The position numbers and the translations under genes are program-made. This document shows, piece by piece, positions 1-64,000 of a DNA stretch of 64,000 nt. The notes under the pieces are model-generated. The model had not been told where the DNA came from. It saw only the letters and a list, made by a program, of their open reading frames with translations, and ran no database searches. The stretch's first letter is position 1; each line of letters begins with the position of its first letter. Origin of the DNA: Marsupella aquatica (taxonomy: Eukaryota > Plantae > Marchantiophyta). The DNA is taken from NCBI GenBank assembly GCA_973895155.1, contig OZ316891.1, positions 24,241,899 through 24,305,898 of the forward strand, written 5' to 3'.

Positions 1-1002
1 TATTTCTGGTCTTATCTCAGTGGAATCAAGAAATGCCCCATGTGATTCTCGTGCGCCTTCGCCGATACTGGCTTTATAGAGCGCGACCAGATGTGCAGGT
101 GCTCTACATTGTTTCTGGACATGACCTTTCGTTCCACATCTGTAACAGGTCATGGCTTCTTCTGGTTTCTGTGGGTGGCTGCGAGGATTTGATCTGACTT
201 GCTGTGGCTGTTTCCAGGTATTGCTATTGTAGGTGTTTCGTGAACGGCCGCGGCCCCTGCCTGATGCGCGAAATTGGCCTCAACCGTCACTCCTAAAATC
301 GCCCCATCGGCCTCTAGAGGTATTTCTACCCCGTCCGTTGCCACGCCCTCTATAGGAACTTCCGGGGTCAGTGCGTGGATTATTAAAATGGGTCTCCGTG
401 TGGGGTTGGGGTGGTAAGGTACCCGGAGGCCTCTGCTTGGTGTTTTCTAGCAAAAGTATCTGGTGCTTTTCGGCAAGCAGCATATGGGCTATGAGCTCCG
501 AGTATTTGGTAAAGTTCATGTTTCGGTATTGTGTTGAAATGACCATGTTCGTAGAATGGAATGTAGAAAGAGTTTTTTCGATCTGTTCCTGATCATTCAC
601 CGATTTTTGACAGACTGCGAGTTGGGAGGTAATGCGGAACAGCTCACTATTGTAAGCTGCGATGGTTTTGTGATCTTGCACCTTCAGATTGATCCAATCG
701 TGTAGGGCCACCGGGAGGAAGATTGTTCGGGTATGGTCAAATCTAGAAAGGAGTGCTTCCCACAATCGGCGTGGGTTGAGCTCGTTTAGATATTGAAGCT
801 TTAGTGGTTCAGTCAAATGTCGCCTGATTAAGATCAGCACTTGAGCTCGCTCCTGTAAAGTAGATCCTGTGTCGGAGGTGATCGTGTCTGCAATGTCTTT
901 GGATGTCAAGTGTGCCTCTATGTCCAATTGCCAAGAAAGATAGTTGGCGCCATCAATACTTAATGGCTGGAAATATAACTTTTCCATGGCTGCCGGAGGC
1001 AT
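1..1002 (-). pseudogene. gag: Copia gag (UBN2/Retrotran_gag-type N-terminus, RG-rich linker, CCHC zinc knuckle) with one in-frame nonsense codon
   Basis: ORF 1002-280 (LSIDGANYLSWQLDIEAHL...). Reading through TGA at 282-280 stays in frame into CYRCGTKGHVQKQC (147-106) and on to the window edge. Confidence 0.88.
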
Positions 1003-1411
1003 GATTACTATGATTATATGTAGTATGCGTTTCAGTGGCGGAAATACAATTTGTCTAGATTGATGAATTCACAAATTGATGACATGAATAAATGGAATGT
1101 GAAGAGCTTTCGTAATTGGAGGTGTTAGCTGGAGTGGTCGATTGTAATTTGCGTTGGTTGCTGCACTCCAGCCTCTCGCTTTGTCTGATTGTCCGATCGC
1201 GTTGTGCACGGCTGCTTGCACGCTCTCCTTGCCTCTGTTCGTAGTCTTGAAAACTTCACGCGGCGAGTGTATTGCGTGCGCGTTGGACGTTCATGAGACG
1301 CAACGCTTCGTGCAAAACCTTCACGCAGTGACTAAAGATCGGACAAGTGTGAGCGTGGTTCGTAGAAGGGCGGAGGAAAAAAATTTAAAGGAAAAAAAAC
1401 CAGAGCACTAC

Positions 1412-1425
1412 TCGTGCTGATAACG
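1412..1425 (-). promoter_or_regulatory. Primer-binding site complementary to the anticodon arm of tRNA-Ile (half-tRNA priming)
   Basis: CGTTATCAGCACGA immediately inside the LTR end; identical 14-mer at 37585-37598. Confidence 0.8.
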
Positions 1426-1724
1426 TGTTGGACCATGACAAGATGGAAAAAGATCTCGTGTATACTCCCAAGGAGAAGAATAAGTACATGCGGCTTGAAG
1501 GCCGTTGCCCTGAGGTAGTTATCCTAACTGAGTTAGGTAGAACTCTAGTTAGGCAAGTAGAACTATGGTAAGTAGGTTTAACCTGGGTTACAACAGAACC
1601 ATATATATTAGGGTCAATAATTAATTTAGAGCCAAAACATTTTCATAGAGCCTACATATTTTCTTAGACATATAGAATAACCAATAATATACCATCATGG
1701 GCAACGATTTATGAACATAAACTC

Positions 1725-2075
1725 AAATGAACTATAGTTTCTAGTCTGAAATAAATAGTTAACGGTTCAAGCCATGGTTCTCACTAAGTTTTGCATACAC
1801 TAACAACAAACCATGGGTCACACTTTCAATAAGCTAGTTACAATGAACCATGGTTCATGCTCTCAAATAAACTAACAATAAAGAATGGTTCATACTTTGA
1901 AATAAACTATCAACGAACCATGGTTTGCACTTATCACATAAAATAACAAACAAGGATATATCCTAGGAAAATAACTCTCACATGAGCGAATAATAACAAT
2001 CTTTATGTCAATTGACAATGAACTCTGGTTGACACCTTGGAAGGTCACATCACTTACAAAGGAAGCATGGTTGAT
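1725..2075. repeat. Degenerate ~36-38 bp minisatellite with palindromic core AACCATGGTT
   Basis: Cores near 1730, 1770, 1809, 1847, 1881, 1916, 2021 and 2063; the same core recurs at about 9089, 9695 and 9796. Confidence 0.6.
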
Positions 2076-3034
2076 ACTGAATATGGCATAAAAATAACAA
2101 CACTTAATATTTGCATTGAAGTGAAATAATTACCTAGATTTGATATTTTGTCCTTAAATGCTTCACGAAGTTTTCCCTCCAATATAGGTCCTCACCCCTC
2201 AAGCAAGTTTTCAAATAGTTTTGTGGAATCTGGCCCTTCCACTAAAGATTTGATCATCGATTCTGGATTTTCCAACATTCGAAGTATTGTGTCAAGTGAA
2301 CCAATTGTGGCATTGGCATCAGGTGCCCACACTCCAACATTATATTGAGCAATAGCTTTTGGACCATGGCCATGAGTCAAAATACCAGTCAAGGTGATTG
2401 GAAGTTTAATTGCACCATCCACTTCTTTCGGACAAAAGGGCATCCTTGGTAGTGTAGTCTTACAATGATCCATTTTATCATGAATTATGCATAAGACCTG
2501 TTTTGGATTATCAACAGACTGGCGTCTCCAAGAGTGATATAATAATATGCCTTCGGTATGATCACGATGATGAGCGATTTCATCCCTCTTTAAAATCTCA
2601 ATCTCTTCTTTCACACCGGTCAGATTTGCTTTCCGTTGCATCAACTCACTACAAGTTGTTGTGATGCCTAGCCAGGAATCACTCGGCTAGTTTAAGTGGA
2701 AAAGGGAAGGGTACCCTAGAAACACCTTAGTATAGTTACAGAAATAAGGAAAATATAAACAATTAAGGGTGACTATGGAACCCAAGCCGAGGCCGGAAGT
2801 AAGGACGCCAGGGGAGAGAACACGATTAGGGTTAGGGCACGATAAGCGCCGGCGGCTAGGGGTCACCAACGGGAGAGAAACGCCAAGGAGGAGAGGGGTA
2901 AGGGCAGCTCGCGAGGAGTTGTGGCTCATTTGCAGGCATGAACTGGGCAGACGACTACGGGCGGCCAACTACTGTCAGCTGCTTAAGCAAGCACTCAGGG
3001 GGGAGCAGATACCGACTATCAACTCGATAAGGGT

Positions 3035-6000
3035 ATGAGCAACGTCAATCAAGCGGCACATTTTTGGGGATGCCTGTTCGAACGGGCAACTGAGTACATT
3101 GGGACTTACGAGGACGAAGAATCGGAGAGAGCAGCTCGAGAACGGCTGGAGCTAGCTCGATTGTGGGAGCTACAAAAAGCTGCCTTCTTAGGAGGAGAAC
3201 TCATCAAGGCCGAATTCTTGTGGACTCCTACTACCAATCAACTCGACGACCTTCTATTTTGCGAAGACAGAGTCATCGGCATCCGCGAGGCCATCAAACG
3301 CTGCAACGACATACACTGGGAGTTGAAGGGTAGCACGGAGGGGTGGACAAAGGCAACCGTGCTCGGAGAGACATCCACGGCAGCCAAGATGAAGAGGAAG
3401 GGAATGAACAACGACGAGGCCACCCCGGCAAAAAGAACGAGGTCGGCGGCACCAAACAGGCCAGCCGAACAGCAGAGCAGGAGGCAGAGAGAAGCCGAGG
3501 AGAAGGAGGTCGACCCCATCAACGCCGTTCCAACGAGAGATGACACCTGGAAAGGCTGGGCGGCGATCCTCCCCGAGGAGGTCCAATTACACTTTGCAAG
3601 AGAGAAGGATGCATGCTTTACGGCTATGCAGACTCGGAAATATCAGGGCTTCATGGCCGGATCCGGCTTGGAAGCCTTCGTAAGGTTACCGTGGCTGAAG
3701 CCGGAGGTGCCGAATTCAGACTTACTTGAATTCGTGGGATCATGGGAGTCCGAGACCAATTCCACAAGGGTGTATGGGAAGGAATTCTATCTCACTCCCC
3801 AGGTGATTGCCGAAGTGTTTGGCTTGCCGATGGGCAATAAGACCAAGGTAGATACCAGGAAGACCTTGCCAGACACGGAGTTCAGGTCGTTCCCAGGGCC
3901 TTCAACAAAGAATGGCTTCTTCCATAACACTTGCACCAACCCGCATATAGGAGACATGATCGATTTCTTGCGGGTGACCATGCATTGCAACTGGCCGAGA
4001 GCAGAGATCGGCAAGGCACAGGTCTATCTGGCAGAGAGGCCAGACCCAAGCCGGGACTACAACGGCTACCTCCTCACTCAACTAAAGAAGATCTTCAAGG
4101 AGGAACAGCTGGTGATCGGCAAGGGAAGCGTGTCCCAACTTGGCTATCACATGCCGCTATTGTGCCGGTATGCCCGAAGTAAGACCTTTGCCCCGGTACT
4201 TCCCCTACAGGCAAGGGCACCAGAGGAGGTTCCAAAACAGAGGCCGGCAACGGAGAAACCCAACCCACCCGACAATCCTACAATCGAGCAGGTGTTTAGG
4301 CCAAGGATGGAGGACTTGCCGATGCAGCAACCAGGCATGCAGAATCTGCTGAAACTGCTGGAGAAAGAAAAGAGATCGGCATCGGCAACGACAACGGCAA
4401 CGGCAACAATGCAGGACACTGCTCCAGAGGTAGGCCTAAACCGGCTTACAAGGGAAAACCCCTTTACTGGAGTCAAGGAGAGAAGGAGGCCGGAACACGA
4501 GCCGGGAGTCCGGATGTATGTAGGAGCCTCTAGTCCCGAAGCCGAGGAGAAGCAGGCCGTAACTCCTGGCCACGACAAGGAGAACAGGAGATCAACACGG
4601 AAGCCGGAGGAGGAACCAAGACCGCAGGAGGTGAAGCCGTGTTCACGCCAAAACCAGGAGAGGAGCGGGAAAAGCCGGTAGTCCAAGCCGAGGAGGAGGC
4701 GGTGGAGGACTACAGCAATGATAACTCCGGCTATGGGTCGGATCATCATGTTCCAGGAGTAAGGACATGTGGCCCCGGTTCATCCCCACGCTCCCAAGAG
4801 TAGTCCGAGGGGACCCGAGCCAGCAGAGCAGCCCCGAGTCTCCCCCGCCAGATGTCGCTCCCACGAGCTTTGACGGCATAAAACAGACGGCGCAGGAATT
4901 TCAGGAGCAAATCAGGGAGGAAGAGGAGGCAGCCTTGGCTAGAGAGAAGGATTTACCAGGAGAGAATGGCCAGAGAACATCAGGCGGCTTGTAGAAAAAC
5001 GAGGCAGCCCGCCAGCCACAATAGAAGAGATCCGCAGGGCGGCTTGGGAACAAAGGCCGCGGTGGATGATGCCGATGACTTCTACTTCCTCCACCTATGC
5101 TAAAGACAGAGCCATGGAGTACGGGGAGATGTGTGGAGAACTGGCGCTCAGCATCTTTGGGGAGGAGTTGGAGCAGGGACCCTTTTTCCAGAGGGAGATG
5201 TTGGAGAAGCGCCAATTAGAAGAAGTGGTGGCCTTGGAAAGAAGCAAGAAGGACGAGGTCATCCGTCGGCTTAGGGAAAGGGAAGCCAAATCAAGGACCT
5301 GAGGGCGGCCAAGGAGGCCCAAGATGAGCTGCGGATTAAGCGGCATGAGCTAAATATCATGCAGGGCCAATTGGATACCGCACAATCTGATAATCGGATG
5401 ATCGAGAATCTACTGACGCGGACCCAAGGAGAGTTGGCCGATGTGATCAAAAAGAGGGAGAAGTGGAAGCGAGAGCTGAGGAATGCAGAGGAGGCCCACA
5501 TAACAGCCAACAATCGGGCCATGGCGGAGACCCAAAGAAAGGAATGGGCGTTGAAGGGGGAGCTCGAGAAAAGCCGCGGAGCCCTTGAGCAGAAGGAGGC
5601 CGAGTTAGGAAATCCTATCAAGGGATTATTGCGCTACAGCAGGAGCTTGCGTCCCTGACGGCCAGCTTCAAGGCCGACCTCAGGGAGAAGGACGATATGC
5701 TCAATCAGACTTACGCCAAGATGAACCAGATGGAGTCTGTCATCATTGCAGAGATCGACAAGGAGCTAAGAGCAACCCGGGAGGAGAGGGCTACCTTGAA
5801 GAAAGAACTGGAGGAAGCCCATAGGGAACGGGAGGAAGCCCAGAAAGAACTGGAGGAGGCGCGCAAGGACCTGGACGAGGTGCAGGAGGAGTTGGAGGAA
5901 AGCACGCGGAGGTTGGAGAACTTACAACAACAAGCCGACAACCAAACAGAGCGGCTGAAGAAACAAGCCGCAGTATTTAAGTGCTTGTCTTCATCAAGCC

Positions 6001-6434
6001 CAACTCCAATTGGGGCAACCAAGTTACCAGGAGTGGTATTGGCCGAAGAACAAGCCGCGCCACCTGCACCAGTGCAGGAAGTAAGTGGGAAGGGGAAGGG
6101 ACCAGCTGCCGAACCAGAAAAGAAGAAGAAGCGGAAACCTTCAGGGTCAAGGAGTAATACGACTCCACAGGCCGTGGTGACCAAGGAGGTAGATCCAGCA
6201 CCGACCCCAGACAGGGTCACGGCAAAGGATCCAACTACCCTAGAAGGAGGGGAGGCCAAAGCCATGGCTGATGTTGAGGCCGGTGCCGAGGCCGAAGCCG
6301 AAGGTGGACCCAGTCAGGCCGATGGAGAGTTGACTAAGTCCGGGGCAGGTAATCTGTCAGAAAATGAACCTACGGCAGTGGCTAAGGAGGAAGCGTTGGG
6401 GGCGTCCACTGAGGAACAGACACCGCTGCCATGA
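3035..6434 (+). pseudogene. LTR-encoded extra ORF (eORF-A), frameshifted copy
   Basis: Fragments 3035-4681, 4767-4994, 5066-5302, 5359-5658 and 5697-6434 are colinear with the continuous ORF at 49702-46565. Confidence 0.9.
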
Positions 6435-6621
6435 CAGTGGTGGAGGGCCGCTCCTTTCAAGGAGGGCGGACGTGGAGGGAGGAGGCGTGAGTGGGCAGGG
6501 CGGGCTTGAATCTCTAAGTTTAGGATTAGGATGAGGACGAGGAGGCGGCCCTGACACTTAGCTTAGTGGGATTGCGGTTCCACTGGTAAGAGCAACACTT
6601 GTACTCCTGCCTCGCTGTACA

Positions 6622-6674
6622 TAGGTAGATTCAGTTAGGTAGACTCAGTTAGGTAGATTCAGTTAGGTAGATTA
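6622..6674 (+). repeat. 14-bp tandem repeat (AGGTAGATTCAGTT) x about 3.7 within the solo LTR
   Basis: Directly visible; not expanded in the Gypsy-A LTR copies. Confidence 0.8.
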
Positions 6675-9600
6675 GGCTTACGCTGCAAGGAATAGGCGGA
6701 TCCACTACCAGGATAAATACCTGGGCTGCGGGGAGCTCAGGGCCTCTTCTTTAGCAAGTTTTTAGTTTGCACCAGCCGGGCTGGATCAAGTAGTAAGAGA
6801 AGCTCTCGGTTAGTCATACAATGACCTTGTGTATATTCATGTTTCCTCATGCCTAAGAGCTGAATAGAGTTGGCCTCACGGCTTAGTTCGCAGAGCTTGT
6901 GTATGAGATGTACTGTTTGTATGGCAAGTGCATGGTATGACTCAGTCAGAAGGAGTCATTTTACTATTTGTGTGTCGCATTAACTTGTGTGAAGAGTGCC
7001 CACATCAACTAATAGATGAAGGAAAGTAAGCAAGGGAGTGAGAGTTGGATGTGTCGAGCTGAGAGAGGTCTTAGCGGCTTAACCAAGCCTATTGGGGATC
7101 ATTCCGGCGGCGGAATCCAAATATACCTAACCAGAAGGAGAGGAAGACAAGGGAAGGCCTAGAGTAGGCCGGTTACATATCTCATGACCCGATGAAGGAT
7201 CTATCCAGTATATGTGTGTAAAATGTTAATAGTGGTAGTACAAGGAAGTTAGCAGCGTCCCATGTCGCTAAGCCGCGAAAACAGCCTCGCCAAGCGCGAA
7301 ACCTGCGGGAATCGGCTTGTGCTGGGGGGTTTCTTGGGTTTAGGGAGCCATGGGACGCACCACAATTGTACACTTGGAAAAGTTATTGCCTTTCTTATGA
7401 ATCGTCACTTCCTTGAAGTACTTTTGATGTAAAATACTCAATGTGGACTGGGAGATTGGTTGAAGACCAAGCTCTAAATTTGTAGCATTGAGCTTGTTCC
7501 TAATACTTTCCCAAGTATAACTTGTAGGTAGCTCCTTTAAAACTTGTCGAGATTTGTCTGCAATCGTCCTCATTTGTGCAGGATGAAGATCTGCGCACTC
7601 ATCAATCAACCCATGCAATGACATATAGGTTAATTTGAGAAACTCGTTCAGTCATCCTTCTCTTTCCTTGGTTTCCATGATAAGCTATCCTCACCCCATT
7701 ACCCACAGCCTTTCTGAGCTCATAGAATTGACTTCGCCCTTTGGAGTGCAAAATCCTCCATGCCTCCAAGCATATTGCCTTCCCTTCAATGATGATTAGT
7801 TTTTCAGTATTAGATAGTTCCAATATATTGACAATAGCATTGATCTCATACTCTTTTCGCATCTCAAATGATTTCTCCCAATAGTTCTCCCTAATCCCCC
7901 TTGCCACATGAGGGTCAAGAAGATGGCAGCACCGACAAAGGCAACATTTCTGTTTTCTGATTTCCTCCACATCTTCTTTGGAAAGGGACTTGTCTTTCTT
8001 TGACAAAGAAAGAGAAGGTTGTTTTCTTTTTCTGGTTATTGGAATGTATGATCTCTTTCAACTTGAAGCATCTAGATCCTCCTCCTCTGCATCTACAAAA
8101 AATGAGGCTAATAGCCTTCCGTTACTTGTGACGAGCCTATCCAATGGCCATGCCCTCAAACAATCTCTATGTTTCAGGTGATCATTGGTTGCACCTTGAA
8201 TATATTCATCGATCAAGATTCCCACATGTGTATTTCGAAGAGTAGTATCTCCCAATGTCACTTCTGGATTAACAGCCATTACTCTTGCAATGGCAAAGGC
8301 AAAATGTGTTTCATCAAGTACTTTAACAACCATTCCCATCCATAAACTTGTGGATGAAATTCGAAGAGGATTTCCACTAGATTCAACTCCATTCTCATTT
8401 GACCACTCCGGTTGGTTTCCTTGAGCTTCGTTCTCATTTGAGATCTCTGGTTGGTTGGTATCACTTCCATTGCTCGTTGAAGCTCCATTCTTGTATGAGG
8501 TATTAGGTAGGTATCCAGTAACCATTTCAAGTTGCTGAAGTTGACCTTTTTTCCAGACTAGAAAAGATCCTATCATGTCAGCCAAGCTTTCACCATGATC
8601 CCATTGAATTTCCCCATCAAATACTTCTTTCAAAGTAACAAGAACTTGAAGAGGCCCAAGAGGAACATTATGGCAAATCCGAGATGGATCCACACTTTGA
8701 ATGATACCCTTTGCAACCATTTTATTTGATATGCACAAACCTACGGTTTCACCGACAATAATCCAAGATGTCGCAATTATTTTATCTGCACATTCAATCC
8801 AAATCAAAGTTAACCTCTGTTCCTAAGATATAGTTGTTGTTTTTTTCTCTGAATATACCCAAGGGACCGTATACTTTTTGTCTTAGTTTTCCAGACCTAC
8901 TTTGTTTCCCTTGTTTCTCAATAGCCTTGAACTCTCGTGTAATTGTCTGAGATGAGTTGCCCTCACAACTAAGTTGGCAGGTTGTTACTTACCATTGAGT
9001 TCAAGAAGCAGTGTGTACATTTGACCCAAAACCCTAAACTACTTCATACTTAAATGATGTCTTACCACAAGATGGCAACTGCGCACAAACCATGGTTCGC
9101 TCCATTAATGAGAATATAAGAAAAGTACTAAGGCGTATAATTACCATGACTATCTTTTATCATATTATAGATATGAAGTGTTTCTTATGGGGTGTTTTTA
9201 TAGTATTGTCATCAAGAAACAGTGTTCAGGCTAGGTTTAAATTCACCATGAATGATACATGTTAAAACAAAAGCAAATCAGTATTACAAGAGAAAGTCAT
9301 CTTGCATTATAATTGTTTGATGTGTAATAATTCCATCAGTTTAGAATTCATAAGAAAGTCTTTATCAAATGTATTCTATTGGACTTATGTATGAGTTTCT
9401 CTTGACCAGAATGTAAACAATATTAAAGAGAGTTATAATCATACTTAAGCAAAGCAGGAGACTGAGGTTCATGTATCATATAGATCATGTGACTATGAAC
9501 TATGGTTTGTGGCCTTTGGTCATAGTCACATTTTTATTTTTCTAGCTAGGAGTATACTAGTTAGTTTGGTAATTTACTCCTAGTTTTAGATGATGTTGCT

Positions 9601-9895
9601 AAATAAGGCTCATTAATTCAAGGGCTACGTACCATGATTTGCACTCACCTTTCATTTTCCCATCTACAAGTTGAGTTAGTTTGATATGGTTTGAACCATG
9701 GTTTGAAGTCACTTTTTACATGTAGGTGTAGAGTTGGTTCACTCCGAGTATTAGATAATTAATGCCATCAGATAAGCCTCTTACTAGGCAAAAAAACCAT
9801 GGTTCATGGTCACTTTTTAAAGTTTTGATCATTGACAACAGACTGGTGGATCGGCCAGGGTTAACCCAATACCTACTCCAATAAGAAGAATTCAA

Positions 9896-12258
9896 ATGGC
9901 CAGGAATAATATTCGCTATGACACCTTCAAAGGGGCATCTAAAGAAGATGCTGAGACATTTTTAAGGGAATTCAAAGCTGCGGCTACCTCCAATGGACAA
10001 ACTCAAGACGCTGAGAAAGCCACCATTTTTGGAGGATTATTAAAGAAAAATGCCCAGAAATGGTATGACAGATTTCCAGATAAAAATGATTGGGGGAAAA
10101 CTAAAATAGCCTTTCTAGACAAATATAAAGAGGATGGAGTTGAAGCAAGGGCCTTTGCAAGGATTTCTCAGCTAACTATGAAGAAACATGGTTCAGTGAG
10201 GAAATATGCAGACAAGTTACTTGATCTGGTGGATAAGTATAATCCTAACACGGCAAAATCGACCACACGAGATTGGTTTATCAATGGATTACCATCCCGT
10301 ATTGCAAGGTATGTAAGAAGGGAACGTGGTACCACTTTTGAGGAGGCACAAGAAGCCGCCCAAAAATATGTAGACTCAGAGGTTTCAGAGAAGAAACGAG
10401 TAAAGAAAGATCTAAAGAAAAATAAAAGGAAGGATAAAAAGAAAAAGAGAAAGACGTCTAAGTCCTCCTCAAGCTCTGAAACTGATGGAAGTAACACCAC
10501 CAGTACTGAAGAAACGAGTAGGGACTCGAGTTCTAGTAGCGATACCAGTTCTGATTCAAGTTCTGAAGAGGTGGATGCTGCTAAGAAGAAAAGAATGCAG
10601 AAAAGTACGGTCCCTCAAAAAGCTAAAAATCTGGATAAAATGATGGATTCCTTAACTAGTAAATTAACTAAGCTTTCTGTTAATACTGCTGTGCTTAAAC
10701 CACCTCGGAAAATTCCTCCCACTATTCAAAATAATGTTTGGTGTACCCGTTGTAATAACCAAGGATATTATCATCATGAGTGCCCCACTTTACAGCGTGC
10801 TGTAAATTTTGGAGAGGAAGCAGAAATGATGGATTATGGAGATATATATGCAGTTCAAGCACCATTTGCGGGACAATATTTCCACCCCCTACAGCTCCTA
10901 TTACTTGGGCTCAACCAAAAGCACCCGGTCCGTCTTCTTTTAATCGGCCAACACCACGACCACCAATGGGACCACCAAGAGGATATCCGCCAAGAGGGGT
11001 ACCAAGAGAACGAGGTACTTGCTACAATTGTGGCCAATTAGGACACTATTCACCAGACTGTCCGTATCCAAATAGAGAAGTGGGATATACCCCCATTTGC
11101 GGAAATTGTGGAAAAGAAGGTCACCTCCCTGTGGAATGTCTGAACCCACCTAAGCCTAAAATGATGGTGAGATTTGCTAAGGAACCCGTGAAGGAAGCTC
11201 CCCGACCAGAGGAAGTCAGGATGATATACAGTCAAGAAGATACCGACCAGTGTGGACGTGTAACTATTGAAACAAGTGCAGAGGAAGAAACAAAAGTACA
11301 TAATATCTATACTCAACCACTGTCAGGAACCATTGTAGATATCGACTTAAAACACCTGGTGCAAGAAAATGTCATTGGGATGCCTAATAAACAAATTCAG
11401 GAAAGAGACCAAATTCTGGAAACTTATGCTACCACAAGGTCTAAGTCTCATCAAGTGAAGAAGCATAAGGACGAGGACCCCAGGAGTAAGAAATCCTCCA
11501 AGAGGAAAGGCAAGTCAAGAATTCCAGCGGAAGAAGGTATTCCTAAGGAGGATGACCCAGCTTACGACAGGTATGATCCAAAATATTTTCAACCAGACAT
11601 ATCAGAAGAAATTAAGGCTCAGTTACATGAGTTAACTGAAGAAATACCCGTTGCAGTGGAAAAGGAAGCTAATCTTAGAGAAGGAAAGAACTCTGAACAA
11701 ACAGTTAATGTACCAGTAACCACTAAGCCACAAGGTTACAATATTGTAGAAGCAGTAAAGAATCAACCGGCAAATATTACAGTTGGGGAATTACTGCAAG
11801 ACAACCCTACCTATAAAAAGCAATTAAGAACCTTGCTCACCGGCAAAAGGAGGAAAAGAAAGTTACCTTCAGTCGAGGCTATGCGAATTGAATGGGATGA
11901 TAAGGGACCACCAGAGATAGAAGTTCAAATCCTGGGTTGTGTATTAACAGACGTACCAGTTGACGGTGGATCAAGTGTAAATATTATGACAGAAGAGACC
12001 GCTTCCAATCTTGGATTGACTACATTTGAGAAGACTTTACAAATCCTAAGAATGGCTGACCAGTCAAGAGTTGTACCAGTAGGGAAACTTATTGGCGTTG
12101 CCACTGTTATTGGAGGTCTAACATTTCTTTTAGATTTTTTGGTTATTCGGCCGGAAGTGTCCTCTACTTTTCCTTTACTCTTAGGAAGGCCCTGGTTGTA
12201 TAAAGCAAAAGTCAAAGTTGATTGGGAACATTGTCGGATGTCCTTTGGAAAACCATGA
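9896..12258 (+). pseudogene. gag: Gypsy-B gag + aspartic protease (frameshift near 10880)
   Basis: Retrotrans_gag-like (EDAETFLREF...WFINGLP), CCHC knuckles CYNCGQLGHYSPDC and CGNCGKEGHLPVEC, protease VPVDGGSSVN...LLLGRPWL. Confidence 0.9.
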
Positions 12259-15254
12259 GTCACTATAAGTTGGACAGATGAACCTCATTTGGGAGAGACT
12301 CAGTCTGACGATGGCTATACTTCTGATTTTTCAGACTCTACTCTTATTATTAGAGCTCATGATTTTAATTCCTTAGAAGTAGGTTATTTGGATATTTTTG
12401 AGACAGAAGAGGACCCAATCAGAGAGGGAGATACTAATAACACTTCCTGACGCGAGGCCATTGAAGGGGAATCAATCAGAGAAGATAACCCTGAATATGA
12501 CAAAGAACCACCCTGGGAGGCTGAATTTTCAGACAACACTGACGGTATTGTAGATCCTCGAAAATGTCAGAAGATTGAAATAGAGCCAGGGAAGTTTCTA
12601 AATATTAGTAACCATATTACAGGTGAGTTAAGAGAGAAGTATATTGACCTGTTGACTCAATACAAGGATGTTTTTGCGTGGAGTCACAAAGATCTTAAAG
12701 GAATACCACCCCATCTGGGTGAACACCGAATTGACTTGATAGAAGGAGGTGTACCAGTGAGACATAGGCAATACCGCCTAAATCCTAAATACTCTATGTT
12801 GGTTAAAGAAGAACTGGACAAATTAACAGAGGCAGGATTTATTTACCCTGTACTTAGTAGTGATTGGGTCTCATCTATCGTCATTGTTCCTAAGAAACCT
12901 GGACCGGATGGGAAGCCTAAGATAAGGGTGTGTCAGGATTTTCGAAAACTTAATGCAGCCACCAGAAAAGATCATTACCCTCTACCCTTTATAGATTTAG
13001 TCCTTGATTTAGTTGCTTCTCATGAATTATATAGTTTCCTGGATGGATACTCTGGCTATAACCAGGTGTCAATCACAGAGGAAGATCGTGACAAGACTAC
13101 CTTCACCACGGATTGGGGTACCTATGCTTTTTGTGTTATGCCCTTTGGCTTGTGTAATGCCCCTGGTACATTCCAACGGATCATGATGATCATCTTTCAG
13201 GACTTCCTCAGAATTTTTTTAGAGATTTTCATTGATGACTTTTGTGTATATGGAGCGGCCTTAAGACACCTTAACCATTTGCAACTGACGTTTCAAAGAT
13301 GCCGGGAGTCACAATTATGTTTACATCCAGATAAATGCTTTATCGGAATGCGAGAAGGAATTCTGCTGGGACATGTTATATCCCAACGAGGAATTGAAGT
13401 GGATGCTGAGAAAGTTTGAATTATTTTGGCATTACAACCACCTGAAAATTTAAAGGAATTGCGAGGTTTTTTGGGGTATGTAGGTTATTACAGGCGTTTT
13501 ATAAGAAAATATGCTGACCTCGCCATGCCTCTAACCCAACTACTTAAAAAAGATATAGAATATAACTGGACAGATGAAAGGCAGCAAGCTTTTGAGGCAT
13601 TAAAACACAAGTTAACCACTGCCCCTATCCTTCAACCACCAGACTGGCAGAAAACCTTTCATGTTTTTTATTGATGCTTCAGCGTATTGTGTGGGAGCTG
13701 CCTTGAGTCAACTCGATGACGATAAGAAGGACCATCCTATATATTACGCCAGTAGACAAATGAATAGTGCTGAAAGAAACTACACTATGACAGAACGAGA
13801 AGCCTTAGCAGTTATTTTTTCCTGCAAAAAATTCAGGCATTATCTATTGGGGTATAAAACTATATTTCACACTGATCATTCCTCTCTGAAGTATTTGGTT
13901 AATCAACCAGATTTAAGTGGCCGAATTGCGAGATGGGTACTTTTATTACAGGAATATGACTATGAGGTACAAGTTCGAGCTGGTAAACACCATGAAAACG
14001 CAGATTTTTTATCTCGGCTCCCTGGTAAAATGTATTTTGAACCATTATCAGATCAATTCCCTGATGAGCATTTGTGGCATTTGGAAAGAGAAGAATCTGA
14101 TATGGATTAATCATGGACATTCAATACACCAGCAAGCTCACTTCCTTCATTGCATTGTGGGAGTGGAAATCTCTCCCTATGTAGTACATGGTATGGCGGT
14201 TATGTAACCTCCTATGTTCTAGTGTAAATAGGGTTAGGGTTTTGTCCCTTATAACAGAATCTAGATATTTTGAAATAGTCCAGATGCTTGTTCATGGAAC
14301 TTATCCACCTGGTTTGAATGCCGAAGAAAAAGCGGTTTTTCTACACAAAGTTGGGCCATACACTTTGGTAAAAGGAGTTCTATTTAAGTTATTGCCAAAT
14401 CAAAAGCTCCATCGCTGTTTAGAACCTCGAGAAGTTTTGCGAGTCATTTCAGCTTTACATACTGAAGCCTCTGGAGGTCATTATGCTGTAAATACCATTG
14501 TGAAGAAGATTAAAGACGCTGGATTCTGGTGGCCTACAATGCACAAGGATACCTATGAGTACATCCAGAGTTGTGATCCATGTCAACGAGTTGGTAAACC
14601 CACTGCCACATCTAAATGGCCATTAACTCCTATTCTTCCACTTTCTCCATTTGAAAAATGGGGTATAGACTTTATTGGACCAATTACTCCTGCTGCTAGG
14701 TTTAGTCAAAGCCGCTACATCATCTTGGCTACAGATTATCTTACAAAGTGGGTAGAAGCTAAACATACAAGGAAAAATGATGCTACTACTGCTGCAAGTT
14801 TCTTATTTGAAAACATCATTACCAGGTATGGTTGCCCCCTTGAGCTAGTCAGCGACCGAGGTTTACATTTTCTTAATGAGACCATTGAACTTATTACAAA
14901 TAAGTATTTGATTAAACATCGCAAGACTACACCTTACAACCCCAGAGCTAATGGATTGACTGAACGAGCAAATGGATTAATGGGAAAAATTTAAACAAAA
15001 TGGTGGAAGCACATAAGACTGATTGGGATGTCAAACTCCACTCAGCATTATGGGCCTACAGAACAGCAGAAAAGATTACCACTTTGAGGACTCCATTCTA
15101 TTTAACTTTTGGTTTGGATAGTATTGTACCCATCGAATTTGAAATCCCTACTGAGAGAATTCTCATTGATGAAAGAATGTCAGAATCGGAAAGTCTTCAG
15201 ATGAGGTTGGACAAATTAGATGAACTAGAAGAACACAGACTCTTGGCTATGTAA
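12259..15254 (+). pseudogene. pol: Gypsy-B pol (RT-RNase H-integrase), disrupted and C-terminally truncated
   Basis: RT CQDFRKLN, LDGYSGYNQ, MPFGLCNAP, FIDD; RH DAS...EREAL...TDH; INT HHCC, WGIDF, SDRG, PYNPRANGLTER. Stops, frameshifts and a 159-bp insertion; GPY/F tail absent. Confidence 0.93.
14098..14256. mobile_element. 159-bp solo LTR (copia/TRIM-sized) inserted in Gypsy-B pol
   Basis: TG...CA termini (TGATAT...ATAACA), perfect 5-bp TSD GAATC (14093-14097, 14257-14261); excision restores HLEREES-RYFEIVQML, matching Gypsy-C HVEGEDSLYFDIVQML. Confidence 0.88.
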
Positions 15255-15379
15255 GTAGTGAGTAATTCCAAAAGTATAAAGAAATTGGGAATTTTAAATT
15301 TTTTTGAGGTATTTAAACTATGTTTACTGCTAACCGTAGAGTAAACTGCATTCCGACTAAACTCTGACAATTTACAAGT

Positions 15380-15605
15380 CGCTAAGTAAACTTCTTACGA
15401 GTTTACTAGTTTACTTCTTACGAGTTTACTAGTTTACGGGTTGACGAGTATCGACAACGAGTGTAATTAGTGGATTACGGGCTTATGAGTTGACGACTTA
15501 CGAGTTAAGGGTTACGAGTTTGAGGTGTGCGGAGGAGTCTTACGATCGCAACGTCTTACGGCTATCTCAACGGACCTTTCTACGAGTTGGGAGTATGCGA
15601 CGAGA
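15380..15605 (+). repeat. Cluster of TTACGAG/TTTACTAG motifs upstream of eORF-B
   Basis: Repeated ttacgagtttactagtttac; a matching cluster lies at 36461-36590. Confidence 0.8.
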
Positions 15606-15715
15606 GCGGCTGAAGCGCAATAGAGAAACGCGCCTTGTTAAGATCTCTTCTACCTCTATCTTATTCCACAATCTTAGTAGCAACTCGAGCAGCAAGAACA
15701 TCCGGAGAACCAGCT

Positions 15716-16673
15716 ATGGCAGACCTTGGAGCTGATGAGCAGTACCGCGTTGAATCCCTGGTGTTTCCCAAGGCAGTGTTGGTCCGGATTCCACAGGCGC
15801 CCGATAGCTACGCCAATTTAAGAATGACGCTGCAGCAGCTGGGGTTAGAACTCCTCTTGCATATACCATGGAATGTGGAGTTAGACACATACTTGCAAGA
15901 TTTTGTCAAAGGCACTACTATTTCCCCTGAATTCCATCAAACAATCCGAGCTCGACCAAGTTTGTGGACAATAGAACAAATTTCTTTTGCCTTCAGTTGC
16001 TCATCAGAAGGATCGGCGTTGTATTCCAAGAAGAAGGACTTGTCATCTCCTTACTTCTCTGGAATCAGAAACCTCACAAATGGATGGAATCTGACTCAGT
16101 GCAATTACCCTGATCTGAGAATTCTTTTGGAATTTCTAGTACCCATTCTCCATCCGAAAAAGCCAACTATCTGCCCTGTGTCCTTGGCCAACACTATTGT
16201 AGCTGCTCACAGTGGAGTTATAAAAGTAAATTGGGCCCTACTTTTATTTAACGTTATGAAAGATCAAGTAAGGAGCTTGAAAGCAGGGAGGACTACTTAC
16301 TTACAGCATTATCTCTCTCAACTCTATTATACCTATGACTGTTTACATTTCAAGGAGAGAACAGAAAGTGGATTACTTATGATCGAGATGGGCATTGAGG
16401 AAGAAATCGATGTGGAAGAACCAGTGGATGCCATTTCCCTGAAATCCAATGATGAGGATATTGATATGGATATAGAAAATGTATCTGTAGGAGAACTTGA
16501 AGCTTTGCCTGAACACAACTTGGAGTTAGTCCAACATCCTCTGAATAACCAAGTGTACTCACGAGAAGTCAGCATGGGAGAACAACCTGCAGCTAACGAA
16601 GATGAAGAGGATGAAGACCTCTTTGAGCAACAAGAGCATATTGCGGAACCAACTATTGCTGTCATCCTAAGGA
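15716..16673 (+). pseudogene. eORF-B, 5' part (LTR-located extra gene split by CACTA)
   Basis: Homologous to eORF-C (TIRARPSLWT/TIRAQPKLWT; GWNLTQC/GWSVNQC; LEFLVPILHPKKP/LAFLVPLLYPEKP); rejoins 34783-36254 in frame. Confidence 0.85.
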
Positions 16674-17620
16674 CACTAGAAGGAAATGATGTTTTTATTA
16701 CTGAAAAAATGACTAGCTTATGAGTGGTTTGGGACAATTTACAACTCATTCATTTGAGTTCACAAAGGCAAGTCGCTTTGGTATAGTAGTCATTTTGGAC
16801 ATAGAGTTGTTTTTATCAACAACTGCAAATTGCAGGTTGTTTATGACACCGTCCATTGGGAGACTGACGGTCTTAAATAACTCAAAATCTTAGTTGAATT
16901 GTGTTTCGTTAAAAAGAACTGATGGTCTTAAATAACTCAAAATCAGAGTTGAATTGTGTTATGACTCATCAAATAAGGAAACGACATGTGTCTAAAGCCA
17001 TCAAATAGCATTTAGACATGTGGAAGGTCTGAGCCACACAAACCAAATTACAAGTGGACACGTGTCTCCTTTATATCATCCCAGCAGCCAACAGGTGACA
17101 CTTTGATAGCTTAATTCCTAGTAGGGTACACGTGGAGATAATTGTAGTTATTTAGGACATGTTTATAATGACTACTATTAGAGTGATTTTGTTGATGTCT
17201 TATATTACCAATATTTGAGTCTTTTCCGCTCAGTCATTTATGACTTCATGGAAGTTATTTAGTTAGTCCTTTGTGTCATTTCATAATTGGACCAATTCTC
17301 CCAATTGGTCCTATTTCCAATCATCCTGAAAAATTGTCTAGCTAGAAAGACATGTCTTAGAAATCAACTGCAAGAGGATATATACATTGCAAATATACAC
17401 AAAAAGCCATTGAATGAATATAAAATTCTGCATAGAGACTGTAGACTTCATTTCACCCCCAATGTACAGGTGATCGACTGTTCAGAATCACAGTAAAGTA
17501 TTTCCTAGATGAACTAATCACAAAACAAGTCTATTGGCCAACTCAGCTTGTGCATCAAAACTACTCGAGCTTGAACCAAAGAGCTCAAGTCACTACATTC
17601 TATCAAAAAACAACTCCTTG

Positions 17621-20600
17621 CTACTTCCTCATCAACTTCTGGTACCACAAGAAATGTTTGTTGCCCACATCCTTCAGAAATTTGACCTGAGAGTTTGGAT
17701 GCTCTTTCTCAAGTAGAGGTGCATCCTGTTCAAACCTTTCATTTGCAATCACGATCAAATGTCCTGGTGGAATTTCATTGCCATTGTAAAAATCTTGCCC
17801 CCAGACTCCCTGCACTATTGCAAGAGCAACAACCCGAGAGTCCACTGGGGACTTCAATTTCACCACGTCCCCAATCTTGAACTGCCAGCAGTAAATCAAT
17901 ATATTACGGCTAATTTAATTAGAGACCATATTTTTAATCTGCGGTGCCAATGAACCCTTGGCTTGCAACAATACTGATGCGCGCCATTTCAAGGGATGTA
18001 ATCACTGCTAAGTGAATCATGCATAATGCAGGATAGTGAACAGATGCAAAATGATAGTAATTAATTTAGAAAAGGAGAAATCTATGAAGATTGTCACCTT
18101 CAACACAGTTGGTGAAGACGCTGACTTCAGAACATCCGTACTTAGAGGTCTTGAAGGGGTTGGGTGTTCTGAGATTGTTTCATTGCCCTCTTCAAGAGCC
18201 TGCATGATTCCCACCTTTGGCATCTGATCAAAGGAAAAATTAGACAAACTTAGACTGAGAGCATAGAGTCAGGTGTGCATATATATTGGACTGAAAAAAA
18301 TTCTACATACTGTGCATATTCCACTCGAACATCCACCATCCACGTACAAGACATAGAGCTAATTTGTAAGAACACAGGCCTGAGAAAACTTTGAATGTAC
18401 ACAATTCCTGAGCCCCTGCGCTAAGCACCTTGTCACAAAGTTTGCATCTATACTATGAGATAGTTGAGTGCAGCACAAAAACCTTACCTTTCCTTTAGGT
18501 TTTCGGCCCTTGCCTGTCTTAGGAGTTAGTTGAGGTGAACTGGAGATAAGGACCTTTGTGGGATCATCTAAGACCTCCTGCTTTACAGTCACAGAGTGAC
18601 TATACTCCGCATCGTCCATCAGGTCTTTCTGCTCCGCACCTTCCTCACTGACATGGACATATATTATTCAATTTTTCAGATGATCGAAATGCTTTTACAA
18701 ATCATTTGCATTACAATGATTTTACAAAATTAAGCTCTTAATTTTCGATCACCCAGAGCAAATGGTCATGACCTAGCTTAGAGTACAAATTAGACAGACA
18801 TACCGTCTTTGGACAGATCCACAAAATTCAACTTCATTGCAGAACTCTTTGGTGCTGAAGTGCCCGATGCAGCCTTAATTGTGGAAGTGGGTAGGCTTGA
18901 CGTACCAAGTGCTCCAGGTCCACCACCCCCATCTTGGGAAGCTTCAATATTGATACCTACCCCTCCTACATGAGATGTCTCCTTTTGATGCAAAACACTC
19001 ATATGTTGCTGGTAATTTCCCAAGCTCTCTGCAATTGTCTTAGCCACCAGTGCCAACCCAGCAGCTAAAGTAGTATTGATAGAACTGGTTATTTTCTCAC
19101 AAATCACTTCATCATTTCGCTCAACTACAAGGTTGGATACAGGTGTCTGGAAAACCACAGTGAGTAAAAAAATTAGCCATATACAGCCACTTTGTGTCCT
19201 CTTAAAATATTACCCGAGACAGGTGTACTTACAATATGGAAAGGAAGAGAAAGAAACTCACGATTGAGTTCCTCCCTAGCTGGTGAGCAGGTGTACCAAG
19301 GATGGACTTAGTACTTGCCAAGGATGGGCTTACATCTGACCTCCAACCCAAACCATTTGCTTTGTCATCAAAAGGATTAGGTCGAAGGTCTGATAGACCT
19401 GGGCTATGACCTCTCTGCCTCTTCTGAAAAAGGCAGGAACAACTATCAGCACAATAATGCAATCAAACATTTATCAGCACACTCAGAGAATGTATGGCAC
19501 AAACTGAAAGATGATCATGTCATAAGGGTTAGCACACTCACATAAATTGCCTCCCTCCCACGATAGCCACCTCGTCCAACTTTAGATGGATTCTTCACTT
19601 CTGCTCTCGCTCTAGTCATTTTCTGAATGTTGGTTAGTCCTTTTGGGGACAACCACCACTCACAAAGTGCTTTCCATTGCTCAGGCTTGACATTTTCAGG
19701 AGGCTTCTTGTCCAAGCGCTTCCCAATCGCTTGAAAATGCTTGTGAAGTTTTGCACGTTGAGCCTTCATTATTTTTGACAAGTGGGACCTGAACTTCTTC
19801 TCAGACAAAGTCCCCCCTACATACTGCCAATTAGTAGCCATCACATCATACAAATGGATAATAATGTCCTTGTCTTGCTTAGCAATGTTACGCACGGAAG
19901 GGTCGAGTCTGCCAACACAAGCTGCACGAAGGTCGTCTGCCCAACGTCCCCGGAACTGGTCACTTGCATCAATATCGTCATTCCAAATCTGCACACGAGA
20001 CATCATTGTCGATTGTGATTGATTCAAACTAACCGATGCTGTCAGTAGGATAAAGGTCGGGGCTGTTTCCAACTTCTATTTAAAAATTGGCAAGCATCCT
20101 ATTTTGATCCTATGTTGATCTGCTAGAAGAGTTTGAATTAAAGTTGGCATGATACCTGAATACTTGCTTTCTTCATGCCCATTTTACTTCGCTCAGCTGT
20201 GTGATCCACCCAATGTTTCTTTGCAGCTCGAGACATCTGCCGCATAATTGACTGTTGGGACGGTCCACTTGCACTGGCCATCATAGCACTTCCCTGAGGG
20301 ATAGGGGTCACTACAATATCAAAGATTTACATCTTAGTTCAGACTTAGAATTTGCCACCTATATACTTGAACCCTGACTTGAACTTGGCATTAAGCCTTG
20401 CAACATACATTGACAAGTAATTAACAGCCATGGTCATCCCATCATATTTTACATTCAATCACAATCATAGGCTGTGTCATATTCAAATTCATACATAGCT
20501 AATGTAAAGAAGCTAGTATAGGTGGAAACTTACGCAAGCTGACAACTCCCGTGATGGGATCTTTATAATACTTAGCAGAGGTGTGTGAGACAGCCTGAAA

Positions 20601-21022
20601 CAATATACAGTCAACAATCAGTACATTTACTAAATATCTTCAATATTCTTATAAGTTGCGGACATATTTCATATATTAGTAAGATATAGCACCATAATTG
20701 GTGTCCTTCACAGCACAGCAAAAAAATGAAAAATTAATTAGACACGTACCCCTGGGCGTTGTTTGTCCCCAATGGTTATCTCGTCGTCACAATTCCCCCA
20801 GTCGGCGCCTCCCTCATTCCTAGAGTCACTGTAAGGTGTACCTTCTGACCGCTCACTGCCCTCAATATCTGAGCCGTTGTCTGCCATAGTTGGTATGTTC
20901 ATCGCTTGCTGCCTTGCACTCTTCCTTGTTGGTAGAGAAGGTACCTGCAATTGCGCTGGTTTCTTTCTATAAACACGTTTCGTTTTGCTTCTTCCCACAC
21001 CTTCTGAACTGCCTTTCATCAA
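17621..21022 (-). CDS. CACTA TnpA-like multi-exon gene (Ptta/Transposase_24-like motif; C-terminal Tnp1/Transposase_23-like domain)
   Basis: Exon-like ORFs 21022-20738, 20072-19515 (QWKALCEWWLSPK...RARAEVKNPSKVGRGGY), 19462-19229, 19158-18790, 18619-18359 and 17899-17621 (VVALAIVQ...EIPPGHLIV...DAPL); GT donors visible. Exact splicing not resolved. Confidence 0.7.
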
Positions 21023-21386
21023 CCCAAACTAATGTTAATTAATGTCATTCATGCAAATTTTCAAAGGCCACATTATTTAACAATGCCAATAGCAATTCCC
21101 AGGCCACTGGACGCATTCAAATTCTACTCTAATGTTAATCATATAAAGATTGACATAAGGTGGACTACCAAAGTTGGGAGGGACTATATATTCAAGACCT
21201 GTTCAAATCTGCCGCAGATTTTCCAATCACAGCTACAATGAAGGCGTTGTTTGCTTTTATGTTCCTCAATCTCTCCAACTCATAGGCCGTGAGTTCAGCA
21301 TTTGACTCTTCTGGGGACTCATCAGCCGAATCCAAGACCGAATCACTTGAGTTCTGCATCCACACACTACCAACATAGCCACACGG

Positions 21387-24300
21387 TTACTCTTCCTCAG
21401 AATCTTCCTCATCTTCCCAAACATCATCCTGTATTATCTCTTCAACTGATTCATCTGTCACCCTTGCAACTGTTTGTTGAGCGACTAAGCTCTCTCCTTC
21501 CTCCAATGGCACAGCTCGGTTAGCAGCTGCAACAAGCTCCGCTTCAACTACCTCGTGATGGTCTACAAGATCATTGTATTCAACATCATAGATACCCTCA
21601 ACAACTCTACGAGACCTTCCCTCCTTATGAAGGACATGCCTCCATGAGGTTCTAGCCTCGTTAGGATAGAAGAAAACTTGCTCAACTTGACCAGGCAAGA
21701 CATAGTCTAACTTCTCGGCTGCAGGATAAGGCATGTTAAAGTTGGCCAGCCAGAGACCAGTTTCATCATGTTTCATAGATGGACCAGTATTGTCTGGTCC
21801 CCACTTTGACCGGACCCATTTTGCCTTGAGGATAATGGCTGGTTCTAAACGCAATAGTGGTCCATAGTCAAGTTTAAGAATCTGGGTGAGAACCCCAACG
21901 TAGGTTTGCTTAGCCAAAGCAACTCCTGACTGATCCCTTCTCTGCTCGTGGAAAGTGGTGGCCAACCCACTGTCAAATGTAGCGTACCCTTGACAATCTG
22001 TGTCCCTAAGATGGGATAGCTCACGCCAACTACCATCCCTTCCTTTACAGCGCATTACCCTGTAATGATTTCCATAAGCCTTCATTGAAGTATACGTCAG
22101 ACCATGCTGGCTTGGGGGAAAGGAAATAGCCGTCAACAACAACTTGTTTTCATCATCATCAAGGTTAGCTTCGGAAATCTCATTCCTAAACCAAACCCCA
22201 AAGGGAATTCCCTCCAATTCTTGAGGATAAGTTGCTGCTCTACGACTGCGTGGAGGCCGTGTCTGGTTATTTTGTTGGACAAAAGCTTCCCTCTGTCTTC
22301 TTCTCTCTTCCTCTGCATTCTCATAGAGCCTGCAAACCAATCCAAAAACGTACAATATCAACCACTAATTACAATATCTGAATAATTATCAGCAAGTTAC
22401 AAAGTGTGTCATAAATAATAGTTGCGCAAGTAACAATTTACCTCAACCATGGTGTTACCAACAAATTATTCTGTAGGTAGTATGTATGAGCAGCATCTCG
22501 ATCTACCACAGTCAGAGTGACTTTGCATGAGGCCCCTTCCAACACCACCCCTTTAACTCCTTCCTCCTCTTCAGCATCCCAAACACGCCTCCTTGTAGAT
22601 TGGCAGTCTACCATATACTCTGACACAAATCCTAAAGCCTCTTCGAGAATGTATCCTTCTGCCATTGATGCCTCTGGTCGTGCCTTGTTCCGTACAAAAC
22701 CCTTCAGATTCTTGAGGTATCGCTCAACTGGATACATCCATCTTTGTGATACAGGCCCACAAATGTCCAACTCTTCCACTATATGCACCATGAGATGAGT
22801 CATAACATCAAAAAAGGACGAAGGGAAATGCATTTCCAAAGCACAGAGTGTTTGTGCTACATCTTTCATCAACGCATCCTTTGTTGTAGGGTCCCAAAGT
22901 TTACAGCAAATCTTACGCCAAACTCTGCACACACTCACAATGGCCAATCGGGGTCCCTTGTCCATCAAATTCCTCAATGCCAATGGAAGGATCTGCTGCA
23001 TTAGGCAATGATAATCGTGAGATTTCATACCTGCCAGCTTATTGCTAGGCCGCACACACTTAGCTAATGAGCTGCCAAAGTCTATGGGAACTTTCAGACA
23101 CTTCAAGGTTCCCAGAAATTGTGTGAGCTCTGATTTGCTCATGACATATGGTGCCTTGGGTTTCACAAAGTGATCTTTTTTCTGGTTTGGATGAGGCTTC
23201 ATCCACAATTGCTCACGAACACCTTCAGCTTGCATATCATTCCGGACAGCAGCAGTGTCCTTCTTCCCAGAAGTTGTGTGGATAAGATTATGCGCAATGT
23301 TTTTCTCCGTGTGCATTGGATCAAGGACATGATTGATCAGAAGTTTTTGCGCGCCAGATATAATAGAACATGAGTAACAAGTTATAAACATGAGAGCAAA
23401 GTCTTGACCAGTCATTTCTTGTGGCCAAATAGATTCATCTACCTTCAAAATGCATAGGCGACGGATACAAAGAAAAATAAACTGACTCTGGCCATTGTGG
23501 CTCCCCTGCCATAATAAAAAAACAACGATTGGTAGTGGGCTTTTCCCAAAATTTTCCCATCCCAATTGCAGTGGCCAGAGTCGACTAATTTAGAATACAA
23601 TTTAGAATACTAATGAAGAAATAGTTCTGTTAGTAACAAAATTGTAGGGTTTTGAGCAAACTCTATGGGTTTTTAAAGTTATCTTAGTCTTTCCAAGGAA
23701 GTGAAGTGGACAGGTAGCGATAGCAGATTGAGGCAACATGACCCGTAAGATAAGCAACTCTACATCGTGGTTCCTGGCCTTGGACGGCACCACAAGAAAT
23801 AGAAAGGGCACTATGATGACCAGGAAAGGAGGAATCATACGACAGGCCCTTACTGCTTATCAGAATGAATTAGATTTTAATTTAGATTCTAAAGTTTTGC
23901 AGGCAGCCCTTCAAACGGTTGTAGGTAGCATCGAGAACTACTACAAAGCATTATTAATCATATCTCGCTAGTTCAAACATTAATTTACGCATACTGCAAT
24001 CTTAAAACAAAACAATATATTCTAATCGTTTGATTCATTCATTTGCACATGCCTACACAAAAACAAATACTAAAAACCCAAAAAGTACCAGGTCATCAAA
24101 GCAGGGGTAAGAGACCCTTGGAGAACTAACTGAAGAGCCGACTAGGCAAAGACCCAATTCTACAGATGCCTGTCCTCGCAGCCCCCACAATCAATCCAAG
24201 AGCCAGACTGCCTGCCAGCTAAGAGATTGCCAAACATCTATGCGACTTAGCACATTACACACTGTAATTAAACACTGTGGGCCTGTTCCCTCACAAAGAC

Positions 24301-26234
24301 CAAGAATGTGCTCGAGCAAAACTGATGAATAGCTGTTCAATTCAAACTTCCACACGAAAGAGTCTTGTAGATAACTAGTTTAAATAAGAGAGATAAGAAA
24401 AGGTAAAGTGATAACTCACAGTCCAATATGGCAGCATGGCAAGACCCTGTTTCCTCTTGACTCCATGCAGCTTTGATGGGCAGTGCTTGCTTCCTTGCTT
24501 GGCCCCTTCTTTTTTCAGAAACTCTTCAACTTCAGCAGCATAAGCCAGCTTTAGCTCGCATGTCATCCTGGGGGGAGGGCCTCGTGACTCTATCTTTCCA
24601 TCAAACTTTGCAGCATAGTCAGGAGTACGATACTTGTGATTGGCCTCCAGCCATCTACGGCTTCCAGGGAACACATTTTTTGATAGAGACTGGGACCTTC
24701 TACAAGTGACATTGGGTCCACACACTACACAACCATGGTATCCTTTGGTCACTTGACCAGAAATGAGGCCCAAAGCTGGATAGTCATTCACTGTCCATAA
24801 TAGAATGGCCCTCAGTGTAAACCACTTTTGTTTACCCGGCCTATCTAGTGCATCAAAGCACTTGACTCCTTTCCAGAGCTCTGAAAGCTCTTCTATTAGT
24901 GGGGCCATGTAGATATCTATGTTACGATCAGTTATAGATTCAGGTCCAGGAATCAGTAAAGACAGCATAATAAAAAACTTCTTAGTAGACAACCAGGGAG
25001 GTAAATTGTAATTTAATAACATTACGGGCCATGTGGAATGCTTTAGATTGTTCTCACCAAACGGGTTTACACCATCCAAGGCTAATCCAAGATGAACATT
25101 CCGTGGCTCACTCTCAAAAGTATCATCTATATTAGCTTCAATTTCTGCCCAAGCCCTTGAATCTGCTACGTGACGGACCTTTCCATCCTTGCTCTTATTG
25201 TCTGCATGCCAGGTCATGAGCTCCGAAATGGCTTTACATCTATACATGCGTCTCAGTCTTGGTATGAGGGGAAAGTGACGGAGAACTTTGACTGCCTGCT
25301 TTGACTGCCCAACCTGCTTGTACCTAGGTTTTTTGCAGGTTGGACAGTGATCGCACTCTAATAAATCCTTTCTGAACAAAACACACCCATCCTCACAAGC
25401 ATGGATTTTGACATAATCTAATCCAAGATGACCAATGAGCTTCTTACATGCGTACAGATTCTTAGGAAGCAAATGCTTTGATGGCATAGTGTGTTTTGCC
25501 ATCAAGGAAAGAAGCTCATCAACACCTGAGTTAGTAAACCCGTTGTTATGGCAGGTGTTCAGAAAGGTCAATACAAAGGACAGCTGGGAAGTATTGCACC
25601 CCTCATATAGAGGCGCACATGCCTCTGTAAAGGCATTCATCATTCTTTCTTCTGACTCTTGATCCCAACACTCCTCTCGACTAGTCTGCTCCTGAGGTGT
25701 GGAAGTTGTGGACTCCAAGAGCTCATCCATATTAAACATCTCTTCCCCACTTCTCTCTGGATTTTCCCTCGAAGGACTTTCATCTACAGGATCACTTGGA
25801 TGGTTTTCCACTGGCAATGCCAAATCCTCCAACAACCGGGGAATTTCCATATCACAGGTTACATCAATGACAGACCCTCCTATAGCTCCAGTATCTATAT
25901 TGCTACCCTCTGATGGAGGATTGACCTCGCATAAGTGTTCATTCCACTCCTCATCTGATGTGTCACATTCATCCCCCCACCAATGTCGCTGAGATGGATG
26001 TCGGGAGTACAGTAACAGGTGCTTCTTGACTGTGTGAACACTCACACGGTTACCCCTACAGTTGCAAATGGTGCAAGGGCACTTTATCTTCCCTATACTT
26101 GCAGACCTACAAGCAGCCAGTTGTCGACGCCATAATTTGTCATCCCTAATATGCAACTGAAGATCACTCCTTCGGAAGTCTCTGAATAGCCGAGACTGTC
26201 CAAAGCCTACACGATTGGCACTCATCTTTGCCAA
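21387..26234 (-). CDS. CACTA TnpD/Tnp2 transposase (about 3 exons)
   Basis: Exon 26234-24420: IHAC..GCVLF..CPTC, EPRNVHLGLALDGVNPF, TWPVMLLNYNLPPW, WTVNDYPA. Exon about 23346-22441: DPMHTEKN, GMKSHDYH, RWMYPVERYL (DUF4218-like). Exon about 22330-21387: YVGVLTQILKLDY, QVEQVFFY (DUF4216-like). Confidence 0.93.
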
Positions 26235-27962
26235 TAAACTTAAAAGACTCTCACCTTACCGGACCACGATGACATGCAGTACAACACACCTCAAAGTTGA
26301 ATCAGCGCGACGAAGCTACTGAATTTTTGCTTCAATTTGATCACGTAAGTGGGACTGCACATTGCCAAGTTCAAATTTGAACATAGTGTTTCATTCCCTC
26401 TCATCATTTTCGCTGTATATGGAGAGTAGCACGTACTCACGATTATATTCATTGTCACATTCTCACTTCATGCTAACCTTCTCGTGTAACTGGCAGTGAT
26501 TGAACCACTTCTAGGAGATGATACAGAATTTAAATCCATGGCATCACATGCAATAAAAAGAAACCAAAGGCGTTGATACCTGCTGAGTCGAGGAGAATCT
26601 TGAAGTCTTCAAACCAAGGAGCTTGCATCGTAAACCCCTCACACCTTCAAGGTCACGGACAGACAACATGAAATGACATCCATCAGCCATGGTCCAAAGT
26701 AGTACTACTCCATCTAACTCTGCTTCGAGTCCAGGATGACAGACTTACATGCGAATAGACCACAACAAGAAGTTAAAGAAACTTGACACGAATTGACCAG
26801 GCGCGACAACAGAAGTTAACAGGGTTGCGACTGCGAGGGCGGTGAAGTTAACAGGGTTGCGACTAAAAACCTGAGTAATGAATAAGTTGTTGCTCCTGCA
26901 GTCTTGCTGCAAGTCACTGATTCGTCTGCTGACTCTACTTCAGCACCACAACAATTCAAATAGATGGCAACCTTGATTTCCTTTCTTGCTGAGGTCCTCG
27001 AAATCACCGAGTTTACAACTTCCAAAGCGGGCGGTATGATCACCTTGTCTGTCCCACTCCAAACTTCGATTCTATCATGCAAATCCGTCCAACATTTGAA
27101 GAATGAGTTCACCAACGATTAAGCCAAGACGTGAGGCGGTTCAGGGTGAGACTTGCGACGGGCACTGCAGATCAAACTAAGAATGCGAGAATGAGCCTAA
27201 GGCAAAGAGTCGAGAAACCGAAACCAAAATGATGCGAACAAATGTAAAGACTCTGTGCCGCGCGGAGCCGGGCGGGAGTAGGGATCTTACTGCAGAGTGG
27301 GACCCGCCCTCCCAATAAATCAACTTCTCATTTAATTACCATTGACATTACCCTAAGACAACAATATTAGTGGAGGTCCTTCACTCTTACCTCAAATTCA
27401 TAATAAATTCCCTCTATATCCTAAGATATTTATTCACTAGAAAGTGAACCCCTACTCCTTAAGTAGTCCCCTACAAAGTCTACAACTAAACTCCACTATC
27501 AAAATTAACCCTTTGAGTGTTTTACATAACTCATTTCCAAAGCTTCTTCCAAAGTCAAAAGGGCCATCTATCATGTAATAATTTGATGTCAATTAACCAT
27601 ACCCATACCCATTTTGGCCAAACTACTGGCAACATCTTAGCTAGAAAAGTGTGACAAAGCTAACACTCTTTTGCTGGATATTATAGCCAGATTCAAAAAT
27701 GGAAAGTATAGGGTGAAGATGGTACAATATTAAATGCACTACCTTTCTGGCCGGTCAGACGATAGTCCAAATTGACCTGTGGATCAAGTATGTTAGAACG
27801 CAAGCTACCTCTCTTTTCGTCCACCCCTTTTTGTAAAGTGCCCCGGTCTTAAGAAAGGGTCAGATAGATTAAAATAATTAGTATTGACTAGGTACTGAAT
27901 TTTAGCCTGGCCTGGGGATTCTGAAATTTACGGTCAAACACCATTCAGCACCCACCAGTCTC

Positions 27963-30898
27963 AAACCACTCGGGTGATTCAGTGGTTTTATAAAACACGG
28001 CTCGCACCACTGCAATGAGAGTGGTATAAGCAGTGCTTTAATTCTTGTCATCTCAAAGCACCTGATTATGAGTGGATTCTGAGTGGGTTCTTCAAGTTGC
28101 AAAGACCCAGGCTAAGAGGGCTGGCACATTGTATTTATAATTTTAGAACATGGGGTGCCAATGGTAGGCTCATGGTTTTTGGTTGTAGCCTTCCTCATTC
28201 CTCCAACTTAGCTCCGTCACATTGCTCCTGAAGGACAGCTCGAACACAATGGCCTCCCAGTTTGAGCAAAACCACCCACCCCATCACACAAGAAATCAAA
28301 AGGTGCTAAGTTTTGGGGCACATAGAAGTTGAGCAACTCCTTCCACCACCTTTAGCAACATCACTCCAAGAGTTTGTGGAATTGGAGAAATAGAGTTAGT
28401 GGGTGACCCTACCATGTACCACTGGTGAAACCACTCAGACCTCTCAGTGGTTTTATAAAACACGGCTCGCACCACTGCAATGAGAGTGGTATAAGCAGTG
28501 CTTTAATTCTTGTCATCTCAAAGCACCTGATTATGAGTGGATTCTGAGTGGGTTCTTCGAGTTGCAAAGACCCAGGCTAAGAGGGCTGGCACATTGTATT
28601 TATAATTTTAGAACATGGGGTGCCAATGGTAGGCTCATGGTTTTTGGTTGTAGCCTTCCTCATTCCTCCAACTTAGCTCCGTCACATTGCTCCTGAAGGA
28701 CAGCTCGAACACAATGGCCTCCCAGTTTGAGCAAAACCACCCACCCCATCACACAAGAAATCAAAAGGTGCTAAGTTTTGGGGCACATAGAAGTTGAGCA
28801 ACTCCTTCCACCACCTTTAGCAACATCACTCCAAGAGTTTGTGGAATTGGAGAAATAGAGTTAGTGGGTGACCCTACCATGTACCACTGGTGAAACCACT
28901 CAGACCTCTCAGTGGTTTTATAAAACATGGCTCGCACCACTGCAATGAGAGTGGTATAAGCAGTGCTTTAATTCTTGTCATCTCAAAGCACCTGATTATG
29001 AGTGGATTCTGAGTGGGTTCTTCGAGTTGCAAAGACCCAGGCTAAGAGGGCTGGCACATTGTATTTATAATTTTAGAACATGGGGTGCCAATGGTAGGCT
29101 CATGATTTTTGGTTGTAGCCTTCCTCATTCCTCCAACTTAGCTCCGTCACATTGCTCCTGAAGGACAGCTCGAACACAATGGCCTCCCAGTTTGAGCAAA
29201 ACCACCCACCCCATCACACAAGAAATCAAAAGGTGCTAAGTTTTGGGGCACATAGAAGTTGAGCAACTCCTTCCACCACCTTTAGCAACATCACTCCAAG
29301 AGTTTGTGGAATTGGAGAAATAGAGTTAGTGGGTGACCCTACCATGTACCACTGGTGAAACCACTCAGACCTCTTAGTGGTTTTATAAAACATGGCTCGC
29401 ACCACTGCAATGAGAGTGGTATAAGCAGTGCTTTAATTCTTGTCATCTCAAAGCACCTGATTATGAGTGGATTCTGAGTGGGTTCTTCGAGTTGCAAAGA
29501 CCCAGGCTAAGAGGGCTGGCACATTGTATTTATAATTTTAGAACATGGGGTGCCAATGGTAGGCTCATGATTTTTGGTTGTAGCCTTCCTCATTCCTCCA
29601 ACTTAGCTCCGTCACATTGCTCCTGAAGGACAGCTCGAACACAATGGCCTCCCAGTTTGAGCAAAACCACCCACCCCATCACACAAGAAATCAAAAGGTG
29701 CTAAGTTTTGGGGCACATAGAAGTTGAGCAACTCCTTCCACCACCTTTAGCAACATCACTCCAAGAGTTTGTGGAATTGGAGAAATAGAGTTAGTGGGTG
29801 ACCCTACCATGTACCACTGCTGAAACCACTCAGACCTCTTAGTGGTTTTATAAAACATGGCTCGCACCACTGCAATGAGAGTGGTATAAAGCAGTGCTTT
29901 AATTCTTGTCATCTCAAAGCACCTGATTATGAGTGGATTCTGAGTGGGTTCTTCGAGTTGCAAAGACCCAAGCTAAGAGGGCTGGCACATTGTATTTATA
30001 ATTTTAGAACATGGGGTGCCAATGGTAGGCTCATGATTTTTGGTTGTAGCCTTCCTCATTCCTCCAACTTAGCTCCATCACATTGCTCCTGAAGGACAGC
30101 TCGAACACAATGGCCTCCCAGTTTTAGCAAAACCACCCACCCCATCACACAAGAAATCAAAAGGTGCTAAGTTTTGGGGCACATAGAAGTTGAGCAACTC
30201 CTTCCACCACCTTTAGCAACATCACTCCAAGAGTTTGTGGAATTGGAGAAATAGAGTTAGTGGGTGACCCTACCATGTACCACTGGTGAAACCACTCAGA
30301 CCTCTTAGTGGTTTTATAAAACATGGCTCGCACCACTGCAATGAGAGTGGTATAAAGCAGTGCTTTAATTCTTGTCATCTCAAAGCACCTGATTATGAGT
30401 GGATTCTGAGTGGGTTCTTCGAGTTGCAAAGACCCAAGCTAAGAGGGCTGGCACATTGTATTTATAATTTTAGAACATGGGGTGCCAATGGTAGGCTCAT
30501 GATTTTTGGTTGTAGCCTTCCTCATTCCTCCAACTTAGCTCCGTCACATTGCTCCTGAAGGACAGCTCGAACACAATGGCCTCCCAGTTTGAGCAAAACC
30601 ACCCACCCCATCACACAAGAAATCAAAAGGTGCTAAGTTTTGGGGCACATAGAAGTTGAGCAACTCCTTCCACCACCTTTAGCAACATCACTCCAAGAGT
30701 TTGTGGAATTGGAGAAATAGAGTTAGTGGGTGACCCTACCATGTACCACTGGTGAAACCACTCAGACCTCTTAGTGGTTTTATAAAACATGGCTCGCACC
30801 ACTGCAATGAGAGTGGTATAAGCAATGCTTTAATTCTTGTCATCTCAAAGCACCTGATTCTAAGTGGGTTCTTCGAGTTGCAAAGACCCAAGCTAAGA
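27963..30898. repeat. Tandem array of a 465/466-bp unit, about 6.3 copies, inside the CACTA element
   Basis: Anchor AGTGGTTTTATAAAAC at 27981, 28446, 28911, 29376, 29841, 30307 and 30773; units differ at only a few sites. Confidence 0.97.
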
Positions 30899-33173
30899 CG
30901 TGTGACATATTATTTTGACAATCTAATTTGAGTAGATGAGATGCAAATAGTGTATGTGTGCAAGTTTTTTGGTTATAACTAACAGCTGCATGCTTCTTCA
31001 CTCCTCCATGTCAGCCCCTTAGTGATATTAAATTAATTCATTTTAAGCAAGAACTAAAGATTGTCTCGCGCAAGACTAAGTGCCAAACGGATAACATTTA
31101 AATTAATTAATTTGTGGTAGAGTTGGGAGGTAGCAATGTCCAACCACCGTATCAAACTACATTCTTTTTATTCAGATTTGTTCTGTAGAGATTAATTGAG
31201 AAATATTTACTTTGGGTGTATATGCTTCTATGTCCCTAGTCTAAGGTAAGAACCTTTGGATCAACGTAAGTTTGTGTGCCAGTTAAGCAGTTTAAACATA
31301 CACTGTCTGCTTCTAGCATTGGTGTAGTCACTGGTGCTGCGCGTTAAGTTTAGTTCAAGAAGAGGAATTCTCGCTACGAGAAGACTTTGCCAGAATGCAC
31401 TCCTTTGCCAGTTTTCCAGAATGCACTCCCCTTGCATTCCTTTTGAGTGAATCCTGAAACGCGAGCAGAGGGGACGACACACACCCGCAAGCTGTAAACC
31501 ACAAGCGCAAGCTGCTGCCATAGGACTCTTGTTGAAATCGAGTACAGTTTTGTAGCATAGCGGATTTCCTATAGCGGTTCATCGGCATCAGTGAGTGAGC
31601 ACGCGAGAGGAAGGGAGGTGGAAGGGAAGCAAGGAAGGGAGGGGGAAAGAAAATCTGACTTCAAGAGTTCCGTCAAGGCGCAAGCGGCAGTTTTCTTTGG
31701 CACGGATCAATGCTTACTCGAAGCAATTCTTACTCGAAGCAATACGAAGGACGGATTGACGTCAAGCTTACTCGAAGCAATTCTTTCAAATCTTAGTGAT
31801 CACTCTGGCTCGGCACAAATGGAGGGCTCAGTTTCTTGACAAAAGGTCAATCACTCACCGCCCTCGCGAGCTGCGAGGCCGTCAACTTCCTAGTTCGCCA
31901 CGCCCACAACCATCATCATCAGCTCTTCTCTTGAATGCTGTCACTACATTTCTCATTTCAAGAAGGCGGGCAATCGCAATAGGAAGCCACTGAGAAGTGA
32001 TGACCTTCATTAGATGCGAATTGCACCTTAGCTAAGACAGTTTAGGGTTTGCAGATGGAATAATTTCATGGCTGTATGGGATGGTTGCAATTGGGAGGGA
32101 CGGGTCACAGGGTGATTTCTCTTGCATATACAACGTGAGGCCAGGTCATAGGGTTGACAGTCTGGAAATTTGGAATATTTTTACAAGTGTTGTTTCTTAC
32201 GAAGGAGGAATTTAATTTGGTCGCGCACAGGTAGGCTATAGGTAGGCTACGTAAGGGGATGAGTGTGAGGTTAAGACGATTGCTGGGAAACCTGGTGGAG
32301 GGCAGGCAGGAGGCCATTAGGATAGCAGAGAGGAACAAAAAGTTTGATTCAAGCTGCTGGAATTGTTGAGGCCGACATCCAACTTTCGTCCGCTTCCATG
32401 GAGAGGAAAGCGACAGGAAGACTTTGTATTCCCTATCTTTGTATCTGTCATCATCTACTAGCTCTTTGTGTTCCTGGTTAGACTAGCTTGGTGGTCTCTC
32501 ATACATTGCACGGTTTTGGAAGAAAGTGTGGTGGCGAGTGGCTGGACTATCTACTTAATACTATCTCTCCGGTAAGTCTAATTATTTGTTCACCTATAAT
32601 TAATTGGATCTATTGTCTGCTTACTCAGACAAGCGTTCAGTTTGTCAGTTTTGCCTTTCGTTCCTTGGCGACTCAACCTAGCTACTTCATATGCATTGTA
32701 ATATCTCGTAGCACCTGTGTCCGTTACTATCCAGAGTTTGCAATTGAGTTGGGGAGAACCCCATTGCACTGTCAACAAGAAGATTGCAGTGATTTGTCGA
32801 GGGCAATCAGCCATTAGACTCTACTTTTATTAATTAGTTGGTCACAAATGTTATTCTTCAGTTGTTATTTCAGCACGCCCGGCATGGTAGTATGTTGCTG
32901 ATCAAAGCCCGATCGGACTGCATTGCAGAGTTTGCAGCTTCTCATTTGATTAAGAAAATAATGACCAATTGCAACAATTTAAGAAAAGCTGCTTTGAGCC
33001 GTTCATTGATGTTGTTGATGTCTTCACCACAAAGAAATCTGCAACAAGGTTTTGCCAAATTAAGATCATGCTTGTCGTTGAGGGGTCCACGTGCTTTCAG
33101 AGTCACTTTGTATTCTTCTATATCCCTTAGGGCTGATTGTTATACATTGAGTCACAACTAATTCACAATATTT

Positions 33174-34019
33174 TTGTGGCTTTCTCAGGTAAGTTTCCTC
33201 ACTAGGGTACATCATCGATCCTTTGCAAGCAAACGGGAGACTAAGCTAGTAACTGAGTCCGCTTGCAGTATGGCAATAGAGGCAAAGTTGGAGGATGCAT
33301 GGAGCACCTATAGGCAAGCTTTTGGTGCAATTTTGTGGTCAGCTGTGGCCTTAGTTTGTGACGGCCTGTTTTGGTCTTGCCTTGGACTACTGAGCGAGTT
33401 TTTCCGCTTTTTGCATGAGCTGCTTGAGCGTCTCATTGCTGTTGCTCGTCCTCAACCAGAAGTTCCTGATTTCAGCCCTCAGTCTGTTGGTAATCTCACT
33501 GTTGTTGCTCGTCCTCAACCAGAAGGTCCTGATTTCAGCCCCCAGCCTGTTGAGAATCTCACTACTGTTGCTCGTCCTCAACCAGAAGGACATAGTTCCA
33601 GCCCTCATCCTGCTAAGAATCCAAAAGATGAGCATGGAGAGCAGCAATGGATGCATCCTGTATATGAGCACCATAGCCAGCCAGCTCAAATTCCAGCTCA
33701 GCAACCGATAGTGAGAGAGCAACATCTACTGTATGAGCATGGGCAGGCAGCTCAAGTTTCAGGGCATGGCCAGCATCAGATTGATCCAAGCTTTGATGTA
33801 TTATATTTTAGATGCAATCATCCCTCCTTGCATAGTAGGAAACGGTGGTATGCAGTGGGGAAAGGCCGGAATCCTGGTATCTATGAATGTTGGGAAGAAG
33901 CAGAGCGCGAAGTCTCAGGTTTTAGTGGCAATAAACACAAGTCTTTTAGGCTTATAGAAGAAGCAGAGAACTGGTTACTGGGTCATGTGCCAATAGAAGG
34001 TCTACATAGGAATTTATAA
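33174..34019 (+). CDS. CACTA cargo gene: hydrophobic N-terminal segment, 21-aa Pro/Gln repeats, C-terminal RNase H1 N-terminal/caulimovirus viroplasmin (hybrid-binding) domain
   Basis: RWYAVGKGRNPGIYECWEEAEREVSGFSGNKHKSFRLIEEAENWL fits the Cauli_VI consensus; first ATG at 33270 follows a likely intron 33189-33268; no catalytic RNase H domain follows. Confidence 0.82.
   Translation: MWLSQVSFLTRVHHRSFASKRETKLVTESACSMAIEAKLEDAWSTYRQAFGAILWSAVALVCDGLFWSCLGLLSEFFRFLHELLERLIAVARPQPEVPDFSPQSVGNLTVVARPQPEGPDFSPQPVENLTTVARPQPEGHSSSPHPAKNPKDEHGEQQWMHPVYEHHSQPAQIPAQQPIVREQHLLYEHGQAAQVSGHGQHQIDPSFDVLYFRCNHPSLHSRKRWYAVGKGRNPGIYECWEEAEREVSGFSGNKHKSFRLIEEAENWLLGHVPIEGLHRNL
33439..33590 (+). repeat. 63-bp coding tandem repeat (VARPQPE..., about 2.4 copies)
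   Basis: GTTGCTCGTCCTCAACCAGAAG at 33441, 33504 and 33567. Confidence 0.9.
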
Positions 34020-34782
34020 GAACTTTTGCGGATCTAACTTGGCAGTGTTGTTGCACTGCACATTGTAATACATTTTGTAAAATTAAAACAATTTCAATGT
34101 TTATTTGTACTCACACGTTGTACAAGATGAAGTCTACTTATGGTTGAGTAACCAGCAAACTCTCTTGCGATCCTTTGCAAGATTGTATTTCCACCAGAAT
34201 ATTTATACTCCCACCCGCAGAGCTTGCATTGTAGTAGTTCCGTGCTCATTACCAACTGGCCCATGCAAATCCACATTTAACTGCGTAAAGAGCTTGCTAC
34301 CCTGGTTGCTACTAAGAAATGATTTGTAGGCCAAATCAAACTACAAATGGTCCAACATATATTTGTTCAGCAAATATATAGCAGCTGCTCAAGATAGAAG
34401 TGTACAACTATATGTTCCTGACCAAGTCTTTTAATGGAAAACACTGATGTCTCAAGGTTTCTGTTGGGCCAGTCCTTTCTCACCGTTGTCCCATATAACT
34501 CTATGTGTCATAGTCATTAGCCACCATCACCCAAACAACTACAAAACTACCTTAAACAACTAGAATCCTCTTCATCTCTAATTAGAGTAGTTTTTTAAAT
34601 TGTCCTTAGTCACTCAAATAAAACAAATGAGTTATTCTTTCTATTGCAGTGGTAAACTTAGTTGCTTTTACAAGCCAGATACCACTCTTTGAAAACACAG
34701 TTGTTGGGATTGCTTAAGAGTTGTTTCCGACCAGGAGTAAAAAAGGACATAGTTGTAAAAACCCAATTTCCTTCTAGTGGGA

Positions 34783-36254
34783 CCAGCTCGCCCACTCCTT
34801 CAAAAGCGAAATCAAATCAGCAACTCATTGATAAGTTGATATCCCTTCTCAGTTGTAGTGATGATGGTCTCTATGATGCTATTAATGATTTAAAAATGGA
34901 AGCTGTCAGCTTGAAGTCACCATTCCCTGACCAGTTAAGCCCTATCAGGATGATCTCCCCCCCAGGAGAATCAACACCAATGGAATATGTGACTCTCACC
35001 CCTGCTACCCAACAGGTTCCTCCTCTAAAATCCAGTAACCCTGTTCCAGTAACAGACAGTATCAGCTGTGCAGCTATCGTGGACGATTTACTGGAGATAC
35101 TGCAGTGTGACCCTCGACAGATAGTGTCTGTAGTTGGCAACTTGGTGCAGCAATGTCCCACTGCTACCCCTTCTCTTAGTCCAAGTTCCCACCCTTACAG
35201 TCCTGATTTTAACTACGAACCCACAGAAGGACCACCCTACAATCAGTCCCAGTATGAGCATCCTTATATTCAAGAGGATCTACCTGAAGATTCTGATCCA
35301 CCCTCTGATTTTGATTCCATTCAATCTTATGACAACTCCTTAACACCATCACCAAGGCAGGGATTCGTAGATGTTGACACTGCCCTAAGGTCCAATCCCA
35401 ACTTAGTAGCAGTTGTCACTTCATCTACTCAGACACCCCGGAATGTTGTCTTCGAGAGTAGATACCCAAGACCTCCAGAGTTCCAAGTACGCAGGTATGT
35501 GGAGACCTGTAAGATTATGCAGGCCAACAGACCACCGGTTGGAGAGTTTTGGAGATACTACTATCTCAAGAAAACAGAGGCCAACTACATTTTCGACCTC
35601 AGGAGTTTTGGGACTTCCAAAGTGGAGATGGCACAATTTGATGAGTTCTGGACTGACTCACTATACTTCCGACCTATCCTTGCTATGATGCTACTTCAAG
35701 GTGATGTAGAGGTAGAGGATCCAGACTTAGTTTTAGCATACTTTGGAAACTTTGCAGCCTATGCCCTGGATTTTGTGGTTTCCTTCCTGATGCAGAGTAA
35801 GAAGTCTACTGCTCTACAACACGATTATATACCTCGAGAACCCAAAGTTACCCTTGTTTCAACCAGTTCATTGGCTGAGAAACAGAGGATCTGGAATAAT
35901 GTCACGACTCAGACTCTGACTCACTTCAACCGATACTTCAGGGATGTCAGATGGAGACTTCGACCCTTCTATTCCAGGATGATGAATAGTGATGAGTTCC
36001 TATCTCATTATCCCCAAGTGTATGCTGCTACCTGTAACAACTATGATGTGATCGGGATGTACAGAGAAGCTCTTCGTATAGATTCATGTTATTTGATGAA
36101 GAGAATGCCTTTGATGTATCCTGAAAGGCAACTGAGGTGCCTACCTTACTCCAGAGGATCCCCACGTCAAGCGGAACTGATAGAGGTTACCCAGAATCAA
36201 ACTGTTACTCTTGTGGAGTTACTCGAACCAGAGGACATCCGACAACAAGCTTGA
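34783..36254 (+). pseudogene. eORF-B, 3' part
   Basis: After removing the CACTA and one GGA, CTA AGG A|CC AGC reads L-R-T-S, giving an uninterrupted 809-aa ORF from ATG 15716. Confidence 0.85.
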
Positions 36255-36460
36255 AGAAGTTTTAAGTGTTTTTAGTTAATTTTAAGAGTAGTGCATCTTA
36301 TCTGATTTTTAGAAATGTATTCTAGAGCTTTGGAAGCTATCATACTTCTTTAGTGTATAGTCTGTACCTAGGAAAACCTCTTGGCAAAATCTCAGAGTTT
36401 TCTGACTTATAGTTAGGAAATTAAAAATAGTCAAATTCACTAAGTCTTTAAGAATACCGC

Positions 36461-36590
36461 ATTACGAGTTTACTAGTTTAAAAGTTACTAGTTTACGATT
36501 ACGAGTTCCGACAGATTTCCGATTACGAGTTTAATAGTTTACTAGTTTACGAGTATAAGTCATTTACTAGTTACTAGTTTACGAGTTCAA
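36461..36590 (+). repeat. Cluster of TTACGAG/TTTACTAG motifs downstream of eORF-B
   Basis: Same motif as 15380-15605. Confidence 0.8.
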
Positions 36591-37905
36591 ACTTAGTCAT
36601 TTTTCCGACTTTTCACTCACAGTTTTGTAGTTTTAAAATTTTGAGGGGTATGAAGAGGCATGTCTCTTTGACCCTGTGACCTCTCATTCGGTAGATTTTT
36701 AGTATAAGATAGCTCTACCACTAGTGTAGTTTATGGTAAAGTTCAGCAATTTTTGCCTTTCCTTGGTGTTCTGCCAGTTGATCATGAATGTTAAGAGTTC
36801 GAGATCAAGCTTGACACCAGGAGAAGACTTTCCTCCTTCTTGTGGTTTAATCCTTTGAATAAATCATGGGAAGTAAAATTCCAGTTGTGTAAATCTTATG
36901 AGATGTGATGACAGATTCCTCTTGGTGACTCATTACAATCTCCTGAGTTCCTGAAGTTAACTCACTAAGTTTAAGTTTTATTTGAAATTGATGGATTTTC
37001 TTTCATGTTGCTTAGTACCATCTAAATGTTGAAGTAGCTACCTTTTAGATCTTATCTGAGTACCATTTAGAAAGAAAGGATAAGACATGTTGACGGCATT
37101 TTAAAAGGTACTCTAGTAAAGAGTTTAGATCTGAAAAGCAATATGGATTTGTATCCTTAAGTCTTTTTATTTTAACTTATGTCTAAGGAGTAACCTTGGA
37201 AAATTCCAGACTCCCTTAGCATACTTTGAGATATTTTTCCTTGTGATTTGTTAATCATTTTCTTTTCATTAATTTATGTTACATGATGCTGAGTTATCAT
37301 TAAAAACTACTCACCGCTGTAGAGCGATCTTCAAAATACCTTATTAAAGTAATCAATCCTGATTACTATGTGTTAGAGAGAGTCTTTAAACTCTCATTTG
37401 TGTTTTTATGTATCAAATCAACCCCATCTTGTTCTTTACGGGAACGAATACCGAGTTTGAAGACCTTTAAGTGTGTTTTTGGTTCTTCATAGCAAACTAC
37501 AACTACCTTAACTGTTCCTCCTTAAGGAACCTATATGTATTTACTCAAGGATGAAGGAAGGATGATTGTAGTTCACGTTCAACACGTTATCAGCACGAAG
37601 GGCTCACGTGCAATTTGTTTTTGACGACTGATATTGGGGGAAGCGATCGGGCCTCAACGAAGGGAAGAATACCATCACCAAGAAATTCTCCATCCTTTTT
37701 TTTCTCTCTTACAGCAATCAAGAACGTAGAGACCTTACCAACTTGCAGGGAAGACCCGAAGATAGCACCGGGACGAGACAAGTCGCAAAAGCAATCGGAC
37801 ATGAATCAAAGGAGCACAACGATTGAAGGAGATCCAGCATACTCATAACCGATTCCGTAACATACCCTCCAAAATTTCTTTTCTATAGTCATGAACATTG
37901 CATAC

Positions 37906-39222
37906 TGTGGTGCGTCCCATGGCTCCCTAAACCCAAGAAACCCCCCAGCTCAAGCCAATTCCCGCAGGTTTCGTGCTTGGCGAGGCCGTTTCCGCGGCTT
38001 AGCGGCATGGGACGCTGCTAACCTTCTACTACTACTATTAACATTTTACACACATATACTGGACAGATCCTTCATCGGGTCATGAGATACGTAGCCGGCC
38101 TAATATAGGCCTTCCCCTGTCTTCCCCTGTCTTCCCCTCCGTCTTGTTAGGTATGTTTGGATTCCGCCGCCGGAATGATCCCCAATAGGCTTGGTTAAGC
38201 CGCTAAGACCTCTCTCAGCTCGACACATCCAACTCTCACTCCCCTGCTTACTTTCCTTCCTTCTGTTGATGTGGGCACTCTTCACACAAGTTAATGCGAC
38301 ACACAAATAGCAAAATGACTCATTCTGACTGAGTCATACCATGCACTTGCCATACAAACAGTACATCTCATACACAAGTTCTGCGAACTAAGCCGTGAGG
38401 CCAACTCTATTCAGCTCTTAGGCATGAGGAAACATGAATATACACAAGGGTCACTGTATGACTAACCGAGAGCTTCTCGTACTACTTGATCCCAGCCCGG
38501 CTGGTGCAAACTAAAAACTTGCTAAAGAAGAGGCCCTGAGCTCCCCGCTGCCCAGGTACTTATCCTGGTAGTGGATCCGCCATTCTTTGCATCGTAAGCC
38601 TAATTTACCTGACAGTAATCTACTTGCCCGAATCTACCTATGTACAGCAAGGCAGGAGCACAAGTGTTGCTCCTACCAGTGGGACCGCAATCCCACTAAG
38701 CTAAGTGTCAGGGCCGCTCCTGGTTCTGATCCTAATCCTAAACGTGGAGATCCGCGCCCGCCCTGCCCACTCACGCCTCCTCCCTCCACGTCCGCCCTCC
38801 CTAAAAGGAACGGCGCCCTTGCACCGTCACGACACCGGTGGTGGATCCTCAATGGACGCCCCCAACACTTCCTCCTCAGCCACTGCCGTTGGCCCGCCTA
38901 CTGACAGATTACCTGCCCTTGACCGAGTCAACTCTCCATCGGCCTGACTGGGTCCACCTTCGGCTTCAGCCTCGACACCGGCCTCGGCAATACCCACGGC
39001 TTCGGCCTCAGCCACTCCCACAGCTTCGGCTTCAGCCACTCCCTAGGGTAGTTGGATCCTTAGCCGTGACCCTGTCTGGGGTCGGTGCTGGGTCTACCTC
39101 CTTGATCACCACGGCCTGTGAAGTCGTATTTTCCTTGTTTTGTCACTATACTAAGGTGTTCCTAGGGTGCCTTCCTGCTTTACCCACTTAACCGGCCGAG
39201 TGATTCCTGTCTAGGCATCACA
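37906..39222 (-). repeat. Gypsy-A 3' LTR (1317 bp, internally deleted)
   Basis: Matches 45447-46663 joined to 49984-50075; PPT AAGTGGGGAGCTA at 39235-39223. Confidence 0.95.
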
Positions 39223-42200
39223 TAGCTCCCCACTTAATTGTGAAGCGTCCTCGCGAACAACTTCATCTTCGTCCATATAGTATTTCTTGAGGTGGTCATA
39301 ATGGATGCGAACTGGATATACCTCTCCCGTAATGTTGGCCAATTGTACGGAGCCATTGGGGAACATCATGGTTACTCTAAAGGGTCCTAACCAGCGAGTG
39401 TAAAGCTTTCCTGGAAACCTACTATACCTACTGTCATAAAGTAGCACAAGATCACCGGTATGAATACTAACTACTTTTAACCTTTTATCATACTGCTGCT
39501 TCATGATATTCTGTCTATATTCTACTCTCTCGGCTGAAATCATTCTCGCTTCCTCTAAAGCTTCTAACCTATATTCTCGCTCCTTTAGGCTCTCCTCCGC
39601 TGAGGCTCTTTCCTCAATTGTAACTTGAAATGTCGGTATCTCAAGTTGCATGGGTACCAGGGCTTCTTGTCCAAAGGTTAAGAAGAAGGGTGTATGACCG
39701 GTAGTGGATTTATAGGCAAGATTGTAAGCAAAAACAGCAGCAAACAATTTATCATCCCAATCGAGTTTGTTCTGAGCTACTGTCTTGTTCAATATCTTTC
39801 CTATGATTCCGTTTGCTCGTTCTGTCAACCCGTTTGCCTTTGGATGGTAGGGAGTAGTAGGCCTATGTTTAACTAAATACTGCTCATTTAAACGACTAAT
39901 TATATCATTCAAAAAATGGGTTCCTCTATCACTAACTAATTCTAGGGGTGCTCCATACCTGGTGAAGATCTGCTCATACATGAATCTAGCCGTAGTAATT
40001 GCATCATCCTTCGTTGTTGGTCTGGCCTCTACCCATTTAGTTGCATAATCCGTAGCCAGGATTATGTACTTGTTCCGTCGAGGGTGGGTCAGTGGTTTCA
40101 GAGGTCCAATGTAATCAATACCCCACTTCTCGAATGGTGCCAGAGGTAGAATAGGGTGCAGTGGATGCCTGGTGGACGCCCTTGGTCCTCCCGCTCGTTG
40201 ACAAGGATCGCATTGTTTGATAAACTGATAGACATCTTTGTGCAAGGTGGGCCACCAGTAACCGGCATTTAATATCTTCTTAGACGTGGTTACTGGGGCA
40301 AAATGTCCTCCGGCCTCCTCTCCATGCATGGCCCGTAGGACTCGTTTTACCTCTCTCTTTTCCAAACATCTTTGAATCGTGTCGTTGATTCCATGCTTGT
40401 GCAGTATGCCTTTAATGCACTGATACCGTCTGACCTTCCGCACAAAGACTGCGGCTTGCTCTCGGCTTAATCCTGGCTGTAATCTGGAAGTGCTGAGAAA
40501 TTGTAAAATCTCAGGGTACCATGTACCAGCTATTTCCACAACGAATAGCTCCTCGTCGGGGAATCGATCATCGATGCAATCCGTGGTAGGTTTACCTGTG
40601 ATCCTTGAAAAGAAGTCGGCATTGGCATGTAACTTTCCCGGCTTGATCCTCAGCTCATAGTCAAACTCCTGTAATAGCAAAATCCATCTTGCTACTCTGC
40701 CTGTAAGGTCCGGCTTATTGACTAGGTACTTCAAACTTTCATGATCAGTATGAAAGATTACCTTGTACCCTAGTAAATAATGCCTAAACTTTTTACAAGA
40801 ATAAATGACTCCTAATGCTTCTCTTTCCGTGGTAGAGTAGTTCCGTTCGGCATCGGCAAGCTGACGGCTTGCGAAGTATATGGGATGGTCCCTTCCTTTC
40901 TCATCCAACTGACTTAGTACTGAGCCAATACAGAAGCCCGAGACATCTACAAAAACATGAAAATCTTTGTTCCAGTCCGGTGCTATCATGACTGGGGCCT
41001 CTACTAACATCTGCTTCAATTCTACCACCGCTGTGACTCGTTCGGGTGTGGGTTCGAAGTCTGCTCCTGCCTTGAGCATATTGGTTAATGGTAAAGCTAG
41101 CTTGGCAAAATCCTTGATGAACCGGCGATAGTAACCAATGCATCCCAAGAAGGATCTTACATCCTTTATGTTCTTAGGTTGCATGATATCTAGCCATACT
41201 GCTAGCTTACCTTTGTCAATCTCAATGCCCTTCCTTGATACCTTGTGACCTAGTAGCACCCCCTCGGTTATTGCAAAAAAACATTTATCTGGGTGTAACT
41301 TGAGACCCACCTCTCTACATCTCATGAAGGTTTTCCTGAGGTATTTAGCATGTTTCGATGCCTTCCCGAATACTGCAAAGTCATCAATGAAGATTTCCAT
41401 GAACTTTCTCAAGTAATCATGAAAAATGTTCACCATTAATCGTTGGAACATAGCTGGTGCGTTGCAGAGTCCAAACGGCATACGATTGAAGACATAGATC
41501 CCCCATTCCGTGATGAAGGCCGTCTTGATTTGGTCTTCCTGCCGAATCCTGATTTGGTTATAACCAGAGTATCCATCCATGAATGAATATAGTTCATGAC
41601 TGGCTACCATGTCTAGTACCATATCAGTAAACGGTAAAGGAAAATGGTCTTTTAATGTTGCTTCATTCAGCTTCCTGTAATCCTGACAAACCCGGATCTT
41701 GGGTTTACCATCGGGTCCAGCTTTCTTGGGAACTATCACAATTGGAGACACCCAGTCTGAATGCAGGACTGGAGTGATGAATCCAGCTTCCACTAGTTTG
41801 TCGATTTCTGTTTTGACCAGCAGGGAATACTTCGGGTTCATCCTTCGAATTGGTTGTCGAAATGATTTGGCTCCTAACATGAGATCAATTCGATGTTCCC
41901 CTAGTGTTGGATCTACTCCCTTTAGATCTTGGTGACTCCATGCAAACACATCCTGAAATTCAATCAATAAGTCACTGATCTCTTTCTCGAGCTCAGGTGC
42001 TAGGTTTCTCCCTAAGTTCAGTTCTCTTCCCTCTCCTAAGTCGAGCTTCCGATATTGCCGTGCTTGGATCATATTAATCTGCTTCTTCAAATTCGGGTCC
42101 AGTTCGGCTTCCAGTCTCTCTAATCTCATACCTCCATAAACTGGGATCTCGGCTGGACTAGCCGAGTTGGTCCCTTCCTTGGTGTCCATAGATTGTCCCC

Positions 42201-42453
42201 TTACCGGTCTATTCGGTTTTGAATTAGTGGTCGGCTCCCCTTCCTGCCTTGGCTCTGGATCGTGTCTGTCCATCTCATCCACTTCTTGCTCCTGAGAGTT
42301 AGGCCGCTGTGCTCTCTCGGCTTCTAATAGGGCCTCAATTTGTTCTGCCCTCGTAATCGGCTTGTATGCCGATCCCTTGGTATTTAATTCCTTGCCGATG
42401 ATCGATGGCGTTGTGGACCCCGTCGGCTCTGCCACAACGCCTGCAGAAAATCC
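39211..42453 (-). CDS. pol: Gypsy-A pol (RT, RNase H, integrase with GPY/F-type tail), probably translated by -1 frameshift
   Basis: Open 1088-codon frame: CQDYRKLN, MDGYSGYNQ, MPFGLCNAP, FIDD; DVS...EREAL; HHCC, WGIDY, SDRG, ANGLTER, RWLGPF. Confidence 0.95.
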   Translation of the reverse strand, partial: GFSAGVVAEPTGSTTPSIIGKELNTKGSAYKPITRAEQIEALLEAERAQRPNSQEQEVDEMDRHDPEPRQEGEPTTNSKPNRPVRGQSMDTKEGTNSASPAEIPVYGGMRLERLEAELDPNLKKQINMIQARQYRKLDLGEGRELNLGRNLAPELEKEISDLLIEFQDVFAWSHQDLKGVDPTLGEHRIDLMLGAKSFRQPIRRMNPKYSLLVKTEIDKLVEAGFITPVLHSDWVSPIVIVPKKAGPDGKPKIRVCQDYRKLNEATLKDHFPLPFTDMVLDMVASHELYSFMDGYSGYNQIRIRQEDQIKTAFITEWGIYVFNRMPFGLCNAPAMFQRLMVNIFHDYLRKFMEIFIDDFAVFGKASKHAKYLRKTFMRCREVGLKLHPDKCFFAITEGVLLGHKVSRKGIEIDKGKLAVWLDIMQPKNIKDVRSFLGCIGYYRRFIKDFAKLALPLTNMLKAGADFEPTPERVTAVVELKQMLVEAPVMIAPDWNKDFHVFVDVSGFCIGSVLSQLDEKGRDHPIYFASRQLADAERNYSTTEREALGVIYSCKKFRHYLLGYKVIFHTDHESLKYLVNKPDLTGRVARWILLLQEFDYELRIKPGKLHANADFFSRITGKPTTDCIDDRFPDEELFVVEIAGTWYPEILQFLSTSRLQPGLSREQAAVFVRKVRRYQCIKGILHKHGINDTIQRCLEKREVKRVLRAMHGEEAGGHFAPVTTSKKILNAGYWWPTLHKDVYQFIKQCDPCQRAGGPRASTRHPLHPILPLAPFEKWGIDYIGPLKPLTHPRRNKYIILATDYATKWVEARPTTKDDAITTARFMYEQIFTRYGAPLELVSDRGTHFLNDIISRLNEQYLVKHRPTTPYHPKANGLTERANGIIGKILNKTVAQNKLDWDDKLFAAVFAYNLAYKSTTGHTPFFLTFGQEALVPMQLEIPTFQVTIEERASAEESLKEREYRLEALEEARMISAERVEYRQNIMKQQYDKRLKVVSIHTGDLVLLYDSRYSRFPGKLYTRWLGPFRVTMMFPNGSVQLANITGEVYPVRIHYDHLKKYYMDEDEVVREDASQLSGELCDA

Positions 42454-45377
42454 ACTGTCCCTGCTACTGCTCCCCACTTAGCCGTTTCATCCAATTGGTC
42501 TACATCCTTTACTTCCTCCGGAATTGCAGCTAAAAAGGTGGATTCTATTGTAAAGCAGTCCTCGACCTCTTCGTCTTCTTCTTCCAAGTCACCTTCCATT
42601 GGTTCTTGCCATAATCCGCTGGGGGGTACCTCTGGTCCAAAGACACCTTCTTCGGTTAGGTTAGTGAGGCATTCTAACCAACGTACTTCATCGGCTGACT
42701 CCAGTCCACTGTCGTACCCATCTACTTCCCTTATGCTTTTCCTACGGTCATCCTTAGTGTCCCAGGATACCGTGATAGAGGGGGTCCCGAAAGTGAACTG
42801 CTTTTTACCCCAATCTTCTATTACCTCGGCTAGGTACAGCCATGGCCTACCAATCAATAGCCGGAATGACGTAGGATTTACCGGCTTCATTACTACATAG
42901 TTAATGCTAAAGAAGATACCTCCTATCTCTGTCTTGATGCCGGTTAACACTCCCGTCGGAATGACCTGATATCCATTGGCCATGTTCAACACTCTTCCAG
43001 TCATCTCCGGTGTTAGACCCCACCCTTTTGCTGTTGAATCAATCATAATACATACCCCTGATCCTCCATCGATGGGTACCCGTAGTAATAATTCTCCTTG
43101 AATCATTAATGGTAATGCTGGGGCTCCTTGATCTTCTTCTATCATTAGTACGTCGGATCTGGTTGCTACCTTGGGTAATCTCGGCTTGCCGAGAATAGCC
43201 TTCCTTAATTGCTTCCGGAAGTACGGGCTATTTTTCAATAGTTGACCTACTGTTGCTGAGACTCTAGATTCTAGTACATTTTTAGCCAGGTCATAGGGAA
43301 CAATCGGCTTCTCTTCTGGTGGTGTTTCCGTCTTGGATTCGGCCAGTTTTGCCACGCTAGTCTCCACAGCTGTTGGGTCTTCCGAAGCAAACAATGCTTT
43401 TGCTCGTTTTACATCCTTGGCAATGGCTTCGGTATTCTCCAGGGTTTCTAATTCTCTTAGTTGTTCCTTAACACTAGCCGTAACAGAGGGGTAGAACAAC
43501 TTAGGATGATCTCGATTGAAGTCGCTATCTTGTGAAGGATTGGTTTCACTGGTGGGCTCATGGCTTACCTGTATTGCTGGAGCCCTCCCTACTCCTTCTG
43601 TTGATGTTGACGAAGAGTCGATCCTTTCCTCCATAACCTTCCCTTTATTTTTGGCCAGCCCATCCCACCTTTCCTTCCTTCTGGTAGATCGAGTAGAGAC
43701 CCGGTAGCAATCATGATCTAAATCCTCCTCTGAGAAGGTTGATAGGGCTTCGGCCTCATCATCAGATGGTACGAACTCTGCCTCGGCATCCTCTTGCCAT
43801 CCTAGTTCGATGTGGTTGATTTGAACTCCTTCGGGGGTAGTACCTGGCGGTAAGATCTTGATCGGCAAAAGCTTATGATTTGCGGCCAGGCCTGCCAACC
43901 AAGTAGGACATTGCCCTAGCATATGACCTTCCTGTCGGCATCCCATACATAGCTGAGCTGGTTGTCCATCACCCTGTTTGCGTGCATTCGGGCATTCTCT
44001 AGCAAAATGGCCAGGTTGACCACAATTATAGCACGCCGCAAATCTTTGCACATTCGGCCTAGGAGGTACTGACGGGTTCTGAATAATCCGAGGATACATC
44101 TCTCCTGGATTGTTCCTTAACCCTGACCACAGAGATGCAGGTCTGTTGGATAGGTCTCGTGCTCCAATCTCACTGATGCCGAAAACACTATCAGCGGCAT
44201 CTCCCAAAAAGTACTCTACTTCTCCCTGACATGGTCTGATCTCGGCCACATGCCGAACATGATTAGTATTAAGCTTAGGACACGCATCTTTATGGTGTCC
44301 GGTTTTATAACATAAGGCACACCATACAGAGCTATCCTCCTGTACTACCTTCTTCTTTGGTTTTACCTCTGCAATGATAGCCTTAAGTTGCTCGGTAAGG
44401 GCTACGATGTTATCTGGTGGCTTAGCCTCCATCTTGACTTTCGTCTTCCCTCTCCTTCTGCCCTTCCTTTTCCTAGTTTTTTCTTCTTCAGAACTAGAAG
44501 ATGACTCACTCTTGCTACTCCCACTATTCGAGCTTGACTTATCACTTCTAGACTTCTTGGAATGTTTCTTCTTCTTATCTTTTTTCTTATGGGGTGATCC
44601 CTCCTCTGATGAGGAACTCTCAGACTTAAGCTGTTTCTTCCGGCTTGTGATATCTGCATTAATGTATAATTGAATATCCTTAATTGCTTCGGCTAAAGTC
44701 TCCGGGTTCTCCTTCCTAATTGCAAAACTCATCTTCTGTGGCAAAGCATTCACCAACCATTGAAGTTGCATACCTTCAGATACATTGGTCTTTGTACGTC
44801 TTACCAGTTTCTGAAAGCGTTGCAAGAACTTCCTGAAGGATTTGTTCTCCTTGAACCAAAGTTGTCCCAACTTCAGCACTGCTAGTTCTGAAGTTCCAAT
44901 GGGTCGAAACTCCTTAACAAAGAGTGTTTTGAAGATATCCCAGATGGCTTGATCTTCCACATCTAATGCTCTGTACCAAGGCCTAGCCTCACCCTTGAAC
45001 AGGCCGGGAAGAATCTGCATCTTGATGGCCGATTCTCCATTTGCTGCAGCGGTTCCCTCGAAATCATCCAACCATTCGTCCGGATCCTCATCTCCTCTCC
45101 CATGAAATGCCTTGTAATGTATGCGCGACCGCTGGCTCAATCTGGTCCCTGGCCTCTCGTCTGGCCGTGCCTCTGGTTCCCCCATGTCGGTTGGAGACTC
45201 ACTTCTCCTTACCGACTCTTCTTCTGGTATGTCTTCTTTGACGCCACTTCCAGTTTCGGAGCTACCAGCTCTTTCTGCCCCTCTCAGTCGCTGTGTATCA
45301 TGCCACCCGGCGAGCTGCTGCAGTCGAGCTCTCTCCCGTTGAATCACTCTTTCTTCCCTCGGCGTAAGGTCAGTCAT
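42384..45377 (-). CDS. gag: Gypsy-A gag-protease polyprotein (997 aa)
   Basis: DPDEWLDDFE...GEARPWY gag core, three CCHC knuckles, protease VPIDGGSGVC...LLIGRPWL. Confidence 0.95.
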   Translation of the reverse strand: MTDLTPREERVIQRERARLQQLAGWHDTQRLRGAERAGSSETGSGVKEDIPEEESVRRSESPTDMGEPEARPDERPGTRLSQRSRIHYKAFHGRGDEDPDEWLDDFEGTAAANGESAIKMQILPGLFKGEARPWYRALDVEDQAIWDIFKTLFVKEFRPIGTSELAVLKLGQLWFKENKSFRKFLQRFQKLVRRTKTNVSEGMQLQWLVNALPQKMSFAIRKENPETLAEAIKDIQLYINADITSRKKQLKSESSSSEEGSPHKKKDKKKKHSKKSRSDKSSSNSGSSKSESSSSSEEEKTRKRKGRRRGKTKVKMEAKPPDNIVALTEQLKAIIAEVKPKKKVVQEDSSVWCALCYKTGHHKDACPKLNTNHVRHVAEIRPCQGEVEYFLGDAADSVFGISEIGARDLSNRPASLWSGLRNNPGEMYPRIIQNPSVPPRPNVQRFAACYNCGQPGHFARECPNARKQGDGQPAQLCMGCRQEGHMLGQCPTWLAGLAANHKLLPIKILPPGTTPEGVQINHIELGWQEDAEAEFVPSDDEAEALSTFSEEDLDHDCYRVSTRSTRRKERWDGLAKNKGKVMEERIDSSSTSTEGVGRAPAIQVSHEPTSETNPSQDSDFNRDHPKLFYPSVTASVKEQLRELETLENTEAIAKDVKRAKALFASEDPTAVETSVAKLAESKTETPPEEKPIVPYDLAKNVLESRVSATVGQLLKNSPYFRKQLRKAILGKPRLPKVATRSDVLMIEEDQGAPALPLMIQGELLLRVPIDGGSGVCIMIDSTAKGWGLTPEMTGRVLNMANGYQVIPTGVLTGIKTEIGGIFFSINYVVMKPVNPTSFRLLIGRPWLYLAEVIEDWGKKQFTFGTPSITVSWDTKDDRRKSIREVDGYDSGLESADEVRWLECLTNLTEEGVFGPEVPPSGLWQEPMEGDLEEEDEEVEDCFTIESTFLAAIPEEVKDVDQLDETAKWGAVAGTVDFLQALWQSRRGPQRHRSSARN
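42394..42453 (-). promoter_or_regulatory. Putative programmed -1 ribosomal frameshift signal (slippery heptamer + H-type pseudoknot)
   Basis: G_GAT_TTT (42453-42447) in gag frame, 5-nt spacer, 10-bp stem GGCGTTGTGG/CCACAACGCC, loop GCCGA pairs with downstream TCGGC; the -1 slip enters the pol frame. Confidence 0.8.
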
Positions 45378-45425
45378 TACCTACGCTTCCGTTCTAACTT
45401 CATATCTCACGGCTTAAGAAATGCC

Positions 45426-45442
45426 CCCTCCATCTAGCGCCA
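45426..45442 (-). promoter_or_regulatory. Gypsy-A PBS, tRNA-Asn-like (TGGCGCTAGATGGAGGG)
   Basis: Four nt inside the 5' LTR; one mismatch to the complement of the plant tRNA-Asn(GUU) 3' end as I recall it. Confidence 0.75.
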
Positions 45443-45446
45443 AAAA

Positions 45447-48400
45447 TGTGGTGCGTCCCATGGCTCCCTAAACCCAAGAAACCCCCCAGCTCAAGCCGAT
45501 TCCCGCAGGTTTCGTGCTTGGTGAGGCCGTTTCCGCGGCTTAGCGGCATGGGACGCTGCTAACCTTCTACTACTACTATTAACATTTTACACACATATAC
45601 TGGACAGATCCTTCATCGGGTCATGAGATACGTAGCCGGCCTAATATAGGCCTTCCCCTGTCTTCCCCTCCGTCTTGTTAGGTATGTTTGGATTCCGCCG
45701 CCGGAATGATCCCCAATAGGCTTGGTTAAGCCGCTAAGACCTCTCTCAGCTCGACACATCCAACTCTCACTCCCCTGCTTACTTTCCTTCCTTCTGTTGA
45801 TGTGGGCACTCTTCACACAAGTTAATGCGACACACAAATAGCAAAATGACTCATTCTGACTGAGTCATACCATGCACTTGCCATACAAACAGTACATCTC
45901 ATACACAAGTTCTGCGAACTAAGCCGTGAGGCCATCTCTATTCAGCTCTTAGGCATGAGGAAACATGAATATACACACAAGGGTCACTGTATGACTAACC
46001 GAGAGCTTCTCGTACTACTTGATCCCAGCCCGGCTGGTGCAAACTAAAAACTTGCTAAAGAAGAGGCCCTGAGCTCCCCGCTGCCCAGGTACTTATCCTG
46101 GTAGTGGATCCGCCATTCTTTGCATCGTAAGCCTAATTTACCTGACAGTAATCTACTTGCCCGAATCTACCTATGTACAGCAAGGCAGGAGCACAAGTGT
46201 TGCTCCTACCAGTGGGACCGCAATCCCACTAAGCTAAGTGTCAGGGCCGCTCCTGGTTCTGATCCTAATCCTAAACGTGGAGATCCGCGCCCGCCCTGCC
46301 CACTCACGCCTCCTCCCTCCACGTCCGCCCTCCCTAAAAGGAACGGCGCCCTTGCACCGTCACGACACCGGTGGTGGATCCTCAATGGACGCCCCCAACA
46401 CTTCCTCCTCAGCCACTGCCGTTGGCCCGCCTACTGACAGATTACCTGCCCTTGACCGAGTCAACTCTCCATCGGCCTGACTGGGTCCACCTTCGGCTTC
46501 AGCCTCGACACCGGCCTCAGCAATACCCACGGCTTCGGCCTCAGCCACTCCCACGGCTTCGGCTTCAGCCACTCCCTAGGGTAGTTGGATCCTTAGCCGT
46601 GACCCTGTCTGGGGTCGGTGCTGGGTCTACCTCCTTGATCACCATGGCCTGTGAAGTCGTATTACTCCTTGACCCTGAAGGTTTCCGCTTCTTCTTCGTT
46701 GGTGGCTCGGCAGCTGGTCCCTTCCCCTTCCCACTTACTTCCGGCACTGGTGCAGTTGGCGCGGCTTGTCCTTCGGCAATTACCACCCCTGGTAACTGGT
46801 TTGTCCCAACGGGAGATGGACCTGCTGCAGCTAAGCATTTAAATACTGCGGCTTGTTTCTTCAGCCGCTCTGTTTGGTTGTCGGCCCGCCGCTGTAGGTT
46901 CTCCATCTTCCTCGTGATTTCCTCCAACTCCTCTTGGGTTTCATCCAGGTCCTTACGTGCCCCCTCCAGCTCGTTTTTGGCCTCCTCCTGCTCCCTGTGG
47001 GCTTCCTCCAATTCCTTCTTCAAGGTAGCCCTCTCCTCCCGGGTTGCTCTTAGCTCCTTGTCGAGCTCTGCAATGATGACAGACTCCATCTGGTTCATCT
47101 TGGCGTAAGTCTGTTTGAGCATCTCGTCCTTCTCCCTTAGGTCGGCCTTGAAGCTGGCCGTCAGGGACGCAAGCTCCTGCTGCAGCGCCATAATCCCTTG
47201 ATAGGATTTCCCTAACTCGACCTCTTTCTGCTCAAGGGCTCCGCGGATTTTCTCGAGCTCCCCTTTCAACGCCCATTCCTTTCTTTGGGTCTCCGCCATG
47301 GCCCGGCTGTTGGCTGTTATGTGGGCCTCCTCTGTATTCTTCAGCTCTTGCTTCCACTTCTCCCTCTCTTTGATCGTGTCGGCCAACTCTTCCTGCGTCT
47401 GAGTCAGTTTATCCTTGATATTCTGATTATCAGCCTGTGCGGTGTCCAACTGCCCCTGCATGATGTTCAGCTCATGTCGTTTAATCCGCAGTTCATCTTG
47501 GGCTTTCTTGGCCGCCCTTAGATCTTCAATCTCGGCTTCCATCCTCCTAAGCCGCCGAATGACCTCGTCCTTCTTGCTTCTCTCTAAAGCCACCGCTTCT
47601 TCTAATTGGTGCTTCTCCAACTGCTCCCTATGGAAAAAGGGTCCTATCTCCAACTCCTCTCCAAAGATGCCGAGCGCAAGTTCCCCACACATCTCACCAT
47701 ACTCCATGGCTCTATTCTTAGCGTAGGTGGAGTAAGTAGAAGTGATCGGCATCGCCCATCGTGGCCTCTGCTCCCAAGCCGTCCTGCGGATCTCTTCAAT
47801 CGTGGCTAGAGGTTTGCTTCCTTTTTCGGCTAGCCGCCTGATGTCCTCCGGCCAATCTCCTCCTGGTAAATCCTTTTCCTTAGCCAGGGCGGCCTCTTCC
47901 TCCTGCTTGATTCGCTCCTGAAATTCCTGCACCGTCTGTTTTATGCCGTCGAAGCTCGGGGGAGCAACATCTGGTGGGGGAGACTCAGGGCTACTCTGCT
48001 GGTTGGGGTCCCCTCGCACTACCCTTGGAAGTGTGGGGACAAACCGGCCACAGGTCCTTACTCCTGGAACGTGATGGTCCGACCCATAGCCGGAATTATC
48101 ATGGCTGCAGTCCTCCACTGCCTCCTCTACCTCTTGGACGTCCGGCTTCTCCCTCTCCTCTTCGTCGGTAGGAGCTTCAGGCAATTCTGCCTCAGATTCG
48201 GAGCTTGAGGTTCCCACGTACATTCGAACACCTGGCTTGGATTCCGGCCTGATTCTCTCCTTGTCTCCAGCAAAGGGGTTTTCTCTTGTGAGCCGGTGTA
48301 GGCCTACCTCTGTAGTAGTGTCCTGCATTGTTGCCGTTGCCGTTGTTGTTGCCGATGCCGATTTCTTTTCTTTCTCCAGTAGTTTCAGCAGACTCTGCAT

Positions 48401-50075
48401 GCCTGGTTGCTGCATCGGCAAGTCTTCCTTCCTGGGCCTAAACACCTGCTCGATCGTAGGACTAACAGGTGGTTGAGGCTTCTCAGCCAACGGCCTCGGC
48501 GTTGGAGCTTCCTCGGGTGCCCTTACCTGCAGGGGAAGTACCGGGGCAAAAGTCTGACCTCTGGCATACCGGCACAACAGCGGCATGTGATAGCCAAGCC
48601 GCGACACGCTCCCCATGCCGATTACCTGCTGCTCCTCCTTTAAGATCTTCTTCAATTGGTTGAGGAGGTACCCGTTGTAGTCCCGGCTTGGGTCTGGCCT
48701 TTCTGCCAGATAGACCTGTGCCTTGCCGATCTCTGCCCTCGACAAGTTACAATGCATGGTCACCCGCAAGAAGTCGATCATCTCTCCTATGTGCGGGTTG
48801 GTGCAGGTGTTCCGGAAGAAGCCATTCTTCGTTGATGGCCCGGGGAACGACCGGAACTCCTTGTCAGGCAGGGTCTTCCTGGTATCAACTTTGGTCTTAT
48901 TGCCTATTGGCAAGCCAAACACTTCGGCAATCACCTTGGGAGTAAGATAGAAATCCTTCCCATATATCCTCGTGCAATTGGTCTCGGGTTCCCATGACCC
49001 CACGAATTCTAATAGGTCTGACTCCGGTACCTCCGGCTTCAGCCATGGTAATCTTACAAAGGCCTCCAAGCCGGATCCGGCCATGAAGCCTTGGTACTTC
49101 TTGGTCTGCATGGCCGTAAAGCATGCATCCTCCTCCCGTGCAAAATGTAGTTGCACCTCCACCGGTAGGGTTTCCGCCCAGCCCTTCCAGGTGTCATCCC
49201 TGGTTGGAATGGCCTTGATGGGATTGACCTCCTCCTCTTCGGCTTCTCCCTGCCTCCTGCTCTGCTGCTCGGCTGGCTTCTTTGGTGCCGCCGACCTCGT
49301 TCTTTTTGCCGGGGTGGCTTCATCGTTGACGGCTCCCTTCCTCTTCATCTCTGCTGCCGTGGAGGTTTCTCCTAGCACCGTTGCCTGGGTCCACCTTTCC
49401 GTGCTACCCTTTAATTCCCAGTGTATGTCGTTGCAGTTCTTGATGGCCTCTCGGATGCCGACGACGCTGTCTTTGCAAAACAGAAGATCGTCGAGTTGAT
49501 TGGAAGTAGGCGTCCACAGGAACTCGTCCTTGATGAGTTCGCCTCCTAAGAAAGCCGTCTTCTGCAGCTCCCACAATCGAGCGAGCTCCTGCCGTTCTCG
49601 AGCTGCCCTTTCTGACTCCTCGTCCTCGTAAGTCTTGATGTACTCAGTTGCCCGTTCGAACAGGCATCCCCAGAAATGTGCCGCTTGATTGACGTTGCTC
49701 ATACCCTCCTTAGGTCGATCGTCGGTATCTACTCTCTCCCCGAGTGCTTGCCTAAGCAGCTGACAGTAGTTGGCCTCCCGTAGTCGTCTGCCTAGTTCGT
49801 GCTCGCAAATGAGCCACCATCTCCTGCAAGCGCTCCTTACCCCTCTCCTTTGCCGGTCCTTCTTCCCGTTGATCCTTCCTAGCCGCCGACGCTTAACGCG
49901 CCCTAACCCTAATCGGGTTTTCACCCTCAGCCTTACCTCCGGCCTCTACCCGGGTTCCATGGTTGCCCCTAATTGTTTATATTTTCCTTGTTTTGTCACT
50001 ATACTAAGGTGTTCCTAGGGTGCCTTCCTGCTTTACCCACTTAACCGGCCGAGTGATTCCTGTCTAGGCATCACA
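45447..50075 (-). repeat. Gypsy-A 5' LTR (4629 bp), contains eORF-A
   Basis: Bounded by the PBS and the TSD; both termini match the short 3' LTR; full-length homology to the solo LTR 2660-7364. Confidence 0.95.
46565..49702 (-). CDS. eORF-A: LTR-encoded 1045-aa protein of unknown function (plant-mobile-domain/Transposase_32-like core, long coiled coil, NLS-like motifs)
   Basis: Uninterrupted ORF (open from 49924, ATG 49702); GLEAFVRLPW..LLEFV..IYGKDFYLTPKVIAEVFGLP; E/K/L-rich coiled coil; PPTKKKRKP; TATAAA at 49981-49976. Confidence 0.88.
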   Translation of the reverse strand: MSNVNQAAHFWGCLFERATEYIKTYEDEESERAARERQELARLWELQKTAFLGGELIKDEFLWTPTSNQLDDLLFCKDSVVGIREAIKNCNDIHWELKGSTERWTQATVLGETSTAAEMKRKGAVNDEATPAKRTRSAAPKKPAEQQSRRQGEAEEEEVNPIKAIPTRDDTWKGWAETLPVEVQLHFAREEDACFTAMQTKKYQGFMAGSGLEAFVRLPWLKPEVPESDLLEFVGSWEPETNCTRIYGKDFYLTPKVIAEVFGLPIGNKTKVDTRKTLPDKEFRSFPGPSTKNGFFRNTCTNPHIGEMIDFLRVTMHCNLSRAEIGKAQVYLAERPDPSRDYNGYLLNQLKKILKEEQQVIGMGSVSRLGYHMPLLCRYARGQTFAPVLPLQVRAPEEAPTPRPLAEKPQPPVSPTIEQVFRPRKEDLPMQQPGMQSLLKLLEKEKKSASATTTATATMQDTTTEVGLHRLTRENPFAGDKERIRPESKPGVRMYVGTSSSESEAELPEAPTDEEEREKPDVQEVEEAVEDCSHDNSGYGSDHHVPGVRTCGRFVPTLPRVVRGDPNQQSSPESPPPDVAPPSFDGIKQTVQEFQERIKQEEEAALAKEKDLPGGDWPEDIRRLAEKGSKPLATIEEIRRTAWEQRPRWAMPITSTYSTYAKNRAMEYGEMCGELALGIFGEELEIGPFFHREQLEKHQLEEAVALERSKKDEVIRRLRRMEAEIEDLRAAKKAQDELRIKRHELNIMQGQLDTAQADNQNIKDKLTQTQEELADTIKEREKWKQELKNTEEAHITANSRAMAETQRKEWALKGELEKIRGALEQKEVELGKSYQGIMALQQELASLTASFKADLREKDEMLKQTYAKMNQMESVIIAELDKELRATREERATLKKELEEAHREQEEAKNELEGARKDLDETQEELEEITRKMENLQRRADNQTERLKKQAAVFKCLAAAGPSPVGTNQLPGVVIAEGQAAPTAPVPEVSGKGKGPAAEPPTKKKRKPSGSRSNTTSQAMVIKEVDPAPTPDRVTAKDPTTLGSG

Positions 50076-50221
50076 CATACAATAATCCCTCTTCTGCCAG
50101 TTGAACATGAACAACGCTGAGCACTGAAGAGAGACGAGAGGAGGCATCGATTCAATGATATAAACAGTGTACACAAGTGGCACAAATTTCCCCTTTTCAA
50201 TTGCACACCCTACCGATAATC

Positions 50222-50603
50222 ATGAATTCTATTGAGAAACTCAATTTCCAAGCTCTGAAGATTGACGGCTCTAACTACTTGTCATGGACACTGGACATTG
50301 ACTCACACTTGGCTGCCAAGAACCTACAAGATACAGTAATCACCGATGCCGGAATGACGCTACAAGAGAAGGCCAAGGCTCTGATCCTCATCCGCCACCA
50401 CCTTGAAGAACCTCTCAAACGGCAGTACATGAACGAATACAACCCAAGGAGACTGTGGGACGACCTCAGCACACGATTCGACCACATGCGAATTATCTTC
50501 CTGCCAGCGGCAAGACACGATTGGGTTAATTTGTGCGTCCAAGACCACAAAACGATGGCTGATTACAATAGTGAGCTGTTTCAAATCGTAGCCCAACTGG
50601 CCA
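50222..50603 (+). pseudogene. gag: Copia-2 gag N-terminus, truncated by Gypsy-C insertion
   Basis: MNSIEKLNFQALKIDGSNYLSWTLDIDSHL... colinear with the ORF at 1002-280 up to the LTR junction. Confidence 0.9.
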
Positions 50604-53600
50604 TGTAGAGTAGGGTTTAGAGTAAGAATAACTATTCTTCTCTTTAATAGCCTAGATTCGTTCCCGTTAAGAGCTATTGAGACCTAAAAGATTGTAATAT
50701 GATACTTTGAGTACTTTTGAGTAACATACTCAGGTTACAAGCCTTTTTAACATGCTCAGGTTTATGGAAGGAATTTTATGATACTTCCATGAAAGGTATG
50801 ACGTTTGTATCGTCCATAGTGCAATCAAAAGGGGGTAAAAAGTGTTAAACAAAACCAAAAGCCAGCGGCGTGAAAACTGATAGAAGGTGAGTTATAGATG
50901 GAAATACACCTTATCACTACATAGTAACTCATGACCAGCGGTAGTACATTAAGAATCATCGGTGTAAAAACTCATGTAAAACTGATGCCTACATATCTTC
51001 TTCAAACCCGCCATCTTTAGAAAATTATAAAAGATCAGCATAAGGTAGCCCGTATTGATTTTCTGACCTATGTCAAAGCAAGGTGGTACTAATCACTCCG
51101 AACCAACTTATTCTTTTATTCAATCCATCAGATTGCTCTTTTGGATCTATGCAATTTGTGGAATTCTAGTGGTGAATTTGCATCAGCTCCTCATTGAATA
51201 CAAGAACTCTATAGTCAACACGAATCAATAGGCTTTTGCATGATCTCATGCATGCGTTTCCAGTCAGCCTATGGGTCAACCAAGCATTACTAGTCACATC
51301 AAACAGCTTTTTCTAGTAAAGGATAGTCACACACTAAGATTGAATCACAAACCATAGATTACCAAAGATTACTAAAATAGACTTCTCATTGATTTATTAC
51401 TTCAAAGAGAAGGAGACTTAAAGTTGAAAGCTAATTTCATGAAAGTCATATTAAGTCTGAGGTTCAAGGAAGAATCTCTCCCTTATATATAAGAGAGATC
51501 CGCTTGAAAAACTAGATGAAAAGACATGCCTTTTCATTATGTAAAAACTAATAAGGTTAACTAGATAAAAATAACTATACTGTGTGAAAGAGGAGGTCAT
51601 ATCACTTCCTTCCTTTCTTACAAAACATGGAAAATGGTCGGAACAAAGGCGGAAATCAAATTTCCGGTTAAACCTTCTTTTGAATATAAATTCCGGTTGA
51701 ACCTGTTTTTACAGAATCCGGTTCATCCGTCTTGGTGTTTAACTATGGCTTCAGGAATTTCTGGCTCTTCAGGAATCTCTGGAGTGATAGTGGGAGTAGG
51801 TGCTTGGCTTTGGAGGGGTTCTATAACATAGGTCACTCCTGTGGAGGTAGTAACAATGTTGCCAGGGGGAACCGGGTTGGTAGGATACTTGCCCATGAGG
51901 GAAGTCCAATCGAAAGGTCCGGGAGTGGTGGTAGGAATGGTCCTTGAGGAAGAGGTGAAATCAGGAGCAGTAGTATCAAGAGTGGTAGGTTCTCCTGATA
52001 GAGGGGATGGAGAATACTGAACTGGTGTCTCCCCATCATCCTTAGCCCAGATCTGGTGTAACTCATTCATTTGGCCCAAAATCTCCTTCATTGCATTCAG
52101 GCAATCCTCAAGTTTATCTCCATAGTCTTGAGAGATACGAATGACAGTAGCAAGGCAAGTAGGATTGGGTACTTTTACAAAGTACTCTCGAAAGAGTTCT
52201 GTTTGGACCAAATCTCTACCTCTGGTGTTCAGGAAAGGGTCCAAACGATCCACTAAATCCTCCAGACTCTCAATGGCTTCTTCCTCCTTACTCCTCTGTC
52301 TTCTCTCCTTCAGCTGGTTTTCACAATCTGTGAGTCTAACAGACTTCTCCTTGAGGTCCTTGTCCATTCTCTCCACCTTCTCCTTGTTGCCAGCAGTCTG
52401 TATTACATGCTCAAAGTTTGCTACTAATTCTGAGATTGGAACACCTGCTACTCGAGCCATCTTGGCCAGGTTCTGTTCCATGATACCCATCTTCACTTGT
52501 ATTGCCTCCATCTCTCGCTGGATGACTGAGAAATGATTCTGAGAGGATTCTGAGAGCGAACCGGAAGTAGGAATAGAGGTGCTGGCCGATTGAACCGGAT
52601 TCCGTCCTAAAGTTAACTTACGGCGCTTGGGAGGTTCAACAACTTGTACCTCTGCTTCCTCTTCGTCCTCTTCTGTGTCCTCTACCTTAACAATCTCTGG
52701 ATCTGGGACTCCATAAAGGACATAACTGTTCTTTGTCCCCAAAAGATTCTTCTCCTGTTTGAACAGGACTCCTGCTTGGGCATACAAATGAATCACGTAG
52801 GAAGACAAGGGGGTAGCCGATTTCCCATTGAGATTAGTTGCCAGCTTCTGTATCACATCATACAGGATGGTAGCCCAAGAGATAGTCCTCCCCTTGTAGA
52901 GGGTAGCAATGATAGTGCTCCCTACTCTCTGGATGACTAGTTTTGGTTTCTCTGGGTATAACAGGGGAACCAGGAAAGCCAATACCCTTCTCAAGTCTCC
53001 ATCTATGCACTGATTAACACTCCATCCTTCTTTCTCGTCCATCTTTCCTGCAAAGTAATCTATGGTGAGGTTCTCTCCTCGGGGAAGTAGACCAGAGCCC
53101 TCTGTATGCACTTGGTAAGCTTTGCCAATAGCCTCTTTGGTCCAAAGCTTGGGTTGGGCTCTGATGGTATTAGAAAACTCACTTGGGACTTCTCCAGTGA
53201 GTATCTCTCGGATAACATCTTCACTCTGCCATGCCCAGGTCATCAGAAGTAGGTTGTGGCATCCCATCCTCTCTAGATCAATCCGCAACCTCTCCTTCTC
53301 TTCTGGTCCGGTTGGTAGTACAGGTCTTAGAGGCTTCAAAGCAATAGGTAAATCCTTCCTCTTAGACCGTCAAACTTCGCTCTTGACAGGGGTAGTGTCC
53401 GCCTTCACCTTCTCAGCAGATTGGGGTCTCTGGTTCCTCATGGTGGCTCAACCGGTTCTCGTTAAGGTGAAATCCGGTTCAGAGCGGAAGCCGGGTCAAA
53501 CGTCTGGCCTTCCTTCTCCAAGATCGAAGACTATTTACTTCCCCAGCCTTCCCTCCCTTTATAGGAGTAGGCTGCCACCTTACACGATTCAGTCAATTCT

Positions 53601-54097
53601 CTCCTATACCATGCACTCACAGAGTTATCAAGAATGGTCCTCTCATCCGGACCAAAGACCCTCAACTAGACGGAAGAGCTTCCTCACACTACAACGTCGT
53701 CGCATCACTATTCGCTCGGGAGGTCAAGACTTACTTCGTTCAGCCTTGAGAGGTGTGAGGAGAGGAAAGCCGGTTCAGCCTGTTTTGGTCTCAGATTCGG
53801 CTACAGGCTGATCCAAGACTTATGGTTTAACGGTTAAGCCGCTCCTTGCATTGAGATCCTCCGGTGGAATGGACCGGACTTAGATCATTAGGGAAACCGG
53901 TTCCACGGGTTGGGGAGGTTAGAACGGATTTCTTCTGTTGAACCGGCCATCTCAACCAAGCAACTTTTCCGGTTAGCACCTTAAAGTGCTCATAGGAGCC
54001 TAACAGGTCTAAAAGGTCATAAGAGTTAGTGTTTCCAAGGGTTAAAATTTTAAAATTTCCCTTATTTCTCCTTTTACCAAATAAACATCATCTCACA
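50604..54097 (-). repeat. Gypsy-C 3' LTR (3494 bp), contains eORF-C
   Basis: Begins TGTGAGATG right after PPT GAGGAGGGGGCTA (54110-54098) and ends CTCTACA at 50604; the second copy 62801-64000 already includes the eORF-C stop codon and last codons; TATA-like TATATATAA near 51484-51492. Confidence 0.88.
51723..53441 (-). CDS. eORF-C: LTR-encoded ~570-aa protein (homolog of eORF-B core, acidic patch, NLS-like PPKRRKL, coiled coil); in-frame TGA at codon 24
   Basis: GCCACCATG at 53441 in frame with the 538-aa ORF; TGA at 53372-53370; CTATAAA about 117 bp upstream. Confidence 0.82.
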
Positions 54098-54108
54098 TAG
54101 CCCCCTCC

Positions 54109-56964
54109 TCAAATGGTGCCGCGCCCTCGCAAACCATCATCTGTAGGTAGGAAATATTTCTTCACCTGGGAACCATTAACTCGAGTAGAATGTTCTTGCC
54201 CGTCAAGGTCCGCTAGTTGTAAGGATCCATTAGAGAAGATATACTTTACTTGGTATGGTCCAAGCCACCTTGTATGTAGTTTTCCCGGAAAGGCAAAATA
54301 TCTGTTGTCATATAATAAAACATAATCCTCTTTCACAATCTTTACTGGTTTCATCTTCCGGTCAAAGCGAGAAGCACGTTGTTGTTGTTGCCTTCGAGTT
54401 TCTAAAAGAGAAAAATGTCTATCTTCTTCTAATTTTTCCAAATCTTCTAATCTACTGATTTGACTATCCTCAACGGGAAGACGGTCAGAAATATCAATTC
54501 GTGCTGTGGGTATTTCAAATTCTATGGGGACCACAGTATCTAAACCATAAACTAAATAAAAGGGTGTGCGTTTAGTGGTTATCTTTTCTGCAGTGCGATA
54601 AGCCCACAAGGCTGAATGAAGCTTTTGGTCCCAATCTGTCTTATGTGCAGAAACCACTTTAACTAATATTCTCTCCATTAACCCGTTAGCCTTCTCAGTT
54701 AAGCCATTTGCTTTAGGGTTATAAGGAGTAGTCTTCCTATGCTTGATTAGATATTTGTTAGTGATATGCTCAATGGTGTTATTGAGAAAGTGCAAGCCCC
54801 TATCACTAACAAGCTCTAATGGACAACCAAATCTGGTAATAATATCTTCAAAAAGGAATTTAGCCGCAGTGGCAGCGTCATTCTTTCTTGTGGCTCGAGC
54901 TTCAACCCATTTGGTGGTATAATCTGTTGCTAAGATAATGTATCTATTGCGAGTGTGTACAGCAGCAGGCTGTATGGGTCCTATAAAATCAATGCCCCAC
55001 TTTTCAAATGGTGCTAAAGGCATAATGGGTGTTAGAGGCCAATGGGAAGTTGCAGTAGGCTTACCCATACGCTGACATGGGTCACAAGATTGTATGTACT
55101 TGTGAGTGTCGCGGTGCATTGTTGGCCACCAATAACCAGCATCTTTTATTTTTTTAACAGTAACATTCACCGCATAGTGACCGCCAGCCTGTTCTGTGTG
55201 CATAGCTGCAATCACTCTGTCCACTTCACGTGTCTCGAGACAACGCTTCAATCTCTGGTCGGGAGTTAGTTTGTACAAAGTTCCTCGTTGTAAGGTGTAA
55301 GGACCTACCTTATGCATGAATACTGCTTGTTGTTCCTGGCTTAAGTTAGGAGGGAAGATTCCTTGAGTAAGCATTTGGACAATATCAAAGTAAAGTGAAT
55401 CTTCACCTTCCACATGCCATAGATCCTCATCAGGGAAATCATCCGATAACGGATTGATACTATCTTCACCAGGTAAGCGGGAAAGGAAATCGGCATTGTC
55501 ATGGTGTTTCCCAGGTCTTACTTGTACTTCAAAGTTAAATTCTTGTAACAACAAAACCCATCTAGCAATTATTCCTGACAAGTCGGCCTGATTCACCAAA
55601 TACTTCAATGATGAATGGTCTGTATGAAAAATTGTCTTGTATCCAAGTAGGTAGTGACGGAATTTCTTACAGGAGAAAATGACACCCAATGCTTCTCGTT
55701 CGGTGACGGTGTAGTTCTTCTCTGCAGCATTCATCTGCCGACTTGCAAAGTAAATTGGTTGATCCTTCTTATCATCATTTAATTGACTGAGCACTGCACC
55801 AATGCAAAATGCGGAAGAGTCTATGTACACATGAAAATCTTTCTCCCAATTTGGGGGAATCAACACCGGGGCTTTGGTTAATCTGTCCTTTAGTTCTTCA
55901 AAGGCCTGTTGTCTTACATTGGTCCACTCATAATCAATGTCCTTTTTCAGCAGTTGAGTCAAAGGCATAGCAATGTTAGCATAGTTTCGAATAAATCGAC
56001 GATAGTAACCAACATAGCCTAGGAACCCTCTTAAAGCTCTCAAGTCGGTGGGGGGTTGTAACTTTTGTATAATTTTAACTTTTTCAACATCCACCTCAAT
56101 TCCTCGGCTAGAGATGACATGGCCTAGTAAAATGCCTTCTTTCATACCAATAAAGCATTTGTCTGGGTGTAAGCAGAGTTGTGCCTCCCTACATTTTTGA
56201 AAGGTCAAGCGAAGTTTCTCTAAGTGTGATTCGGCTGAACTAAACACACAAAAATCATCAATAAAAATTTCTAGAAACCGATGAAGATATTCCTGGAAAA
56301 TAATCATCATTATTCTTTGGAATGTTCCAGGAGCATTACACAGTCCAAAGGGCATCACATTAAATGCATATGTCCCCCAATCCGTCGTGAAGGTGGTTTT
56401 ATCCCGATCCCCTTCTCGTACTGAAACTTGGTTGTACCTCGAGTAACCATCTAAGAAACTGAAAAGAGAGTGAGCAGCTACTGTATCAAGCACGATATCA
56501 ATGAATGGTAAGGGGTAGTGGTCCTTCCTTGTTACTGCATTCAGTTTTCGATAATCTTGACACACGCGGATCTTCACTTTTCCATCGGGGCCGGACTTCT
56601 TGGGCACAATGACAATGGGGGATACCCATTCACTACTAAGTACTGGAAAAATAAATCCTGCTTCGGTTAGCTTGTCTATCTCTTCTTTAACCATAATAGA
56701 ATACTTAGGGTTGAGACGGTACTGTCTTTGCCGAATAGGTACTGATCCTTCCAGGAGATCAATCCGATGTTGCCCAAGGTATGGGTGAATTCCTTTGATG
56801 TCTTTGTGGCTCCAGGCGAAAACATCTCGATATTGTTTCAGTAAAGAGATATACTTATCCCTTAAGTCACCTTGAATGTGTTTGCTGATATTTAGAAACT
56901 TCCCTGGTTCAATCTCAATCTTTTGGCAAGCCTTTGGGTCTACTATGCCTTCTGTGAATCCCAT
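54109..56964 (-). CDS. pol: Gypsy-C pol (RT-RNase H-integrase)
   Basis: Open 951 aa with all domains; a few substitutions in conserved motifs (LDGYSRYNQ, LSGIIARW). Confidence 0.93.
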   Translation of the reverse strand: MGFTEGIVDPKACQKIEIEPGKFLNISKHIQGDLRDKYISLLKQYRDVFAWSHKDIKGIHPYLGQHRIDLLEGSVPIRQRQYRLNPKYSIMVKEEIDKLTEAGFIFPVLSSEWVSPIVIVPKKSGPDGKVKIRVCQDYRKLNAVTRKDHYPLPFIDIVLDTVAAHSLFSFLDGYSRYNQVSVREGDRDKTTFTTDWGTYAFNVMPFGLCNAPGTFQRIMMIIFQEYLHRFLEIFIDDFCVFSSAESHLEKLRLTFQKCREAQLCLHPDKCFIGMKEGILLGHVISSRGIEVDVEKVKIIQKLQPPTDLRALRGFLGYVGYYRRFIRNYANIAMPLTQLLKKDIDYEWTNVRQQAFEELKDRLTKAPVLIPPNWEKDFHVYIDSSAFCIGAVLSQLNDDKKDQPIYFASRQMNAAEKNYTVTEREALGVIFSCKKFRHYLLGYKTIFHTDHSSLKYLVNQADLSGIIARWVLLLQEFNFEVQVRPGKHHDNADFLSRLPGEDSINPLSDDFPDEDLWHVEGEDSLYFDIVQMLTQGIFPPNLSQEQQAVFMHKVGPYTLQRGTLYKLTPDQRLKRCLETREVDRVIAAMHTEQAGGHYAVNVTVKKIKDAGYWWPTMHRDTHKYIQSCDPCQRMGKPTATSHWPLTPIMPLAPFEKWGIDFIGPIQPAAVHTRNRYIILATDYTTKWVEARATRKNDAATAAKFLFEDIITRFGCPLELVSDRGLHFLNNTIEHITNKYLIKHRKTTPYNPKANGLTEKANGLMERILVKVVSAHKTDWDQKLHSALWAYRTAEKITTKRTPFYLVYGLDTVVPIEFEIPTARIDISDRLPVEDSQISRLEDLEKLEEDRHFSLLETRRQQQQRASRFDRKMKPVKIVKEDYVLLYDNRYFAFPGKLHTRWLGPYQVKYIFSNGSLQLADLDGQEHSTRVNGSQVKKYFLPTDDGLRGRGTI

Positions 56965-57090
56965 GGACTCAAATTCCCAATTGGCCGTGTTCTCAACGGG
57001 GTCAAGTTCCGTAGGGTCAGGTGATCAAACTCTATTTTCTCGTGTAGGTTCAACAAACAAGGTAGACTTTGACGGTTGGGGTGGAAATAG

Positions 57091-60000
57091 TCAGGCCGGT
57101 TTAACCTGTCCGGGAATATCGTAATCCGGTTCAACCTGTCTGGGAATATCGGAATCCGGTTCAACCTGTTCGGGTATGACGGAATCCGGTTCAGCCGGTT
57201 CTCCCGTGTTTTCCGGTTGGGTATAACACTCCTCCTGGCTTCTATCCTGAATACCAATAACTTGATGCTTCTTCATATCTGAAGGTGACAAGGGGTTAGG
57301 TTCATCAAATTCAAAAATATCAAGGAATTGAACTTGGTCTCCCCTTTTCTTAATCAGCCTCTTAGATTGCTTTTGAATTGGCTCATCTTCATCTGATGTT
57401 GACGTCGTCGAATTGGAGGTATATCCTTCATCTGCATCTGTTTCTCCAAAATGTGGTTCGTCCTCCCAACTAATGGTCACACTAGGTTTACCGAAAGTAA
57501 ATTGTTTGGCATGCCAATTCACTTTGACTCGTGCGTAATAGAGCCATGGACGCCCCAACAGAATTGGGAATGTTGATGGAGTGGAAGGTCTCAGAATCAT
57601 ATAATCCAAAGGAAATTCCTTTCCCCCAATGACTGTTGGTATCTTCTCCAATATCCCTATTGGGGTTACTCTGGTCTGATCTGCCATCCTCAAAATGCGA
57701 GGGGTGGGTTTGAAGGACGTATATCCTAGATCAAATGTTGTCTGTTCTGTCATGATGTTGACACTGGATCCTCCATCCACCGGTACTCGATTTAAAATAC
57801 ATCCATCAATTTGAATCTCAATTTCTGGTGGTCCATGATCTACACATTCAATCTTCCATAATCCATCAATCTCCACCTCAGGCAATTTGTAAGGTCTCTT
57901 CCGAGAAGCCACAAGGGTTCTCATTTGCTTCCGGAATTGTGCATTGGTTCGTAATAATTCTCCAATAGTGATGTTGGCTTTGAGGTTACTTACATCATCC
58001 ACAATATCATAACCTCCCTGTCTTCCGTCAATCTTTAATTTCAGAGGATCCATTTTGAATGTTACCTTCTTCTCAGGCTCTTTGGCATTCAAATTCTCAG
58101 GCTCTGTCCCCTTATTTCGCCCCTTATTCATTTCGCTTGCAATGATCTCTTTCACTTCCTTGGATATATCAGGCAAGAAATATTTTGGGTCATTCCGGTC
58201 AAACAGGCTCGTCTCATCCACCTCAGTTTTTCTTTTGGTTTCCTTGGTCCTGTCTGGCTCCTTCCTCTGTTTCTTCTTTTCCGAGTGAGTGGTCACTTCC
58301 TCTTTTCAAGACTGAGACCGAGTTGCTGCAAACACATTCAAAATCCTGTCACGATTTCTAACCTGGGTATTGGGTTGATCATGTTCTTCCTTCTTAATCA
58401 AATTTTTGTGGTAAGTGTCAAAAGTAACTCCAGACAAGGCACCCAACTGAATAACTGGATGTTTTTCCTCTGCCACACACCTTACATCCTCCTGTACCTT
58501 CGTTCTCACCAATCTACATTGGTCAATCTCCTCCTCCTCATAAAAAACCATTCGTACTGCTGGTTCCGGTTGGGGGGTCTCTTTAACCGGGTCCTTCACA
58601 TATCTAACAAGCATCTTGGGCTTCTTTGGCTCGGGGCACTCTACAGGTAGATGGCCTCCCTTCCCACAATTTCCGCATAAGGGTTCATAACCTAAATCCC
58701 TCTTAGGCCACGGACAAGATGGAGAAAAGTGGTCTTTGGCACCACAATTCCAACAAACACCTCTGGTCAACTGGCTTCTAGGTGGGTAACCTCCAGGAGG
58801 AGCCATAGGCGGTTTATATGTTGGTCTATTAGTGCTGGGGTGCGAGACTGGAGTTGTCGGTGGAAAATATTGGACTGGCCCTACACCACTAGTCCCTGGT
58901 CCGGATTGCACCTGATAAATATTATCAGGGTAATATGTAGGGTATGCAGGGTCTTCTCCTTCCTCATATTCCCCATTGGTTACATAACTTACTGACTTCA
59001 GAAAAGGACACTCTTGTGGATAATGACCCATCTTCCGACATACTGTGCACCACACAGTTGATCTCTGGGGGGTGGGTTGTCGTCTAGGCGGTCTGGCTGA
59101 AGCAACATGCACAGAAAGGTTCTTCATTTCCTTGGTGAGACTCGCTATTTGATCTGCCACTTTCCCATCTTTCTTTTTAACAATAACAACTTTCTTTTTC
59201 TTCGTCCTATTTTTACTCTTTTCGTCGTCCGTTGAGGATTCTGAATCACTTGAGGAGGTAGAGGAAGATGAGGTACTGCTCTTAGTTGTTGTAGAACTCC
59301 CAGAAGAAGATGAAGACGAGGAGTCACGGTCTTTCTTAGCTTTCCTCTTATTTTTCTTATTTTTCTTCTTACTGTCCTTCCTTAATTCTTTTAACAAATT
59401 CTTCCTTTGAGAAAGCTCGGAGTCAATATATGCTTGGGCAACTTCATAGGCCTCCTCTAGTGTTGTAGGATTATGTTGTCTAACAAATGCATTTAACTTG
59501 TATAAAGTCCCTGGATGAACCATTCTTTGGTCATGTTGGCTGGTGGTGCGGGTGCAACTTTCTTAGCCAACTTGGTGACTTTCTGTAGATATGTTCGTAA
59601 AGACTCACCTCTTTTCATTGTTACAAAGCTGAGTCGAGTGAACGCTCTTGATGTAGCTCCCTCCTCACGGAAAACCTTAAGAAATTCTGTCTTAACGTTT
59701 GGCCAATTGGCCTTGTCCGCAAGTCCAGAGTGCCAAGTTCTTGCCTCTCCTTTCATCAAACCTCCAAATATTTTGGCTTTAAGATCCGGTGCATCATCCC
59801 CATTGGAGGTTGCCACCGCTTCAAAGTCATCCATCCAAGTTTCTGCATCCTCCTTCCTGCCACGAAAATTCTGGTACCGTACTCTCGAACGACTAGCCAT
59901 ACTTGCTGTTTGAATCTTATTAAAAGTAGGTGGGGTAATGGGCGGAACAGGTATTATGGTAGGTGATGTTGACAAGGAATTATTGGGCACCACAAGTTTT

Positions 60001-60659
60001 TGATTGGGTGAGTTATCTGATTCGGAAGTGTTCTGACTGCTGGACTCCCCTCCTGTATCAGTCGTGGTATTCCTGTATACCTCTTCTTGCCAGTCAACAC
60101 CCTCTTCCCTTAATTGTTCTGGCGAGTCAAAGAATTCCTCAGGTGTAGTGTGAGCCAGGGTGGTTTCCCATGGGCTAACTTTAGAGGGCGGAGGTGACAA
60201 TACGTGATCTTCACTCAATACTTCTGGCTCTCGGCCTTCATTTGGGCTTTGTTCTGAAATTTCTGATTCCCTTGTTTCAGCAACAACCAAAATTATTTCA
60301 TGTTCCACAACCTTTTTCTCATTAGAAATACCATAAGCTGTAAACCCAGGTGACCCTGTGGTTATGTCTCCGTCTAGGCTAGTGGATCTCCTTAATGTGT
60401 TACCTCGCAGCTTTCGTGCTTTTCTAGGAATTATCTCCTTAGGTCCCGAGCGCAAGTTAACAAACAATGGTCTGCTAGCAGACGGCTTTTCCAATGTGCC
60501 ACTTCCCTCCTGTTGCTGTAAGATTGACACCCGATTTGTGATGTTCCCAGGAGCTGGAAATTTTGGTGAGTGGAATTCGTTAATCAATTCTGGAGACTCT
60601 AATGGTTTGTCAGGAAATCCTTCCCTCTTCTTCCAAATGTGTTTATTCTTATCAGTCAT
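57091..60659 (-). pseudogene. gag: Gypsy-C gag-protease, two frameshifts
   Basis: ORFs 60659-59493, 59523-58306 and 58296-57091; gag core, three CCHC knuckles, VPVDGGSSVN protease. Confidence 0.9.
57094..57200 (-). repeat. 30-bp coding tandem repeat (QVEPDSDIPx, about 3.5 copies) in the PR-RT linker
   Basis: ATCCGGTTCAACCTG repeated at 30-bp spacing. Confidence 0.85.
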
Positions 60660-61259
60660 TCCTCATGATGGTTCCAAAGGTTAGATTGGGAACGGGTATT
60701 CCTTGATCATGTAACTTGTTGTCCCTTCAGAACCCCTACAGGCACGTCCTTTGAGGGCCTTAGTGCCTTTAAAAGTCACAACGATTCCCCTAATACGACA
60801 CGGGTAGATGCAACGGGTTCCATCGTTTTGTTAGGAATTGGCCGGTTCAGCCGGGTGTCCTTATTTATTTCCGGTTCAGCCGGTTGGTTATGTATCCCTC
60901 CTGAATCCGGTTCAACCGGATTTTTACCGGCCTCGACCTCTATTCCTTCTTAATGAAGCCCTGCTTAATTCTGGGATGGATATTACCATGTAATGTTCCC
61001 CCGTAATTCTTCCATTAAGTCTTAGGACCACCAAATGAAGATCAGCACCTTCCCACCATGTAATGGAAATTATGTGTATTCCTTGTCTCCCTCGTCTAAT
61101 TAGAGTCCTGGTCTGGTTTGAAGCATTCCGCAAGTTACTTACTCTGAATGAACCTAAGGATCTATGGGGAGGCATGACTAAAAGTTCACCCTAGCAATTG
61201 GCATGAAACTCCTCCAAGTATTCAATAAGCTCTTGATGTTAGGATTTCACAAATGCTTC

Positions 61260-62144
61260 TCAATTGTCCCATACATCATCAATATATATTAATGGCCGTG
61301 GCTCTCGGTACCCATTAAGTAAATTTTCCAAACAGTCTAAGGCATCAACCCATGGGGCCTCCATCTCATGCAATTTGTCTAAGGTTCCTTTGAATCGTTC
61401 CTCCTCTTCTCGAGAAGCTAGTATGCTTGGCTGCTTATTCTTTTTAAGCAAAAATTCCAGATCATTTTCTTCTGCTATTGGGAGTATCCTCACTCTTCCG
61501 GTCCATTCCCTTTTTAAAACAATTACATTGACTAAGTTCTCCACGTGTGATAAATCTTTTGTCCACTTGAAATTATTTGTTCTATCTTCAAGATCCTTCC
61601 ATTTTACCACAAGCCATCCTTCTTTACAAAGAACTGTAAGCAGTTCAATAAGACGGTTTCTATCAGGAGTCATCACAGGTCTCTCCCCCTGCAGCAATGT
61701 GTTCGAATTTCTGTAAAATCCATATAGTACCTCATCAAGTCTGGTTCTCCAATTCGGGTCTCCCTTCAGGCTTTGTAAATCTGATTCCAATTCTTGCTCC
61801 AATTTTGGTTCCAAAATTTCTTCTTCAATCTGGTTTTGAGTTAAAATTGTTGGTATACATTCCAACTCAAAATCTTTATCCCAAGTGGCCTCCTGCAATG
61901 TCAAATGACCATTTACAGAGTTTCTAAATATAAGAACACAATCATAGAAGATGTTGGTGTCCCAAGATGGTGTCTTCACCAAATCTCTACACCAAAAGTA
62001 CCCCGTAACTCCAGCTTCTTCCTTGCCCTGTTTTAAGATTGAGGCTCTTCCAGAGTTACAACTGCTCTTAATGGTGTGTGTTTGGGTTTCCCTTGATAGG
62101 ATTTGAGCACGTTCTCTTTTCCCAGGTCTATGTCGTCTCACCAT
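61260..62144 (-). CDS. Gypsy-C 5' extra ORF upstream of gag (294 aa, unknown function)
   Basis: ATG-initiated open frame between PBS and gag in sense orientation, globular composition. Confidence 0.6.
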   Translation of the reverse strand: MVRRHRPGKRERAQILSRETQTHTIKSSCNSGRASILKQGKEEAGVTGYFWCRDLVKTPSWDTNIFYDCVLIFRNSVNGHLTLQEATWDKDFELECIPTILTQNQIEEEILEPKLEQELESDLQSLKGDPNWRTRLDEVLYGFYRNSNTLLQGERPVMTPDRNRLIELLTVLCKEGWLVVKWKDLEDRTNNFKWTKDLSHVENLVNVIVLKREWTGRVRILPIAEENDLEFLLKKNKQPSILASREEEERFKGTLDKLHEMEAPWVDALDCLENLLNGYREPRPLIYIDDVWDN

Positions 62145-62779
62145 TGGTGAAGCTTCCTGAATCCTTCAAATCGACTGGCTCTAATTTCATGCTCCGTCCT
62201 TCCTTGATCCTTCTCCTTGTACATGATTGACCATTCTAATTAATCTCCTATGTATTCTCCTTTCCGAGCCTTCTTCCACAAATGTCCAATCTTCCAAATT
62301 TGTAATAAGAGTCGGCAGAATTGCCCTTGGTGCATTAACCATGCAGAATGGTATCATCCCAAATGCAAAAGCTTGTCCAAAGTTGAGTGTTTGAGGGGGA
62401 GTAGTACCATCAATACTTCCTTGATTAAATGCCGATTGGAATGAGTTAAGAGGATCCATAATCAACAAACCTTCAATCTCACTGATGTTGAAATGTTAAT
62501 CCCCACTCCTATAATCTTCCTTTCCAACAAATGCCTTATGCATCCCTGAAGGGGGTTGAGAGATCATGGAGGGTTGGGCATAACACCCCTTCATATCTCA
62601 AGAAGGTCATTCTTTTGGCACCTTTTGCCTTTCTTCCTAGAATCCGAGAAGACTTGGGTTAGGTGATGATTTCCTCACAAGAGTTTCTTGCAAGAATTCC
62701 TCTCCCACGTCAAGGTCCATTCTTCTCCTTCTGGCATTAACGTCCCTTTCTTCTCTAAATCTTTCGGGTCTCAGGTCAC

Positions 62780-62797
62780 TCCCCGGCAGCGGCGCCA
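62780..62797 (-). promoter_or_regulatory. Gypsy-C PBS, tRNA-Asp (Athila-type) TGGCGCCGCTGCCGGGGA
   Basis: Three nt inside the LTR; one mismatch to the canonical TGGCGCCGTTGCCGGGGA. Confidence 0.88.
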
Positions 62798-62800
62798 AAA

Positions 62801-64000
62801 TGTAGAGTAGGGTTTAGAGTAAGAATAACTATTCTTCTCTTTAATAGCCTAGATTCGTTCCCGTTAAGAGCTATTGAGACCTAAAAGATTGTAATATGAT
62901 ACTTTGAGTACTTTTGAGTAACATACTCAGGTTACAAGCCTTTTTAACATGCTCAGGTTTATGGAAGGAATTTTATGATACTTCCATGAAAGGTATGACG
63001 TTTGTATCATCCATAGTGCAATCAAAAGGGGGTAAAAAGTGTTAAACAAAACCAAAAGCCAGCGGCGTGAAAACTGATAGAAGGTGAGTTATAGATGGAA
63101 ATACACCTTATCACTACATAGTAACTCATGACCAGCGGTAGTACATTAAGAATCATCGGTGTAAAAACTCATGTAAAACTGATGCCTACATATCTTCTTC
63201 AAACCCGCCATCTTTAGAAAATTATAAAAGATCAGCATAAGGTAGCCCGTATTGATTTTCTGACCTATGTCAAAGCAAGGTGGTACTAATCACTCCGAAC
63301 CAACTTATTCTTTTATTCAATCCATCAGATTGCTCTTTTGGATCTATGCAATTTGTGGAATTCTAGTGGTGAATTTGCATCAGCTCCTCATTGAATACAA
63401 GAACTCTATAGTCAACACGAATCAATAGGCTTTTGCATGATCTCATGCATGCGTTTCCAGTCAGCCTATGGGTCAACCAAGCATTACTAGTCACATCAAA
63501 CAGCTTTTTCTAGTAAAGGATAGTCACACACTAAGATTGAATCACAAACCATAGATTACCAAAGATTACTAAAATAGACTTCTCATTGATTTATTACTTC
63601 AAAGAGAAGGAGACTTAAAGTTGAAAGCTAATTTCATGAAAGTCATATTAAGTCTGAGGTTCAAGGAAGAATCTCTCCCTTATATATAAGAGAGATCCGC
63701 TTGAAAAACTAGATGAAAAGACATGCCTTTTCATTATGTAAAAACTAATAAGGTTAACTAGATAAAAATAACTATACTGTGTGAAAGAGGAGGTCATATC
63801 ACTTCCTTCCTTTCTTACAAAACATGGAAAATGGTCGGAACAAAGGCGGAAATCAAATTTCCGGTTAAACCTTCTTTTGAATATAAATTCCGGTTGAACC
63901 TGTTTTTACAGAATCCGGTTCATCCGTCTTGGTGTTTAACTATGGCTTCAGGAATTTCTGGCTCTTCAGGAATCTCTGGAGTGATAGTGGGAGTAGGTGC
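62801..64000 (-). repeat. Gypsy-C 5' LTR (partial, runs off window)
   Basis: Near-identical to 50604-51804 (I see one substitution and one 1-bp indel). Confidence 0.96.

Follow-up and report, generated by a model that had tools for sequence, protein, structure and literature searches.

The window, that is, the whole 64-kb stretch of DNA analysed, contains three gypsy elements (A, B and C) and a solo LTR of the A family, and all three elements are associated with an accessory ORF (eORF) that is oriented in the sense direction relative to pol, as the earlier note had stated. One copia element holds both A and C as nested elements. The features discussed below are located as follows.

2660..7364, forward strand: A-family solo LTR, 4705 bp, TG..CA termini, flanks GTTGT/ATTGT (4/5 TSD match)
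9836..15249, forward strand: element B gag-pol, fragmented
15250..16673, forward strand: putative element B LTR, 5' part, with a TTACGAGT cluster and the first 319 codons of the eORF (ATG at 15716)
16674..34779, no strand assigned: insertion with CACTA boundaries that interrupts the B eORF, TIR 14/15, TSD GGA, Transposase_21 match
34783..37501, forward strand: putative element B LTR, 3' part, with the rest of the eORF (to 36254), a second TTACGAGT cluster, GGCATGTC, TATAAG and ACGGGAAC
37906..39222, reverse strand: element A 3' LTR, 1317 bp, with an internal deletion of ~3.3 kb
39223..39240, reverse strand: element A polypurine tract (PPT), directly after pol
39211..42477, reverse strand: element A pol (RT-RH-INT), overlapping the gag-pro frame (gag-pro-pol span 39211..45380)
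42384..45380, reverse strand: element A gag-pro, overlapping the pol frame
45447..50075, reverse strand: element A 5' LTR, full length and gene-carrying, 4629 bp
46565..49702, reverse strand: element A eORF, 1045 aa, ATG 49702, stop 46565
49976..49981, reverse strand: TATAAA upstream of the A eORF, LTR offset 95, also present in the solo LTR
50604..54097, reverse strand: element C 3' LTR, 3494 bp, CTACA end
51398..51723, reverse strand: element C downstream AACCGG cluster, second TATA (~51490) and AATAAA (51398), after the eORF
51723..53441, reverse strand: element C eORF, 572 codons, ATG 53441, stop 51723
53455..53974, reverse strand: element C upstream AACCGG cluster and TATA (53563, LTR offset 535), before the eORF
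54109..60662, reverse strand: element C gag-pro-pol, with a stop and frame change in gag-pro
62801..64000, reverse strand: element C 5' LTR, 3' 1200 bp (the window end cuts the rest), which takes in the final 81 nt of the eORF, with PBS-like TGGCGCCGCTGCCGGGGA next to it

Element A, the sole complete element here, is flanked at both ends by the TSD GTATG and amounts to 15.5 kb if counted with two full LTRs. Its 5' LTR, which has TG..CA termini and PBS-like TGGCGCTAG just inside and matches both the 3' LTR and the solo LTR, carries the 1045-aa ORF without an internal stop, exactly as initially described. Outside the deletion, the 3' LTR differs from it at 6 of 1307 aligned bases, but the deletion has removed the TATA and nearly the whole eORF. 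The idea that each insertion doubles the gene dosage thus fails for the only complete element available. The solo LTR is ~86-87% identical to the LTR of element A and spans the same gene, so that the long LTR is the family form in A; the gene did survive solo-LTR formation as DNA, although in this copy frameshifts break the eORF. Contigs in all four runs cover the entire A LTR, and A-family contigs also contain joints to LTR ends inside other LTR copies. Given a dN/dS of 0.20, away from ~1, the A eORF was under purifying selection.

The 3' LTR of element C begins with TGT right after the PPT, and contigs in runs X1 and X2 bridge the pol-PPT-LTR junction. The two LTRs of C show a single mismatch over the visible 1200 bp, the last 81 nt of the eORF included. 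The previously reported LTR length and shared ORF end stand, whereas the ORF itself is not intact, with an in-frame TGA at codon 24. In element B, removal of the CACTA insertion joins 958 and 1472 nt into the anticipated 809 codons plus a stop (frame arithmetic), and each half has its counterpart in the natural 808-aa proteins P0160, P0274 and P0275 (residues 1-318 and 320-807, respectively, at 69-73%). The 4143-bp LTR of B nevertheless stays putative: no 5' LTR or TSD was found for this element within the 64-kb window, and neither the C-terminus of pol nor a PPT is present. As in element C, ACGGGAAC is located 63 nt before the CTACA end of this putative LTR. Overall, the location of the gene inside the LTR is established for A, nearly so for C and deduced for B.

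Pol is directly followed by the PPT, and all sequence past the PPT, the gene included, is repeated as LTR, based on the 5' LTR and solo LTR in A and on the repeat reaching into the ORF in C. This position of the PPT suggests that the eORF is likely to reside in U3. For element C, the U3 placement is well argued, because the second TATA (LTR offset ~2607) and the AATAAA (offset 2700, ~90 nt behind) both follow the ORF; jointly with the downstream cluster, they likely represent the genomic-RNA promoter and R region. A purine run at LTR offset 2479, after the eORF stop of C, is a candidate relic of a second PPT. The TATA-like boxes attributed to the genes of A and C are present at offsets 95 and 535, respectively, and a TATA-like box after the ORF is found in C, L001, L003 and B. 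Clustering of CG motifs exceeds that in all shuffles in B, L001, L003 and L005 and is borderline in C and L002; in element A and the A-family solo LTR, it is not above shuffles. The motifs differ between families, and the clusters precede both promoter-like sites.

The eORFs of A, B and C belong to one family, in which the relationship between B and C is clear and that of A is remote. The A protein combines a remote VANC/Transposase_32-like domain (~aa 196-390) with a long coiled-coil-like region and a KKKRK NLS-like site, and the C protein contains a PKRRK NLS-like site and an N-terminal domain predicted to be VANC21-like. The family is predicted to adopt a VANC/PMD-like fold: the sole whole-domain structural match is VANC, a sequence-specific anti-silencer, at 9% identity. 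The model of the A domain reached a pLDDT of 50, from an alignment consisting mostly of B/C-family rows, and its fold search was uninformative. By ESM features, eORF look-alikes are found in the ATHILA/Transposase_32 families (0.88-0.91). Among the matches listed, one of the 75 eORF family members has a Transposase_32 match (E 0.005), and no eORF piece has a curated Pfam match (best 25 of 35 families). A word-based search with residues 1-420 of the A eORF yielded no homologues among 6327 near-length candidates and 3148 shorter proteins, none of the 51 IMG/VR pattern matches to the C eORF was confirmed, and Foldseek against PDB and BFVD returned nothing at E<=0.001. A PDB sequence-profile search with the eORF gave mostly coiled-coil matches.

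We give an even chance to the reading that, in these related gypsy families, a selected accessory gene resides in long LTRs, likely in U3, and that its predicted VANC/PMD-like product likely binds short CG motifs, specific to each family, in its own LTR, keeping the element unsilenced and transcribed. Under this scenario, plus-strand priming at the PPT after pol would make the gene part of U3. The first promoter (motif cluster, TATA and leader) would produce a subgenomic mRNA for the eORF, and the second, after the eORF stop (motif cluster, TATA and AATAAA), the gag-pol RNA. Equipped with the fold domain, a coiled coil and an NLS-like site but lacking a membrane segment, the protein would be imported into the nucleus, form oligomers and bind both motif clusters of the LTR, where it may oppose DNA methylation or Polycomb silencing, similar to VANC and MAIN/MAIL1. 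Given that the gene lies within the LTR and the predicted fold is that of an anti-silencing factor, the LTR is likely to be a self-activating module. The protein and its target sites would move as a single unit in every LTR, solo LTRs included, and solo LTRs with an intact gene could affect other copies of the family in trans. More tentatively, and with clearly less than even confidence, we propose a widespread bryophyte gypsy lineage in which the LTR would be a self-regulating circuit with a two-promoter U3, a VANC-fold sequence-specific anti-silencer and co-evolving CG motifs.

What the extra ORFs of Athila/Tat-type plant retrotransposons do has long been an open question (PMC7264820, PMC11963269), to which a compact, confidently modelled domain and a candidate motif per family, on one LTR of 3.5-4.7 kb, offer a testable answer. 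Solo LTRs could then be viewed as genes acting in trans. If the circuit reading is correct, an LTR retrotransposon would encode its own anti-silencing system, its solo LTRs would be reactivators in trans, and the 'env-like' proteins of Athila, TRP28 of Retand, the PMD proteins of Ogre and VANC might all belong to a single ancient family that counters host defence against transposons. Such ORFs end up annotated as host 'hypothetical proteins', which calls for caution. Should the anti-silencing role fail, an unusual yet modest layout variant would remain.

Alternatively, the LTR-borne protein might be a nuclear DNA- or chromatin-binding factor that serves retrotransposition itself (import of the pre-integration complex, targeting to repeats or centromeres, or RNA handling), with the CG motifs being sites for host factors. 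The long coiled-coil region and NLS-like sites fit such a role, as do the nesting of A and C in one copia, the A-family joints within other LTR copies and the lack of a clear motif in A, and functions of this kind have been proposed for other additional ORFs (PMC7264820). However, the only whole-domain structural match is an anti-silencer, and the family-specific motifs, like VANC targets, stand ahead of both promoter-like sites, so that we regard this alternative as unlikely, albeit with an appreciable chance. A less probable arrangement, for A and perhaps more widely, places the gene in R/U5, with a single RNA running from the LTR start through the eORF and then gag-pro-pol, akin to an Ogre-like upstream ORF but inside the LTR. 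This placement is possible for A because its only canonical TATAAA precedes the ORF and is kept in the solo LTR, with just weak TATATT/TATAT words downstream. It is at odds with the TATA-like boxes after the ORF in C, L001, L003 and B and the AATAAA of C, and minus-strand strong-stop DNA of >4 kb would be unusual. It is highly improbable that the eORF encodes a membrane or movement protein of the env-like type, a role formerly suggested for the ORFs of Athila: despite the sense orientation 3' of pol and the ATHILA-family look-alikes, no 19-residue window in the four ORF pieces reaches a hydropathy of 1.6, NLS-like sites are present and predicted viral structures include no match. Equally improbable is that the real LTRs are short, like the 1317-bp 3' LTR of A, and that the ORF is a nested insertion, internal gene or misassembly; the unequal LTRs of A, the truncated 5' LTR of C and the missing partner LTR of B could be so explained, but the long form recurs in a solo LTR that is independent, ~14% diverged and flanked by a TSD, the A 3' LTR deletion junction displays AATA microhomology without TIR or TSD, the C repeat extends into the ORF and contigs cover the entire A LTR, which largely refutes an insertion or misassembly for A.

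Returning to the anti-silencing reading, VANC of the Mutator-like VANDAL transposons and the plant mobile domain proteins MAIN/MAIL1 differ from the present case, in which the gene is retrotransposon-borne, within a gypsy LTR. Instead of YAGTATTAY/AGTTGTCC, the candidate targets here have CG cores; VANC has been described as dicot-specific (PMC13547354). The antisense TRP28/SMC ORFs of Retand and the PMD ORFs of Ogre also combine a predicted DNA-binding domain with a coiled coil, and Grande gene23 has its own promoter and a nuclear location (PMC11963269, PMC7264820). Similar as the Retand and Ogre accessory ORFs are in this combination, they are antisense or outside the LTR, in lineages with aRH, and Retand LTRs measure only 315-1194 bp. 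The Pfam scan of the A and C gag-pol ORFs recovered the gypsy order PROT-RT-RH-INT with no aRH or chromodomain match; aRH is present in 92-100% of Tat elements (TatI-III, Ogre and Retand), and membership in Tat was rejected. Among retroviruses, MMTV sag and HIV nef lie in or overlap U3, and foamy viruses possess an internal promoter and Tas, a DNA-binding activator that the virus itself encodes and that drives a circuit of two promoters. Here, the gene and a promoter-like site are both wholly inside the LTR, and the likeness is one of layout, with homology not expected.

The elements resemble Athila, an OTA non-chromovirus gypsy lineage, in the lack of aRH and chromodomain (A and C), the 5-bp TSD (A), the size of 12-16 kb, the sense extra ORF 3' of pol and the ESM-based likeness to eORF-3'F/ATHILA ORF-1 (PF03078) and Transposase_32 (PF20167). 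The Athila PBS is mostly of the tRNA-Asp type, which TGGCGCCGCTGCCGGGGA of element C presumably resembles and TGGCGCTAG of element A does not. In Athila, the ORF sits between pol and the 3' LTR (PMC7264820), whereas here it lies beyond the PPT, inside the LTR, and has no Pfam ATHILA match. Phygy and Selgy, the moss and lycophyte non-chromoviruses, are likewise gypsy elements of non-seed plants without aRH, and the internal region of A, too, is almost all polyprotein. However, Phygy has a 4-bp NCGN TSD and 7.7-10 kb, and Selgy a 4-bp TSD and 4.4-6.7 kb, both with no eORF recorded, and the TSD length, size and eORF of A disagree with these descriptions, so that membership in either was rejected. 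The layout with an LTR-borne gene is absent from REXdb, for which the LTR length cap implied by the earlier note is not the reason, the REXdb cap having been 6000 bp. In a quick RT tree of 101 rows, built without REXdb references, the RTs from the window group with liverwort sequences, in a clade of 44 rows that includes Riccia (SH-aLRT 98), and the seed-plant rows are separate (SH-aLRT 99).

Gypsy elements in the window, a nest of plant transposons with 0 N bases, carry a real gene inside the LTR, with a conserved domain and clusters of short motifs; for two of them, A and C, the layout as such is very probable.

Main features (window coordinates)
45447-50075, minus strand: 5′ LTR of A, 4629 bp, TG..CA, then PBS-like TGGCGCTAG
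2660-7364: solo LTR of the A family, 4705 bp, TG..CA, flanks matching at 4/5 positions, 86-87% identical
54097-50604: 3′ LTR of C, 3494 bp, from the TGT after the PPT to CTACA
16674-34779: CACTA-bounded insertion in the extra ORF (eORF) of B, TIR 14/15, TSD GGA
37512-37905 and 50076-50602: copia element hosting A and C, PBS-like TTATCAGCACGA

Element A is flanked on both sides by GTATG, and its pol is immediately followed by the PPT. The earlier note had claimed an intact 1045-aa ORF and a TATA-like box of its own for the 5′ LTR, and both are borne out: the reading from 49702 to 46565, sense to pol and inside the LTR, is uninterrupted and begins 279 nt after a TATAAA at LTR offset 95. The 3′ LTR measures only 1317 bp, with offset ~92-96 joined to offset ~3413 of the long form at an AATA microhomology, and outside this deletion 6/1307 aligned bases differ from the 5′ LTR, so that the deletion most likely postdates insertion. 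The long LTR is the family form, because the solo LTR has it as well. The whole A LTR is covered by contigs of four sequencing runs (the four examined among 15 listed, three being from organisms different from the first); the match of one contig stops exactly at 50075, beyond which the contig continues, and joints to 45447 were also seen across these runs.

In the solo LTR, five indels shift the frame of the eORF and others lie at its extreme end, but the 1038 aligned codons include no stop. The single pairwise comparison of this copy with the A eORF gives dS 0.40, dN 0.081 and dN/dS 0.20 (bootstrap 0.16-0.26), away from the value near 1 that the earlier note had named as a refuting outcome; in the same pair, the ratio is 0.13 for aa 196-390, 0.19 for aa 701-950 and 0.92 (0.39-2.47) for the last 95 aa. 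Selection has acted on the A eORF. The copia element that hosts both A and C has its PBS-like site, which we take to be of the Bianca type, at 37585 and gag at ~50220-50600; a second, related copia gag (68% DNA identity) lies at 280-1068.

The pol-PPT-LTR junction of C is spanned by contigs in two runs, X1 and X2. Of the ORF of ~570 aa first described here, the length (572 codons) and the recurrence of its 3′ end stand: the 5′ LTR, truncated by the window end, has one different base in its visible 1200 bp and holds the last 81 nt of the eORF. Codon 24 is TGA and, therefore, the eORF is not intact in the window copy. The TATA-like box attributed to C is present as TATAAAG at LTR offset 535, ahead of the eORF start at 657; the eORF ends at 2375, followed by TATATAA at ~2607 and AATAAA at 2700. 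No purine-run-plus-TG site able to start a shorter LTR was found between the PPT and the eORF end, the sole such site in the LTR (offset 2479) lying within the repeated part. This arrangement suggests that the C eORF lies in U3 with its own promoter.

The two parts of the B eORF, 958 and 1472 nt, agree in frame across the insertion and match consecutive stretches of natural 808-aa proteins at 69-73%; thus, the 809-aa ORF reconstructed in the earlier note holds. Without the insertion, the segment 15250-37501 amounts to 4143 bp; as in C, it starts with TGT after GGCTA and ends in CTACA, and in both elements ACGGGAAC lies 63 nt from that end; it is probably an LTR. Within the window, B has no TSD and no 5′ LTR, including on the side of 7602-8822, its PPT is missing and its pol is cut short. 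The 7602-8822 stretch (minus strand), between the solo LTR and B, holds two ORFs, 151 and 254 aa long, neither of which hits a curated Pfam family. The Logan contigs that carry intact 808-aa relatives (the P0160 cluster) measure 3.4-3.9 kb, close to the length of a single LTR of this kind. The insertion itself contains a 465-bp unit in 6.2 copies, 99% alike (27981-30872), and an ORF at 33162-34019 (plus strand) whose product has a 21-aa triple repeat and matches the RNase H1 N-terminal (Cauli_VI) domain at E 1e-15.

B and C share 82% RT identity, A and B 67%; in a quick tree (101/123 sequences, the 22 too short being left out) the RTs of all three elements group within a clade of 44 rows that includes Riccia rows (SH-aLRT 98), seed-plant rows standing apart. 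C pol has its nearest named relatives in liverworts, Calypogeia fissa (73%, with 59% of the query covered) and Riccia sorocarpa (~60%), and the best relative of the C eORF is a Calypogeia protein, which makes a liverwort the probable host. Over 195 aa, the eORFs of B and C match at 33% identity (E 1e-27 to 1e-32), and a search with the C domain retrieved 506 clusters at E<=0.001. When 1149 window ORFs are ranked by a profile built from 75 of these clusters plus the window pieces, the two A-family ORFs come third and fourth (E 4e-5 and 4e-4), over ~100 columns; the A eORF appears remotely akin to the B/C family, with partial support. In JGI metagenomes, 6/30 pattern matches are relatives, three of which include pol (L002 and the near-copies L003 and L004) in the order pol, PPT, TGT, ORF, the ORF lying 570-770 nt after TGT. 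In L003, a CA end 76 nt past ACGGGAAC would delimit an LTR of 3566 bp. Given that none of these three loci has a paired LTR and that L003 has a possible second PPT 3′ of the ORF, they support, rather than prove, the same layout elsewhere. A word like TTCGCGAGGACGC is conserved directly ahead of the PPT in A (39223-39260), C (54098-54135), L002 (2350-2387) and L003 (2490-2524).

According to the accessible text of reviews and surveys, the extra ORFs of plant elements lie in the internal region (PMC7264820, PMC11963269, PMC6317226). The survey of Neumann et al. allowed LTRs up to 6000 bp, noted lengths up to about 5 kb and, in its accessible portion, does not place eORFs in LTRs (PMC6317226). 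Its Additional file 5, as far as accessible, gives eORF shares of 23% (5′F) and 26% (3′F) for TatII and of 33% and 18% for Tekay; since LTR-borne ORFs would give 5′F/3′F symmetry, the layout may be latent in these records. The Athila row of that file seems displaced by one column. The accessible parts of PMC12885004, PMC12844716 and PMC1142308 contributed nothing decisive, and the published literature covered, mostly other than subscription papers, describes neither a plant LTR-internal gene nor an anti-silencing gypsy ORF.

VANC proteins, the anti-silencing proteins of VANDAL transposons, bind family-specific motifs of 8-9 nt accumulated in element non-coding DNA, according to the accessible text of PMC5735166. 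Words were counted in the non-coding parts of the LTRs in nine sets (L004 and L006 left out) and compared with 100 dinucleotide shuffles. The best word of every shuffle is beaten by TTACGAGT in B (nine copies), GATCCGGA in L003 (seven) and CCGGATC in L001 (seven) and L005 (nine). Enrichment is borderline in L002 and in C, where AACCGG occurs 10 times (0.5 expected), below the 95th percentile of shuffle best words; against the same shuffles, no word is enriched in A, the solo LTR or the C leader. The motifs of B and C form two clusters, one ahead of the ORF and one between its stop and the second TATA-like box, and four control stretches contain nothing comparable. A CG core is common to all motifs, which are candidate binding sites.

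The fold of the eORF domain is predicted to be VANC/PMD-like. The eORF would lie in U3, the element would produce two transcripts, and the protein would be a nuclear oligomer binding DNA and functioning in anti-silencing or activation; we give this chain, taken whole, an even chance. The main rival, a nuclear role of the protein in integration or RNA handling, is unlikely, and a location of the A eORF in R/U5 instead of U3 is more doubtful still. Retroviral comparisons are MMTV sag and nef, genes in or overlapping U3, and foamy-virus Tas. The gene may have entered U3 through loss of a distal PPT or, alternatively, left U3 in Athila through gain of a PPT.

The ~2.9-kb leader of C, from the PBS to the gag core (59903-62800, minus strand), contains a 301-aa stop-to-stop ORF (61260-62165) that hits no Pfam family, along with another AACCGG cluster near 60840-60930; a 30-bp tandem repeat in the pro-RT linker of C (57096-57193) also bears the AACCGG/CCGGTT word.
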